From positions 117,101-181,100 of the forward strand of contig JAQGDQ010000464.1 of the NCBI GenBank assembly GCA_030141605.1: 64,000 bases of DNA, read 5' to 3'. A program made the translations under genes and the position numbers. Positions 1 through 64,000 of the stretch are shown piece by piece (within the stretch, counting starts at the first letter, position 1; each line of letters opens with the position of its first letter). The notes below the pieces were generated by a model. It made no database searches, was not told the origin of the DNA, and saw only the letters and a program-made list of their open reading frames with translations. The DNA is from Tubiluchus corallicola (taxonomy: Eukaryota > Animalia > Priapulida).

Positions 1-16
1 TAAAAGTTAATTTAGT

Positions 17-80
17 AATGATAATAATAAATATGATAATTTTAATAATAATAATAATGATGATGATAATAATAATAATA
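17..80. repeat. (AAT/GAT)n trinucleotide microsatellite
   Basis: Visible aat/gat runs. Confidence 0.8.
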
Positions 81-180
81 ACATATCATAGGCCAATACT
101 TGGACTGAAATTTTAGTCATGCAAAATATAAATACACGTAGATAAGCATAGTTAATATTATCTATTGTGTCTATTCTTAG

Positions 181-262
181 ACGGTGGCCATCAAGTACTG
201 TGAATGGTGAATGCTCTCCAACCACCACTGAGAAAAAATCACCGAACTCTTCCATCTCAGAG
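181..262 (+). CDS. ELL: Probable internal exon of the ELL gene (RWPSSTVNGECSPTTTEKKSPNSSISE)
   Basis: cttag acceptor and GAG|gtaatt donor; open frame; ends in phase 0, compatible with the exon at 1390. Confidence 0.5.
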
Positions 263-445
263 GTAATTTATGTCAATATACAGGACAAAATATTGTAGGT
301 GTGGTACTTGCCGTGGCAGTTAGTTTGTTTGAGTGAATGAGTTGTCTGTCATTAAGATTCTACTTACAGCAGATTTTTCTTGATTTACCCCGGTATTTAT
401 TATTTATTTGTGCCTTTTTGTTTTTTTGATAACTCGCACACGCAT

Positions 446-509
446 GTGTGTGTGAGTGTGAGTGTGAGTGTGTGTGTGTGTGTGCGTGTGCGTGTGCGTG
501 TGTGTGTGT
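446..509. repeat. (GT)n/(GTGA/GTGC) microsatellite
   Basis: Visible dinucleotide run. Confidence 0.9.
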
Positions 510-1389
510 ATGAAAGTCTGTACTACTGTAACAGAGAGGTCAGCTACTGATAAAAATGTCTCCTTGAGTCTATTAGTAAAATCTTTTCAGTTAGGAATTT
601 GTTTGAAAACAATGATTATGTAATATATGGCTGAACAATATTTTATAGTGTATAAAAGACAAGCTTGACTTGTACTACGTTATTTTAACTACATATTGGA
701 TTCACATGCAAAACGACATTCATTATTTTAGAAGATGACCAAAGTGCCATACGCATAGCATGCAGATGCGGATGTGTTTTGGGTGGTGGGGAATCGATAA
801 AATCGGTTTATATTGTTTTGAATCCACCCGTTTATGCGACCTGCGTTATGCGTTATTCTTTGTCTGCAGCTATTCCTACTGATTTTTTTCCGCAGGTGGA
901 AAACGCATCCGCATGCTGGGTAAACGTCACTTAACCTAACTTTCAGCCACTGATTTTTAATTACCTTTGAGATAAACAGGCAAAGTTCATATTTTCCCTG
1001 CACTGTATTCTTGTAGAAATATTGCCAACAGTTGATTGTAAAGTGTACAGAATGACTTGATTTAACGTAAGTTAATCTGTCTGCAAAATCAATAATCAAG
1101 CACTGAAAAAGCACATTGTTGATGCCTTGTAAGGTTGTAGTAGAAACAGATATTTTAACAGCATGCCCACTAGGTTTAACCAATTAAATTACAGCATATT
1201 TTTATATGCTTAGGTGGGGCACACCTCCTGCTATTACTTAGCTATTTTGAATAAACATCTTGCATTCTGTTTCATCACCTTCATTTCACCCACTGCATTA
1301 TGTTTAATGATTGCCATTGCCTCTGTATATATAATAATGTTAGAGTGTGTTACGATAAGGAACCTTCTCATTTTTTATGCACTTTACAG

Positions 1390-1497
1390 AAACGTTCTAT
1401 GATTACCAGTCCACAAATGTCTAAGAAGAAACGGATATCCTTGTACAATACGTCTCCATCAAGTAATCATCACGCTGCGGATTTGCCTTCTAGAAAT
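1390..1497 (+). CDS. ELL: ELL internal exon (KRSMITSPQMSKKKRISLYNTSPSS...)
   Basis: tttacag acceptor and gtatgc donor; 108 nt, phase 0-0. KKKRISL resembles the KKxRISH motif of ELL/ELL2. Confidence 0.65.
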
Positions 1498-2450
1498 GTA
1501 TGCTGTGTTGCAATAAATAAGGCTACAGTCTCACTTCTTTATACTGCCCACTTTGGGACTGCAAAAAATTTGTCATTATAATGAGGTGCATTAATACATA
1601 CATGTCTATGCAAATATAGATGTTTTGTTTTGCTAAATACTGCACGTTAAGCAAGGTTGGCATTATAAAGGTGGCGCTATAATGAAGTTTGACTGTAGAT
1701 AATTGTTCAAGCAAAAAGAGAATTACACATTTTTGCTATTACAATAATTCTAATTTGTAGTTTAATCATTTAAGAGTACGAAGTTACGTACCTGTATGGA
1801 AACCAGAAAAGTATGTAAGAGCGAAAAGCTGTACTTTTCAGTTTTATAAAAGTTTTATGGTGGCCTATAAGAAGTTGTAACACAGTTTCAAAGACTATTG
1901 AGTCAATGTTTGATAATAAAATTGAAAATAAATTTGCAGCACATACATCCTGTGGAAATCTCAAGTTTATCAAAATAAAAACATGCCGAGCTTTTGTTTA
2001 TTTTCTTATAAACATCAGATCCAGATACTAATAGGCTATAAATGCGTATGGTAATGAAAAACAAGGAATAGCAGAAATACACAAATATAGTAGCTAAATA
2101 TATTCATCAAAGATTAGTTAATACCAAGGGAAATTTTGCACTTTTCATTTAAGCAAATATCTGCAAAGAGACTGTAAGTGGACTTGATTATTTATGGGAT
2201 TTTAAATCATGAATCAGCAAAACTTTCATAGACGTTCAGATCCGCAACAGGTCGAACAAAATTTATAATGGTGTGGATACAATGCCATGTTATGTTTGAT
2301 GTTTTTGTTAAAATAAATTATATGCAAGTAAAACCTGCAAACAGTACTTTCGTGAAACTGAATTTACTAGTTTATGTCGACACGGTTATTATGTTTTTAC
2401 AGGAATTGTCCTGTTTGCTTATACGTTTTATTTACTTTTTTATGAAATAG

Positions 2451-2578
2451 ATAAAGAATGGAAAAGCTACGCCAACAAACAAACATGTTTCTCCAGACAG
2501 TCAAGGTCAGGAAAATATTCACAACGGTTTATCTGACGATCATGCTTCTGAATCTGGTTCAGTTCCACATTATAAACT
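2451..2578 (+). CDS. ELL: ELL exon (IKNGKATPTNKHVSPDSQG...SVPHYK)
   Basis: aatag acceptor and gtaagt donor; phase 2 end joins exon 3040 to give PHYKLQYTPI, like the ELL PDYLxKYxxI motif. Confidence 0.75.
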
Positions 2579-3039
2579 GTAAGTCAACTTGTGACATACA
2601 TACAGTTAGGCTTGCAACTGTATGAGTGAAACATAATGGATAAGGCAGCGTGCTTTCTGTTCATGCTGTAGAGATTGGCAAAGTTCAATGCAGTGCTTTG
2701 TCGATTCGACATGTCAACGATCATTTATTTAAAGGGCAAATTCTTTATGTGGACTATGATTTTTAGGCTATCTTCAGGTCTTCCCTAAAAAGAGCAATCC
2801 AGAGAAATAAAAATTTAGTACTGATCTGCACTTTACAAAGATGTAGTAGTTTTTAATAGTATGCCAGATTACTGAAAGGCTTAATTTCACTAAAGTATGT
2901 TTGCCACCATTTGAGTTCAGTGCTAGTCACATGCTGGACTAACACTCTCCTTACATTACGTGATGACCCGAGCCATTGGTCACTTTTTTGAAAGGTCATA
3001 TCTGTGAAATTTTTCATGTGTAAACTCTACACATTGCAG

Positions 3040-3211
3040 CCAATACACGCCTATAACTACACCGGAACAGAGAGCACAGTACAAGGCCGATTTCAACGCC
3101 GAGTATGATGAATACCGTGCGGTTCATGCTTCCCTGGACAAGGTGTCGAAAAAGTTTGCTCAGTTAGAAGACAAGCTAAAAGAAACCCGCAAAGGCAGTC
3201 CTGAATACATT
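3040..3211 (+). CDS. ELL: ELL exon, start of occludin/ELL C-terminal domain
   Basis: tgcag acceptor and gtaagt donor; QYTPITTPEQRAQYKADFNAEYDEYRAVHASLDKVSKKFAQLEDKLKETRKGSPEYI matches the occludin_ELL consensus (EQRxxYKxDFNAEYxEYR). Confidence 0.9.
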
Positions 3212-3445
3212 GTAAGTACCGTGGTAATGTACTACTGGTGTTTTAATTGTCAAGAGAGAATTGAGAGAATTGTTTACTTATAATCATTTGCGATTTTGGC
3301 TTCACTGTAAATCTGACTTCAATTATTGGAATATGACTTCAATTATTGGAATATGCGGCAATCCTGTTTTCTTTCACACTCTGTAAATGTATTCTCACAA
3401 CGAAAATATGTCACAGTTTCTGCCTCTTAATACACTAGGTAAGTA

Positions 3446-4704
3446 CAGTAGGTGCCACTTAACAGACTCACTTTGAGATAGAAGTGTTTCGACCCAATTA
3501 ACTGACTGCTTCAGTTAGCCGACTGATGTAGTCTATTACTACTCTAGAAGTATGAGTCATCACTCGTCACTTCAATATGCATCGAAAAGGCTTTAAATGT
3601 ATTTTAGAAATTAATTAATGTCTAAATTATTGGGTGCAATTAGTTAAGAATACTAATTTATATAAGTGATTTAATAAAAAAGGAAATGAAAGAGTAGCAC
3701 AAATCTGATTATTACCGCTAAAAATTACAAAAATTCATGCAAGGTCAGTTGCTTTATTTCTTCACAAAGAAACTGGTTTACGAAATTCTCATAGTGATAA
3801 AAATGTTGAAAATCTGTTGCTGTTATACTGCACATGTTCACGCGAAACACCTAGTCACCTAGTGCTTGAGCTGCAGTTGGTGATGACCTTGTTTCCCTGT
3901 GAAAAGCAGTAGGTACTTCAAAATCAAACTACTAGACAAGTGATTGAATGTTTTGCTTCCTGAAACAAAAAAGTTAACTGTAGTGGATAAGCGGGTGACA
4001 GATTCAAAGCAAAAACCGCTACACTAACATATGAATGCATATTATAAATGTACTGTACCTGCTTACAAACAAAGCTGTACCTAAAAGGACTGTTTCTGCA
4101 TATATTGTAGTAAGCAAAATCGATGTAAAGATGACACAAAAGCAGTAAAAGCTCTTTGGGCACTCACGGGTATCTTATTTTAAGTACGTGAAGGAAAAAT
4201 ATTGAGTCAATTATGCAGAGTTATTTGAGTCAGTTACTGACAGTTTTTATATACATTTGAATATGAGCGGCCAATCACTACGCCTTTTCAAATTTCCTGC
4301 AATTGATGATGATTGTGAAAAAGTCAAAGGTTAAGTGTACCAGACATTGCATTTGTGTACACTTGACAATGCCTCGCAGCCCATGCTATTGTAATAGTAA
4401 CCATTTTAACAGTTAGCTAGAATCTTACCTAGTTCATTTTCTCTTGTTCCTAAGCAAGATCTTGCTAGTAAATCACTCTATGCATAGACTAACACATAAT
4501 TAAGTAAGTCTAAGCTTAAAATGACTGAAGTTATTGCATTGTTGCAGCATATGTCTTTGCTTTATCCACACATCACGTGACATTGCTATGTTGGTATACT
4601 TAACCTTTGACCTACATAACTGTGCAGGCATGCAATAAAACTGTGAAAAGGCTTGTTAAACGACTGATTCTATTAATCGTGAGTCTAATAAACGGCATCT
4701 ACTG
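3446..4704. mobile_element. Non-autonomous Tc1/mariner-pogo(Tigger)-like DNA transposon in ELL intron
   Basis: Left end TA|CAGTAGGTGCCACTTAACAGACTCAC; right end GTGAGTCTAATAAACGGCATCTACTG|TA. These form imperfect ~26-bp TIRs flanked by TA. Confidence 0.7.
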
Positions 4705-6130
4705 TACAAGAATTCTAGGCCTGTCTTCATTATAGAAAACGTTTCTTTGACGTTACTGCTGCATTTTATTCAGTATGCATTGTGGGTTCTGAAATGTGTA
4801 AAAAATTTCGTAAAACAGTTTTGTTTGCTTGTGCCTTCCTTTATAGAAAGTTAAAAATAACACCGACAGAAACTTGTGGTTTTAATACTCAAGTGCAATT
4901 GTAGTTTTATAACTATTGTGCTGACCAAGTGAGTGTCCAGGCATCTGACCATCCTTCCAAAACAAACATTGGATAATGCACTTATTTATTCATTTAGTTA
5001 TTTACCGTGAAGCGAAATGTGTGTCTAATTAAACATGATTAAAATACCAGTGTTTTGCAAACGAAATTGACATCGCTATCTATGCTAACTATTAAGCCAG
5101 CTTTGTTCAATTTAAATTATTGACTGACTTGTGTGTCTGTTTTTGTACCTGTCAGTCTGTTCTCCATGTAATTCTGTAGGTTTGTATTTTCGTTCAGCAA
5201 ATTAGGCGTATACAAATTGTATTATCAACGTTGTAAAGGTAGTCTGTATTAGTATTGTGTGCCACTCAGCTTTGTTTCATTTTAAATGTGTGCTTGCAAA
5301 CGAAAACCACTCGTAAGCCTGCATAGTTTATTTGAAACTACGTTACGATGCTTCAAAGTAGAATGCGCCAGAAATTGGGTCATATGTAATTTTTTTGGTT
5401 TTTTACAAAATCGAAACGCTAAATATATTAGACTTATATTTTAGCATCAATTCATTAGAAAATGTTCAAAAAAGCTAAAAATTTAATTTTATAACACCTT
5501 ACTCTTTTCTCTGGCTAAAATCTGGTATTGCAAAGGTGAAAAACTCAATTTGCTTCAGGGGTTTTTTCTGTTGCCTAGCCCAGATCTTCGTCAGGGAGAG
5601 CCATCTAAATATTTAAATATAACTTCAGCGTGTTCTTGCAAAGTCCGCAGCAACCAACATTTGTGCGTTTGCTAAGTATTTTGTAGAAACGCGACAGAAA
5701 ACAATGGCAAACTTTAACAGCGAGTTTCTCAAGATTATGTTTTTCAGTATGTAACCTGCATATTAACTTCAACACGGATTATCTCAGCTTAGAAATAACA
5801 CAGAATGACGAACTTGGTACCAAAATGATCCTAGTGAACTGGAGATTCAGGATATCTGAATAACTAGAGAAGCTTAATTGCCGACTTATGGATAATTTTG
5901 TTATGCAAGAACACAAATTAATGCTGTGTGCGTTTGTGCAACATTATCAGTCAACCTTTTATTTATGTAACTCTATATCTATGACATGTCTTAATATATT
6001 CAAATTTTATTTACATGTAGAACAACTCCTTGCAAATACAGGGACACCTTCTTGTATATGTTTGTTTTTTTAAGTAAAGAACAATAATGATGATGATAAT
6101 AATAATAATAGTTGTTTACTAATTTTACAG

Positions 6131-6286
6131 AAAACTCAAAAGGAGATTCTAAGTGAGTACAAGGCAAATAAAAATGACTGGTATTTAGAACGCAAGAAAC
6201 GCTGGCAGTACTTGCATCACAAGCTAGCTTACATCAAACAACTGGTTATAGAATATGACCGTAACCAAATGGCTGTGGATTTATAG
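6131..6286 (+). CDS. ELL: ELL terminal coding exon
   Basis: tttacag acceptor; KTQKEILSEYKANKNDWYLERKKRWQYLHHKLAYIKQLVIEYDRNQMAVDL* has the YLHxKLxxIKxLxxEYD occludin_ELL signature. Confidence 0.9.
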   Translation, partial: KTQKEILSEYKANKNDWYLERKKRWQYLHHKLAYIKQLVIEYDRNQMAVDL

Positions 6287-7457
6287 CACTAGGAGAAACG
6301 CGGCATCCCGAACAAACGCCATGAAACCGTCCCAGCTGTTGAGAAGCCATGTTGAAACAAGGTTGAAGAGAGAGTTGTTTTTAGTGTAAAATAAAGAAAA
6401 ATAGCCTTTTCTTAAGGCTTACCGTACATGTCTTGCCTGGCTTTCAAAATATTATTGTGTGCCATTTTAAGTTGAGTCATAATGGTTACACCTGCCTTGA
6501 ATTCTGACTTGTTTTATGGTGCTTGTTCTAATGCTGTGGTAATTAGACCTCGGACATTTACCTTGGCCCACTCATTGGTCTTTCCCGCTGTGTGTTTGCT
6601 CACGCCATGCGTACAGCAAAATGTTGCATTTGAGAAATGAGAAGTATGGGAAACCTACATTGAGTGGTGTAGATAACCGAAGGGAGTGAATTGACCGTAT
6701 TGCCCATTTGCAAATCTATTCTTGTTTTTTGTTTCCATGCAAATCAGTACAGTGATTTGATTTAATATTGAAACATGATTTTCTGATAATTTGTATATAC
6801 TTTGCGTTCTGCTAGATGTTTCCATTCCACATTGCAGAGGCGTATTTTTCAAAATAATTATTTTAAACTTGACCTTCCCTTGTTGGTGCACTTTTTTTGT
6901 TCGTTTTGAGCAACATGTTTTAGAAGCATTACATTTCCAAAAATCTTGAAGATACTATTATGTCTTACCTATTTTTCTGGGATAAGGTGCAACTTCTGTT
7001 GTACCTGCTCAAATTTTCTTGTATGTGAAAAAATATTCATATGGCATTGAATCAGAGGACAATTTAAATGTTTCACTTGCATATTTCTCATTTTTTGAAA
7101 AATCAAACTGATCCCGGCAAACTCGAATCGAGTAATTCGAGTTGGTTTATCACTTCATGATAAACTGTGATGTGTAAGATTTTCCACGGGGTGTGCATTT
7201 CGGACAATACAGTCATTCCACTCTCTTGGTTGAATATATTTCTTTATGCAAACTATTTTATTAGTTACTCTTGGTTGTAGGACGCAATATTTATTGCCAC
7301 ATTGCAGTTGGTTATTATGTAAATTTAGTTTATGCACTTTTCTAATCAAAATACTGACACAACCTGGTTGGTAGAATAGTGAGTGTATGCGTAATTGTGA
7401 GTGTTACATGCGTGTCATGCAGATGCGCAATTTATATTCCACTTACTATAAGCTCCA

Positions 7458-7900
7458 GCAAGGGAGTCCGCTGCAACTTTTCCCGGGGGGGGGGGGCAAA
7501 GGGATATGCTCCTACTATCACAATAATTGCTTGAATTATCGCGTCCCGTACGATGAACAGGCTGCGGAGAAATTGTGCAGTACTTCCAGAACGCTCCTTT
7601 CAAGTGTAAAGAATAAGTGAGCCATGGTGAATATTTGGTTGACCACACGTGACGAAACTGCATCTTTTGCATCCCTTTGCATCTTTTTTCAAATCGTGAT
7701 TTGCTACAGGTGTGTAACACTCCACAAGAAGGCTGTGCTTTATGTCACCTGTTAATTTTTAAGCAGAGAATGGAAATTTCCGACACTCCTTCGGGAATTA
7801 ATTATAACGTTGCAGCTTTCAAATCTCTTCGCCCTGAGTTAGAAGGCGTTATCCAGGGGGTGGTAAATGACCTGTTTGCACCGCGCAGCGGACACCCACG
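7458..7900. mobile_element. Possible short non-autonomous TIR element
   Basis: Starts AAGGGAGTCCGC...TTTTCCCGGGGGGG and ends ...GCGGACACCC, an imperfect inverted terminus; locally higher GC. Confidence 0.35.
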
Positions 7901-8135
7901 GGCTCCAGGTCTCTCTTGCCAAAACATACGCAATGTTGGATAGGCCAGTGATTTAATTGTTAGGTCAACTATTGATTGTATGTTTCTTTGCTGCAAAATG
8001 TACATCTGTTTATGTATCGGATCAAATCTATCCCTCTTCCAATGCCTGAAATTGTTATGATCTAGTCACTGTAGGTATTGTCATTTTATGGAATTATCTG
8101 ATTTTTACTTGAGTCTTTTCGGACAAGTGATTTCT

Positions 8136-9062
8136 GTGATAGCCACTCAACTCGTTTCACTTATGCTCGCTCTGCTTCCACATTCTTGTGGGATAGCCAC
8201 TCATCTCATTTCATTTATGCTCGCTCTGCTTCCACAGTCTTGTGGGATAGCCACTCAACTCATTTCACTTATGCTTGCTCTGCTTCCACAGTCTTGTGGG
8301 ATAGCCACTCAACTCATTTCATTTATGCTCGCTCTGCTTCCACAGTCTTGTGGGATAGCCACTCAACTCATTTCATTTATGCTCGCTCTGCTTCCACAAT
8401 CTTGTGGGATAGCCACTCAACTCGTTTCACTTATGCTTGCTCTGCTTCCACAGTCTTGTGGGATAGCCACTGAACTCATTTCATTTATGCTCGCTCTGCT
8501 TCCGCAGTCTTGTGGGATAGCCACTGAACTCATTTCATTTATGCTCGCTCTGCTTCCGCAGTCTTGTGGGATAGCCACTCAACTCATTTCATTTATGCTC
8601 GCTCTGCTTCCACAGTCTTGTGGGATAGCCACTCAACTCATTTCATTTATGCTCGCTCTGCTTCCACAGTCTTGTGGGATAGCCACTCAACTCATTTCAT
8701 TTATGCTTGCTCTGCTTCCACAGTCTTGTGGGATAGCCACTGAACTCATTTCATTTATGCTCGCTCTGCTTCCGCAGTCTTGTGGGATAGCCACTCAACT
8801 CGTTTCACTTATGCTTGCTCTGCTTCCGCAGTCTTGTGGGATAGCCACTCAACTCGTTTCACTTATGCTTGCTCTGCTTCTACGTTCTTGTGGGATAGCC
8901 ACTCAACTCATTTCATTTATGCTCGCTCTGCTTCCACAGTCTTGTGGGATAGCCACTCAACTCGTTTCACTTATGCTCGCTCTGCTTCTACGTTCTTGTG
9001 GGATAGCCACTGAACTCATTTCATTTATGTTTGCTCTGCTGCCACGTTCTTGTGGGATAGCC
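8136..9062. repeat. 51-bp minisatellite, ~18 copies
   Basis: Unit tgtgggatagccactcaactcatttcatttatgctcgctctgcttccacagtct; GATAGCC recurs from 8138 to 9056 at 51-bp spacing. Confidence 0.95.
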
Positions 9063-12000
9063 TTTAGTCACTCGCATCTCATTATTTGAATTGCAATTTT
9101 TTTTCAATATCGAAACACAGTTTCTTTATTGTATATTTTCATGAATCCTAAACATACTGTAGCACTCATTAGTTGCTTTTAACACTGCATGCAGACTAGT
9201 TACTTTTGTAGAATTGTTACTCCTCACTCCTGGCACATTAACAAGTAACTTAGTTAGCTTGTTTTGCTAAATTAGTTTACCAAAATTTGTTGTTACAGTA
9301 CTTATGTTGCAAATATGTTGTAAAAAATAGCGTGAAACTTGTATGGATGGATTTGTATTTTGTTTGCAAACTCGAATAAGCAAGAAAAATTATGAACAAC
9401 TGTTAAATGATTTCGAGTGCTAACTATGGGCCTGTTTAATTTCACAAAAATGGATATATTACTGAGCATGTGTGGTAGCTAGTGTGCACTGGCATTAAGG
9501 AATTTGATAATATCTTATAGAAGTAGAATTTTTCTAATTTTGCAACCTTTTTTTGAAGTTAAAAATTGAAGAACTGCAATACAGGGATTTTTTGTTTGTA
9601 CTGTAGTTCCCTGATGATTGCAGCTGGTGCTAATTGTTTTAAAGAATGAACCGCTGCTGATAAGTTATAGTCACTTTTGCAGTTGGTTGGTTCAGGCTTG
9701 TACTTTTTGCAAATTCCTGTAATGTAATCTACTGTATTTGCTGACATTCTCCCTATGTGCATGTATAGTCGACATTTTGGGCTAAAATAAACACTTATGT
9801 AACAAGAGTGGCATACAGCATATGCCTGCAATTCTGGACATTTACTGAGATCAACATTACCATTGTAAATCTCATTTTGCAAAGAAAGCTGTCAGTGTGC
9901 TTTTGTGATAATCATTCGAGCCCAGTCTGTGATCATAGTAAATACTAGTAATAGAGTTTTAATCTTAGACTTACCTATTTTTGTACGTTGTGAGAGATGC
10001 ATTCACTACTGACTTGGTTTCTGTAAAATTAGTGTTCATTCATTAGACAATATTCTAACACGTTTAGTTGCATGCTATAATGTCTGTATTATATTTGTGC
10101 CTTATGCAGTGCCATTATGGAATACTAATTCTTCTACAGATTTTTCTTTTAAAAGTCTGGAACAAGGTAATTTACTTGGAATTTACCTGCCACATAAGTT
10201 TTTTATTTTAAAACGAAAAATCAATACAGTTTACAACAAATTGTCATTCACAGTTAACAGAAGCTATGTAAAGAGCTAATGCAATATCTAAAAGAAAGGT
10301 GTGACTGTCACCTGGCTTTTACCTGTTACATAGTTCAAATTCTCAAAGTTAGTTGTCAATTTTTCCTGTTTACAATTAAATTAATAAATACTGATGAAGA
10401 ACGTTCTCTTTTGGTTCCGAATAAATTTGAGGAAAACTGACACAAGGAAAAGCCCGTTTACAGTCTCTGAACTTTTCTCAGAATTAGTTTGCTTACCAGG
10501 ATGTTCACCATTGTGGGCATAGAATTTATTTAGTAAAATTGAGTAAAATTTTGTAAAATCATTTGAGGCCGTTATGGAAATATGCTCTTATTTAAATAGC
10601 AGGAAAGCACCCCCTTATTTATAAACAGACTTTCACTAACAAGCCTGGTATTGGTTGTATAAAGTTACTCTAGGTAGAAAATACCATGCTGTGTTTTACA
10701 TGTAATTGCAACTACATTGGATAGCCAGCAGTGTTACCACATATAACTTGGAGGCAATGTTTTTAGAATTACTTCAGTACTTTTATTTAGATACAATTGT
10801 ATTATCATTCTAACTGTCACCAAGAAACGTCACGTGTCATTTTATTACACTTAGAAAATCAATTAGTTTTGACCTAAAACCTGTATTATCAATACCTTCT
10901 TTATTGATAATGCAAAATATCTTGTAGTAGCCATTATCATAACAGATGTGCGTATTTAGAAAACAATTTGTGAACTAGTATTTCCGCATTTTTTCTATAT
11001 TAATGATGACAAAGTTAGCCTCTGATTACAGGGTAGTTAAATTATGACAATTGCCCCTGGATTACGATTTGTGATAAAATTTGTTTACATTTATATTGAT
11101 GTTACACACGCGAAGTTTATAGGTATATAATGCAACGAAGGTACATTAATACTAAATCATTAATATTGTTTATAAAATCTTAATTGATAATTAATTGGTG
11201 AGTGAAATCGTGCAATTAAGTTGCGGACATTGTGTTTTTCATTCATAATTAACTCAGTAATTAATTTTGACCTATTACGCTTATTTTGTTTTAAAGTGTG
11301 CCTGAGTTATGTTAGATTGCAATAAGAAAAAACCACACAAACAAATTTATGAATAAAGCAATATCAAAGTGCATTTAGTTACTTCTGCTGTTTTATTTCA
11401 TTTTAACTTTTCATATGCAGTTTTTTTCGTTGTTTACTATGAATTTCTCGTTGTAGGATGAGGAAACTAATCATTGTTTATTAAAGAAAACATAATTACG
11501 TACATAAATATATTACTTACAACTGCGTAAAGTTACTGACAATTATTTATCAAGGGAACAATTAATATGTGAACAATTAATGCGAAACTGCTTGCAGCTG
11601 AGCTGACTGATACATCCAAAAACCCATCTTCCTCATTGCTCGCTGTTAACTGATTTTGTGATATATTTGTAAAAGCAGTATGATTAAAAATTTAATTTAG
11701 TCTTAGTACAAGACTTAGTAGATTATTTGATTTGCTTCTGCAATACAATGTGTGTGTGCGCGCGCGCTCGCGTGCAAGTGCGTGTGTGTAAATAATTATA
11801 TGTCTATAATAATACTTTGTTAGCCACAAAATGGATTACAATAAAATCACAATCCTCAGTGTTAAGCATAATTAAGAATTATTAAAATCTGCTAAAGGCA
11901 AACTATAAACTACTGTGCATAAAAGTAAAACTAGAAAGAACTAGAAATGCACATTTACTTGCGTAGATACAATAGGTGCATGATACAATGTATAGGAGCA

Positions 12001-12199
12001 ATGTAAGTAAAGTACATAATAAACGTAAGACAAAGTTTACATTAATTTATTACAATATACTTATAATACGTGATACAATACATGGGCATAATATAACAAG
12101 TAAAATACATAATAACAAAGACAAAATTTACATAATAAACACATTACATTCAACAATAATACACAACAGAAATTACGTCTAGATTACCGTTTTAATTTA

Positions 12200-13620
12200 C
12201 GAATGAATTTTGAATTTATAATTAAGGAAACATTTCTTAGTTATTGGGGACGTCAACATACAAAATTTATTAAATAAGTTAACATCATTTACATGAGTTG
12301 GTTTTTGAAATCTACTTAGTTGGTATTTTTTTAGTTTTTTCTTGAATATAGTCAGTGATTTTGACTATTTAATGGCAGATGGGAGCAGATTTATTAGCAT
12401 TTGCCTACCGAATTACCAAATTTATTGTTTGTTTGAATTTGCTTTAGGTTATGAGTACGACTATTCTGATTAGTAGCTGACAAGAAAGGGAGTTTGTTAT
12501 TTTTGAAGGGAATTTTGAGACTATTGATATGCCTAAGAATGCCAAAGTAAGATAATCTCGTTGAGATTCTGGGGATTTTCATTAAAGTTGTTAACTCTAT
12601 TTTTGTGGGCGCTTTATAAGAGTAGCCAGAAATCAGTGTTAGTGCGTAGTTTTGCAGTGTGTTTAATTTTGAAAAATATTCTGTTGACGTTTTGTAGTAG
12701 CATGCAACCACATAAAAAGTGCAGCATTACTAATGTTTAATAAATAAGAATTTTTGTGTTTTGTCAATTGTCGTCTAACTTGGCGTGGATAAGATATACT
12801 GGCTGCCATCTTTTTATTGATTTGATTAAAATGTTCATGCTAATTTAATTTATTATCTGCTGTTATGCCTAAGAATTTGACAGTGTCTACTTGTTCTATA
12901 ATATTTTTACCTACTTTTAACGAAATATCTGTTAATGGATTAGTAAAGAGTGAGAAAACCATGAATTCAGTTTTTGCACTATTCATTTTGCACTAAACAT
13001 TCAGAAGTGATGTTTTCTATATCTTGTTGTAGTTTATGTTTAGCTGTTATTGAATTTTTGTGTGCTGCATAGATAGTTGTATCGTCTGCATATTGTGTTA
13101 TACCAGAATTCTGCAAAACAGTGCAATTTTATTCACATAAAGGCAGAACAACAGAGGTCCTAGTACTGTTTCTTGTGGTATGCCTCTTATTAGTGTATTC
13201 TACGTTGAATATAGTTTTATTTAGTTTTACCCTTTGTTTTCTGTATTGAAAATATTTTTGTATTAGCTTGAGAGACGTGTATCAAAGCCTAAGTGACGCA
13301 AGTTTCTGATTATTAGGTCGTGATTAACAGAATCAAATACTTTTCTAAGATCTAAAAAAGTAGCCATGACATACTCATTATTGTCTCAGTTCTATCGCCA
13401 ATTTTCCGAGGCGTTAATAGTTGCGTCTATATAGTAGAATGTTTTCTGAAGCCTAACTGACTATTTGCAAGAAGTTTATTGTATTCAACATAATTATTTA
13501 TTTGTTTGCACATTATTCTTTCAAAAACTTTGCATAGTCCATGTATTACTGAAACAGGTCTGCAGTTTTTTGGGTTGTATTTCTTATCATTTTTACATGT
13601 ACTAAAATTCGTATGCAAGG
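12200..13620 (-). mobile_element. Decayed non-LTR retrotransposon (CR1/L2-like LINE) RT fragment
   Basis: Minus-strand peptides NCRPVSVIHGLCKVFER..SQLGFRK, GIPQETVLGPLLF and TQYADDTT (~13080); interrupted by stops and frameshifts. Confidence 0.85.
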
Positions 13621-15191
13621 TGTGGTCTTACAATACTACTAACACAATCTTTGAGAATTTTTGTTGGGATATCAATAACCACTGTTTTTCTATTTTGCAA
13701 ATGTTTTCATTTTTATGAATACTGTGGTTATTTAGGTTTCGCTTTAGTGCGAGGCACTTTACCGAGAATGTTACATTTAGAGAAGCAGATAGACTGTAGC
13801 ATAAAGAGGGTCTTATCTTAACTAAAAATAACTACGTTTAAAACCTATTTATTTGACAAAAACATTTATATAAAAGTTTTTATTGACTAAAGTTTTCAAG
13901 CGGCCTTACTAGTATAAAACCATGACTAACGTATACAAGCAGTTGCTGTGTTGACTGTGTGTACGTATCCAGGCACATTTTTAACCATTCAGTTTTCTGC
14001 GATTTTTCACATTACGTTTTTTTAGATATTTATTGAAAAACAAGAGCACTAAACTAACTATCGTTTTCTACAAATACAACAACTGTACTAATACATCGTA
14101 ACATTGATATTTACTATACTATAAAAAGAAGTGATAGACCTATTGGTGATTGTAAAATCTTAAACCAACTACAAACTAGATTTTAACATATAATAACAGT
14201 GAATTGATACTTTGTATGATACGATTATTACAAGTGAGATTAATGCCAACCAATTTAACAATGAAATTAAAATACGATAATATACTAAGAAAGAACTGGC
14301 ATGGGCGAGCAAAATCTTTAATTAACTATTGGGTATAAATTGTTTAGATGTCATGTGCTGCCACCTTTTAGGCCTTGAATAAAGTCTATATATAAATTTG
14401 TTAGCCTGTTCATATGCAGAATGCAGTAGGACAGTAGCTTGTTACACTATTTGGATGCTAGGCTGTCAGTTTTCTCATTTTAGCCTAGTTTGATGATTCC
14501 CCAAATGCTGTGACCCCTTTTCTGCAGTTCATGTTTCATGCTTGTAAGATTTAATTGCCAGAGCTGGCCAATACACGCAAGTTTTGTATGTTATTATTTC
14601 ATGTAATTCCATGCTATTACATGTAAAATTTTGTAACATTTGCGTCACTACATTGTAATTTAGAAATAAGTAATTCCCACCAAAATGATTACATAGTTTG
14701 CTAAATTAGTTATTTTATAATGATATTGTAATCACATCTGTACGGGCAAAAGTCCGTTAATTTATTTTCTTAGAATAAGTAACTGTTAGCAAGCCAAAGC
14801 GGAATTTGAGGTTTGATTTTTGAGCATTCCGTCAGTTACACCAACAGCAAATTAGATTTTAACACAATTTTAGATTATATGATACTTAAAACGTTATCTT
14901 AATAATACATGATTACAAACAAAACCAGCAACAATCACATTAACAAGAAATTATGAACAGTAGCAGAGTACTTCAACTTTCGCTTTCGTAAACACGCGCA
15001 ACACGTTCGTGGTCTACCTTGGCTACTCAGTTATGATGTCATCACTAGCTTGGCTCGCCCACTCTTAATGAAGTTTTAAGCCAATTATTTATTTGTCAGA
15101 AATACTTTGGCATTACCTTTCAAACCAAAAAATTACATCATGCGCAGAACCTTTGCTTCTCCTGTAAGTCTAATACTATTGACTAGACAGT

Positions 15192-15241
15192 TTATAAAAG
15201 CCACCAACATTTAATCAACGCCTGCGTCAGGCTATAAAAGC
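15192..15241 (+). promoter_or_regulatory. Duplicated TATA-box module upstream of the neurotrophin gene
   Basis: TATAAAAGCCACC occurs twice ~42 bp apart, 125-170 bp upstream of the ATG at 15365. Confidence 0.5.
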
Positions 15242-15364
15242 CACCGACATTTAGTCAACACTGCATCAGGTGGCCAGATTGTTTCGCACCTTACCATTTG
15301 TTCAATCTTTGCTTCAGTGCTCCCAGCTACGTGAACTTTCCATTACAAAAAACTGCATTTTATT

Positions 15365-18300
15365 ATGATGAATGCAAAAGCAGCAGGTTTTGTGTTTTGC
15401 CTATTTTATTTTGCCGTTTTAGCAGCTAATGGTAAGTTTTCTTATTGCATAAATTCTTAGGTGTCAATTTATAATTATTACTGCGGTGGCTGAACTTCGG
15501 CTTGTTTTACGTTCAAACTTTCACTCACTTAAGGACACAGATATGCGGTCTGTATATTATTTCAACATCGCTTTAAAGTAAAACACCCCTATAAATCAAA
15601 ATATAACGACATTACCTGCATAAATTTCACAAATCCTACCTTTTGATTGGCTCAAATTTAAATACTTACCGATTTCACCTGTGCAAAGTCTACAAACATA
15701 AGTGCCATGTTCTGTTTCCTTGAGTTCAGTTTTTGCTGGAGTTTGAGCACCAAACTGGACTTATCTCCCAACCGTTTTGGTGTCAATGTGAGGGAGTGGT
15801 GAACCCTCAAGTGTAGATTCATTTTTACGTTTTATGCTTAGGCAGCTATTTCTTCTTTTCGGTTACAAAGATTCTTTTAAACATTAACATTTTAATTTTA
15901 CAAAATTACTAAGTTAGTCAAGATTTTGGTGGGGTCTCATGCCGCTCTTTCAATGCTGGTAAATGTGTCCTAGACGTTTGATTTACTAATCTCATTTTAG
16001 GATGTGGTTTTCTAACCGAGGCCTCTCGGCCACCGATAACCCTTGATCGAACCGTTCAGGGGTTATTGCAACCACTCTGTCGGCGAGAGCCCGATGGCAG
16101 AACAATATTTTACAAATATCAACAAATAATCCGAATACCCATATTATACACGTATATATAACATACAGTGTCGTCCAGAAAAAACGTCCCCATTATTAAC
16201 TCGTTACACTTCATCCTGGTACGCGCGTTTGCAAAAGAGACCCTCATCACCGTGATGCACGACTTCTCCTCTTTTCAAAGAGTTATAAATTTCCCTCAAA
16301 GATGCATGCAATTGGTTTTTCTGGCTGACCCTGTAATATTACTGGTGAGCAAATAAGCGGATGGTATCTTCTAGTGTTGATCTACGTAAAATAAAACTAC
16401 ATACAAACGCATATCACTTTAACAACATATTTAGGTAGAAATGCAACAATACATATTATTATAGCAAGGTAGATGTATCTTCACCGGTTCTATCCTGCTG
16501 TGATTGAGTGGTGGAAATCGGTGAAAACAATCATGCTGTACACGTGCTTAGTCAACACGAGAAGTGGCAGTACCGTTACTTGCCATTTCCTTGTGAACGG
16601 TAATACAAGATCAGATCAGACCATGTAGGTAATAACCATATCAATAGAACTAAGGCGCACCTCGCTATTATTTGCTTCTTTTTGTCAGCTGCCAATGTTA
16701 TCTCATTAACAGCTTACGCTTTATTAAAGGAAAACTGGACCCAATGTTAATCCATAGCTCAAAATCGTCTAACCTACAAAATATTGAAATAAAAATCTAA
16801 TTTTTTCAATAATGACCTGAAAGAATTATTTCTACGGAAGTTTAATTTCAAGTTCGCGCGGTAGTTTTTCGGGGCTGTAAGCTAATATCTAGTTATCAGA
16901 GACATTTTAGAATTTCTGTAGATGTTACAATATTTTGCCCTCTTCAAAATGAGATAACATTGAAAATAAAACAATCATCCTATTTTCCTTTAAAACAGAA
17001 AACATCAAAACAGTCAATTTATGCGCATTGTGTAGATTTAAGTTTGCATTCCAAGTACGTACTGTGATTTATTTCAATTTATATCATAAATTTTTCATTT
17101 TAGCTTTAGACGGTGGACATCAGGTAAAGCAGACAGATATTCTTTCTCACTCAGAAAGGCCTCAAAGAAGAACATCAGACAGAAACGTGAATGAATTGAT
17201 GAGTTCCTACGCATACCTCATGCCCCGACCAGCTTTACTAAAACAGAGACTGAAGGTTAGTACAAAACCATTCTTAGTAAGAAAACCTTACGCCACTAAT
17301 CATCAAATTAATAAACTGGTAAGTGAAAGATACACCAGGCGAAGATAATAACAAGAAAATCTTGAAACAAGTAATTACATAGTTTTTTCATTACTTTTAG
17401 GTGTCATAGTAGAAATTGCAGCAGCAGCAACAACAGCAACGACACATGATAATGAAGAAAGAGGCGAGACTGCTGCTGCTGTTCATTGCTTCTTGTTGTT
17501 GTCGTTGTTGTCGATCTTGCATTGTTGTCGTTGTGGCTGCTACTCCTGTCGTTGTTGTTGTAATCGTCGTCGTCATCGTCATCGTTAATTTTATTAACAC
17601 TATTCTTTGTTGTTTGATGTGCTTACAGTGTTCCAGGTCACTTCTTCATTTGACAAAAGACAAACATGGCGTTCATTCACGCCAATTTCTGTTTTTCTGC
17701 TATTTCAATTTCTACTGCATTAATCTATTGTACATTAACATATATACTCCTTTTAAAGTTGTAACGACAAAAAATCCCTTCCATTATATGTTTTCTGGCT
17801 GACTAAATGCTTCAGGCAGCAGAGCTTTCTGTCACAAACACTGAGTCCACTGATCATAATTCCTATAATATACCTGACTTGATCTGCTATGACAGTGACG
17901 CCAATAATTTGTTCGTCATTCATCAAAACTCAAGAAAATGTCGTCTTATTTTCTTATCAGTTATGTATTACAAATCTGAACTGTCAATTTTTGATTATTT
18001 TGCAGTTTTTTAATTCTCACTTTCATTCTCAGTTAGAAAACATGGCTTCTTATTTTCTGGACCACGCGACTGACGTTGCATCATCAACAGATACAACCGA
18101 AAAAGGCGTGGCGGACAACATTGCAATTTCCGAAGATGAATGGGGGGTGGTTAGGAAACCAGAATTCCTGAGTAACGATGAAGGTAGCCATCCACAGTCG
18201 GTGTGCCCATCCAAAAGTGACTGGATACAGTTACTCAATTCAACAGACATGAATGGTAATGATGTCATGGTACTACAGCCTCCAAATATTCGCCGCCAGC

Positions 18301-20044
18301 AATGGTTTTATGCCACGAGGTGTTTGGATGAAGCTGAGGGAGAGCCATGTTTAGGAGTTGACCACACAAGGTAAGCAATGTGCCATAAAATACGGTTAGC
18401 CTTCTCTAGCTCCAGCAGTGGATTGTTATCAATTTATCACAATGTAACAATCTGTGCTAGCAGTCGTTACTAATAAAATGAAAATAACTAGTGAGATTAT
18501 TAAGTGGAATCACTATTTTTGTCCCTACTTACAGTTGAGACATGCATTAAATATTGGGTTAGGGCCACAGTCTTCTAGACCACGATGTAGTGGTACCACG
18601 CCCTCATGCACGCCCACTACATGCTCACTTACGTCTTACGAAACTAATCTACTTCAAGAGGATATTTATCACGCCCGCGTGGGATTCACACCTCTAACTG
18701 ATGATTCTAATTTTTGTCTTCTCTGTTCTGACGTCAGCTTTGGTGATCACGATTGATGACGATAACGCTAAAGTGCTTCTCGGAGAATCGGCTGTCTTTA
18801 ACAATACTCAAAGATATATAAAATGAACAAAATGAACTTCTTTATTTGTGAAAGGCCATTGTCCGTCCTTGTATGAAAAAATATATTCATGGCACAGGTA
18901 AAAATGGTACAGGCAAAATGACACATAATGTTATAATGTTATTTCGTTGTAAATTATCTCTACAATAAAGCTAGAATGCGCTGAGCAGGAAAAGCGAAAA
19001 ATCCTGACACATGTTCGACTGATTTTTTTGATAGAAAAAATGTATGTAAAAGAAAGATAAACAAGCAAACATACAAAATATACCTATGTAAGTACTATAT
19101 AGACCACCAAGACCTTGCAAAATATTTGGTTCTTCAAATAGAATTTTAGTTAGTAATGCACGAACATTCCACATTGTGTTTGTCTACATTGATTTAACCA
19201 TTTGCAAATGGTAATAGACTGACAAATGTACAGATCTACATACTATCTCAGCTTATATACCTATAATCATGTGTAAGCAAAGGTTATAGACAGCGTTACA
19301 CAGTTTTCCAAGCGAAAATTTCTCTACATGAAATTTGTAACTAACTTGAAGCTGTTTGTCCTGGTTGAGATTATGAAAAAAAATTACCCTATCTTGTAGC
19401 CAACTCCTCCTCTTTCCAAATAGCTATAACACTCCCTCTGAGACCTCCACAGATATCATTTGTACGTTGTGTTTTGTCAAGTTTTGTGGCGAATAAATTC
19501 CCATTTTGGCAGTTTTCGCCTTTTTCTCTCTCCAGGAGTTTGCGTCGAAAACCTTTCTTGTTCCCGTCCCTCTTCTTCACAAAGTTTCGTGGAAAGTAGT
19601 TTTTCGCGTAATTGTCTTACAGCTATTTAATAAAAAAACCAAGCAAACAAACAGCGTTGAAGCATAACTCCCTTGGTAGAGGTAAAAATGACAAAATTAA
19701 TTACCACCCACTGTAACCCTAACCCCAAACTCGCATTTTAACAGTGTGCAAGCTTTTTCCATTTTTCATTTGTCCCCTTTTTTCTTGCGCATTTTACCGT
19801 ACCATTTTTCCTGTCATTTTTCCTGTGCCTTTTTTACCGTGCACTCTTCATATGAATTCATAAGTAACTCTCAAAGTCTCTTACTTGTTACAGGTATATG
19901 TCTAGATGTGAGACAGATACAGGCTTTGTGATGGCCTACGTAAAACAATATACCTCCAAACCCGACAAGAGATATATAAAGGTAGATACAGCTTGCAACT
20001 GTGGCATCTCTACACTGTCAATGGATACGTTCTTCACTTTTTAA
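15365..20044 (+). CDS. Neurotrophin-like secreted cystine-knot precursor (~235 aa); exons 15365-15431, 17104-17255, 18033-18370, 19894-20044
   Basis: All introns GT-AG with matching phases (1, 0, 2). Signal peptide MMNAKAAGFVFCLFYFAVLAANA. Mature domain SVCPSKSDW..TDMNGNDVMVL..QWFYATRC..PCLGVD..YMSRCETDTGFVMAY..RYIKVDTACNC parallels the NGF family (SVCDSxSxW, QYFxETKC, CRGID, IRIDTACVC); six cysteines. Confidence 0.9.
16166..16333. mobile_element. Tc1/mariner-type MITE in neurotrophin intron 1
   Basis: TA|CAGTGTCGTCCAGAAAAA ... TTTTTCTGGCTGACCCTG|TA imperfect TIRs; 168 bp. Confidence 0.65.
17418..17585. repeat. Mixed trinucleotide microsatellite (CAG/CAA/TTG/GTC)
   Basis: Visible low-complexity triplet runs in intron 2. 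Confidence 0.8.
18888..19843. mobile_element. Possible non-autonomous TIR element with ~15-bp subterminal repeats in neurotrophin intron 3
   Basis: Left ggcacaggtaaaaatggtacaggcaaaatgacac; right ttttaccgtaccatttttcctgtcattttcctgtgcc is the inverted equivalent. Confidence 0.5.
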
Positions 20045-20708
20045 AAAGATAAATAAATTGGGCATGAATGTCTACATATCAGGATGCGTTGTTTACTGAT
20101 GAAAGCCTAGAATGATGTTTTTGCCTGCTTGTTTATACGTGTGTTTGCATGGAGAATACTGGAAATTGCTGTACATTTCGTTTATCTCTCCATTGTAGGA
20201 AGTAGTTATTGTTATTAATCAGGATGGATTTACTGGATTAGGAGTATACGAGTTTTGTATGAAAACGTGCCAGATTTTCTACGGCTGATTGTACGGACAA
20301 TGGAATAAAATGTGTAATCGTAATATTAAAATCATTTGTGCTCACTTCTTATTGTGGCTAAATGAGATATTAAACCAAAACATGCTAATATCAATAATAT
20401 GCACACATTTCCTGACAAAAAATGCACTTAAAAAATAAAATTTCACATTTGAACAAAAAAACCTAAATCGTCTCTAAACTTATTACACAATGAACTAGTC
20501 TAAGAACTTAGATTCAACTGCATATTAATTTAGATGTGATCATGTGTACCTGTCCTTATTGGCCTTTGAAACCAGTAAGCGCTGATACCTTGAAGAACAA
20601 GTCACAAGTTTGACAACTCCTAACTCTAGAGTTATAAACTAGCAATGAACTCCTACTGAAAAGACACACAAAAGGGATAAGTGCTCTTATATGCTATTTA
20701 CAACCTAT

Positions 20709-21200
20709 AGTAAAATTTATATGTTATGTTTATGAGCTGAGTCGATGTTTATGAGCCGAGTCGTATAGTGGTAGTACTTGTTGGTGGATTATTGAGGAGG
20801 CCGCAGCCGTTTATTGACGTGAGGTGGTGACAAAGCTATAAGACCTGGATTGATGAGCGACTAACACATTTATTTCACAATAATATATTACATGGTAAAG
20901 TACATATCATAGCTCTGCCGAACCGCCCAAGATCTGTTCCTGCTTCCTCGAGATTCCCCCGTGATCTGATCTCCCATTCCACTTGGCTTCCTTCAGCTTT
21001 TTGGACTCACAGCGCATGCGTTATAATTGTTGCTAGTCTGACAATTCAGACGGGCAATGTCCATATATGGAACTCAGTCACATGACAGCCGCACCTAAAA
21101 TCATGGCTTCATTTCTACATATCTCTCATATCCCCTTCATAGAGTCGTTTCATTTCTGAACTGCTAATACTAATCATACAATTATCATCTTCTCTTTACT
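20709..21200 (-). repeat. 3' LTR of copy 1 (492 bp)
   Basis: AGTAAA...TTTACT inverted termini; near-identical to 37022-37469 apart from a 19-bp duplication and a 24-bp insert. Confidence 0.93.
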
Positions 21201-21210
21201 CCTCTCTTCC
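21201..21210 (-). promoter_or_regulatory. Polypurine tract
   Basis: Minus strand GGAAGAGAGG directly abuts the LTR start AGTAAAG; repeated at 37884-37893. Confidence 0.85.
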
Positions 21211-21827
21211 TAGAAGGAAGTTAGTTCCCTCGGGGCTGGCAGATTAGATAATTTTAATATTATATCATCTGTCTAAAATACATGACCAATATGTGATTTA
21301 AGATATCTGATTTTTAAAATATGTGAGTAAAATATCCAGTTAAAATATCTAAGTAAAATATCTGATTTTAAAATATCTAATTAAAATATCTAGGCAATCC
21401 GAATGTCCTTGTGAGTATGGAGGCACGAGGCTTGCTCGTCCTTATACTAAACTATACATTTACAACATTGATAACAGTAATATGGACATGTGAGGTATAC
21501 CGGTTAAATCTAGTATAGCAAGCAATTTTCCTTATCATGTTATCATCCTTAGTAAGTATAACTAGGCTAATGAGATATACAAATATTATTAAACACACAG
21601 TTGATACATGCGTGTAACATTTATCAAAGTTTCTAATATATATATGCAAACTATATAAGTAAGCGCACAATATACGAGTGGATAGGTCCAATCATGCAGT
21701 ATACTATCCTAATCGATTTTCTTTATCGTATCAACTATGCTATTGAGATATATAGTTATAGGAGTAATTATATGAGTTCAACTGATATCATTTAAAATAC
21801 CATTCCGAATACAAGTCAAGTCAGGAT

Positions 21828-22708
21828 ATAAATCATAAATTTACGTAAATCAAGGCAAAATAGATATATATATATATATGTCATCAGCTATAAGTCATCA
21901 GCTTGTAAATCATAAATTTACGTAGATCAAGGCAAAATAGATATATATATATGTCATCAGCTATAAGTCATCAGCTGACAACCTGAATCATCAATCATTA
22001 TCAAACGATATCAATGACAACCTGAGTCGTCACCTGAGTCGTCAATCACCGTCATAAAATATAAGTGACGATCTGAATCATTAGTCACCGTCATAAAATA
22101 TAAGTGACAATCTGCAGGTCATCAATCGCGGTCATCAAAAGTATAAGTGACAACCTGCATCAATAAATCATCCGTCATCCATCACAGTCATAAAAGTATA
22201 AATGACAATCTGACATCGATGAATCATCAATCATTATACAATATAAATACACACGTCGTGCAAAATCAACCTTATACTATCCAACATATCATTTCAAAAT
22301 ACAGGAACACAACATTATTGGACGCATTTCAAAATATAGGTATACAACGTTATTCATCATTTCATAATATACATACACAATCATTCATTTGACATCCTAT
22401 ATAAGTACACACGGTTGTTCAATATTTCATCATTTCATCCATAATATAAGTACACAGTGTCATTCAATATCTTTCATTTGACATCGCATATAAATACACA
22501 CGGTTATTCAATATTATTCCTTTAGCATCATATTATTCATTGAACACACAATGTTATTCATTTATTCATTGAATCTCCATGTTAAAATTGTATCAAAATG
22601 ATCAAAATGTTGAACGTTATTCTTAAAGTTCAAAATATAAGTATACAGTAATGTTGTTCATTTTTCATAAAGTTCAAAATATAAGTATACAGTAATGTTA
22701 TTCATTTT
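21828..22708. repeat. Tandem/degenerate repeat-rich 3' non-coding region of the element
   Basis: Duplicated aaatcataaatttacgta..gtcatcagctataagtcatcagct blocks, ataagtgacaatctg repeats, and a 43-bp duplication just after the receptor stop. Confidence 0.7.
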
Positions 22709-23575
22709 TCATTCATTCTCTTCCTCTGTCTGAAAACAAGTGTTTTGATCCAAGTTGAGCTGAACAGACTTCAGTCGTGTCGCAAAAGCGATTACTGCTT
22801 GATATAAAGCCTGGAAGTTGCTTAAAGCCCCCATTTGCGAGGTGAATCTAGAAGGCCAGTGAAGTGCTATTTCACAATTAAATCGTTCTATCCACCGAGA
22901 GTGAAAATGAGCCACTCGGTCTGGACGTTGTAAATTAAGGCAAGTTGAGTCATAGAGTAAGATGTTTGTTAAGATTTCCAACTCGTCTTGCGTTGGTCTA
23001 ACTAGCATAATCGCCTGTGCAGTTCTATAAAGTTGTTGTGTAAACTCATCGAAATCACTGAGTTGATGTTGCGGCACTAATTCTTGGGCAAGCGACACGA
23101 AATTAATAAGTGTATTTAGCCAAATTAGAATTATACTTGGAGCGCCAGATTTTAGTAGAATTTTCTGGTCTTCGACAGGTAATGTTTGTAATTCGGGTTG
23201 TTGGCATGCCTTCTGAATTGTGATTCTTACGGCGACAGGTAGAAGTTGGTTTGCCATCCGGTTAATAGATTTGACCCGATAATTAAGTTTAGCTTTGAGA
23301 CGATTCTGACGAGATTTAGATGACCTCCCAAAACGAGGTGAAGTTGGCTGTAAACCAACGGCTATACATTTGTTAAATCTACAAAGTTGACAATGACGTC
23401 TGGTGTCTGGGGTAATACGACAATTTCCAACACAGCCACGTTTAGAACATACATTTTTAACGTGCTGCTTTCTGTAAAAAAAATAGCGGCACGCGTTACA
23501 CGTTAATTTGCCATAGTGTTTAATGAAAGCTGCTGCAGAACAGACTAGGCAGCTTTGTATAACCGTGTCTGACAT
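22709..23575 (-). CDS. Intronless nuclear hormone receptor (C4 zinc-finger DBD + partial LBD), 288 aa, inside the LTR element
   Basis: CLVC-X13-CNAC-RYFFYR..C..C-X9-CQLCRFNKC; HYG motif; RFGR C-terminal extension; LBD signature PELQTLPVEDQKILLKSG. ATG at 23575. Confidence 0.92.
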   Translation of the reverse strand: MSDTVIQSCLVCSAAAFIKHYGKLTCNACRYFFYRKQHVKNVCSKRGCVGNCRITPDTRRHCQLCRFNKCIAVGLQPTSPRFGRSSKSRQNRLKAKLNYRVKSINRMANQLLPVAVRITIQKACQQPELQTLPVEDQKILLKSGAPSIILIWLNTLINFVSLAQELVPQHQLSDFDEFTQQLYRTAQAIMLVRPTQDELEILTNILLYDSTCLNLQRPDRVAHFHSRWIERFNCEIALHWPSRFTSQMGALSNFQALYQAVIAFATRLKSVQLNLDQNTCFQTEEENE

Positions 23576-23669
23576 GGCTAAACAATTACACAACGTTTTA
23601 AACGTCTTTATAATGTAGCGAAGGCCGAATTTCTTGCACCATCAACATATGTTAGTCTAAAGGTTTCTT

Positions 23670-24029
23670 TTAAATTATATCGTCGACACAAATATGTGGT
23701 TCTCCCATTAAGTGTTTAAAATAGTTCTGACAGCGCATAAAGTCCTGACAATTTATAAAGTCCTGACAATTTATAGTAGGTACAGTTGCTTGATTCACAT
23801 TTTGCGAAACACGATGTTTAATCATCCTCATTGTTAAATATCGATCAAAGTACGGTTTAAAGTTAATTACACTCAACGGATATCTTCTAAAATATTTCGT
23901 ATGTAGTAATTCTAAGATAATAAACTGAGCTCCTTTATAATTTACGAGGTAGTAGGTTTTCCTGAAAGGTGGTTTTTGATATGTGTAAGTTGCTAATACT
24001 CGAATATTTAGTTTCATATTTAGTTTCAT
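23670..24029 (-). CDS. Accessory ORF of unknown function (119 aa); second copy at 39254-39613
   Basis: ATG-initiated, co-oriented and tightly packed upstream of the receptor; open in both copies; no recognisable domain. Confidence 0.5.
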   Translation of the reverse strand: MKLNMKLNIRVLATYTYQKPPFRKTYYLVNYKGAQFIILELLHTKYFRRYPLSVINFKPYFDRYLTMRMIKHRVSQNVNQATVPTINCQDFINCQDFMRCQNYFKHLMGEPHICVDDII

Positions 24030-24236
24030 TGCACTGGTAAATGAAACGTAGAACGAAGTTATTTTTAATGCTGTTCACCGGAACAAAGTTTTCTTTGATG
24101 CTGTTCACCATATATCAACTAGGGCTCTGGTTTACACAATTTCACAAAATAGTTGTTCTGTAGTTTACGTAGACTAGTTCTAGAGCGATTAGCAAACATT
24201 AGCAAAGACAGCTGCAAAGTTTGTGTACTACTATGA

Positions 24237-24443
24237 TCACTGGCTTGGCTTGGCTGCGTCGCTCGGTGTGTACGATGGATTTCCGTGCTGACTTCCGGCG
24301 GTCGATAGCTGTCTTGTTGAGATGAAGCCGGCTGGCTTCTTGCACGTGCTAGGCAGGGTTTTAAGGTTAAGGTAAAAAAGGAAAGAATGATATATGGAAA
24401 ATAGGTTAAGGTATCCAATCATACTCATTATACAATTACTCAT
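24237..24443 (-). CDS. Possible small accessory ORF (68 aa; overlapping 99-aa TTG-start frame 24119-24418 has a signal-like N-terminus)
   Basis: Open in both copies, but which frame (if any) is coding is unclear. Confidence 0.3.
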   Translation of the reverse strand: MSNCIMSMIGYLNLFSIYHSFLFYLNLKTLPSTCKKPAGFISTRQLSTAGSQHGNPSYTPSDAAKPSQ

Positions 24444-24480
24444 ATATTATTCAAGGCAACATTTCAATTCTTCATCCCTT

Positions 24481-24669
24481 TTATTGTTTTCCCAGCAGTT
24501 CACATTTTCTTTCCCAGACTGCAAACAGTATTCCCGTTATTATTATGCAGAATACAAGTAGTGTCAAAAGTACGACTGTAATATACGCGCGACGTGATAT
24601 AACTTCGTCGGTAGGGGGGTTAGATCGTAGCGTATTCATGCTGCAAAATGAAACATATCTATACATCAC
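24481..24669 (-). CDS. Small single-pass membrane protein (62 aa); second copy at 40066-40254
   Basis: ATG start; ~24-residue hydrophobic helix AYITVVLLTLLVFCIIITGILFAVW flanked by RR and ERK. Confidence 0.55.
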   Translation of the reverse strand: MMYRYVSFCSMNTLRSNPPTDEVISRRAYITVVLLTLLVFCIIITGILFAVWERKCELLGKQ

Positions 24670-24706
24670 AAATTAGCGTTGAATCAAACTTTATATAAAT
24701 TATATG

Positions 24707-25361
24707 NNNNNNNNNNNNNNNNNNNNNNNNNNNNNNNNNNNNNNNNNNNNNNNNNNNNNNNNNNNNNNNNNNNNNNNNNNNNNNNNNNNNNNNNNNNNNN
24801 NNNNNNNNNNNNNNNNNNNNNNNNNNNNNNNNNNNNNNNNNNNNNNNNNNNNNNNNNNNNNNNNNNNNNNNNNNNNNNNNNNNNNNNNNNNNNNNNNNNN
24901 NNNNNNNNNNNNNNNNNNNNNNNNNNNNNNNNNNNNNNNNNNNNNNNNNNNNNNNNNNNNNNNNNNNNNNNNNNNNNNNNNNNNNNNNNNNNNNNNNNNN
25001 NNNNNNNNNNNNNNNNNNNNNNNNNNNNNNNNNNNNNNNNNNNNNNNNNNNNNNNNNNNNNNNNNNNNNNNNNNNNNNNNNNNNNNNNNNNNNNNNNNNN
25101 NNNNNNNNNNNNNNNNNNNNNNNNNNNNNNNNNNNNNNNNNNNNNNNNNNNNNNNNNNNNNNNNNNNNNNNNNNNNNNNNNNNNNNNNNNNNNNNNNNNN
25201 NNNNNNNNNNNNNNNNNNNNNNNNNNNNNNNNNNNNNNNNNNNNNNNNNNNNNNNNNNNNNNNNNNNNNNNNNNNNNNNNNNNNNNNNNNNNNNNNNNNN
25301 NNNNNNNNNNNNNNNNNNNNNNNNNNNNNNNNNNNNNNNNNNNNNNNNNNNNNNNNNNNNN
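24707..25361. other. Assembly gap (N run)
   Basis: Flanks match copy 2 at 40291 and 40946, whose spacing is essentially the gap length. Confidence 0.95.
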
Positions 25362-27440
25362 GTGTCATAGGCGGAGTATTGGGTTTGTTAGAATGGGTAC
25401 CGCGGGGTGGTTTAGCCTTGGTAGAAGTTGGTTTGGTGTTTATAAGACGGGGGCAACATGCTGTCTTAATTTTCGTACGACAAGTCACATAAATTATAAT
25501 AAAGATTATAATAAGTGCTATAAATAAGTATGTTGTCAATGATGCACCCTTATGATTGGAAAAGTCAACCGGTTTGGTTTTGAATAATTCATCAGTGTGG
25601 TCCAAAAACTTCTGTCGTTTTAATAAGAGATTTTGACTACCTTTAAGAGAAAAGTCAAGTGGTTCATCCTCTGTCATTCGTGACGGCAGAGCTTGCAGTG
25701 TTTGAAGTGTTCCTATCGTAAAATTACTTCCTAATAAATCAACGTTCCAAGTACTTAAATTAAGTGCCGTATCTAAGATTGTTTGGATGTCCGTTTGAGT
25801 TAAAGTAAGGTCTGAATGATTCTTAAAATATATTGGTAAATTTGCATATTTAGAAGATAGGCCACACCCTGATTCTAACTGCAGGATCATCGGGTTCTTG
25901 ATGGTGAGGGGGGTGCCAATCTTATGAGCCTGGCGGGGTACGTAACAAGATTTTATGGCTTGAATTTCAAAACTCGGGCTAATATAATAAGTATTCTCAG
26001 TTAGAGGTATAATAACTGGTCCAAGTTTATTAATAATTCTTGCTCGTTGATCACAAAATAAATCTATTTTAATAGTGTCCTTGAAAAACAATGCCGCTGT
26101 ACATGATTCTATTCTATCTGCAGGAAAAATTGGCGTTGGTGCTAACTTACAGATACGTTTTGGGCTTTGAATACAAGCAAAGGCTTCATCTTTGGCTGGG
26201 AAAAAATATAGTGACTGCTCAATATTCGTAGCAATATACTGATGATCAATTTGGTTATATAGATAAACAGGTTTATTAATATTGGTTGATGTCCGACGGA
26301 CTGGGATCGATATTGCTTCAAAAATTTGATAGATGTGATTGACATGATATAAATCTAATGTTGTTAGGATAGCAAACCCTCCGGGAATTTGAATAGGTAA
26401 TGCCGACATTGTTTCGTAATAATAGAATAATTGATTATTTATATCGGCTGGAAATATTAGGCTCTGTGGTAGCTGGTCCTCAATTTGTTTAAGAGACTTT
26501 TGAAGGTGTATAGGGGTTATTAAAGTTGGGGGTAATTTATTAAGAATTAGTTGATGTAAACCTTGGGATAACGAATTCAATTCTTGATCAATGATTTCTA
26601 AGCTATAGATAAAGTGATCAAACAGCAAATTTGTTTGCAAGAATGTAAACAATTTATGTTGAGTTTTAGTCAAGTCATCAGTAAACTGTTTTGACAGTTT
26701 GTTAATGTAATGTCGAGTTTGAACTGATGCGTTCACTAAGTCATAAATTAACTCTGTATTTCTAGCAGAGCGAATTAGCGAGCTATTGATAAGGGCTAGG
26801 TTATTTTCTAAAATATCTTGCGTGTTTTGTTGCGTATTAAAGATACTCGTAATCTGATCTTGAAGATTTCGAAGATCTTCTTCACTCGCGGTTCCGATTA
26901 AAAATTTGAATGCCTTTCCTAGATTCGGAAAAATGCTTCGTTTGACGACGTGAGATTCATGGGCAGACGAGGCTATTAAATTCTTAATGGAATTTAAACG
27001 AAATTGTTGATTTCTGATTCTATTTTTAATAGCAGTTTTAAAGGCTTTAATCACTGTGACAGGTTTTTTAATTAATCTTAATTGTTGAATTTCGGAAAGC
27101 GTTCTAGTGAGAAATTCTTGAATGTGGTCCAACTGTATCGGCGCAATAAGTAGCCATCTTGCATTAGAAACTGGAGTATTTAATTTCTGTTTAAATATAA
27201 CCCCTGGGCCTGTTTTAAAGGGAGCTGGATTTGGGAATGATTGTAAGGAATTAGAATGTACAGATTTAAGAATATTGCCAATATTAGGATTTTGTATAAA
27301 AGGTTTGTAGTACTGGTCCTGGAAAAAAAATTCAAAAGGAATATTATTCAGGTTGTCCTATACAGATCATTTCTATGACTCTAAATTAGTAAGGTTAGAA
27401 TAAATTTAAGATAAACTTACGTATTTCCTGAAAGTTCCAT
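25362..27440 (-). CDS. env: env (class I F-type fusion glycoprotein), copy 1; exon 27421-27440 plus exon from 27318; 1-nt deletion near 27255; C-terminus lies in the gap
   Basis: Furin-like VVKR|SIFPNLGKAFKFLIGTA fusion peptide, heptad region, Cys-rich region and TM YLFIALIIIFIIIYVTC. Copy 1 reads ttagaatgtac versus ttagagatgtac in copy 2. Confidence 0.88.
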
Positions 27441-28141
27441 ACTCTTTTTTTTTTCACAAAAATTCAAATTATGAGATGGTGAGATTAACATGTATTCACA
27501 GCAAAAATTATTAAGATTAATGTGTATTCAAGGCAAAATTATCTTAACGTCTATTCAGAGTCCCTTACTATAAGAAAAATCTGGATGAATGGATTTAGTA
27601 GGTAACGGACAGTTATTTTAAAGGTGTATCCCTGGCGCATGTGCGCATGCGTAAATAAGTGTGGCTCAATTAACAATCTCGACTTATTTGGTGAGTCTTG
27701 AAATCCGATCAGCGTTGATCAAAGGGGGGCGAGTGAAGCACGTGTCCACTTGCAATAATTTTGGCCTGGACAGCTAATAGTAAAAACAATTCATCTTTCT
27801 TCTTAAAGCCAGTTAATGTCCGTGGGAAAAGATTTTGCAGTCCCCTTTCTCAGGATAAGTTGTAGATCAGAATGGTCGTTAAGCTTCGGTTTTGCGTCTA
27901 GGGTTTTCACTATTAGTACTTTTATCGCTTAGTAATGAGCATTGGGGCCCAAACGGAGTCAAATTCTATACGCAGTATACGAAAGTTCCCAGGCCTCTCA
28001 CATAAAAGAGACTTGCAGTTGTTGGTCAGTCCCTCTTCGTAATTTCTGTTCGTGTGGTCAAGGCGTCTTAATCAGTTGTGCAAAGTATTCAGTTTTTTTT
28101 CTAGTTTCACCAGTTTTACTAGTTTCAAAATAATAATAAAA

Positions 28142-28696
28142 ATGGAATGTGAAGTACCGAGAGATGCCTACTTATTGGCAGTAGAGCTCGAAATTACGAG
28201 CGGGAACTTTTACGATGTTTTGGATGAACGGGCACAGTTGCATGACCAACTTAGTCGTGCTCTAAAAATGACGTACTTGCCTGGCACATGCGAGCTTTTC
28301 TGCGGCAAGTCCATCATTGATGGAGTAAGTAATGGTTTTTTTTTTGTTTTGTTTTTTTTTTTTGAGGTAAGGACTATTATGTTAAAATCACTAGATTGCT
28401 AATTCTGCAGTTAAAAGAAAATTTGTCTCGAGGACTTTTAATAAAGATTTATATTCCTTTTACAGGAAGAACTAGTGGTGCTAAAACTGAGCAGTATTCA
28501 TGGGATGCCAGTTATGGCAAATTTACTGACCAAATACGCGCCCGGCCGGGTCCGCTTTATCAACCGAGAGAATTTTTGTATCTGCACCGCGGCACATAAC
28601 ATAATAACAATATGGGACCTGGCACGGGTGATGAGAGTATATAAACGCAACTGGGAGGAGGGAACGGAAGAAAGGTGGTTAGCGGTGAAGTGCTAA
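28142..28696 (+). CDS. Antisense two-exon gene of unknown function (137 aa); exons 28142-28324 and 28466-28696
   Basis: AAAATGG start, GGA|gtaagt donor, ttccttttacag|GAA acceptor, phase 0-0, exons GC-richer than the intron. MECEVPRDAYLLAVELEITSGNFYDVLDERAQLHDQLSRALKMTYLPGTCELFCGKSIIDG-EELVVLKLSSIHGMPVMANLLTKYAPGRVRFINRENFCICTAAH... Confidence 0.65.
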
Positions 28697-30469
28697 GAAA
28701 AGTGGAAAATTAAAAAAAAATTTAAAAAAAATCCTAAAATTTGAAAAGAAAAAAAAATATTTATCCTTTATGTGGACATATCATATATATATAGAAGTGT
28801 GACTATGCATTATGGATCAAGGCGGATCGCAAGGAAGGTATGTTTGTATTTAGCATCATAAGTCATTATACAATAATCGAATATTCGCTGATTAGAGTCT
28901 ACAAGGAAAATACCTTTTTTTTTCTACTGCATGAAGAATTACTAATTTGGTGATAATACTCTGCGTTGATGAGTCCGCGCGTTCGGTTTTAACAGACACT
29001 TGTCTAGACTATATATAATCTTTTATCATTGTCTAGTGATGCGCGTAATTTGCCGTAATTAACTAGGGGTGAGTTGAATTATAGCTAAACGTGAGATGGA
29101 TTATATTTTCTGACAGTTAGTTGGTTTTAACTTTCTCGTAAATGGTCGTTAGAATTTAAAATGTATAAGTTATAAATGGTCATTTTTATCCGTTTTGAAA
29201 TGATTGTAGTAATTAAAACTCTAGACTAAAACGTTTGATCAATACATTTATTCAAGTCGGTTATCTGAATTAGAAATTCCGAGTTTAATCTAGCTATAAT
29301 CTTAGTTTAATATGTTGGTTATTCGTTCTAGTACTTCAATGGGGCTTGTTGAATAGAAATTCTTTTTATAGAGTAATACAGCGTAAATGTTCGTTGCTGT
29401 GTTAAGTATTTATTTAATTACACTTAGTGATATACCGTAAGATATCCTCCTAATGTCGATAAAACAATATCTAAATACTCTTTTTGAAATATTCTTTAAA
29501 ATCGTTACAGCAATACACAATTATTCTGTCAATCATTAGAACGTTGTGCAAATATTCTTGAATCATTTAAGCAATATCCCTCTCTGGAACTTGTGTAGTT
29601 GTTAAGTAAATTTATACGCTACATTATCTGAAGGGAAGCGCATTAAATAAAAGTCTCTGAGTGTCTTTAGGCGTGGTAAGCCCCAGTGTAAGTTTATGTG
29701 ACGTTTAGAAGCATAACATTGGGCGTCATTCACGGGGGGCCATTTTATGGGCTAAGACTTTTAGCGCTCATATGGTTCGTTGCCGTGTATGTACCCAGCA
29801 TGTATCAGTAGGAATGAAACACGATCTTTATATGGCTTCTAGGAGAGAAGTATTCTTAAAGCTTGGGAATCCTGGGTCGTAAATTACGAAAGTGAAAGTC
29901 ATGAATGAAACACGACGCCTGCGTGGCTCAGCGCGGTTTCTTAGTGAAACTTCTTAAGAGTCCGCGTGTCATAAATTAAGAAAATGAAAGTCTGATCGCC
30001 TTCTATGTAAAGTCATGAGTGAGGGGGGGGGACGGCTTCATGTTAATGTTCGTAATGTACTTACCGATATATATTCTTGTGGTGTTAAGTCGTGTCCGGG
30101 CTTGAACTGGTACTAAATGTTTTGAACTCATACTAAATGTTTTAATAAAATAGTTGCATGAACAGCCTCGATATGCATAAGCATGCCGTATGTGACATTT
30201 AAACGTCACACACGGGAAATGCTCTCCCGGGAATCGAAAAATGTTCATACTCTAAACACTTTCGTTATACATAAAACTTGTACTTACCTTATACATAAAG
30301 AAACATGATTGATGACGTTCTCGTCCTTAAAATGGTACTATTCTATTTTATAACACTAAGGTATTACCTTATAATATAAAAATGCTTTGATTGTAACAGT
30401 AATATTAAACGTTAAAGTATGACCTTATAATACATGGTAACTTTAACTGTAACATTAATATTATTTTAG

Positions 30470-33400
30470 TTATTGTTTGCAAAATTTTCGGCGTAATGTT
30501 TTAAAGATGCCTGGTTTTTGCAACTTAATTAAATTAATTCTGGCACGCTTACCAGGCGTGTCGGCGTCTGATGAGCGTTTTATAGAACGGTTTGCGAGGG
30601 GGGGAATTAAGTTGTCTACTGGCATTGCATAATCTGTTTCGGTTTGAATTAAATTCTCCTCTTCCATCGGATCTATACGTTCTAAAGTTGGCAAAGAATG
30701 AAGTGTAGAATTTGACGAACTGGGTGAAATGTTAGGTTGAGGTTGGGGTTCATTTTCATAGAAATCCAAGTTCGGGGGCGGGGTTGCGATGGGGGTTTGG
30801 TCAGGTTGGATCTCATTTATTAGGTTATTTGAATCAGTGTCTGAAAGAGTTTCCGGGACGTAATGTAATGTGGATTTTCGTTTTGAAGTTCGCTTGGAAT
30901 GCGACGACGTTCCTGTTGGTAGCAGCCATTGATTTCCTTGCAAATTTGCCTTTCGTAACCGGTTTGGGTGCACTATTTTAAACTTGCCTGTGTTATTATG
31001 GACAATTCTAAGACGGGATTCATCAATTTTATTAACTATTACATAATATGGGGCCCACGGTCGACATAGTTTATGTGATTCAGCAGGGTCTAAATTACCT
31101 TTACGTAAGAAAACTGGATCACCAATTTTGAAAAGAGGTATATGCGTATTTTTATCATAGCGTTTTTTGTGGGCTAGACGATTTTTATGCATCAGTTGTC
31201 GGGTTTGCAGAAAGGCTTCATGCAAACGATTTAGATCCAGTCTAATTGGATCAGATCCGTAATATTTAGATCTAAGTTGAAGGATATTATCGAGTGGCAA
31301 ATCGCAGTGGCGATTATATATTAAAAAAAATGGACTGTACCCCGTTATTGAATTTGGAGTTGTTCTAAGGGCGAATAATACATGCGGCAGATATTTAATC
31401 CAATCTGTGGACTTTTGTTGACAAACATATGCTAATTGTTGGATAATAGTGCGATTAGCGCGTTCAACTTGGCCTTGTGAATTCGAGTGGTACGGTGTTC
31501 CTAATACTTGAACAACCCTGAATTCTTTTAGTAAAGCTTTTAATAAAGCATTATTGAATTCTGTTCCCTGATCACTGAAAAAGGTTTTACTTGCTCCGTG
31601 ACGAGAGAAATATTCTGTAAGGATGACATTAGCAACTGAGTTAGCTGATTTATCAATTAAAGGAAAGGCCTCTATCCAGCTACTTAATTGATCTATTAAA
31701 ACTAGTAAATATTTATAACCAGATTCTGTCTGGGGTAAAATTAAGATATCCAAATATACATTTTCAAAGGGTTTACTGGCTAATTCTGTGATACCTAAAG
31801 GTTTACGATGCGGTCTCATACGCCGTGTTTGACAGTTCAAACACTGATCTACATGTTTCTTAATTTGTACAAACATGCCGGGCCAGTAATATCGTTTCTT
31901 CAGACGCTCATATGTTCTTTTTACTGAAGAATGTCCAGCAAATTCGTCATGAAAGCCTCTAATTAAAATACTTGTTAATTTCGCTGGAATGGCTAACCGT
32001 AAATTTTCCTGTTCTAAATTAATGGAGTCATTTTCAACTTTATACAATAATCCCTGCTCATCAATGTAGAAATTTTCTGCATGTTTTGTTTGAATATCAG
32101 TTTCTGTAGGTGAGGTTAAGGCATGAATAATTGGTGCTAATTTAGGATCTGATAATTGCCATTGCTGTACTGTCGTTAGATCTAAAGGTAATCCATCGAA
32201 TTCGTCCAGGTCATGTTCAGTTTCACCTTGTTCTAATTGAGTGGCTGGGTTGTCCGATGAGGAGGTTTCTTGTGCTGGTAATGGAATTTGAGTTGGAGCG
32301 TTTTCATTGCCAGCTGATTCGACCGTTGGTCTGTTTAACAATGGGTCTTCACCTGTCCAAATATTTTCTTCTAAAATGTTACCCTCTATAGGTAGTACCT
32401 TTTTAATTATTGTCTGATCTGAGTAGTTTTCTAATTCAGTTTGACCTGACATTTGTTGGCTGATTTGGGCAATCATCTCTGTACTTTTAATACCTTTACT
32501 GCGCTCTGAAGTAGATTTCTGATCTACTAAGTATTTATATTTCTCTGCTAATCTTTCAGGCGAATTATATTGTAGAAACTGTTGTTGAAAATCCCTAAAG
32601 GATATTGGGAGCGTTCCTATAAAATCTGGACATGCAGGTAGTCGACTTAACGCGTCTGCAACTGTGTTTTCTGAACCTTTTTGGTAATAAATATTAATAT
32701 TATACTGTAATAGCTCAACTACCCATCGAGACAGTAATTGATTCATTAATTTAGCACCTGTAAACAAATAAATTAACGGTGCATGGTCCGTATAAACATC
32801 GATTTTTGGCGCGTTATATAGATATGTTTTAAATTTTCTAAAGCTAGCTACGATGGCGTATGCTTCCTTTTGAAATGTAGGCCATAATCTTTGTGAGCTG
32901 TTTAGTGTTTCCGACATGTACGCGATCACTCCGATATTTCCAGCTGCATCTTCTTGCGAAAGAACAGCGCCTATGCCAAAGTTCGAACTATCGGTATGGA
33001 GAATATAACCTGTATTAGTCTCCGGATATTTCAAGATTGGTGCTTCAGTTAAAACTGTTTTCAGTTTGTCAAAAGCCTCTTGTTGTAAATGTGTCCATTT
33101 AAACGAATTTTCTTTCCTTAATAACATTAATAATGGTTCAGCTATTATCGCAAAATTTTTGACGAATTTGCGATAATAAGTGGCTAGACCTAAAAAAGTT
33201 CTTAGCTTTTTAATATCTGTAGGTGGTGAAACATTCTTAATAGCTAACACCTTTGCCGGATCTGTGGCAATGCCTTGTTCAGACAAAACGTGGCCTAAAT
33301 ATTTAATAGATTTTTGTAAGAAAAAACATTTCCTGGGTCGGCATTTTAAATTTGCTTTCCGTAATCTCAAAAATAAATCTTCTAAATCGGAAAAATGGGT

Positions 33401-33965
33401 TTCAATATCCGGACTGCAACAGACAAGGTCGTCTAGATAAGCAATTAAGCGTCTCCTACCCGTGGGTGTTATTAAGTCACGTGAAAGGCGGTCTACTAAT
33501 CTGGAAAATGTAGCTGGTGCATTCTTCAAACCAAAGGGCATTTTTGTAAATTGGAATAAGCCATACGGGCTGACAAAGCTTGTAAAAGGTTGACTGTCGG
33601 GTTCAACTGGTATCTGAAAATATGCATTTGTCATATCTAGAGAGGAGAATATACTAGCACCTTTTAATTCTTTAAATAATGTTTCGACGTTCGGTTGTGG
33701 GTAGGGGTCAGGGAGTGTACGTGCATTGATTTGTCTCAAATCTACACATAATCTCTTCCCTCCATCTTTTTTTGGAACTAACAGAATGGGACTTGCATAA
33801 CTAGAATTCTCAGCTGGGACTATGACTTTTGCCTTTAACATAGTGTCTATAGCCTGTTTAACCACTGATTCCAAATTTATAGGTATAGGGTACGGTTTAG
33901 CGTGATAAGGTGTATAATCTGTCATTCTTATTTTAAATTCAATTTCCGACGTACCGGGGCGTCTA
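30470..33965 (-). CDS. pol: pol: reverse transcriptase, RNase H, integrase
   Basis: RLCVDLRQIN, MPFGLKNAPATF, YLDD; TDSSNFGIGAVL, TDHAPL, NTVADALSR; H-X5-H..CLNC; LDIL..SDQGTEF..GQVERANRT. Frame is open ~40 nt upstream of the ATG at 33925. Confidence 0.97.
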
Positions 33966-35279
33966 TGGGATCTTCAGCAAAACAATCTGCATATTTAAGA
34001 AGCAATTTAGTGAGTCTTTCCTTAAGTACGGGATCTGTAATGTTATCTAATTTTAATTCTTTTAGTAAGCTTTCCGATGACATCATACGAACGAATTGTT
34101 GTTTAATATGCTTTTGTAGCCGTTTCCGTCTTCGTTTATTTGAAGTAGGTTTAGCTTCTATATTTTCATCAATGGAATGTATTATATTTGGAGTATTATA
34201 CAAGATGGCTTCAGTCTTGTAAGGTGTCTGTTGTAATCTGTAATCTTGTGGTGGTCCGTATTTCGTCACATGGTCCAGTGTCTGAACGTGAAGTCTACGA
34301 ACATATTTTGGCAAGGAATTTCCCTTATCCGTTGTATTTATTTTAGGGAAAATTTCATTCTGAAGTTGCGAAGCTATTTGTTGTATCGAGTTCATAACTT
34401 CCGTGCATTTAGCAATATTTGAAACTTGATACATAACTGTTGGGTCTTGTTCAACTGCAAGACTTAAAATGTCATTCCGAGATACGATTACATCCTTTTC
34501 ACCGTCATTGTATAAGGGTACATAAACTTGTTTCTTATACATATTCACAATACTGGGAACTATGTCACATGTGGTTTCTTTATAAATAGGTAATACGTTC
34601 GCTTTAAGGAGTTCTAAAGTATGAACGCATTCATCATTCTTATGAAAATTTCCTGTGATATACGCCTTGCCAAGTGCACAAGATTTTGGGGGAATTAATA
34701 AAGCAGTGGCGGCTTTGACCAAAAAGATGCGTTTTTCGCTCGGGGGAGCTAATTTAAGTACCTCTTGATTTATGACTAAAATTCCGTTGGCAATATCTAT
34801 TGCTGCTTGGGTGTTTTTGAAAAAGTTATAACCTAAAATTACAGGTTTTGAAAGTTGATCTACGATATAAAACAAATTTTCCAATTTCTGTTTTCCTATG
34901 GTAACAGTTAAAATGCATTTACCTAATATTTTTAACGTGCTTTTTGAAGCAGTATTTAAAACAAAATTATCTTCAGGGGACGTAAGGGTTTTTTGTACTT
35001 CTGTTGGGAGTTTATGGAAAGTGGTGCTATCTAAAACACTAACTTCTGCTCCTGTATCTAAGATAGCTGTACAAGGATAATCATGAACTTTAATATTACA
35101 AAATGGAGCCGTCGTTTCTATGGATGCAATAGAAATATATTTTGTTTCTGAAACAGTTTGTTGAAATTTAGACTTGTCGGGTGCATTAAAAGAAGAATTG
35201 GAATAATTCGGTCTAGGATCATGCGACCACTCTGACGACCGATAATTTTCATGAATGGTCGCTTTTAGTTTGCCGTTCT
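33928..35279 (-). CDS. pro: pro: aspartic protease plus spacer domain (-1 frame relative to gag)
   Basis: AILDTGAEVSVLD at ~35030-35070 and VILGYNFF; frame is open from the gag 3' end to TAA at 33928. Confidence 0.9.
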
Positions 35280-36593
35280 CCTATTAAAATTGCCGGATTG
35301 TTTTTCCCTATTAAACCTAGGAATAAATGGTCTATTATTCTGAAATCTGAAATTCGGGGCGTTTTCTCTAGGCATCCATGACGCGCGTTGATTGAAGTTG
35401 TTATTTCTATTCGTAGCGCGCGGTTGAAACCTGAAACCTGTGTTCGGTCGTTCGTTGTAGAACTGTCTATTATTAAAGTTATTAAAATTACGTTGAAATG
35501 GAGCGTTAGGTCGATTGGTTGTCCGAAATTGTCGGTTATTATTATTATTAAAACCCGTTGGTACAAATTGACGTCCTTTACCGAATCTTGCTGGTTGATT
35601 TTGTGTTGGTTTTGCCAAAGTAGCGACAGTTTTATTAAGAGAACATACCGATTCTTGTACGTTGCTTAAAACTTGTCCCTGTTTAAGTAATGAATCTGCA
35701 AACAGCTGCAATGTATGGGGAGTCATGTCTGAGGGGTCTTCATGAAGTTCTTGTGAAATTAGATCAACTTCCATAGGTTCTGAATTATCTGGAAAACACG
35801 ATCTAAGATATTGGCACATCTCCACGGGGGCTCCCCTGTTAGCGGCTTCTGTGATTGCCAAAGTTAGAGTTCGGGGAGGCTCTCTAAGTAAGTATTGACG
35901 TGCCTGGTCCCCTCGTATACCCAGTGTAAATAATTGTACCAAAAATGATTGAAAGGCTGGGTCTACTATTTCATCTTCTGACGTTTTTGCTATTCTTGCT
36001 AATTTGAGTATCCTGTCGCCAAAAGCCTGTATGGTCTCCCCCTTCTGTTGCCTAGCTCGAGTTAATCCAATGAAAGCCTTATTAATTTCTAGTCGGTCCG
36101 CGTATAGGTCTCTTAGGGCGTTTCGTAATTCCTGTGCTGTTCTCGTCTCGAGATTTGGGTATTTACTCACAAAGTTTGCGGCTGCCCCTGTAATAGTGCC
36201 CAAAATTAAATGCTTGTAGGCGGTGTCCCTTGATGTCAATAATGTAGGAGTTAAGTTTAGAGACTGCTCTATATTATCAATCCAATCTCTATATTTGAGA
36301 GTGCCGGGTTCTCCTGAAAATTTCGGTAAGTGTTGAATTTGGTGGATTAATGTTTGTTGTACTTTAGTGTCTTTTAGATGAGTGCCCAATTCACATAAAA
36401 ATTGGGTCTGATCACTAGCCCGTTTCAAATCACCTATTCTTTCTCCTTGTTTTAAAATCTGAGCAGCTTGGGTTTGTAAGATTTTATCACTATTCTCGCA
36501 TCTTTGACTCAACTCATGAAATTGATTTGCTAAAGCATTATAGGTATCAATAGACACATGCTGAGCTTCAGGTGCTGGAGATTTAGTCGCCAT
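35265..36593 (-). CDS. gag: gag (442 aa)
   Basis: N-terminal coiled coil, LPKFSGE, RQQKGETIQAFGDRI and F..GIR capsid motifs, EPMEVD motif, N/R/F-rich tail; no CCHC knuckle. Confidence 0.92.
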   Translation of the reverse strand: MATKSPAPEAQHVSIDTYNALANQFHELSQRCENSDKILQTQAAQILKQGERIGDLKRASDQTQFLCELGTHLKDTKVQQTLIHQIQHLPKFSGEPGTLKYRDWIDNIEQSLNLTPTLLTSRDTAYKHLILGTITGAAANFVSKYPNLETRTAQELRNALRDLYADRLEINKAFIGLTRARQQKGETIQAFGDRILKLARIAKTSEDEIVDPAFQSFLVQLFTLGIRGDQARQYLLREPPRTLTLAITEAANRGAPVEMCQYLRSCFPDNSEPMEVDLISQELHEDPSDMTPHTLQLFADSLLKQGQVLSNVQESVCSLNKTVATLAKPTQNQPARFGKGRQFVPTGFNNNNNRQFRTTNRPNAPFQRNFNNFNNRQFYNERPNTGFRFQPRATNRNNNFNQRASWMPRENAPNFRFQNNRPFIPRFNREKQSGNFNRRTAN

Positions 36594-37004
36594 TGAGAAA
36601 GTTTAATAGAGATTAAATTTAAGAAATCTATTTGCGCTGCGCAATTTACAGTGCATTATAGGATTAATCTTTACAACCCTCCAATATCTTGATATTCAAG
36701 TTAGAGTTACAACCCTCCAAAATGTTTGATATACAAGTTAGAGTTTATCTACAACCCTCCTTGACTTTAAAATACAAGCAACCGTTATCTCTTACACTCA
36801 CTGACACAACCAGGAAAGGTACATAAGTAAAATATTAGGGTGGAGAAAGAACGTGCATGTACTCACGACAAAGTTGTAGACGTCAAGATGTGTGGCAGAT
36901 CAATTACGTCAATAAACAGCTTTATTCATGTTTGCTTGGATCAGCGCGGTTGTGGACGCAATGAAGCCAGGTTACTAGAATCTCTCTCCGTGTAGAAAAA
37001 TCGG

Positions 37005-37024
37005 AACTGGTCACAAGTACCAGT
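37005..37024 (-). promoter_or_regulatory. Primer binding site
   Basis: Minus strand ...TTTAC-TGGTACTTGTGACCAG; the TGG shares its T with the LTR end. Loosely like tRNA-His PBSs, but tRNA identity is not established. Confidence 0.7.
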
Positions 37025-37469
37025 AAAATTTATAGGTTATGTTTATGAGCTGAGTCGTATAGTGGTAGTACTTGTTGGTGGATTATTGAGGAGGCCGCAG
37101 CCGTTTATTGACGTGAGGTGGTGACAAAGCTATAAGACCTGGATTGATGAGCGACTAACACATTTATTTCACAATAATATATTACATGGTAAAGTACATA
37201 TCATAGCTCTGCCGAACCGCCCAAGATCTGTTCCTGCTTCCTCGAGATTCCCCCGTGATCTGATCTCCCATTCCACTTGGCTTCCTTCAGCTTTTTGGAC
37301 TCACAGCGCATGCGTTATAATTGTTGCTGTCCATATATGGAATTCAGTCACATGACAGCCGCACCTAAAATCATGGCTTCATTTCTACATATCTCTCATA
37401 TCCCCTTCATAGAGTCGTTTCATTTCTGAACTGCTAATACTAATCATACAATTATCATCTTCTCTTTAC
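37022..37469 (-). repeat. 5' LTR of copy 1
   Basis: Direct repeat of 20709-21200, adjacent to the PBS. Confidence 0.93.
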
Positions 37470-37883
37470 GTATAGTGGTAGTACTTGTTGGTGGATTATT
37501 GAGGAGGCCGCAGCCGTTTATTGACGTGAGGTGGTGACAAAGCTATAAGACCTGGATTGATGAGCGACTAACACATTTATTTCACAATAATATATTACAT
37601 GGTAAAGTACATATCATAGCTCTGCCGAACCGCCCAAGATCTGTTCCTGCTTCCTCGAGATTCCCCCGTGATCTGATCTCCCATTCCACTTGGCTTCCTT
37701 CAGCTTTTTGGACTCACAGCGCATGCGTTATAATTGTTGCTGTCCATATATGGAATTCAGTCACATGACAGCCGCACCTAAAATCATGGCTTCATTTCTA
37801 CATATCTCTCATATCCCCTTCATAGAGTCGTTTCATTTCTGAACTGCTAATACTAATCATACAATTATCATCTTCTCTTTACT
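37470..37883 (-). repeat. 3' LTR of copy 2, lacking ~35 bp and fused directly to the preceding LTR
   Basis: Junction ...ctttac|gtatagtggt...; followed by the PPT. Confidence 0.9.
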
Positions 37884-39140
37884 CCTCTCTTCCTAGAAGG
37901 AAGTTAGTTCCCTCGGGGCTGGCAGATTAGATAATTTTAATATTATATCATCTGTCTAAAATACATGACCAATATGTGATTTAAGATATCTGATTTTTTA
38001 AATATGTGAGTAAAATATCCAGTTAAAATATCTAAGTAAAATATCTGATTTTAAAATATCTAATTAAAATATCTAGGCAATCCGAATGTCCTTGTGAGTA
38101 TGGAGGCACGAGGCTTGCTCGTCCTTATACTAAACTATACATTTACAACATTGATAACAGTAATATGGACAGGTGAGGTATACCGGTTAAATCTAGTATA
38201 GCAAGCAATTTTCCTTATCATGTTATCATCCTTAGTAAGTATAACTAGGCTAATGAGATATACAAATATTATTAAACACACAGTTGATACATACGTGTAA
38301 CATTTATCAGAGTTTCTAATATATATATGCAAACTATATAAGTAAGCGCACAATATACGAGTGTATAGGTCCAATCATGCAGTATACTATCCTAATCGAT
38401 TTTCTTTATCGTATCAACTATGCTATTGAGATATATATTTATAGGAGTAATTATATGAGTTCAACTGATATCATTTAAAATACCATTCCGAATACAAGTC
38501 AAGTCAGGATATAAATCATAAATTTACGTAAATCAAGGCAAAATAGATATATATATATATGTCATCAGCTATAAGTCATCAGCTTATAAATCATAAATTT
38601 ACGTAGATCAAGGCAAAATAGATATATATATATGTCATCAGCTATAAGTCATCAGCTGACAACCTGAATCATCAATCATTATACAATATAAATACACACG
38701 TCGTGCAAAATCAACATTATACTATCCAACATTTCATTTCGAAATACAGGAACACAACATTATTGGACGCATTTCAAAATATAAGTATACAACGTTATTC
38801 ATCATTTCATAATATACATACACAATCATTCATCTGACATCCTATATAAGTACACACGGTTGTTCAATATTTCATCATTTCATCCATAATATAAGTACAC
38901 AGTGTCATTCAATATCTTTCATTTGACATCATATATAAATACACACGGTTATTCAATATTATTCCTTTAGCATCATATTATTCATTGAACACACAATGTT
39001 ATTCATTTATTCATTGAATCTCCATGTTAAAATTGTATCAAAATGATCAAAATGTTGAACATTATTCTTATAAGTATACAGTAATGTTATTCATTTTTCA
39101 TAAAGTTCAAAATATAAGTATACAGTAATGTTATTCATTT

Positions 39141-39215
39141 TTCATTCATTCTCTTCCTCTGTCTGAAAACAAGTGTTTTGATCCAAATTGAGCTGAACAG
39201 ACTAGGCAGCTTTGT
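39141..39215 (-). pseudogene. Deletion remnant of the nuclear receptor ORF
   Basis: Only the last ~20 codons are joined via GAACAGACT to a few N-terminal bases. Confidence 0.9.
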
Positions 39216-40284
39216 TCTTGCACCATCAACATATGTTAGTCTAAGTGTTTCTTTTAAATTATATCGTCGACACAAATGTGTGGTTCTCCCATTAAGTGTT
39301 TAAAATAGTTCTGACAGCGCATAAAGTCCTGACAATTTATAAAGTCCTGACAATTTATAGTAGGTACAGTTGCTTGATTCACATTTTGCGAAACACGATG
39401 TTTAATCATCCTCATTGTTAAATATCGATCAAAGTACGGTTTAAAGTTAATTACACTCAACGGATATCTTCTAAAATATTTCGTATGCAGTAATTCTAAG
39501 ATAATAAACTGAGCTCCTTCATAATTTACGAGGCAGTAGGTTTTCCTGAAAGGTGGTTTTTGATATGTGTAAGTTGCTAATACTCGAATATTTAGTTTCA
39601 TATTTAGTTTCATTGCACTGATAAATGAAACGTAGAACGAAGTTATTTTTAATGCTGTTCACCGGAACAAAGTTTTCTTTGATGCTGTTCACCATATATC
39701 AACTAGGGCTCTGGTTTACACAATTTCAAAAAAATAGTTGTTCTGTAGTTTACGTAGACTAGTTCTAGAACGATTAGCAAACATTAGCAAAGACAGCTGC
39801 AAAGTTTGTTTACTACTATGATCACTGGCTTGGCTTGGCTGCGTCACTCGGTGTGTACGATGGATTTCCGTGCTGACTTCCGGCGGTCGATAGCTGTCTT
39901 GTTGAGATGAAGCCGGCTGGCTTCTTGCACGTGCTAGGCAGGGTTTTAAGGTTAAGGTAAAAAAGGAAAGAATGATATATGGAAAATAGGTTAAGGTATC
40001 CAATCATACTCATTATACAATTACTCATATATTATTCAAGGCAACATTTCAATTCTTCATCCCTTTTATTGTTTTCCCAGCAGTTCACATTTTCTTTCCC
40101 AGACTGCAAACAGTATTCCCGTTATTATTATGCAGAATACAAGTAGTGTCAAAAGTACGACTGTAATATACGCGCGACGTGATATAACTTCGTCGGTAGG
40201 GGGGTTAGACCGTAGCGTATTCATGCTGCAAAATGAAATATATCTATACATCACAAATTAGTGTTGAATCAAACATTGTATAAA

Positions 40285-40756
40285 TTATATGGGAGCGAAT
40301 TTATGAAAGAACTCGTTTTCCAATAAAGGGCGTTTCACAAGAACAAGAAGATCTGGTGGAAACGAAAATTCTGTCTGTGTCTGTTTAGTACAAACAGTGG
40401 GTGACAGTTTAGTTGTAGTAAAAACAATTTTTTCGCTGGGTTGACAAGTCAAGTCAGTCTGTGTGTCTTTGGAAGCAGCTGTTAACGAGTCTGGGATTGG
40501 TGGAAGTGGTGATTTTAAAAAGTGATATATTTCCTGGGGAGATAACGGAGTGTCTGGTGCGAGGGAAAAGGTTAAAGGCATAATTTGTTCAGTATCCTCA
40601 TAGGTGGAGTTGGATTGGGGCGTTTGGGGTGTCTCAGGTGTTGAAAGGTTACGAATCAAGTTATAATTGACTTCGTAGGTTTCGTTAAGTTCTTGTAGAA
40701 ATTTATCTATGCTGTCATCTATTTTCGAAAGGTGATCTTCGGCCTCGTGGGTAAAA
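40285..40756 (-). CDS. Accessory Pro/Thr/acidic ORF directly downstream of env (~156 codons, probably spliced)
   Basis: Strong acceptor tttatttcttttattctatag| ~30 nt after the env stop; frame FTHEAEDHLSKIDDSIDKFLQELNETYEVNYNLIRNLSTPETPQ... has no upstream ATG. Confidence 0.6.
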
Positions 40757-40784
40757 CTATAGAATAAAAGAAATAAACGAAGTT

Positions 40785-42903
40785 TTACTGTTCTTGAATG
40801 GAATGTAAAGACGGATATACGAAATCAACAGAATCGTTATTTGGGTTATAACGAACAATTGGTTCCCGTGGTTCGGGTTTTTTGATAAATTCCTTGGGAG
40901 GCTGGTATTGAGGAAGTCTATTACGGGTCATTGGGTTAGGGTGAAGTGTCATAGGCGGAGTATTGGGTTTGTTAGAATGGATACCGCGGGGTGGTTTAGC
41001 CTTGGTAGAAGTTGGTTTGGTGTTTATAAGACGGGGGCAACATGCTGTCTTAATTTTCGTACGACAAGTCACATAAATTATAATAAAGATTATAATAAGT
41101 GCTATAAATAAGTATGTTGTCAATGATGCACCCTTATGATTGGAAAAGTCAACCGGTTTGGTTTTGAATAATTCATCAGTGTGGTCCAAAAACTTCTGTC
41201 GTTTTAATAAGAGATTTTGACTACCTTTAATAGAAAAGTCAAGTGGTTCATCCTCTGTCATTCGTGACGGCAGAGCTTGCAGTGTTTGAAGTGTTCCTAT
41301 CGTAAAATTACTTCCTAATAAATCAACGTTCCAAGTGCTTAAATTAAGTGCCGTATCTAAGATTGTTTGGATGTCCGTTTGAGTTAAAGTAAGGTCTGAA
41401 TGATTCTTAAAATATATTGGTAGATTTGCATATTTAGAAGATAGGCCACACCCTGATTCTAACTGCAGGATCATCGGGTTCTTGATGGTGAGGGGGGTGC
41501 CAATCTTATGAGCCTGGCGGGGTACGTAACAAGATTTTATGGCTTGAATTTCAAAACTCGGGCTAATATAATAAGTATTCTCAGTTAGAGGTATAATAAC
41601 TGGTCCAAGTTTATTAATAATTCTTGCTCGTTGATCACAAAATAAATCTATTTTAATAGTGTCCTTGAAAAACAATGCCGCTGTACATGATTCTATTCTA
41701 TCTGCAGGAAAAATTGGCGTTGGTGCTAACTTACAGATACGTTTTGGGCTTTGAATACAAGCAAAGGCTTCATCTTTGGCTGGGAAAAAATATAGTGACT
41801 GCTCAATATTCGTAGCAATATACTGATGATCAATTTGGTTATATAGATAAACAGGTTTATTAATATTAGTTGATGTCCGACGGACTGGGATCGATATTGC
41901 TTCAAAAATTTGATAGATGTGATTGACATGATATAAATCTAATGTTGTTAGGATAGCAAACCCTCCGGGAATTTGAATAGGTAATGCCGACATTGTTTCG
42001 TAATAATAGAATAATTGATTATTTATATCGGCTGGAAATATTAGGCTCTGTGGTAGCTGGTCCTCAATTTGTTTAAGAGACTTTTGAAGGTGTATAGGGG
42101 TTATTAAAGTTGGGGGTAATTTATTAAGAATTAGTTGATGTAAACCTTGGGATAACGAATTCAATTCTTGATCAATGATTTCTAAGCTATAGATAAAGTG
42201 ATCAAACAGCAAATTTGTTTGCAAGAATGTAAACAATTTATGTTGAGTTTTAGTCAAGTCATCGGTAAACTGTTTTGACAGTTTGTTAATGTAATGTCGA
42301 GTTTGAACTGATGCGTTCACTAAGTCATAAATTAACTCTGTATTTCTAGCAGAGCGAATTAGCGAGCTATTGATAAGGGCTAGGTTATTTTCTAAAATAT
42401 CTTGCGTGTTTTGTTGCGTATTAAAGATACTCGTAATCTGATCTTGAAGATTTCGAAGATCTTCTTCACTCGCGGTTCCGATTAAAAATTTGAATGCCTT
42501 TCCTAGATTCGGAAAAATGCTTCGTTTGACGACGTGAGATTCATGGGCAGACGAGGCTATTAAATTCTTAATGGAATTTAAACGAAATTGTTGATTTCTG
42601 ATTCTATTTTTAATAGCAGTTTTAAAGGCTTTAATCACTGTGACAGGTTTTTTAATTAATCTTAATTGTTGAATTTCGGAAAGCGTTCTGGTGAGAAATT
42701 CTTGAATGTGGTCCAACTGTATCGGCGCAATAAGTAGCCATCTTGCATTAGAAACTGGAGTATTTAATTTCTGTTTAAATATAACCCCTGGGCCTGTTTT
42801 AAAGGGAGCTGGATTTGGGAATGATTGTAAGGAATTAGAGATGTACAGATTTAAGAATATTGCCAATATTAGGATTTTGTATAAAAGGTTTGTAGTACTG
42901 GTC
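40785..42903 (-). CDS. env: env main exon, copy 2 (uninterrupted, ~705 codons)
   Basis: Signal peptide LLYKILILAIFLNLYIS, KR|SIF fusion peptide, TM, Pro-rich cytoplasmic tail ending YPSL; acceptor ttttttttccag at 42904. Confidence 0.92.
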
Positions 42904-43007
42904 CTGGAAAAAAAATTCAAAAGGAATATTATTCAGGTTGTCCTATACAGATCGTTTCTATGACTCTAAATTAGTAAGGTTAGAATAAATTTAAGATAAA
43001 CTTACGT

Positions 43008-44682
43008 ATCAATGCACGTACACTCCCTGACCCCTACCCACAACCGAACGTCGAAACATTATTTAAAGAATTAAAAGGTGCTAGTATATTCTCCTCTCTA
43101 GATATGACAAATGCATATTTTCAGATACCAGTTGAACCCGACAGTCAACCTTTTACAAGCTTTGTCAGCCCGTATAGCTTATTCCAATTTACAAAAATGC
43201 CTTTTGGTTTGAAGAATGCACCAGCTACATTTTCCAGATTAGTAGACCGCCTTTCACGTGACTTAATAACACCCACGGGTAGGAGACGCTTAATTGCTTA
43301 TCTAGACGACCTTGTCTGTTGCAGTCCGGATATTGAAACCCTTTTTTCCGATTTAGAAGATTTATTTTTGAGATTACGGAAGGCAAATTTAAAATGCCGA
43401 CCCAGGAAATGTTTTTTCTTACAAAAATCTATTAAATATTTAGGCCACGTTTTGTCTGAACAAGGCATTGCCACAGATCCGGCAAAGGTGTTAGCTATTA
43501 AGAATGTTTCACCACCCACAGATATTAAAAAGCTAAGAACTTTTTTAGGTCTAGCCACTTATTATCGCAAATTCGTCAAAAATTTTGCGATAATAGCTGA
43601 ACCATTATTAATGTTATTAAGGAAAGAAAATTCGTTTAAATGGACACATTTACAACAAGAGGCTTTTGACAAACTGAAAACAGTTTTAACTGAAGCACCA
43701 ATCTTGAAATATCCGGAGACTAATACAGGTTATATTCTCCATACCGATAGTTCGAACTTTGGCATAGGCGCTGTTCTTTCGCAAGAAGATGCAGCTGGAA
43801 ATATCGGAGTGATCGCGTACATGTCGGAAACACTAAACAGCTCACAAAGATTATGGCCTACATTTCAAAAGGAAGCATACGCCATCGTAGCTAGCTTTAG
43901 AAAATTTAAAACATATCTATATAACGCGCCAAAAATCGATGTTTATACGGATCATGCACCGTTAATTTATTTGTTTACAGGTGCTAAATTAATGAATCAA
44001 TTACTGTCTCGATGGGTAGTTGAGCTATTACAGTATAATATTAATATTTATTACCAAAAAGGTTCAGAAAACACAGTTGCAGACGCGTTAAGTCGACTAC
44101 CTGCATGTCCAGATTTTATAGGAACGCTCCCAATATCCTTTAGGGATTTTCAACAACAGTTTCTACAATATAATTCGCCTGAAAGATTAGCAGAGAAATA
44201 TAAATACTTAGTAGATCAGAAATCTACTTCAGAGCGCAGTAAAGGTATTAAAACTACAGAGATGATTGCCCAAATCAGCCAACAAATGTCAGGTCAAACT
44301 GAATTAGAAAACTACTCAGATCAGACAATAATTAAAAAGGTACTACCTATAGAGGGTAACATTTTAGAAGAAAATATTTGGACAGGTGAAGACCCATTGT
44401 TAAACAGACCAACGGTCGAATCAGCTGGCAATGAAAACGCTCCAACTCAAATTCCATTACCAGCACAAGAAACCTCCTCATCGGACCACCCAGCCACTCA
44501 ATTAGAACAAGGTGAAACTGAACATGACCTGGACGAATTCGATGCATTACCTTTAGATCTAACGACAGTACAGCAATGGCAATTATCAGATCCTAAATTA
44601 GCACCAATTATTCATGCTTTAACCTCACCTACAGAAACTGATATTCAAACAAAACATGCAGAAAATTTCTACATTGATGAGC
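43008..44682 (+). pseudogene. pol: Inverted pol fragment (partial RT, RNase H, linker)
   Basis: Reverse complement of ~32056-33730 with few substitutions; lacks the RT N-terminus and integrase. Confidence 0.93.
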
Positions 44683-45001
44683 GACTAACACATTTATTTC
44701 ACAATAATATATTACATGGTAAAGTACATATCATAGCTCTGCCGAACCGCCCAAGATCTGTTCCTGCTTCCTCGAGATTCCCCCGTGATCTGATCTCCCA
44801 TTCCACTTGGCTTCCTTCAGCTTTTTGGACTCACAGCGCATGCGTTATAATTGTTGCTGTCCATATATGGAATTCAGTCACATGACAGCCGCACCTAAAA
44901 TCATGGCTTCATTTCTACATATCTCTCATATCCCCTTCATAGAGTCGTTTCATTACTGAACTGCTAATACTTAATCATACAATTATCATCTTCTCTTTAC
45001 T
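44673..45001 (-). repeat. Partial LTR
   Basis: Matches the LTR from ATTGATGAGC to the terminal TTTACT. Confidence 0.92.
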
Positions 45002-48000
45002 CACATCACACATCTCGTTAGAAGGCATCCACATCAAATTGTATTAATTTATTAAGATATCTAGATGAACTGCAGCATCTAGTCAAAACTCATTTAGAGC
45101 AGTCCCCGCCAGCCTAAAACATCTACTTCAAGTCTGAAGGCATTTACGTTTGATCGCAGTAATCTGTTGAGATCTACACAAATCCTGAAACTCCTAATAA
45201 GAATTCACTTAGAACAATCTGAAATATCTGACACGTACATTTAATTCTACTCAGCTATTGAGATATATAGACAAAACTACCAGCATCTAACCAGAATTCA
45301 TTTAGAGCAGGCCCAAACTTCTACAAGCCACCCGAAACTTCTAGTCAGAACTCACTCAGAGTAATCTCAAACATCTGGTCCTAAAACATCTGGTCAGAAC
45401 GCACTTAAAGTAATCTCTAGTATGTAGACAGATGAAATCCATTTCAAATCTCAGATACCTAGCCAGAGGACCAGTACAGCCAATATTAGGCAATGAGATG
45501 TGCGTCTGATAGAAAAATACACCGGTAGCTTCAATTAGCTTCTTAGAAGACATCAATGACCAAACCCAAGCATCTAGTAGGAAGTTTTAACCGTTTGGTA
45601 AGATGGCATCTATACGCAACCTAAAACATCGACATCATGTCTGAAGGCATTTACGTTTGATCGCAGTAATCTGTTGAGATCTACAGAAATCCCGAAACAC
45701 CTAATAAGAACTCACTTAGAGCAATCTGAAACATCTGACACGCACATCCAATTCTACTTATCTATTGAGATATATAGACAAAACTACAGCATCTAACCAG
45801 AATTCATTTACAGCAGGCCCAAACTTCTACAAACAACCCGAAACATCTAGTCAGAATTCACTCAGACTAATCTCAAACATCTGGGCAGAAGAAATGTAAT
45901 GCCCTTCAAGAGTACATGGCAGAAGGCTTCTACAGGGTGGAATGTTAAGCATCTGAACAGGGAAGTACACAGAATGCCTCAATTAGCTTGTTAGAAGACA
46001 CGCACACCTAAGCTTAAGCATATGATAGGAATATTCAACCGTTTGGTAAGATTCCATCTATACGCAACCTAAAGCATCTACATCAAGTCTGAAGGCATTT
46101 ACGTTTGATCGCAGTAATCTGTTGAGATCTACAGAAATCCTGAAACTCCTAATAAGAATTCACTTAGAAAATTCTGAAATATTTGACACGTAGATTCAAT
46201 TCTTCTCATCTATTGAGATATATAGTCAAAACTACAACATCTAACCAGAACTCATTTAGAGCAGTCCCAAACATCTAGTCAGAACTCACATAGAGCAATA
46301 TCAGACATGTAGGTAGAAACATCTAGTCAGAAGTCACTCAGACTAATCTCAAACATCTGGGCAGAAGAAATGTACATGGCAAAAGGCTTCTACAGGCAAT
46401 GCTAGGCAATGAGATGTGCGTCTGATAGAGAAATACACCGGCAGCCTCAATTAGCTTCTTAGAAGACACCAATGACCAAACCCAAGCATCTGGTAGAAAG
46501 ACTCAACCGTTTGGTAAAATGGCGTCTATTTTAGGCTGAAGGGCGCAGAATGCCTCAATTAGCTTGTTAAAAGACACGTACACCTAAACTTAAGCATATG
46601 ATAGGAATATTCAACCGTTTGGTAAGATGGCATCTATACGCAACCTAAAGCCTCTACATCAAGTCTGAAGGCATTTACGTTTGATCGCTGTAATCTGTTG
46701 AGATCAACAGAAATCCTGAAACTCCTAATAAGAATTCACTTAGAACAATCTGAAATATCTGGCATGTACATCCAATTCTACTCATCTATTGAGATATATA
46801 GACAAAACTACAACATCTAACCAGAACTCATTTAGAGCAGTCCCAAACATCTACAAACAACCCGAAACATCCAGTCAGAACTCACTCAAAGTAATCTCAA
46901 ACATCTGGGAGGAAGAAATGTACTGCCAATCAAAAGTATATGGCAGAAGACTTCTACAGGCAATGTTACGCATCTGGATAGGGAAATACACAGAATGCCT
47001 CAATTAGCTTGTTAGAAGACACGTACACCTAAGCTTAAGCATATGATAGGAATATTCAACCGTTTGGTAAGATTCCATCTATACGCAACCTAAAGCATCT
47101 ACATCAAGTCTGAAGGCATTTACGTTTGATCGCTGTAATCTGTTGAGAGCTACACAAATCCTGAAACTCCTAATAAGAATTCACTTAGAACAATCTGAAA
47201 TATCTGACACGTACATTTAATTCTACTCAGCTATTGAGATATATAGACAAAACAAGTCTGAAGGCATTTACGTTTGATCGCAGTAATCTGTTGAGATCTA
47301 CACAAATCCTGAAACTCCTAATAAGAATTCACTTAGAACAATCTGAAATATCTGACACGTACATTTAATTCTACTCAGCTATTGAGATATATAGACAAAA
47401 CTACCAGCATCTAACCAGAATTCATTTAGAGCAGGCCCAAACTTCTACAAGCCACCCGAAACTTCTAGTCAGAACTCACTCAGAGTAATCTCAAACATCT
47501 GGTCCTAAAACATCTGGTCAGAACGCCCTTAAAGCAATCTCTAGCATGTAGACAGATGAAATCCATTTCAAATCTCAGATACCTAGCCAGAGGACCAGTA
47601 CAGGCAATATTAGGCAATGAGATGTGCGTCTGATAGAAAAATACACCGGTAGCTTCAATTAGCTTCTTAGAAGACATCAATGACCAAACCCAAGCATCTA
47701 GTAGGAAGTTTTAACCGTTTGGTAAGATGGCATCTATACGCAACCTAAAACATCGACATCATGTCTGAAGGCATTTACGTTTGATCGCAGTAATCTGTTG
47801 AGATCTACAGAAATCCCGAAACACCTAATAAGAACTCACTTAGAGCAATCTGAAACATCTGACACGCACATCCAATTCTACTCATCTATTGAGATATATA
47901 GACAAAACTACAGCATCTAACCAGAATTCATTTACAGCAGGCCCAAACTTCTACAAACAACCCGAAACATCTAGTCAGAATTCACTCAGACTAATCTCAA

Positions 48001-51000
48001 ACATCTGGGCAGAAGAAATGTAATGCCCTTCAAGAGTACATGGCAGAAGGCTTCTACAGGCAATGTTAAGCATCTGAACAGGGAAGTACACAGAATGCCT
48101 CAATTAGCTTGTTAGAAGACACGTACACCTAAGCTTAAGCATATGATAGGAATATTCAACCGTTTGGTAAGATTCCATCTATACGCACTCACATAGAACT
48201 CACATAGAGCAATATCAGACATGTAGGTAGAAACATCTAGTCAGAAGTCACTCAGACTAATCTCAAACATCTGGGCAGAAGAAATGTACTGCCCTTCAAG
48301 AGTACATGGCAAAAGGCTTCTACAGGCAATGCTAGGCAATGAGATGTGCGTCTGATAGAGAAATACACCGGCAGCCTCAATTAGCTTCTTAGAAGACACC
48401 AATGACCAAACCCAAGCATCTGGTAGAAAGACTCAACCGTTTGGTAAAATGGCGTCTATTTTAGGCTGAAGGGCGCAGAATGCCTCAATTAGCTTGTTAG
48501 AAGACACGTACACCTAAACTTAAGCATATGATAGGAATATTCAACCGTTTGGTAAGATGGCATCTATACGCAACCTAAAGCCTCTACATCAAGTCTGAAG
48601 GCATTTACGTTTGATCGCAGTAATCTGTTGAGATCTACAGAAATCCTGAAACTCCTAATAAGAATTCACTTAGAAAATTCTGAAATATTTGACACGTAGA
48701 TTCAATTCTTCTCATCTATTGAGATATATAGTCAAAACTACAACATCTAACCAGAACTCATTTAGAGCAGTCCCAAACATCTACAAACAACCCGAAACAT
48801 CTAGTCAGAACTCACATAGAGCAATATCAGACATGTAGGTAGAAACATCTAGTCAGAAGTCACTCAGACTAATCTCAAACATCTGGGCAGAAGAAATGTA
48901 CTGCCCTTCAAGAGTACATGGCAGAAGGCTTCTACAGGCAATGTTAAGCATCTGAACAGGGAAGTACACAGAATGCCTCAATTAGCTTGTTAGAAGACAC
49001 GTACACCTAAGCTTAAGCATATGATAGGAATATTCAACCGTTTGGTAAGATTCCATCTATACGCAACCTAAAGCCTCTACATCAAGTCTGAAGGCATTTA
49101 CGTTTGATCGCTGTAATCTGTTGAGATCAACAGAAATCCTGAAACTCCTAATAAGAATTCACTTAGAACAATCTGAAATATCTGGCATGTACATCCAATT
49201 CTACTCATCTATTGAGATATATAGACAAAACTANNNNNNNNNNNNNNNNNNNNNNNNNNNNNNNNNNNNNNNNNNNNNNNNNNNNNNNNNNNNNNNNNNN
49301 NNNNNNNNNNNNNNNNNNNNNNNNNNNNNNNNNNNNNNNNNNNNNNNNNNNNNNNNNNNNNNNNNNNNNNNNNNNNNNNNNNNNNNNNNNNNNNNNNNNN
49401 NNNNNNNNNNNNNNNNNNNNNNNNNNNNNNNNNNNNNNNNNNNNNNNNNNNNNNNNNNNNNNNNNNNNNNNNNNNNNNNNNNNNNNNNNNNNNNNNNNNN
49501 NNNNNNNNNNNNNNNNNNNNNNNNNNNNNNNNNNNNNNNNNNNNNNNNNNNNNNNNNNNNNNNNNNNNNNNNNNNNNNNNNNNNNNNNNNNNNNNNNNNN
49601 NNNNNNNNNNNNNNNNNNNNNNNNNNNNNNNNNNNNNNNNNNNNNNNNNNNNNNNNNNNNNNNNNNNNNNNNNNNNNNNNNNNNNNNNNNNNNNNNNNNN
49701 NNNNNNNNNNNNNNNNNNNNNNNNNNNNNNNNNNNNNNNNNNNNNNNNNNNNNNNNNNNNNNNNNNNNNNNNNNNNNNNNNNNNNNNNNNNNNNNNNNAT
49801 CCAATTCTACTCATCTATTGAGATATATAGACAAAACTACAACATCTAACCAGAATTCATTTACAGCAGGCCCAAACTTCTACAAACAACCCGAAACATC
49901 TAGTCAGAATTCACTCAGACTAATCTCAAACATCTGGGCAGAAGAAATGTAATGCCCTTCAAGAGTACATGGCAGAAGGCTTCTACAGGCAATGTTAAGC
50001 ATCTGAACAGGGAAGTACACAGAATGCCTCAATTAGCTTGTTAGAAGACACGTACACCTAAGCTTAAGCATATGATAGGAATATTCAACCGTTTGGTAAG
50101 ATTCCATCTATACGCAACCTAAAGCATCTACATCAAGTCTGAAGGCATTTACGTTTGATCGCTGTAATCTGTTGAGATCTACACAAATCCTGAAACTCCT
50201 AATAAGAATTCACTTAGAACAATCTGAAATATCTGGCATGTACATCCAATTCTACTCATCTATTGAGATATATAGACAAAACTACAACATCTAACCAGAA
50301 CTCATTTAGAGCAGTCCCAAACATCTACAAACAACCCGAAACATCCAGTCAGAACTCACTCAAAGTAATCTCAAACATCTGGGAGGAAGAAATGTACTGC
50401 CAATCAAAAGTATATGGCAGAAGACTTCTACAGGCAATGTTACGCATCTGAATAGGGAAATACACAGAAAGCCTCAATTGGCTTGTTAGAAGACACGTAC
50501 ATCTAAGATATACAGGCATTCTGAAACATCTAGTCAGAACGCACTAAGAGTAATCTCTAGCATCTAGACTGGTGAAGTCTATTTCGAATCTCAGATACCT
50601 AACCAGACGAACTGTACAGGCAATGTTATACAACGGGAGAACACATCACACATCTCGTTAGAAGGCATCCACATCAAATTGTATTAATTTATTAAGATAT
50701 CTAGATGAACTGCAGCATCTAGTCAAAACTCATTTAGAGCAGTCCCCGCCAGCCTAAAGCCTCTACATCAAGTCTGAAGGCATTTACGTTTGATCGCTGT
50801 AATCTGTTGAGATCAACAGAAATCCTGAAACTCCTAATAAGAATTCACTTAGAACAATCTGAAATATCTGGCATGTACATCCAATTCTACTCATCTATTG
50901 AGATATATAGACAAAACTACAACATCTAACCAGAACTCATTTAGAGCAGTCCCAAACATCTACAAACAACCCGAAACATCCAGTCAGAACTCACTCAAAG

Positions 51001-54000
51001 TAATCTCAAACATCTGGGAGGAAGAAATGTACTGCCAATCAAAAGTATATGGCAGAAGACTTCTACGGCAATGTTACGCATCTGAATAGGGAAATACACA
51101 GAAAGCCTCAATTGGCTTGTTAGAAGACACGTACATCTAAGATATACAGGCATTCTGAAACATCTAGTCAGAACGCACTAAGAGTAATCTCTAGCATCTA
51201 GACTGGTGAAGTCTATTTCGAATCTCAGATACCTAACCAGACGAACTGTACAGGCAATGTTATACAATGGGAGAACACATCACACATCTCGTTAGAAGGC
51301 ATCCACATCAAATTGTATTAATTTATTAAGATATCTAGATGAACTGCAGCATCTAGTCAAAACTCATTTAGAGCAGTCCCCGCCAGCCTAAAACATCTAC
51401 TTCAAGTCTGAAGGCATTTACGTTTGATCGCTGTAATCTGTTGAGATCTACACAAATCCTGAAACTCCTAATAAGAATTCACTTAGAACAATCTGAAATA
51501 TCTGGCATGTACATCCAATTCTACTCATCTATTGAGATATATAGACAAAACTACAACATCTAACCAGAACTCATTTAGAGCAGTCCCAAACATCTACAAA
51601 CAACCCGAAACATCCAGTCAGAACTCACTCAAAGTAATCTCAAACATCTGGGAGGAAGAAATGTACTGCCAATCAAAAGTATATGGCAGAAGACTTCTAC
51701 AGGCAATGTTACGCATCTGAATAGGGAAATACACAGAAAGCCTCAATTGGCTTGTTAGAAGACACGTACATCTAAGATATACAGGCATTCTGAAACATCT
51801 AGTCAGAACGCACTAAGAGTAATCTCTAGCATCTAGACTGGTGAAGTCTATTTCGAATCTCAGATACCTAACCAGACGAACTGTACAGGCAATGTTATAC
51901 AATGGGAGAACACATCACACATCTCGTTAGAAGGCATCCACATCAAATTGTATTAATTTATTAAGATATCTAGATGAACTGCAGCATCTAGTCAAAACTC
52001 ATTTAGAGCAGTCCCCGCCAGCCTAAAACATCTACTTCAAGTCTGAAGGCATTTACGTTTGATCGCAGTAATCTGTTGAGATCTACAGAAATCCTGAAAC
52101 TCCTAATAAGAATTCACTTAGAAAATTCTGAAATATTTGACACGTAGATTCAATTCTTCTCATCTATTGAGATATATAGTCAAAACTACAACATCTAACC
52201 AGAACTCATTTAGAGCAGTCCCAAACATCTAGTCAGAACTCACATAGAGCAATATCAGACATGTAGGTAGAAACATCTAGTCAGAAGTCACTCAGACTAA
52301 TCTCAAACATCTGGGCAGAAGAAATGTACTGCCCTTCAAGAGTACATGGCAAAAGGCTTCTACAGGCAATGCTAGGCAATGAGATGTGCGTCTGATAGAG
52401 AAATACACCGGCAGCCTCAATTAGCTTCTTAGAAGACACCAATGACCAAACCCAAGCATCTGGTAGAAAGACTCAACCGTTTGGTAAAATGGCGTCTATT
52501 TTAGGCTGAAGGGCGCAGAATGCCTCAATTAGCTTGTTAGAAGACACGTACACCTAAACTTAAGCATATGATAGGAATATTCAACCGTTTGGTAAGATGG
52601 CATCTATACGCAACCTAAAACATCGACATCATGTCTGAAGGCATTTACGTTTGATCGCAGTAATCTGTTGAGATCTACAGAAATCCCGAAACACCTAATA
52701 AGAACTCACTTAGAGCAATCTGAAACATCTGACACGCACATCCAATTCTACTCATCTATTGAGATATATAGACAAAACTACAGCATCTAACCAGAATTCA
52801 TTTACAGCAGGCCCAAACTTCTACAAACAACCCGAAACATCTAGTCAGAATTCACTCAGACTAATCTCAAACATCTGGGCAGAAGAAATGTAATGCCCTT
52901 CAAGAGTACATGGCAGAAGGCTTCTACAGGCAATGTTAAGCATCTGAACAGGGAAGTACACAGAATGCCTCAATTAGCTTGTTAGAAGACACGTACACCT
53001 AAGCTTAAGCATATGATAGGAATATTCAACCGTTTGGTAAGATTCCATCTATACGCAACCTAAAGCACCTACATCAAGTCTGAAGGCATTTACGTTTGAT
53101 CGCTGTAATCTGTTGAGATCTACACAAATCCTGAAACTCCTAATAAGAATTCACTTAGAACAATCTGAAATATCTGACACGTACATTTAATTCTACTCAG
53201 CTATTGAGATATATAGACAAAACTACAACATCTAACCAGAATTCATTTAGAGCAGTCCCAAACATCTACAAACAACCCGAAACTTCTAGTCAGAACTCAC
53301 TCACAGTAATCTCAAACATCTAGTCAGAACGCACTAAGAGTAATCTCTAGCATCTAGACTGGTGAAGTCTATTTCGAATCTCAGATACCTAACCAGACGA
53401 ACTGTACAGGCAATGTTATACAATGGGAGAACACATCACACATCTCGTTAGAAGGCATCCACATCAAATTGTATTAATTTATTAAGATATCTAGATGAAC
53501 TGCAGCATCTAGTCAAAACTCATTTAGAGCAGTCCCCGCCAGCCTAAAACATCTACTTCAAGTCTGAAGGCATTTACGTTTGATCGCTGTAATCTGTTGA
53601 GATCAACAGAAATCCTGAAACTCCTAATAAGAATTCACTTAGAACAATCTGAAATATCTGGCATGTACATCCAATTCTACTCATCTATTGAGATATATAG
53701 ACAAAACTACAACATCTAACCAGAATTCATTTACAGCAGGCCCAAACTTCTACAAACAACCCGAAACATCTAGTCAGAATTCACTCAGACTAATCTCAAA
53801 CATCTGGGCAGAAGAAATGTAATGCCCTTCAAGAGTACATGGCAGAAGGCTTCTACAGGCAATGTTAAGCATCTGAACAGGGAAGTACACAGAATGCCTC
53901 AATTAGCTTGTTAGAAGACACGTACACCTAAGCTTAAGCATATGATAGGAATATTCAACCGTTTGGTAAGATTCCATCTATACGCAACCTAAAGCCTCTA

Positions 54001-57000
54001 CATCAAGTCTGAAGGCATTTACGTTTGATCGCTGTAATCTGTTGAGATCAACAGAAATCCTGAAACTCCTAATAAGAATTCACTTAGAACAATCTGAAAT
54101 ATCTGGCATGTACATCCAATTCTACTCATCTATTGAGATATATAGACAAAACTACAACATCTAACCAGAACTCATTTAGAGCAGTCCCAAACATCTACAA
54201 ACAACCCGAAACATCCAGTCAGAACTCACTCAAAGTAATCTCAAACATCTGGGAGGAAGAAATGTACTGCCCTTCAAGAGTACATGGCAAAAGGCTTCTA
54301 CAGGCAATGCTAGGCAATGAGATGTGCGTCTGATAGAGAAATACACCGGCAGCCTCAATTAGCTTCTTAGAAGACACCAATGACCAAACCCAAGCATCTG
54401 GTAGAAAGACTCAACCGTTTGGTAAAATGGCGTCTATTTTAGGCTGAAGGGCGCAGAATGCCTCAATTAGCTTGTTAGAAGACACGTACACCTAAGCTTA
54501 AGCATATGATAGGAATATTCAACCGTTTGGTAAGATTCCATCTATACGCAACCTAAAGCATCTACATCAAGTCTGAAGGCATTTACGTTTGATCGCAGTA
54601 ATCTGTTGAGATCTACAGAAATCCTGAAACTCCTAATAAGAATTCACTTAGAAAATTCTGAAATATTTGACACGTAGATTCAATTCTTCTCATCTATTGA
54701 GATATATAGTCAAAACTACAACATCTAACCAGAACTCATTTAGAGCAGTCCCAAACATCTACAAACAACCCGAAACATCTAGTCAGAACTCACATAGAGC
54801 AATATCAGACATGTAGGTAGAAACATCTAGTCAGAAGTCACTCAGACTAATCTCAAACATCTGGGCAGAAGAAATGTACTGCCCTTCAAGAGTACATGGC
54901 AAAAGGCTTCTACAGGCAATGCTAGGCAATGAGATGTGCGTCTGATAGAGAAATACACCGGCAGCCTCAATTAGCTTCTTAGAAGACACCAATGACCAAA
55001 CCCAAGCATCTGGTAGAAAGACTCAACCGTTTGGTAAAATGGCGTCTATTTTAGGCTGAAGGGCGCAGAATGCCTCAATTAGCTTGTTAGAAGACACGTA
55101 CACCTAAACTTAAGCATATGATAGGAATATTCAACCGTTTGGTAAGATGGCATCTATACGCAACCTAAAACATCGACATCATGTCTGAAGGCATTTACGT
55201 TTGATCGCAGTAATCTGTTGAGATCTACAGAAATCCCGAAACACCTAATAAGAACTCACTTAGAGCAATCTGAAACATCTGACACGCACATCCAATTCTA
55301 CTCATCTATTGAGATATATAGACAAAACTACAGCATCTAACCAGAATTCATTTACAGCAGGCCCACACTTCTACAAACAACCCGAAACATCTAGTCAGAA
55401 TTCACTCAGACTAATCTCAAACATCTGGGCAGAAGAAATGTAATGCCCTTCAAGAGTACATGGCAGAAGGCTTCTACAGGCAATGTTAAGCATCTGAACA
55501 GGGAAGTACACAGAATGCCTCAATTAGCTTGTTAGAAGACACGTACACCTAAGCTTAAGCATATGATAGGAATATTCAACCGTTTGGTAAGATTCCATCT
55601 ATACGCAACCTAAAGCACCTACATCAAGTCTGAAGGCATTTACGTTTGATCGCTGTAATCTGTTGAGATCTACACAAATCCTGAAACTCCTAATAAGAAT
55701 TCACTTAGAACAATCTGAAATATCTGACACGTACATTTAATTCTACTCAGCTATTGAGATATATAGACAAAACTACAACATCTAACCAGAATTCATTTAG
55801 AGCAGTCCCAAACATCTACAAACAACCCGAAACTTCTAGTCAGAACTCACTCACAGTAATCTCAAACATCTAGTCAGAACGCACTAAGAGTAATCTCTAG
55901 CATCTAGACTGGTGAAGTCTATTTCGAATCTCAGATACCTAACCAGACGAACTGTACAGGCAATGTTATACAATGGGAGAACACATCACACATCTCGTTA
56001 GAAGGCATCCACATCAAATTGTATTAATTTATTAAGATATCTAGATGAACTGCAGCATCTAGTCAAAACTCATTTAGAGCAGTCCCCGCCAGCCTAAAAC
56101 ATCTACTTCAAGTCTGAAGGCATTTACGTTTGATCGCTGTAATCTGTTGAGATCTACACAAATCCTGAAACTCCTAATAAGAATTCACTTAGAACAATCT
56201 GAAATATCTGGCATGTACATCCAATTCTACTCATCTATTGAGATATATAGACAAAACTACAACATCTAACCAGAATTCATTTACAGCAGGCCCAAACTTC
56301 TACAAACAACCCGAAACATCTAGTCAGAATTCACTCAGACTAATCTCAAACATCTGGGCAGAAGAAATGTAATGCCCTTCAAGAGTACATGGCAGAAGGC
56401 TTCTACAGGCAATGTTAAGCATCTGAACAGGGAAGTACACAGAATGCCTCAATTAGCTTGTTAGAAGACACGTACACCTAAGCTTAAGCATATGATAGGA
56501 ATATTCAACCGTTTGGTAAGATTCCATCTATACGCAACCTAAAGCATCTACATCAAGTCTGAAGGCATTTACGTTTGATCGCTGTAATCTGTTGAGATCT
56601 ACACAAATCCTGAAACTCCTAATAAGAATTCGCTTAGAACAATCTGAAATATCTGGCATGTACATCCAATTCTACTCATCTATTGAGATATATAGACAAA
56701 ACTACAACACTTAACCAGAACTCATTTAGAGCAGTCCCAAACATGTACAAACAACCCGAAACATCCAGTCAGAACTCACTCAAAGTAATCTCAAACATCT
56801 GGGAGGAAGAAATGTACTGCCCTTCAAGAGTACATGGCAAAAGGCTTCTACAGGCAATGCTAGGCAATGAGATGTGCGTCTGATAGAGAAATACACCGGC
56901 AGCCTCAATTAGCTTCTTAGAAGACACCAATGACCAAACCCAAGCATCTGGTAGAAAGACTCAACCGTTTGGTAAAATGGCGTCTATTTTAGGCTGAAGG

Positions 57001-60000
57001 GCGCAGAATGCCTCAATTAGCTTGTTAGAAGACACGTACACCTAAACTTAAGCATATGATAGGAATATTCAACCGTTTGGTAAGATGGCATCTATACGCA
57101 ACCTAAAACATCGACATCATGTCTGAAGGCATTTACGTTTGATCGCAGTAATCTGTTGAGATCTACAGAAATCCTGAAACTCCTAATAAGAATTCACTTA
57201 GAAAATTCTGAAATATTTGACACGTAGATTCAATTCTTCTCATCTATTGAGATATATAGTCAAAACTACAACATCTAACCAGAACTCATTTAGAGCAGTC
57301 CCAAACATCTACAAACAACCCGAAACATCTAGTCAGAACTCACATAGAGCAATATCAGACATGTAGGTAGAAACATCTAGTCAGAAGTCACTCAGACTAA
57401 TCTCAAACATCTGGGCAGAAGAAATGTACTGCCCTTCAAGAGTACATGGCAAAAGGCTTCTACAGGCAATGCTAGGCAATGAGATGTGCGTCTGATAGAG
57501 AAATACACCGGCAGCCTCAATTAGCTTCTTAGAAGACACCAATGACCAAACCCAAGCATCTGGTAGAAAGACTCAACCGTTTGGTAAAATGGCGTCTATT
57601 TTAGGCTGAAGGGCGCAGAATGCCTCAATTAGCTTGTTAGAAGACACGTACACCTAAACTTAAGCATATGATAGGAATATTCAACCGTTTGGTAAGATGG
57701 CATCTATACGCAACCTAAAACATCGACATCATGTCTGAAGGCATTTACGTTTGATCGCTGTAATCTGTTGAGATCTACAGAAATCCTGAAACTCCTAATA
57801 AGAATTCACTTAGAGCAATCTGAAATATCTGGCATGTACATCCAATTCTACTCATCTATTTAGATATATAGACAAAACTACAACATCTAACCAGAACTCA
57901 TTTAGAGCAGTCCCAAACTTCTGCAAACAACCCGAAACATCTAGTCAGAATTCACTCAGACTAATCTCAAACATCTGGGCAGAAGAAATGTAATGCCCTT
58001 CAAGAGTACATGGCAGAAGGCTTCTACAGGCAATGTTAAGCATCTGAACAGGGAAGTACACAGAATGCCTCAATTAGCTTGTTAGAAGACACGTACACCT
58101 AAGCTTAAGCATATGATAGGAATATTCAACCGTTTGGTAAGATTCCATCTATACGCAACCTAAAGCATCTACATCAAGTCTGAAGGCATTTACGTTTGAT
58201 CGCTGTAATCTGTTGAGATCTACACAAATCCTGAAACTCCTAATAAGAATTCACTTAGAACAATCTGAAATATCTGACACGTACATTTAATTCTACTCAG
58301 CTATTGAGATATATAGACAAAACTACAACATCTAACCAGAATTCATTTAGAGCAGTCCCAAACATCTACAAACAACCCGAAACTTCTAGTCAGAACTCAC
58401 TCACAGTAATCTCAAACATCTAGTCAGAACGCACTAAGAGTAATCTCTAGCATCTAGACTGGTGAAGTCTATTTCGAATCTCAGATACCTAACCAGACGA
58501 ACTGTACAGGCAATGTTATACAATGAGAGAACACATCACACATCTCGTTAGAAGGCATCCACATCAAATTGTATTAATTTATTAAGATATCTAGATGAAC
58601 TGCAGCATCTAGTCAAAACTCATTTAGAGCAGTCCCCGCCAGCCTAAAACATCTACTTCAAGTCTGAAGGCATTTACGTTTGATCGCTGTAATCTGTTGA
58701 GATCTACAGAAATCCTGAAACTCCTAATAAGAATTCACTTAGAACAATCTGAAATATCTGACATGTACATCCAATTCTACTCATCTATTGAGATATATAG
58801 ACAAAACTACAGCATCTAACCAGAATTCATTTACAGCAGGCCCAAACTTCTACAAACAACCCGAAACATCTAGTCAGAATTCACTCAGACTAATCTCAAA
58901 CATCTGGGCAGAAGAAATGTAATGCCCTTCAAGAGTACATGGCAGAAGGCTTCTACAGGCAATGTTAAGCATCTGAACAGGGAAGTACACAGAATGCCTC
59001 AATTAGCTTGTTAGAAGACACGTACACCTAAGCTTAAGCATATGATAGGAATATTCAACCGTTTGGTAAGATTCCATCTATACGCAACCTAAAGCATCTA
59101 CATCAAGTCTGAAGGCATTTACGTTTGATCGCAGTAATCTGTTGAGATCTACAGAAATCCTGAAACTCCTAATAAGAATTCACTTAGAACAATCTGAAAT
59201 ATCTGGCATGTACATCCAATTCTACTCATCTATTGAGATATATAGACAAAACTACAACATCTAACCAGAACTCATTTAGAGCAGTCCCAAACATCTACAA
59301 ACAACCCGAAACATCCAGTCAGAACTCACTCAAAGTAATCTCAAACATCTGGGAGGAAGAAATGTACTGCCAATCAAAAGTATATGGCAGAAGACTTCTA
59401 CAGGCAATGTTACGCATCTGAATAGGGAAATACACAGAAAGCCTCAATTGGCTTGTTAGAAGACACATACATCTAAGATATACAGGCATCCTGAAACATC
59501 TAGTCAGAACGCACTTAGAGTAATCTCTAGCATCTAGACTGGTGAAGTCTATTTCGAATCTCAGATACCTAACCAGACGAACTGTACAGGCAATGTTATA
59601 CAATGGGAGAACACATCACACATCTCGTTAGAAGGCATCCACATCAAATTGTATTAATTTATTAAGATATCTAGATGAACTGCAGCATCTAGTCAAAACT
59701 CATTTAGAGCAGTCCCCGCCAGCCTAAAACATCTACTTCAAGTCTGAAGGCATTTACGTTTGATCGCTGTAATCTGTTGAGATCTACACAAATCCTGAAA
59801 CTCCTAATAAGAATTCACTTAGAACAATCTGAAATATCTGGCATGTACATCCAATTCTACTCATCTATTGAGATATATAGACAAAACTACAACATCTAAC
59901 CAGAACTCATTTAGAGCAGTCCCAAACATCTACAAACAACCCGAAACATCCAGTCAGAACTCACTCAAAGTAATCTCAAACATCTGGGAGGAAGAAATGT

Positions 60001-63000
60001 ACTGCCAATCAAAAGTATATGGCAGAAGACTTCTACAGGCAATGTTATGCATCTGAATAGGGAAATACACAGAAAGCCTCAATTGGCTTGTTAGAAGACA
60101 CGTACATCTAAGATATACAGGCATTCTGAAACATCTAGTCAGAACGCACTAAGAGTAATCTCTAGCATCTAGACTGGTGAAGTCTATTTCGAATCTCAGA
60201 TACCTAACCAGACGAACTGTACAGGCAATGTTATACAATGGGAGAACACATCACACATCTCGTTAGAAGGCATCCACATCAAATTGTATTAATTTATTAA
60301 GATATCTAGATGAACTGCAGCATCTAGTCAAAACTCATTTAGAGCAGTCCCCGCCAGCCTAAAACATCTACTTCAAGTCTGAAGGCATTTACGTTTGATC
60401 GCTGTAATCTGTTGAGATCTACACAAATCCTGAAACTCCTAATAAGAATTCACTTAGAACAATCTGAAATATCTGGCATGTACATCCAATTCTACTCATC
60501 TATTGAGATATATAGACAAAACTACAACATCTAACCAGAACTCATTTAGAGCAGTCCCAAACATCTACAAACAACCCGAAACATCCAGTCAGAACTCACT
60601 CAAAGTAATCTCAAACATCTGGGAGGAAGAAATGTACTGCCAATCAAAAGTATATGGCAGAAGACTTCTACAGGCAATGTTACGCATCTGAATAGGGAAA
60701 TACACAGAAAGCCTCAATTGGCTTGTTAGAAGACACGTACATCTAAGATATACAGGCATTCTGAAACATCTAGTCAGAACGCACTAAGAGTAATCTCTAG
60801 CATCTAGACTGGTGAAGTCTATTTCGAATCTCAGATACCTAACCAGACGAACTGTACAGGCAATGTTATACAATGGGAGAACACATCACACATCTCGTTA
60901 GAAGGCATCCACATCAAATTGTATTAATTTATTAAGATATCTAGATGAACTGCAGCATCTAGTCAAAACTCATTTAGAGCAGTCCCCGCCAGCCTAAAAC
61001 ATCTACTTCAAGTCTGAAGGCATTTACGTTTGATCGCTGTAATCTGTTGAGATCTACACAAATCCTGAAACTCCTAATAAGAATTCACTTAGAACAATCT
61101 GAAATATCTGACACGTACATTTAATTCTACTCAGCTATTGAGATATATAGACAAAACTACAACATCTAACCAGAACTCATTTAGAGCAGTCCCAAACATC
61201 TACAAACAACCCGAAACATCTAGTCAGAACTCACATAGAGCAATATCAGACATGTAGGTAGAAACATCTAGTCAGAAGTCACTCAGACTAATCTCAAACA
61301 TCTGGGCAGAAGAAATGTACTGCCCTTCAAGAGTACATGGCAAAAGGCTTCTACAGGCAATGCTAGGCAATGAGATGTGCGTCTGATAGAGAAATACACC
61401 GGCAGCCTCAATTAGCTTCTTAGAAGACACCAATGACCAAACCCAAGCATCTGGTAGAAAGACTCAACCGTTTGGTAAAATGGCGTCTATTTTAGGCTGA
61501 AGGGCGCAGAATGCCTCAATTAGCTTGTTAGAAGACACGTACACCTAAACTTAAGCATATGATAGGAATATTCAACCGTTTGGTAAGATGGCATCTATAC
61601 GCAACCTAAAGCCTCTACATCAAGTCTGAAGGCATTTACGTTTGATCGCTGTAATCTGTTGAGATCAACAGAAATCCTGAAACTCCTAATAAGAATTCAC
61701 TTAGAACAATCTGAAATATCTGGCATGTACATCCAATTCTACTCATCTATTGAGATATATAGACAAAACTACAACATCTAACCAGAACTCATTTAGAGCA
61801 GTCCCAAACATCTACAAACAACCCGAAACATCCAGTCAGAACAAACATCTGGGAGGAAGAAATGTACTGCCAATCAAAAGTATATGGCAGAAGACTTCTA
61901 CAGGCAATGTTACGCATCTGAATAGGGAAATACACAGAAAGCCTCAATTGGCTTGTTAGAAGACACATACATCTAAGATATACAGGCATCCTGAAACATC
62001 TAGTCAGAACGCACTTAGAGTAATCTCTAGCATCTAGACTGGTGAAGTCTATTTCGAATCTCAGATACCTAACCAGACGAACTGTACAGGCAATGTTATA
62101 CAATGAGAGAACACATCACACATCTCGTTAGAAGGCATCCACATCAAATTGTATTAATTTATTAAGATATCTAGATGAACTGCAGCATCTAGTCAAAACT
62201 CATTTAGAGCAGTCCCCGCCAGCCTAAAACATCTACTTCAAGTCTGAAGGCATTTACGTTTGATCGCAGTAATCTGTTGAGATCTACAGAAATCCTGAAA
62301 CTCCTAATAAGAATTCACTTAGAACAATCTGAAATATCTGACACGTACATTTAATTCTACTCAGCTATTGAGATATATAGACAAAACTACCAGCATCTAA
62401 CCAGAATTCATTTAGAGCAGGCCCAAACTTCTACAAGCCACCCGAAACTTCTAGTCAGAACTCACTCAGAGTAATCTCAAACATCTGGTCCTAAAACATC
62501 TGGTCAGAACGCCCTTAAAGCAATCTCTAGCATGTAGACAGATGAAATCCATTTCAAATCTCAGATACCTAGCCAGAGGACCAGTACAGGCAATATTAGG
62601 CAATGAGATGTGCGTCTGATAGAAAAATACACCGGTAGCTTCAATTAGCTTCTTAGAAGACATCAATGACCAACAAGCATCTAGTAGGAAGTTTTAACCG
62701 TTTGGTAAGATGGCATCTATACGCAACCTAAAACATCGACATCATGTCTGAAGGCATTTACGTTTGATCGCAGTAATCTGTTGAGATCTACAGAAATCCC
62801 GAAACACCTAATAAGAACTCACTTAGAGCAATCTGAAACATCTGACACGCACATCCAATTCTACTCATCTATTGAGATATATAGACAAAACTACAACATC
62901 TAACCAGAACTCATTTAGAGCAGTCCCAAACATCTACAAACAACCCGAAACTTCTAGTCAGAACTCACTCACAGTAATCTCAAACATCTAGTCAGAACGC

Positions 63001-64000
63001 ACTAAGAGTACTCTCTAGCATCTAGACTGGTGAAGTTCATTTCCTGAATCTTGGGATACCCTAACTCAGGACGGAATCATAGGTAATGTTAGATAAATGG
63101 GAGAATATTATTCATATTATCTTGTTAGAATGGGCATCCACATCAAATTGTATTAATTTCTATTAAGATATCTAGAGAACTGTACATCTAGCCAAACTCA
63201 TTTAGGAGCAGTCCCTGCCAGCCTAAAACATCTACTTCAAGTCTGAAGGCATTTACGTTTGATCGCTGTAATCTGTTGAGATCTACAGAAATCCTGAAAC
63301 TCCTAATAAGAATTCACTTAGAAAATTCTGAAATATTTGACACGTAGATTCAATTCTTCTCATCTATTGAGATATATAGTCAAAACTACAACATCTAACC
63401 AGAACTCATTTAGAGCAGTCCCAAACATCTACAAAGGCAATGTTACGCATCTGAATAGGGAAATACACAGAAAGCCTCAATTGGCTTGTTAGAAGACACG
63501 TACATCTAAGATATTGGTATATTCTGAAACATCTAGTCAGAACGTACTTAGAGTAATCTCTAGCATCTAGACTGGTGAAGTTTATTTCGAATCTAGATAC
63601 CTAACCAGACGAACTGTACAGGCAATGTTATACAATGGGAGAACACATCACACATCTCGTTAGAAGGCATCCACATCAAATTGTATTAATTTATTAAGAT
63701 ATCTAGATGAACTGCAGCATCTAGTCAAAACTCATTTAGAGCAGTCCCCGCCAGCCTAAAACATCTACTTCAAGTCTGAAGGCATTTACGTTTGATCGCT
63801 GTAATCTGTTGAGATCTACAGAAATCCTGAAACTCCTAATAAGAATTCACTTAGAAAATTCTGAAATATTTGACACGTAGATTCAATTCTTCTCATCTAT
63901 TGAGATATATAGTCAAAACTACAACATCTAACCAGAACTCATTTAGAGCAGTCCCAAACATCTACAAACAACCCGAAACATCTAGTCAGAACTCACATAG
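45002..64000. repeat. Complex satellite array (monomers ~445-635 bp, shared core, 2550-bp higher-order repeat)
   Basis: Core gtctgaaggcatttacgtttgatcgc(a/t)gtaatctgttgagatc recurs ~35 times; extends past the window end; N gap at 49234-49798. Confidence 0.97.

Follow-up and report, generated by a model that had tools for sequence, protein, structure and literature searches.

Does an env-bearing LTR retroelement in the priapulid Tubiluchus corallicola carry a nuclear receptor gene of its own, and what would it use such a gene for? The window, i.e. the whole stretch of 64,000 nucleotides analysed here, holds a 288 aa ORF that the original prediction described as a nuclear receptor (NR) gene carried by the element, long captured and adapted, and not as flanking host DNA. 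We compared this claim with the architecture of the locus, the predicted fold and relatives of the protein, and contigs of public sequencing runs.

The element and the place of the receptor gene

The window contains two adjacent copies of a Ty3/Gypsy element. The features of copy 1 are:

37469 to 20709, minus strand: copy 1 of the element, 16.8 kb including a 655-N gap
37022 to 37469, minus strand: 5' LTR, its first base missing at the junction with copy 2
37007 to 37022, minus strand: primer-binding site, assigned from sequence, its TGG start overlapping the last LTR base
35265 to 36593, minus strand: gag-position ORF, 442 aa
30470 to 35280, minus strand: pol, encoding protease, RT, RNase H and integrase in Ty3/Gypsy order, with a frameshift between protease and RT
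28142 to 28696, plus strand: candidate accessory gene, antisense, with two exons (28142-28324 and 28466-28696) and about 137 codons, arranged head-to-head with env
25362 to 27440, minus strand: F-type env, frameshifted near its 5' end, family called from the env of copy 2
27440 to 27421, minus strand: ATG mini-exon of env, 20 nt, followed by a predicted GT-AG intron of 102 nt (27420 to 27319, minus strand)
24707 to 25361, no strand: assembly gap of 655 N, covering the end of env and ORF X of copy 1
24240 to 24350, minus strand: candidate internal promoter upstream of the NR gene, inferred from a GAAGCC inverted pair, AAGCCA repeats, and what we take to be an E-box and an ETS-like CCGGAAGT
22709 to 23575, minus strand: nuclear receptor ORF, 288 aa, uninterrupted and intronless
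21212 to 22708, minus strand: 3' untranslated region, 1.5 kb, with short tandem repeats
21201 to 21211, minus strand: polypurine tract, assigned from sequence, directly before the 3' LTR
20709 to 21200, minus strand: 3' LTR, 492 bp, termini AGTAAA...TTTACT, inverted

In brief, the order in the element is 5' LTR, primer-binding site, gag, pol, a 3 kb spacer, env, ORF X, a 1.1 kb spacer, the NR gene, the 1.5 kb UTR, polypurine tract and 3' LTR. The stretch between env and the NR gene thus comprises about 1.1 kb of non-coding DNA, the 655-N gap and a further 179-codon ORF, ORF X, that is seen in copy 2. The ORF map and the LTR alignment agree with the claim that the NR gene points the same way as gag, pol and env, with env on one side of it and the polypurine tract and 3' LTR on the other. 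Within this interval, an ORF at 23670-24074 was rejected as a gene, having no family match.

The PR-RT-RH-IN order, the paired LTRs, the primer-binding site and the polypurine tract are those of Ty3/Gypsy elements (Metaviridae), and the closest RT-RH matches show 36-45% identity. The 442 aa gag-position ORF gave no Pfam gag match. The two LTRs of copy 1 have 2 mismatches in 448 aligned columns, plus 44 gap columns, and copy 1 is therefore young. We did not find a target-site duplication of copy 1; its outer flanks are unlike, and none can be found because copy 2 abuts the 5' LTR. The CpG observed/expected ratio in the element is 0.97, i.e. there is no depletion, and there were no Rfam matches within 20000-46000.

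The gene after pol appears to be an F-type, errantivirus-like env, each line of evidence being weak alone: the env of copy 2 matches Baculo_F over residues 96-639 (E 7.9e-5, 21.9 bits, under the cut-off of 24.1), env matches a fusion protein in PDB (E 0.0015), and there is one transmembrane helix. Splicing of the candidate antisense gene is predicted from GT-AG sites in matching phase, and both listed exon 1 variants are synonymous. This gene has no family match, and a search of the ESM Atlas with exon 1 gave no usable match.

The features of copy 2 are:

37470 to 37883, minus strand: 3' LTR, lacking about 35 nt at its end and directly adjoining the 5' LTR of copy 1
about 39142 to 39215, minus strand: NR remnant, both gene ends around two deletions
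40285 to 40824, minus strand: ORF X, 179 codons from stop to stop, directly behind env, Pro/Thr/Gln-rich
40785 to 43009, minus strand: env, an open frame with a signal-like N-terminus and a C-terminal transmembrane helix, its ATG mini-exon lost at a rearrangement
43008 to 45001, no strand: rearranged 5' part, with an inverted 1.67 kb pol fragment (43008-44682) and the first 330 nt of an LTR (44673-45001)

ORF X (40285 to 40824) has no family match; a pyrimidine-rich AG is found at its start. At 37022-37883 two head-to-tail LTRs share 414 identical nt, which is either a tandem dimer that lost a little sequence at the junction or a product of misassembly.

As claimed, a remnant of the NR gene sits at the same place in copy 2. 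It consists of the last approximately 20 codons and 12 nt from codons 6-10, the two parts meeting at a 9-nt microhomology. The first deletion removed 776 nt at this microhomology and the second, of 72 nt, covers the start codon. Since copy 2 keeps both ends of the gene around the deletion, the gene was already present in the ancestor of both copies. It should be noted that copy 2 is an adjacent tandem neighbour, 95-99.6% identical to copy 1, and for this reason it tells little about the age of the NR gene. We rejected it as independent evidence of conservation, as it is not a separate family.

The element pair is located at the edge of a satellite array (45100-64000) of approximately 33 units of 445-635 nt with higher-order repeats. 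At 17889-18374 on the plus strand lies an exon that matches the NGF family (E 6.2e-8) and belongs to a neurotrophin-like host gene; it ends at a GT donor inside the domain, 2.3 kb from the 3' LTR. This intron-split gene and the undepleted CpG of the element point to an invertebrate animal as host. An array of 17 copies of a 54-bp unit at 8138-9062, with a 333-codon open frame, is probably a minisatellite.

Identity, remodelling and relatives of the receptor

The 288 aa ORF belongs to the nuclear receptor superfamily, with a two-finger C4 DNA-binding domain (DBD) as well as a helical ligand-binding domain (LBD) fold. In brief, the C4 domain spans approximately residues 8-76 and is followed by a GRIP-box-like PRFGR, a reduced ligand-binding fold at approximately 103-270 and an acidic tail. 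ORF analysis upheld the uninterrupted, intronless frame, and a Pfam scan gave zf-C4 at 54.1 bits (cut-off 21.1, E 2.3e-14). The nine cysteines of the DBD are invariant in a 42-row alignment and all zinc ligands are kept. The claimed LBD helix 3-5 signature is weak in Pfam, Hormone_recep reaching 15.4 bits over residues 119-153, under its cut-off of 23.5; the fold itself is upheld by a profile alignment, in which NR aligns with RXR and HNF4 along helices 3-10, and by Foldseek. A phmmer search matched 88 PDB sequences, and the best 60 of the 88 are all nuclear receptors.

A model from the 42-row alignment has a mean pLDDT of 86.9. Its top PDB matches in Foldseek are full-length PPAR/RXR, GR, HNF4 and Nurr1, and it superposes on the ERR-gamma DBD with an rmsd of 1.6 over 75 columns. 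As the 42-row alignment was itself built from receptors, a model from two rows is the less biased check of the fold; with a pLDDT of 54 it is poor on the DBD, and its C-terminal half has the LBDs of FXR, RXR and LXR as top Foldseek matches. Searching a viral structure library with the NR model gave one match at E<=0.001 among 500 counted matches, Q64895 of avian erythroblastosis virus (E 2.4e-8), the sole significant viral structural match.

The receptor is heavily remodelled. Helix numbers and residue roles follow general convention for nuclear receptors; those of helix 12 and of the helix-3 lysine are taken from 10.1101/2020.05.05.079277. The P-box reads CNACRYFF where canonical receptors have CEGCKGFF, so that N-A-R-Y stands in place of E-G-K-G and the EGxxG pattern is absent; likewise, FFRR of canonical receptors is FFYR. 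The hinge and helices 1-2 are absent, and relative to the aligned receptors the protein is shorter by a median of approximately 125 residues. The DBD extension of the model passes straight into helix 3, with no beta-hairpin. The model ends in one long helix (247-287) and the acidic tail, without a separate helix 12, the last block having a pLDDT of 58. The region of the helix 9-10/11 dimer surface is retained and is modelled with high confidence. In the alignment the position of the helix-3 clamp lysine is occupied by Cys. This lysine also serves corepressor binding (10.1101/2020.05.05.079277). As the clamp lysine aligns to Cys, neither activation nor repression can be assigned to NR.

That the canonical P-box, the AF-2 helix and the helix-3 clamp lysine are lost speaks against ordinary hormone sensing, and likewise against simple competition at host AGGTCA elements. 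We infer that NR is a ligand-independent DNA-binding regulator with a new site.

Among 1.84 billion representative proteins none matched NR below E 1e-30. The best 150 matches have 25-47% identity and are mostly DBD-only stretches. A word-indexed homologue search gave no homologue among 421 candidates, whereas a two-row profile search retained 7 of 1570: P0139 and six DBD-only matches, five of them named NR1I3. P0139 is a 316 aa receptor on a 2046-bp contig, colinear with NR over nearly its whole length (24% identity in 306 columns, pairwise E 2e-23). It shares the reduced architecture, with an altered P-box (CTPCRTFF) and no helix 12. Scans of viral contigs (with NR, P0139, the profile, env and RT) and of metagenome contigs (with NR and the profile) gave no relatives, both scans detecting close relatives only. 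The ESM Atlas gave generic receptor clusters only.

The comparison with subfamilies NR1-NR6 was run as a quick tree of 53 rows, all of them proteins that have a single DBD followed by at least 170 residues, chosen from 153 candidates; the 52 other rows are search hits of NR itself and not a balanced reference set. NR joins P0139 (SH-aLRT 94) on a branch of 2.42 with a long-branch warning. Among these 53 rows, no supported NR1-NR6 subfamily holds NR. The PRFGR extension resembles that of the PPAR/Rev-erb/E78/ROR group, which hints at an NR1 donor. The GC3 of 0.34 and the A-rich make-up resemble those seen in gag, pol and env; such a composition is in line with long residence in the element.

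Cargo status and selection

Contigs of public sequencing runs were compared with the window, and four of the six listed runs, from two studies, gave matches. Runs X1-X3 represent one sample, possibly the window's own source, and X4 comes from another study. Two short pieces of run X5 match the window. The RNA run X6 gave no contig matching the window, which has no bearing on expression.

NR contigs cross into both flanks in X1 (records 4 and 6) and X2 (record 13). Contig depth, which does not equal copy count, is 46-54 for NR and 50-65 for gag, pol and env in X1, and 1078 and 805-1041, respectively, in X2. Pieces of NR diverged by approximately 10-13% are present in X1, X2 and X4 (24 differences in 249, 35 in 279, 32 in 243 and 21 in 204). 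Some of the diverged contigs run on into the upstream spacer (X1 record 5, X2 records 11 and 12) and into the 3' UTR (X4 record 18). Loose contig ends at the outer LTR boundary reveal additional insertion sites.

These contigs bear on whether a host NR fragment came into this copy alone, by a one-off insertion or through an assembly artefact. The N gaps, and the tandem junction of 100% identical LTR pieces, mean that the local arrangement may be misassembled. The contigs of X1 and X2 that cross NR into both flanks count against such an origin, and X4, from another study, has diverged NR in element context, which contradicts an ORF confined to this copy. We regard a one-off origin or an artefact as highly implausible. 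That NR is cargo of the element rather than flanking host DNA is well supported.

The 40 best-supported of 291 difference rows include 18 differences in NR, of which 12 are synonymous, all at third positions, and 6 non-synonymous. Among these rows NR has more synonymous differences than the 22-31% expected (p 6e-5 to 2e-3), with a rough dN/dS of 0.14-0.22. This value is an indication and not an estimate, because it derives from the best 40 of 291 rows, run-shared variants are favoured and sites are linked; the diverged variants behind it are not independent lineages. For comparison, the synonymous fractions among the best 40 of 291 rows are 10/15 in pol, 2/3 in env and 0/1 in gag. Purifying selection on NR is indicated from this small sample, and we consider selection across diverged element copies likely.

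An NR-deleted form with the same deletion joint as copy 2 was found in X2 and X4. Its depth is 309.5 in X2, compared with 1078 for NR contigs, and 15 in X4, at or above the NR-bearing variant contigs there (5.5-11.9). As this form is present in both runs, the NR gene is not needed in cis. Frequent inactivation across relatives, which the original prediction had named as speaking against a maintained gene, is thus partly seen, in that an NR-deleted derivative occurs in runs of two studies. As a separate observation, X4 contigs of pol on 31812-35036 are approximately 170 deep and those of env and NR 5-50, and other LTR-bearing junctions are present too, hinting at abundant internally deleted derivatives in the X4 sample.

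The deleted derivative in two studies would also fit a passenger, i.e. a recent retrocopy of a fast-evolving, lineage-specific host receptor that is now being lost, with the synonymous bias stemming from host paralogues or recombination. Divergent P-boxes are moreover common among invertebrate receptor expansions. We consider this unlikely: the diverged variants continue into the spacer and UTR of the element and not into introns, the composition of NR matches that of the element's own genes, and an 867-nt frame with all zinc ligands has been kept while gag-pol-env copies gather breaks. The deletion junction, the diverged variants with synonymous bias, the lack of a close database relative and the pol-like composition instead support a gene that is cargo, long captured and remodelled.

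Proposed function and known systems

Our best reading, held with as much doubt as confidence, is that NR works as an accessory transcription factor, independent of ligand, on the promoters of the element itself. We suggest that an ancestor of the element captured the spliced mRNA of a host receptor, probably of NR1 type with a GRIP box. The captured receptor would then have lost helices 1-2, the beta-hairpin and the AF-2 helix, making hormone-gated coactivator binding unlikely, and its base-contacting residues would have changed; with N-A-R-Y for E-G-K-G in the P-box it likely reads a new DNA site. NR may be expressed from an internal promoter or from a spliced RNA; an AG lies directly before its ATG, and promoter-like motifs lie 0.7 kb upstream. 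It would bind the LTR and internal promoters in trans and set when and where gag-pol and env are made, by analogy with Tas, Tax or rv-cyclin in complex retroviruses. If the product acts in trans, copies that have lost NR could spread alongside intact ones.

In a search for candidate sites, the LTR held canonical half-sites at about the expected number (1 seen, 0.96 expected), and the spacers are likewise not enriched. TGACA repeats were rejected as an element-specific site, being explained by tandem duplication and near host density. Across the LTR and the non-coding interior of the element, GAAGCC is present 7 times where 1.2 would be expected, and it ranks second after a C run in an unbiased 6-mer scan of non-coding regions (z 5.8, compared with maxima of 3.4-5.5 in 20 simulated sets). 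Two of these occurrences lie in the LTR, two make up the inverted pair upstream of NR, two are in the pol-env spacer and one is in the leader; in each case the next base is a purine. This lead was arrived at post hoc, and the motif could instead be bound by a host factor. An GCGCATGCG motif, presumably NRF1-like, lies approximately 200 nt upstream of the env mini-exon and is also present in the LTR. Together with the mini-exon it points to an internal promoter for env, which may be bidirectional.

In its most extended and tentative form, our reading is of a complex invertebrate Ty3/Gypsy endogenous retrovirus whose anciently captured NR has a private site (candidate GAAGCC[AG]) through which the LTR, env and accessory promoters would be coordinated, P0139 possibly marking a second such element in another animal and thus a clade of compact viral receptors.

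Avian erythroblastosis virus, which carries v-ErbA, is helper-dependent. Like v-ErbA, NR is a nuclear receptor on an LTR retroelement, and the virus of v-ErbA gave its sole significant viral structural match. Unlike v-ErbA, which is a Gag fusion with an identifiable donor, NR is a separate ORF 11.7 kb downstream of gag in an element with a full gag-pol-env set, is distant from all known receptors and seems to be kept in copies that have diverged. v-ErbA is a Gag-fused thyroid hormone receptor that binds DNA and not hormone and represses host genes (PMC2194726).

An accessory gene maintained for action on host genes, as in v-ErbA, is the main rival to action on the element's own promoters. NR would then bind host promoters or sequester an RXR-type partner, and would in this way shift differentiation, hormone response or silencing pathways where the element replicates. 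The evidence for cargo and selection is the same for both readings. In favour of action on host genes, the helix 9-10/11 dimer surface region is retained in a high-confidence part of the model, the AF-2 helix is missing as in constitutive repressors, and rv-cyclin acts on viral and host promoters (PMC3185748). On the other hand, the P-box and neighbouring base contacts are non-canonical, which makes competition at AGGTCA unlikely, and the helix-3 lysine is lost. We regard action on host genes as possible but doubtful.

Accessory genes of complex retroviruses such as WDSV, foamy virus (Tas) and HTLV (Tax) lie between env and the 3' LTR. NR, too, is a separate gene in this position. Like the rv-cyclin of WDSV, NR has the look of a host regulator that has strongly diverged, and an accessory gene encodes it. 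Rv-cyclin (orf a) shares <20% identity with host cyclins and is a modulator of the viral promoter (PMC3185748). By contrast, rv-cyclin, Tas and Tax come from vertebrate Retroviridae and none of them is a nuclear receptor, and regulation is shown there and inferred here. Among host receptors, NR resembles Rev-erb/E75 (NR1D) in the missing AF-2 helix 12 (for Rev-erb, 10.1101/2020.05.05.079277) and the RFGR extension after the DBD. Rev-erb, however, keeps a canonical P-box and the helix-3 lysine, and the tree does not place NR in NR1D.

Ty3/Gypsy elements with F-type env are widespread in metazoans and are what Chary and Hayashi call 'errantiviruses', using the word in a wide sense (PMC13524379). 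The element described here shares with them the LTR-gag-pol-env order, the F-type env and recent multicopy expansion in an animal genome. It differs in its 16.8 kb length, in the 3 kb between pol and env that hold a candidate antisense gene, and in a further pair of sense ORFs behind env, of which NR is one. The screen in PMC13524379 collected gag, pol and env only; 'hormone', 'accessory' and 'zinc finger' do not occur in its main text, nor 'receptor', 'hormone' or 'zf-C4' in its 7 supplements. Invertebrate LTR elements with captured extra ORFs are also known from bdelloids, where enzyme ORFs were captured as ORF3 (PMC5408684), and from the Tor elements of Oikopleura, where env of Tor3b/4b has an internal promoter (PMC4402516). 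Unlike NR, the captured ORFs described there are enzymes or fusogens, not transcription factors. We found no Gypsy element with a nuclear receptor in the full-text literature, a search with most subscription journals and Repbase outside its scope.

The usual view of env-bearing Gypsy elements is of simple elements with three genes, which rely on transcription factors of the host. If a Gypsy element does keep a nuclear receptor of its own, complex-retrovirus-style regulation would have arisen separately in Metaviridae, and NR would, v-ErbA aside, be the first selectively maintained viral nuclear receptor found in the literature searched. NR may also serve as a natural minimal receptor with a rewired P-box for studying the rules of DNA recognition, and the element that bears it would be a possible route by which intronless, divergent receptors enter animal genomes.
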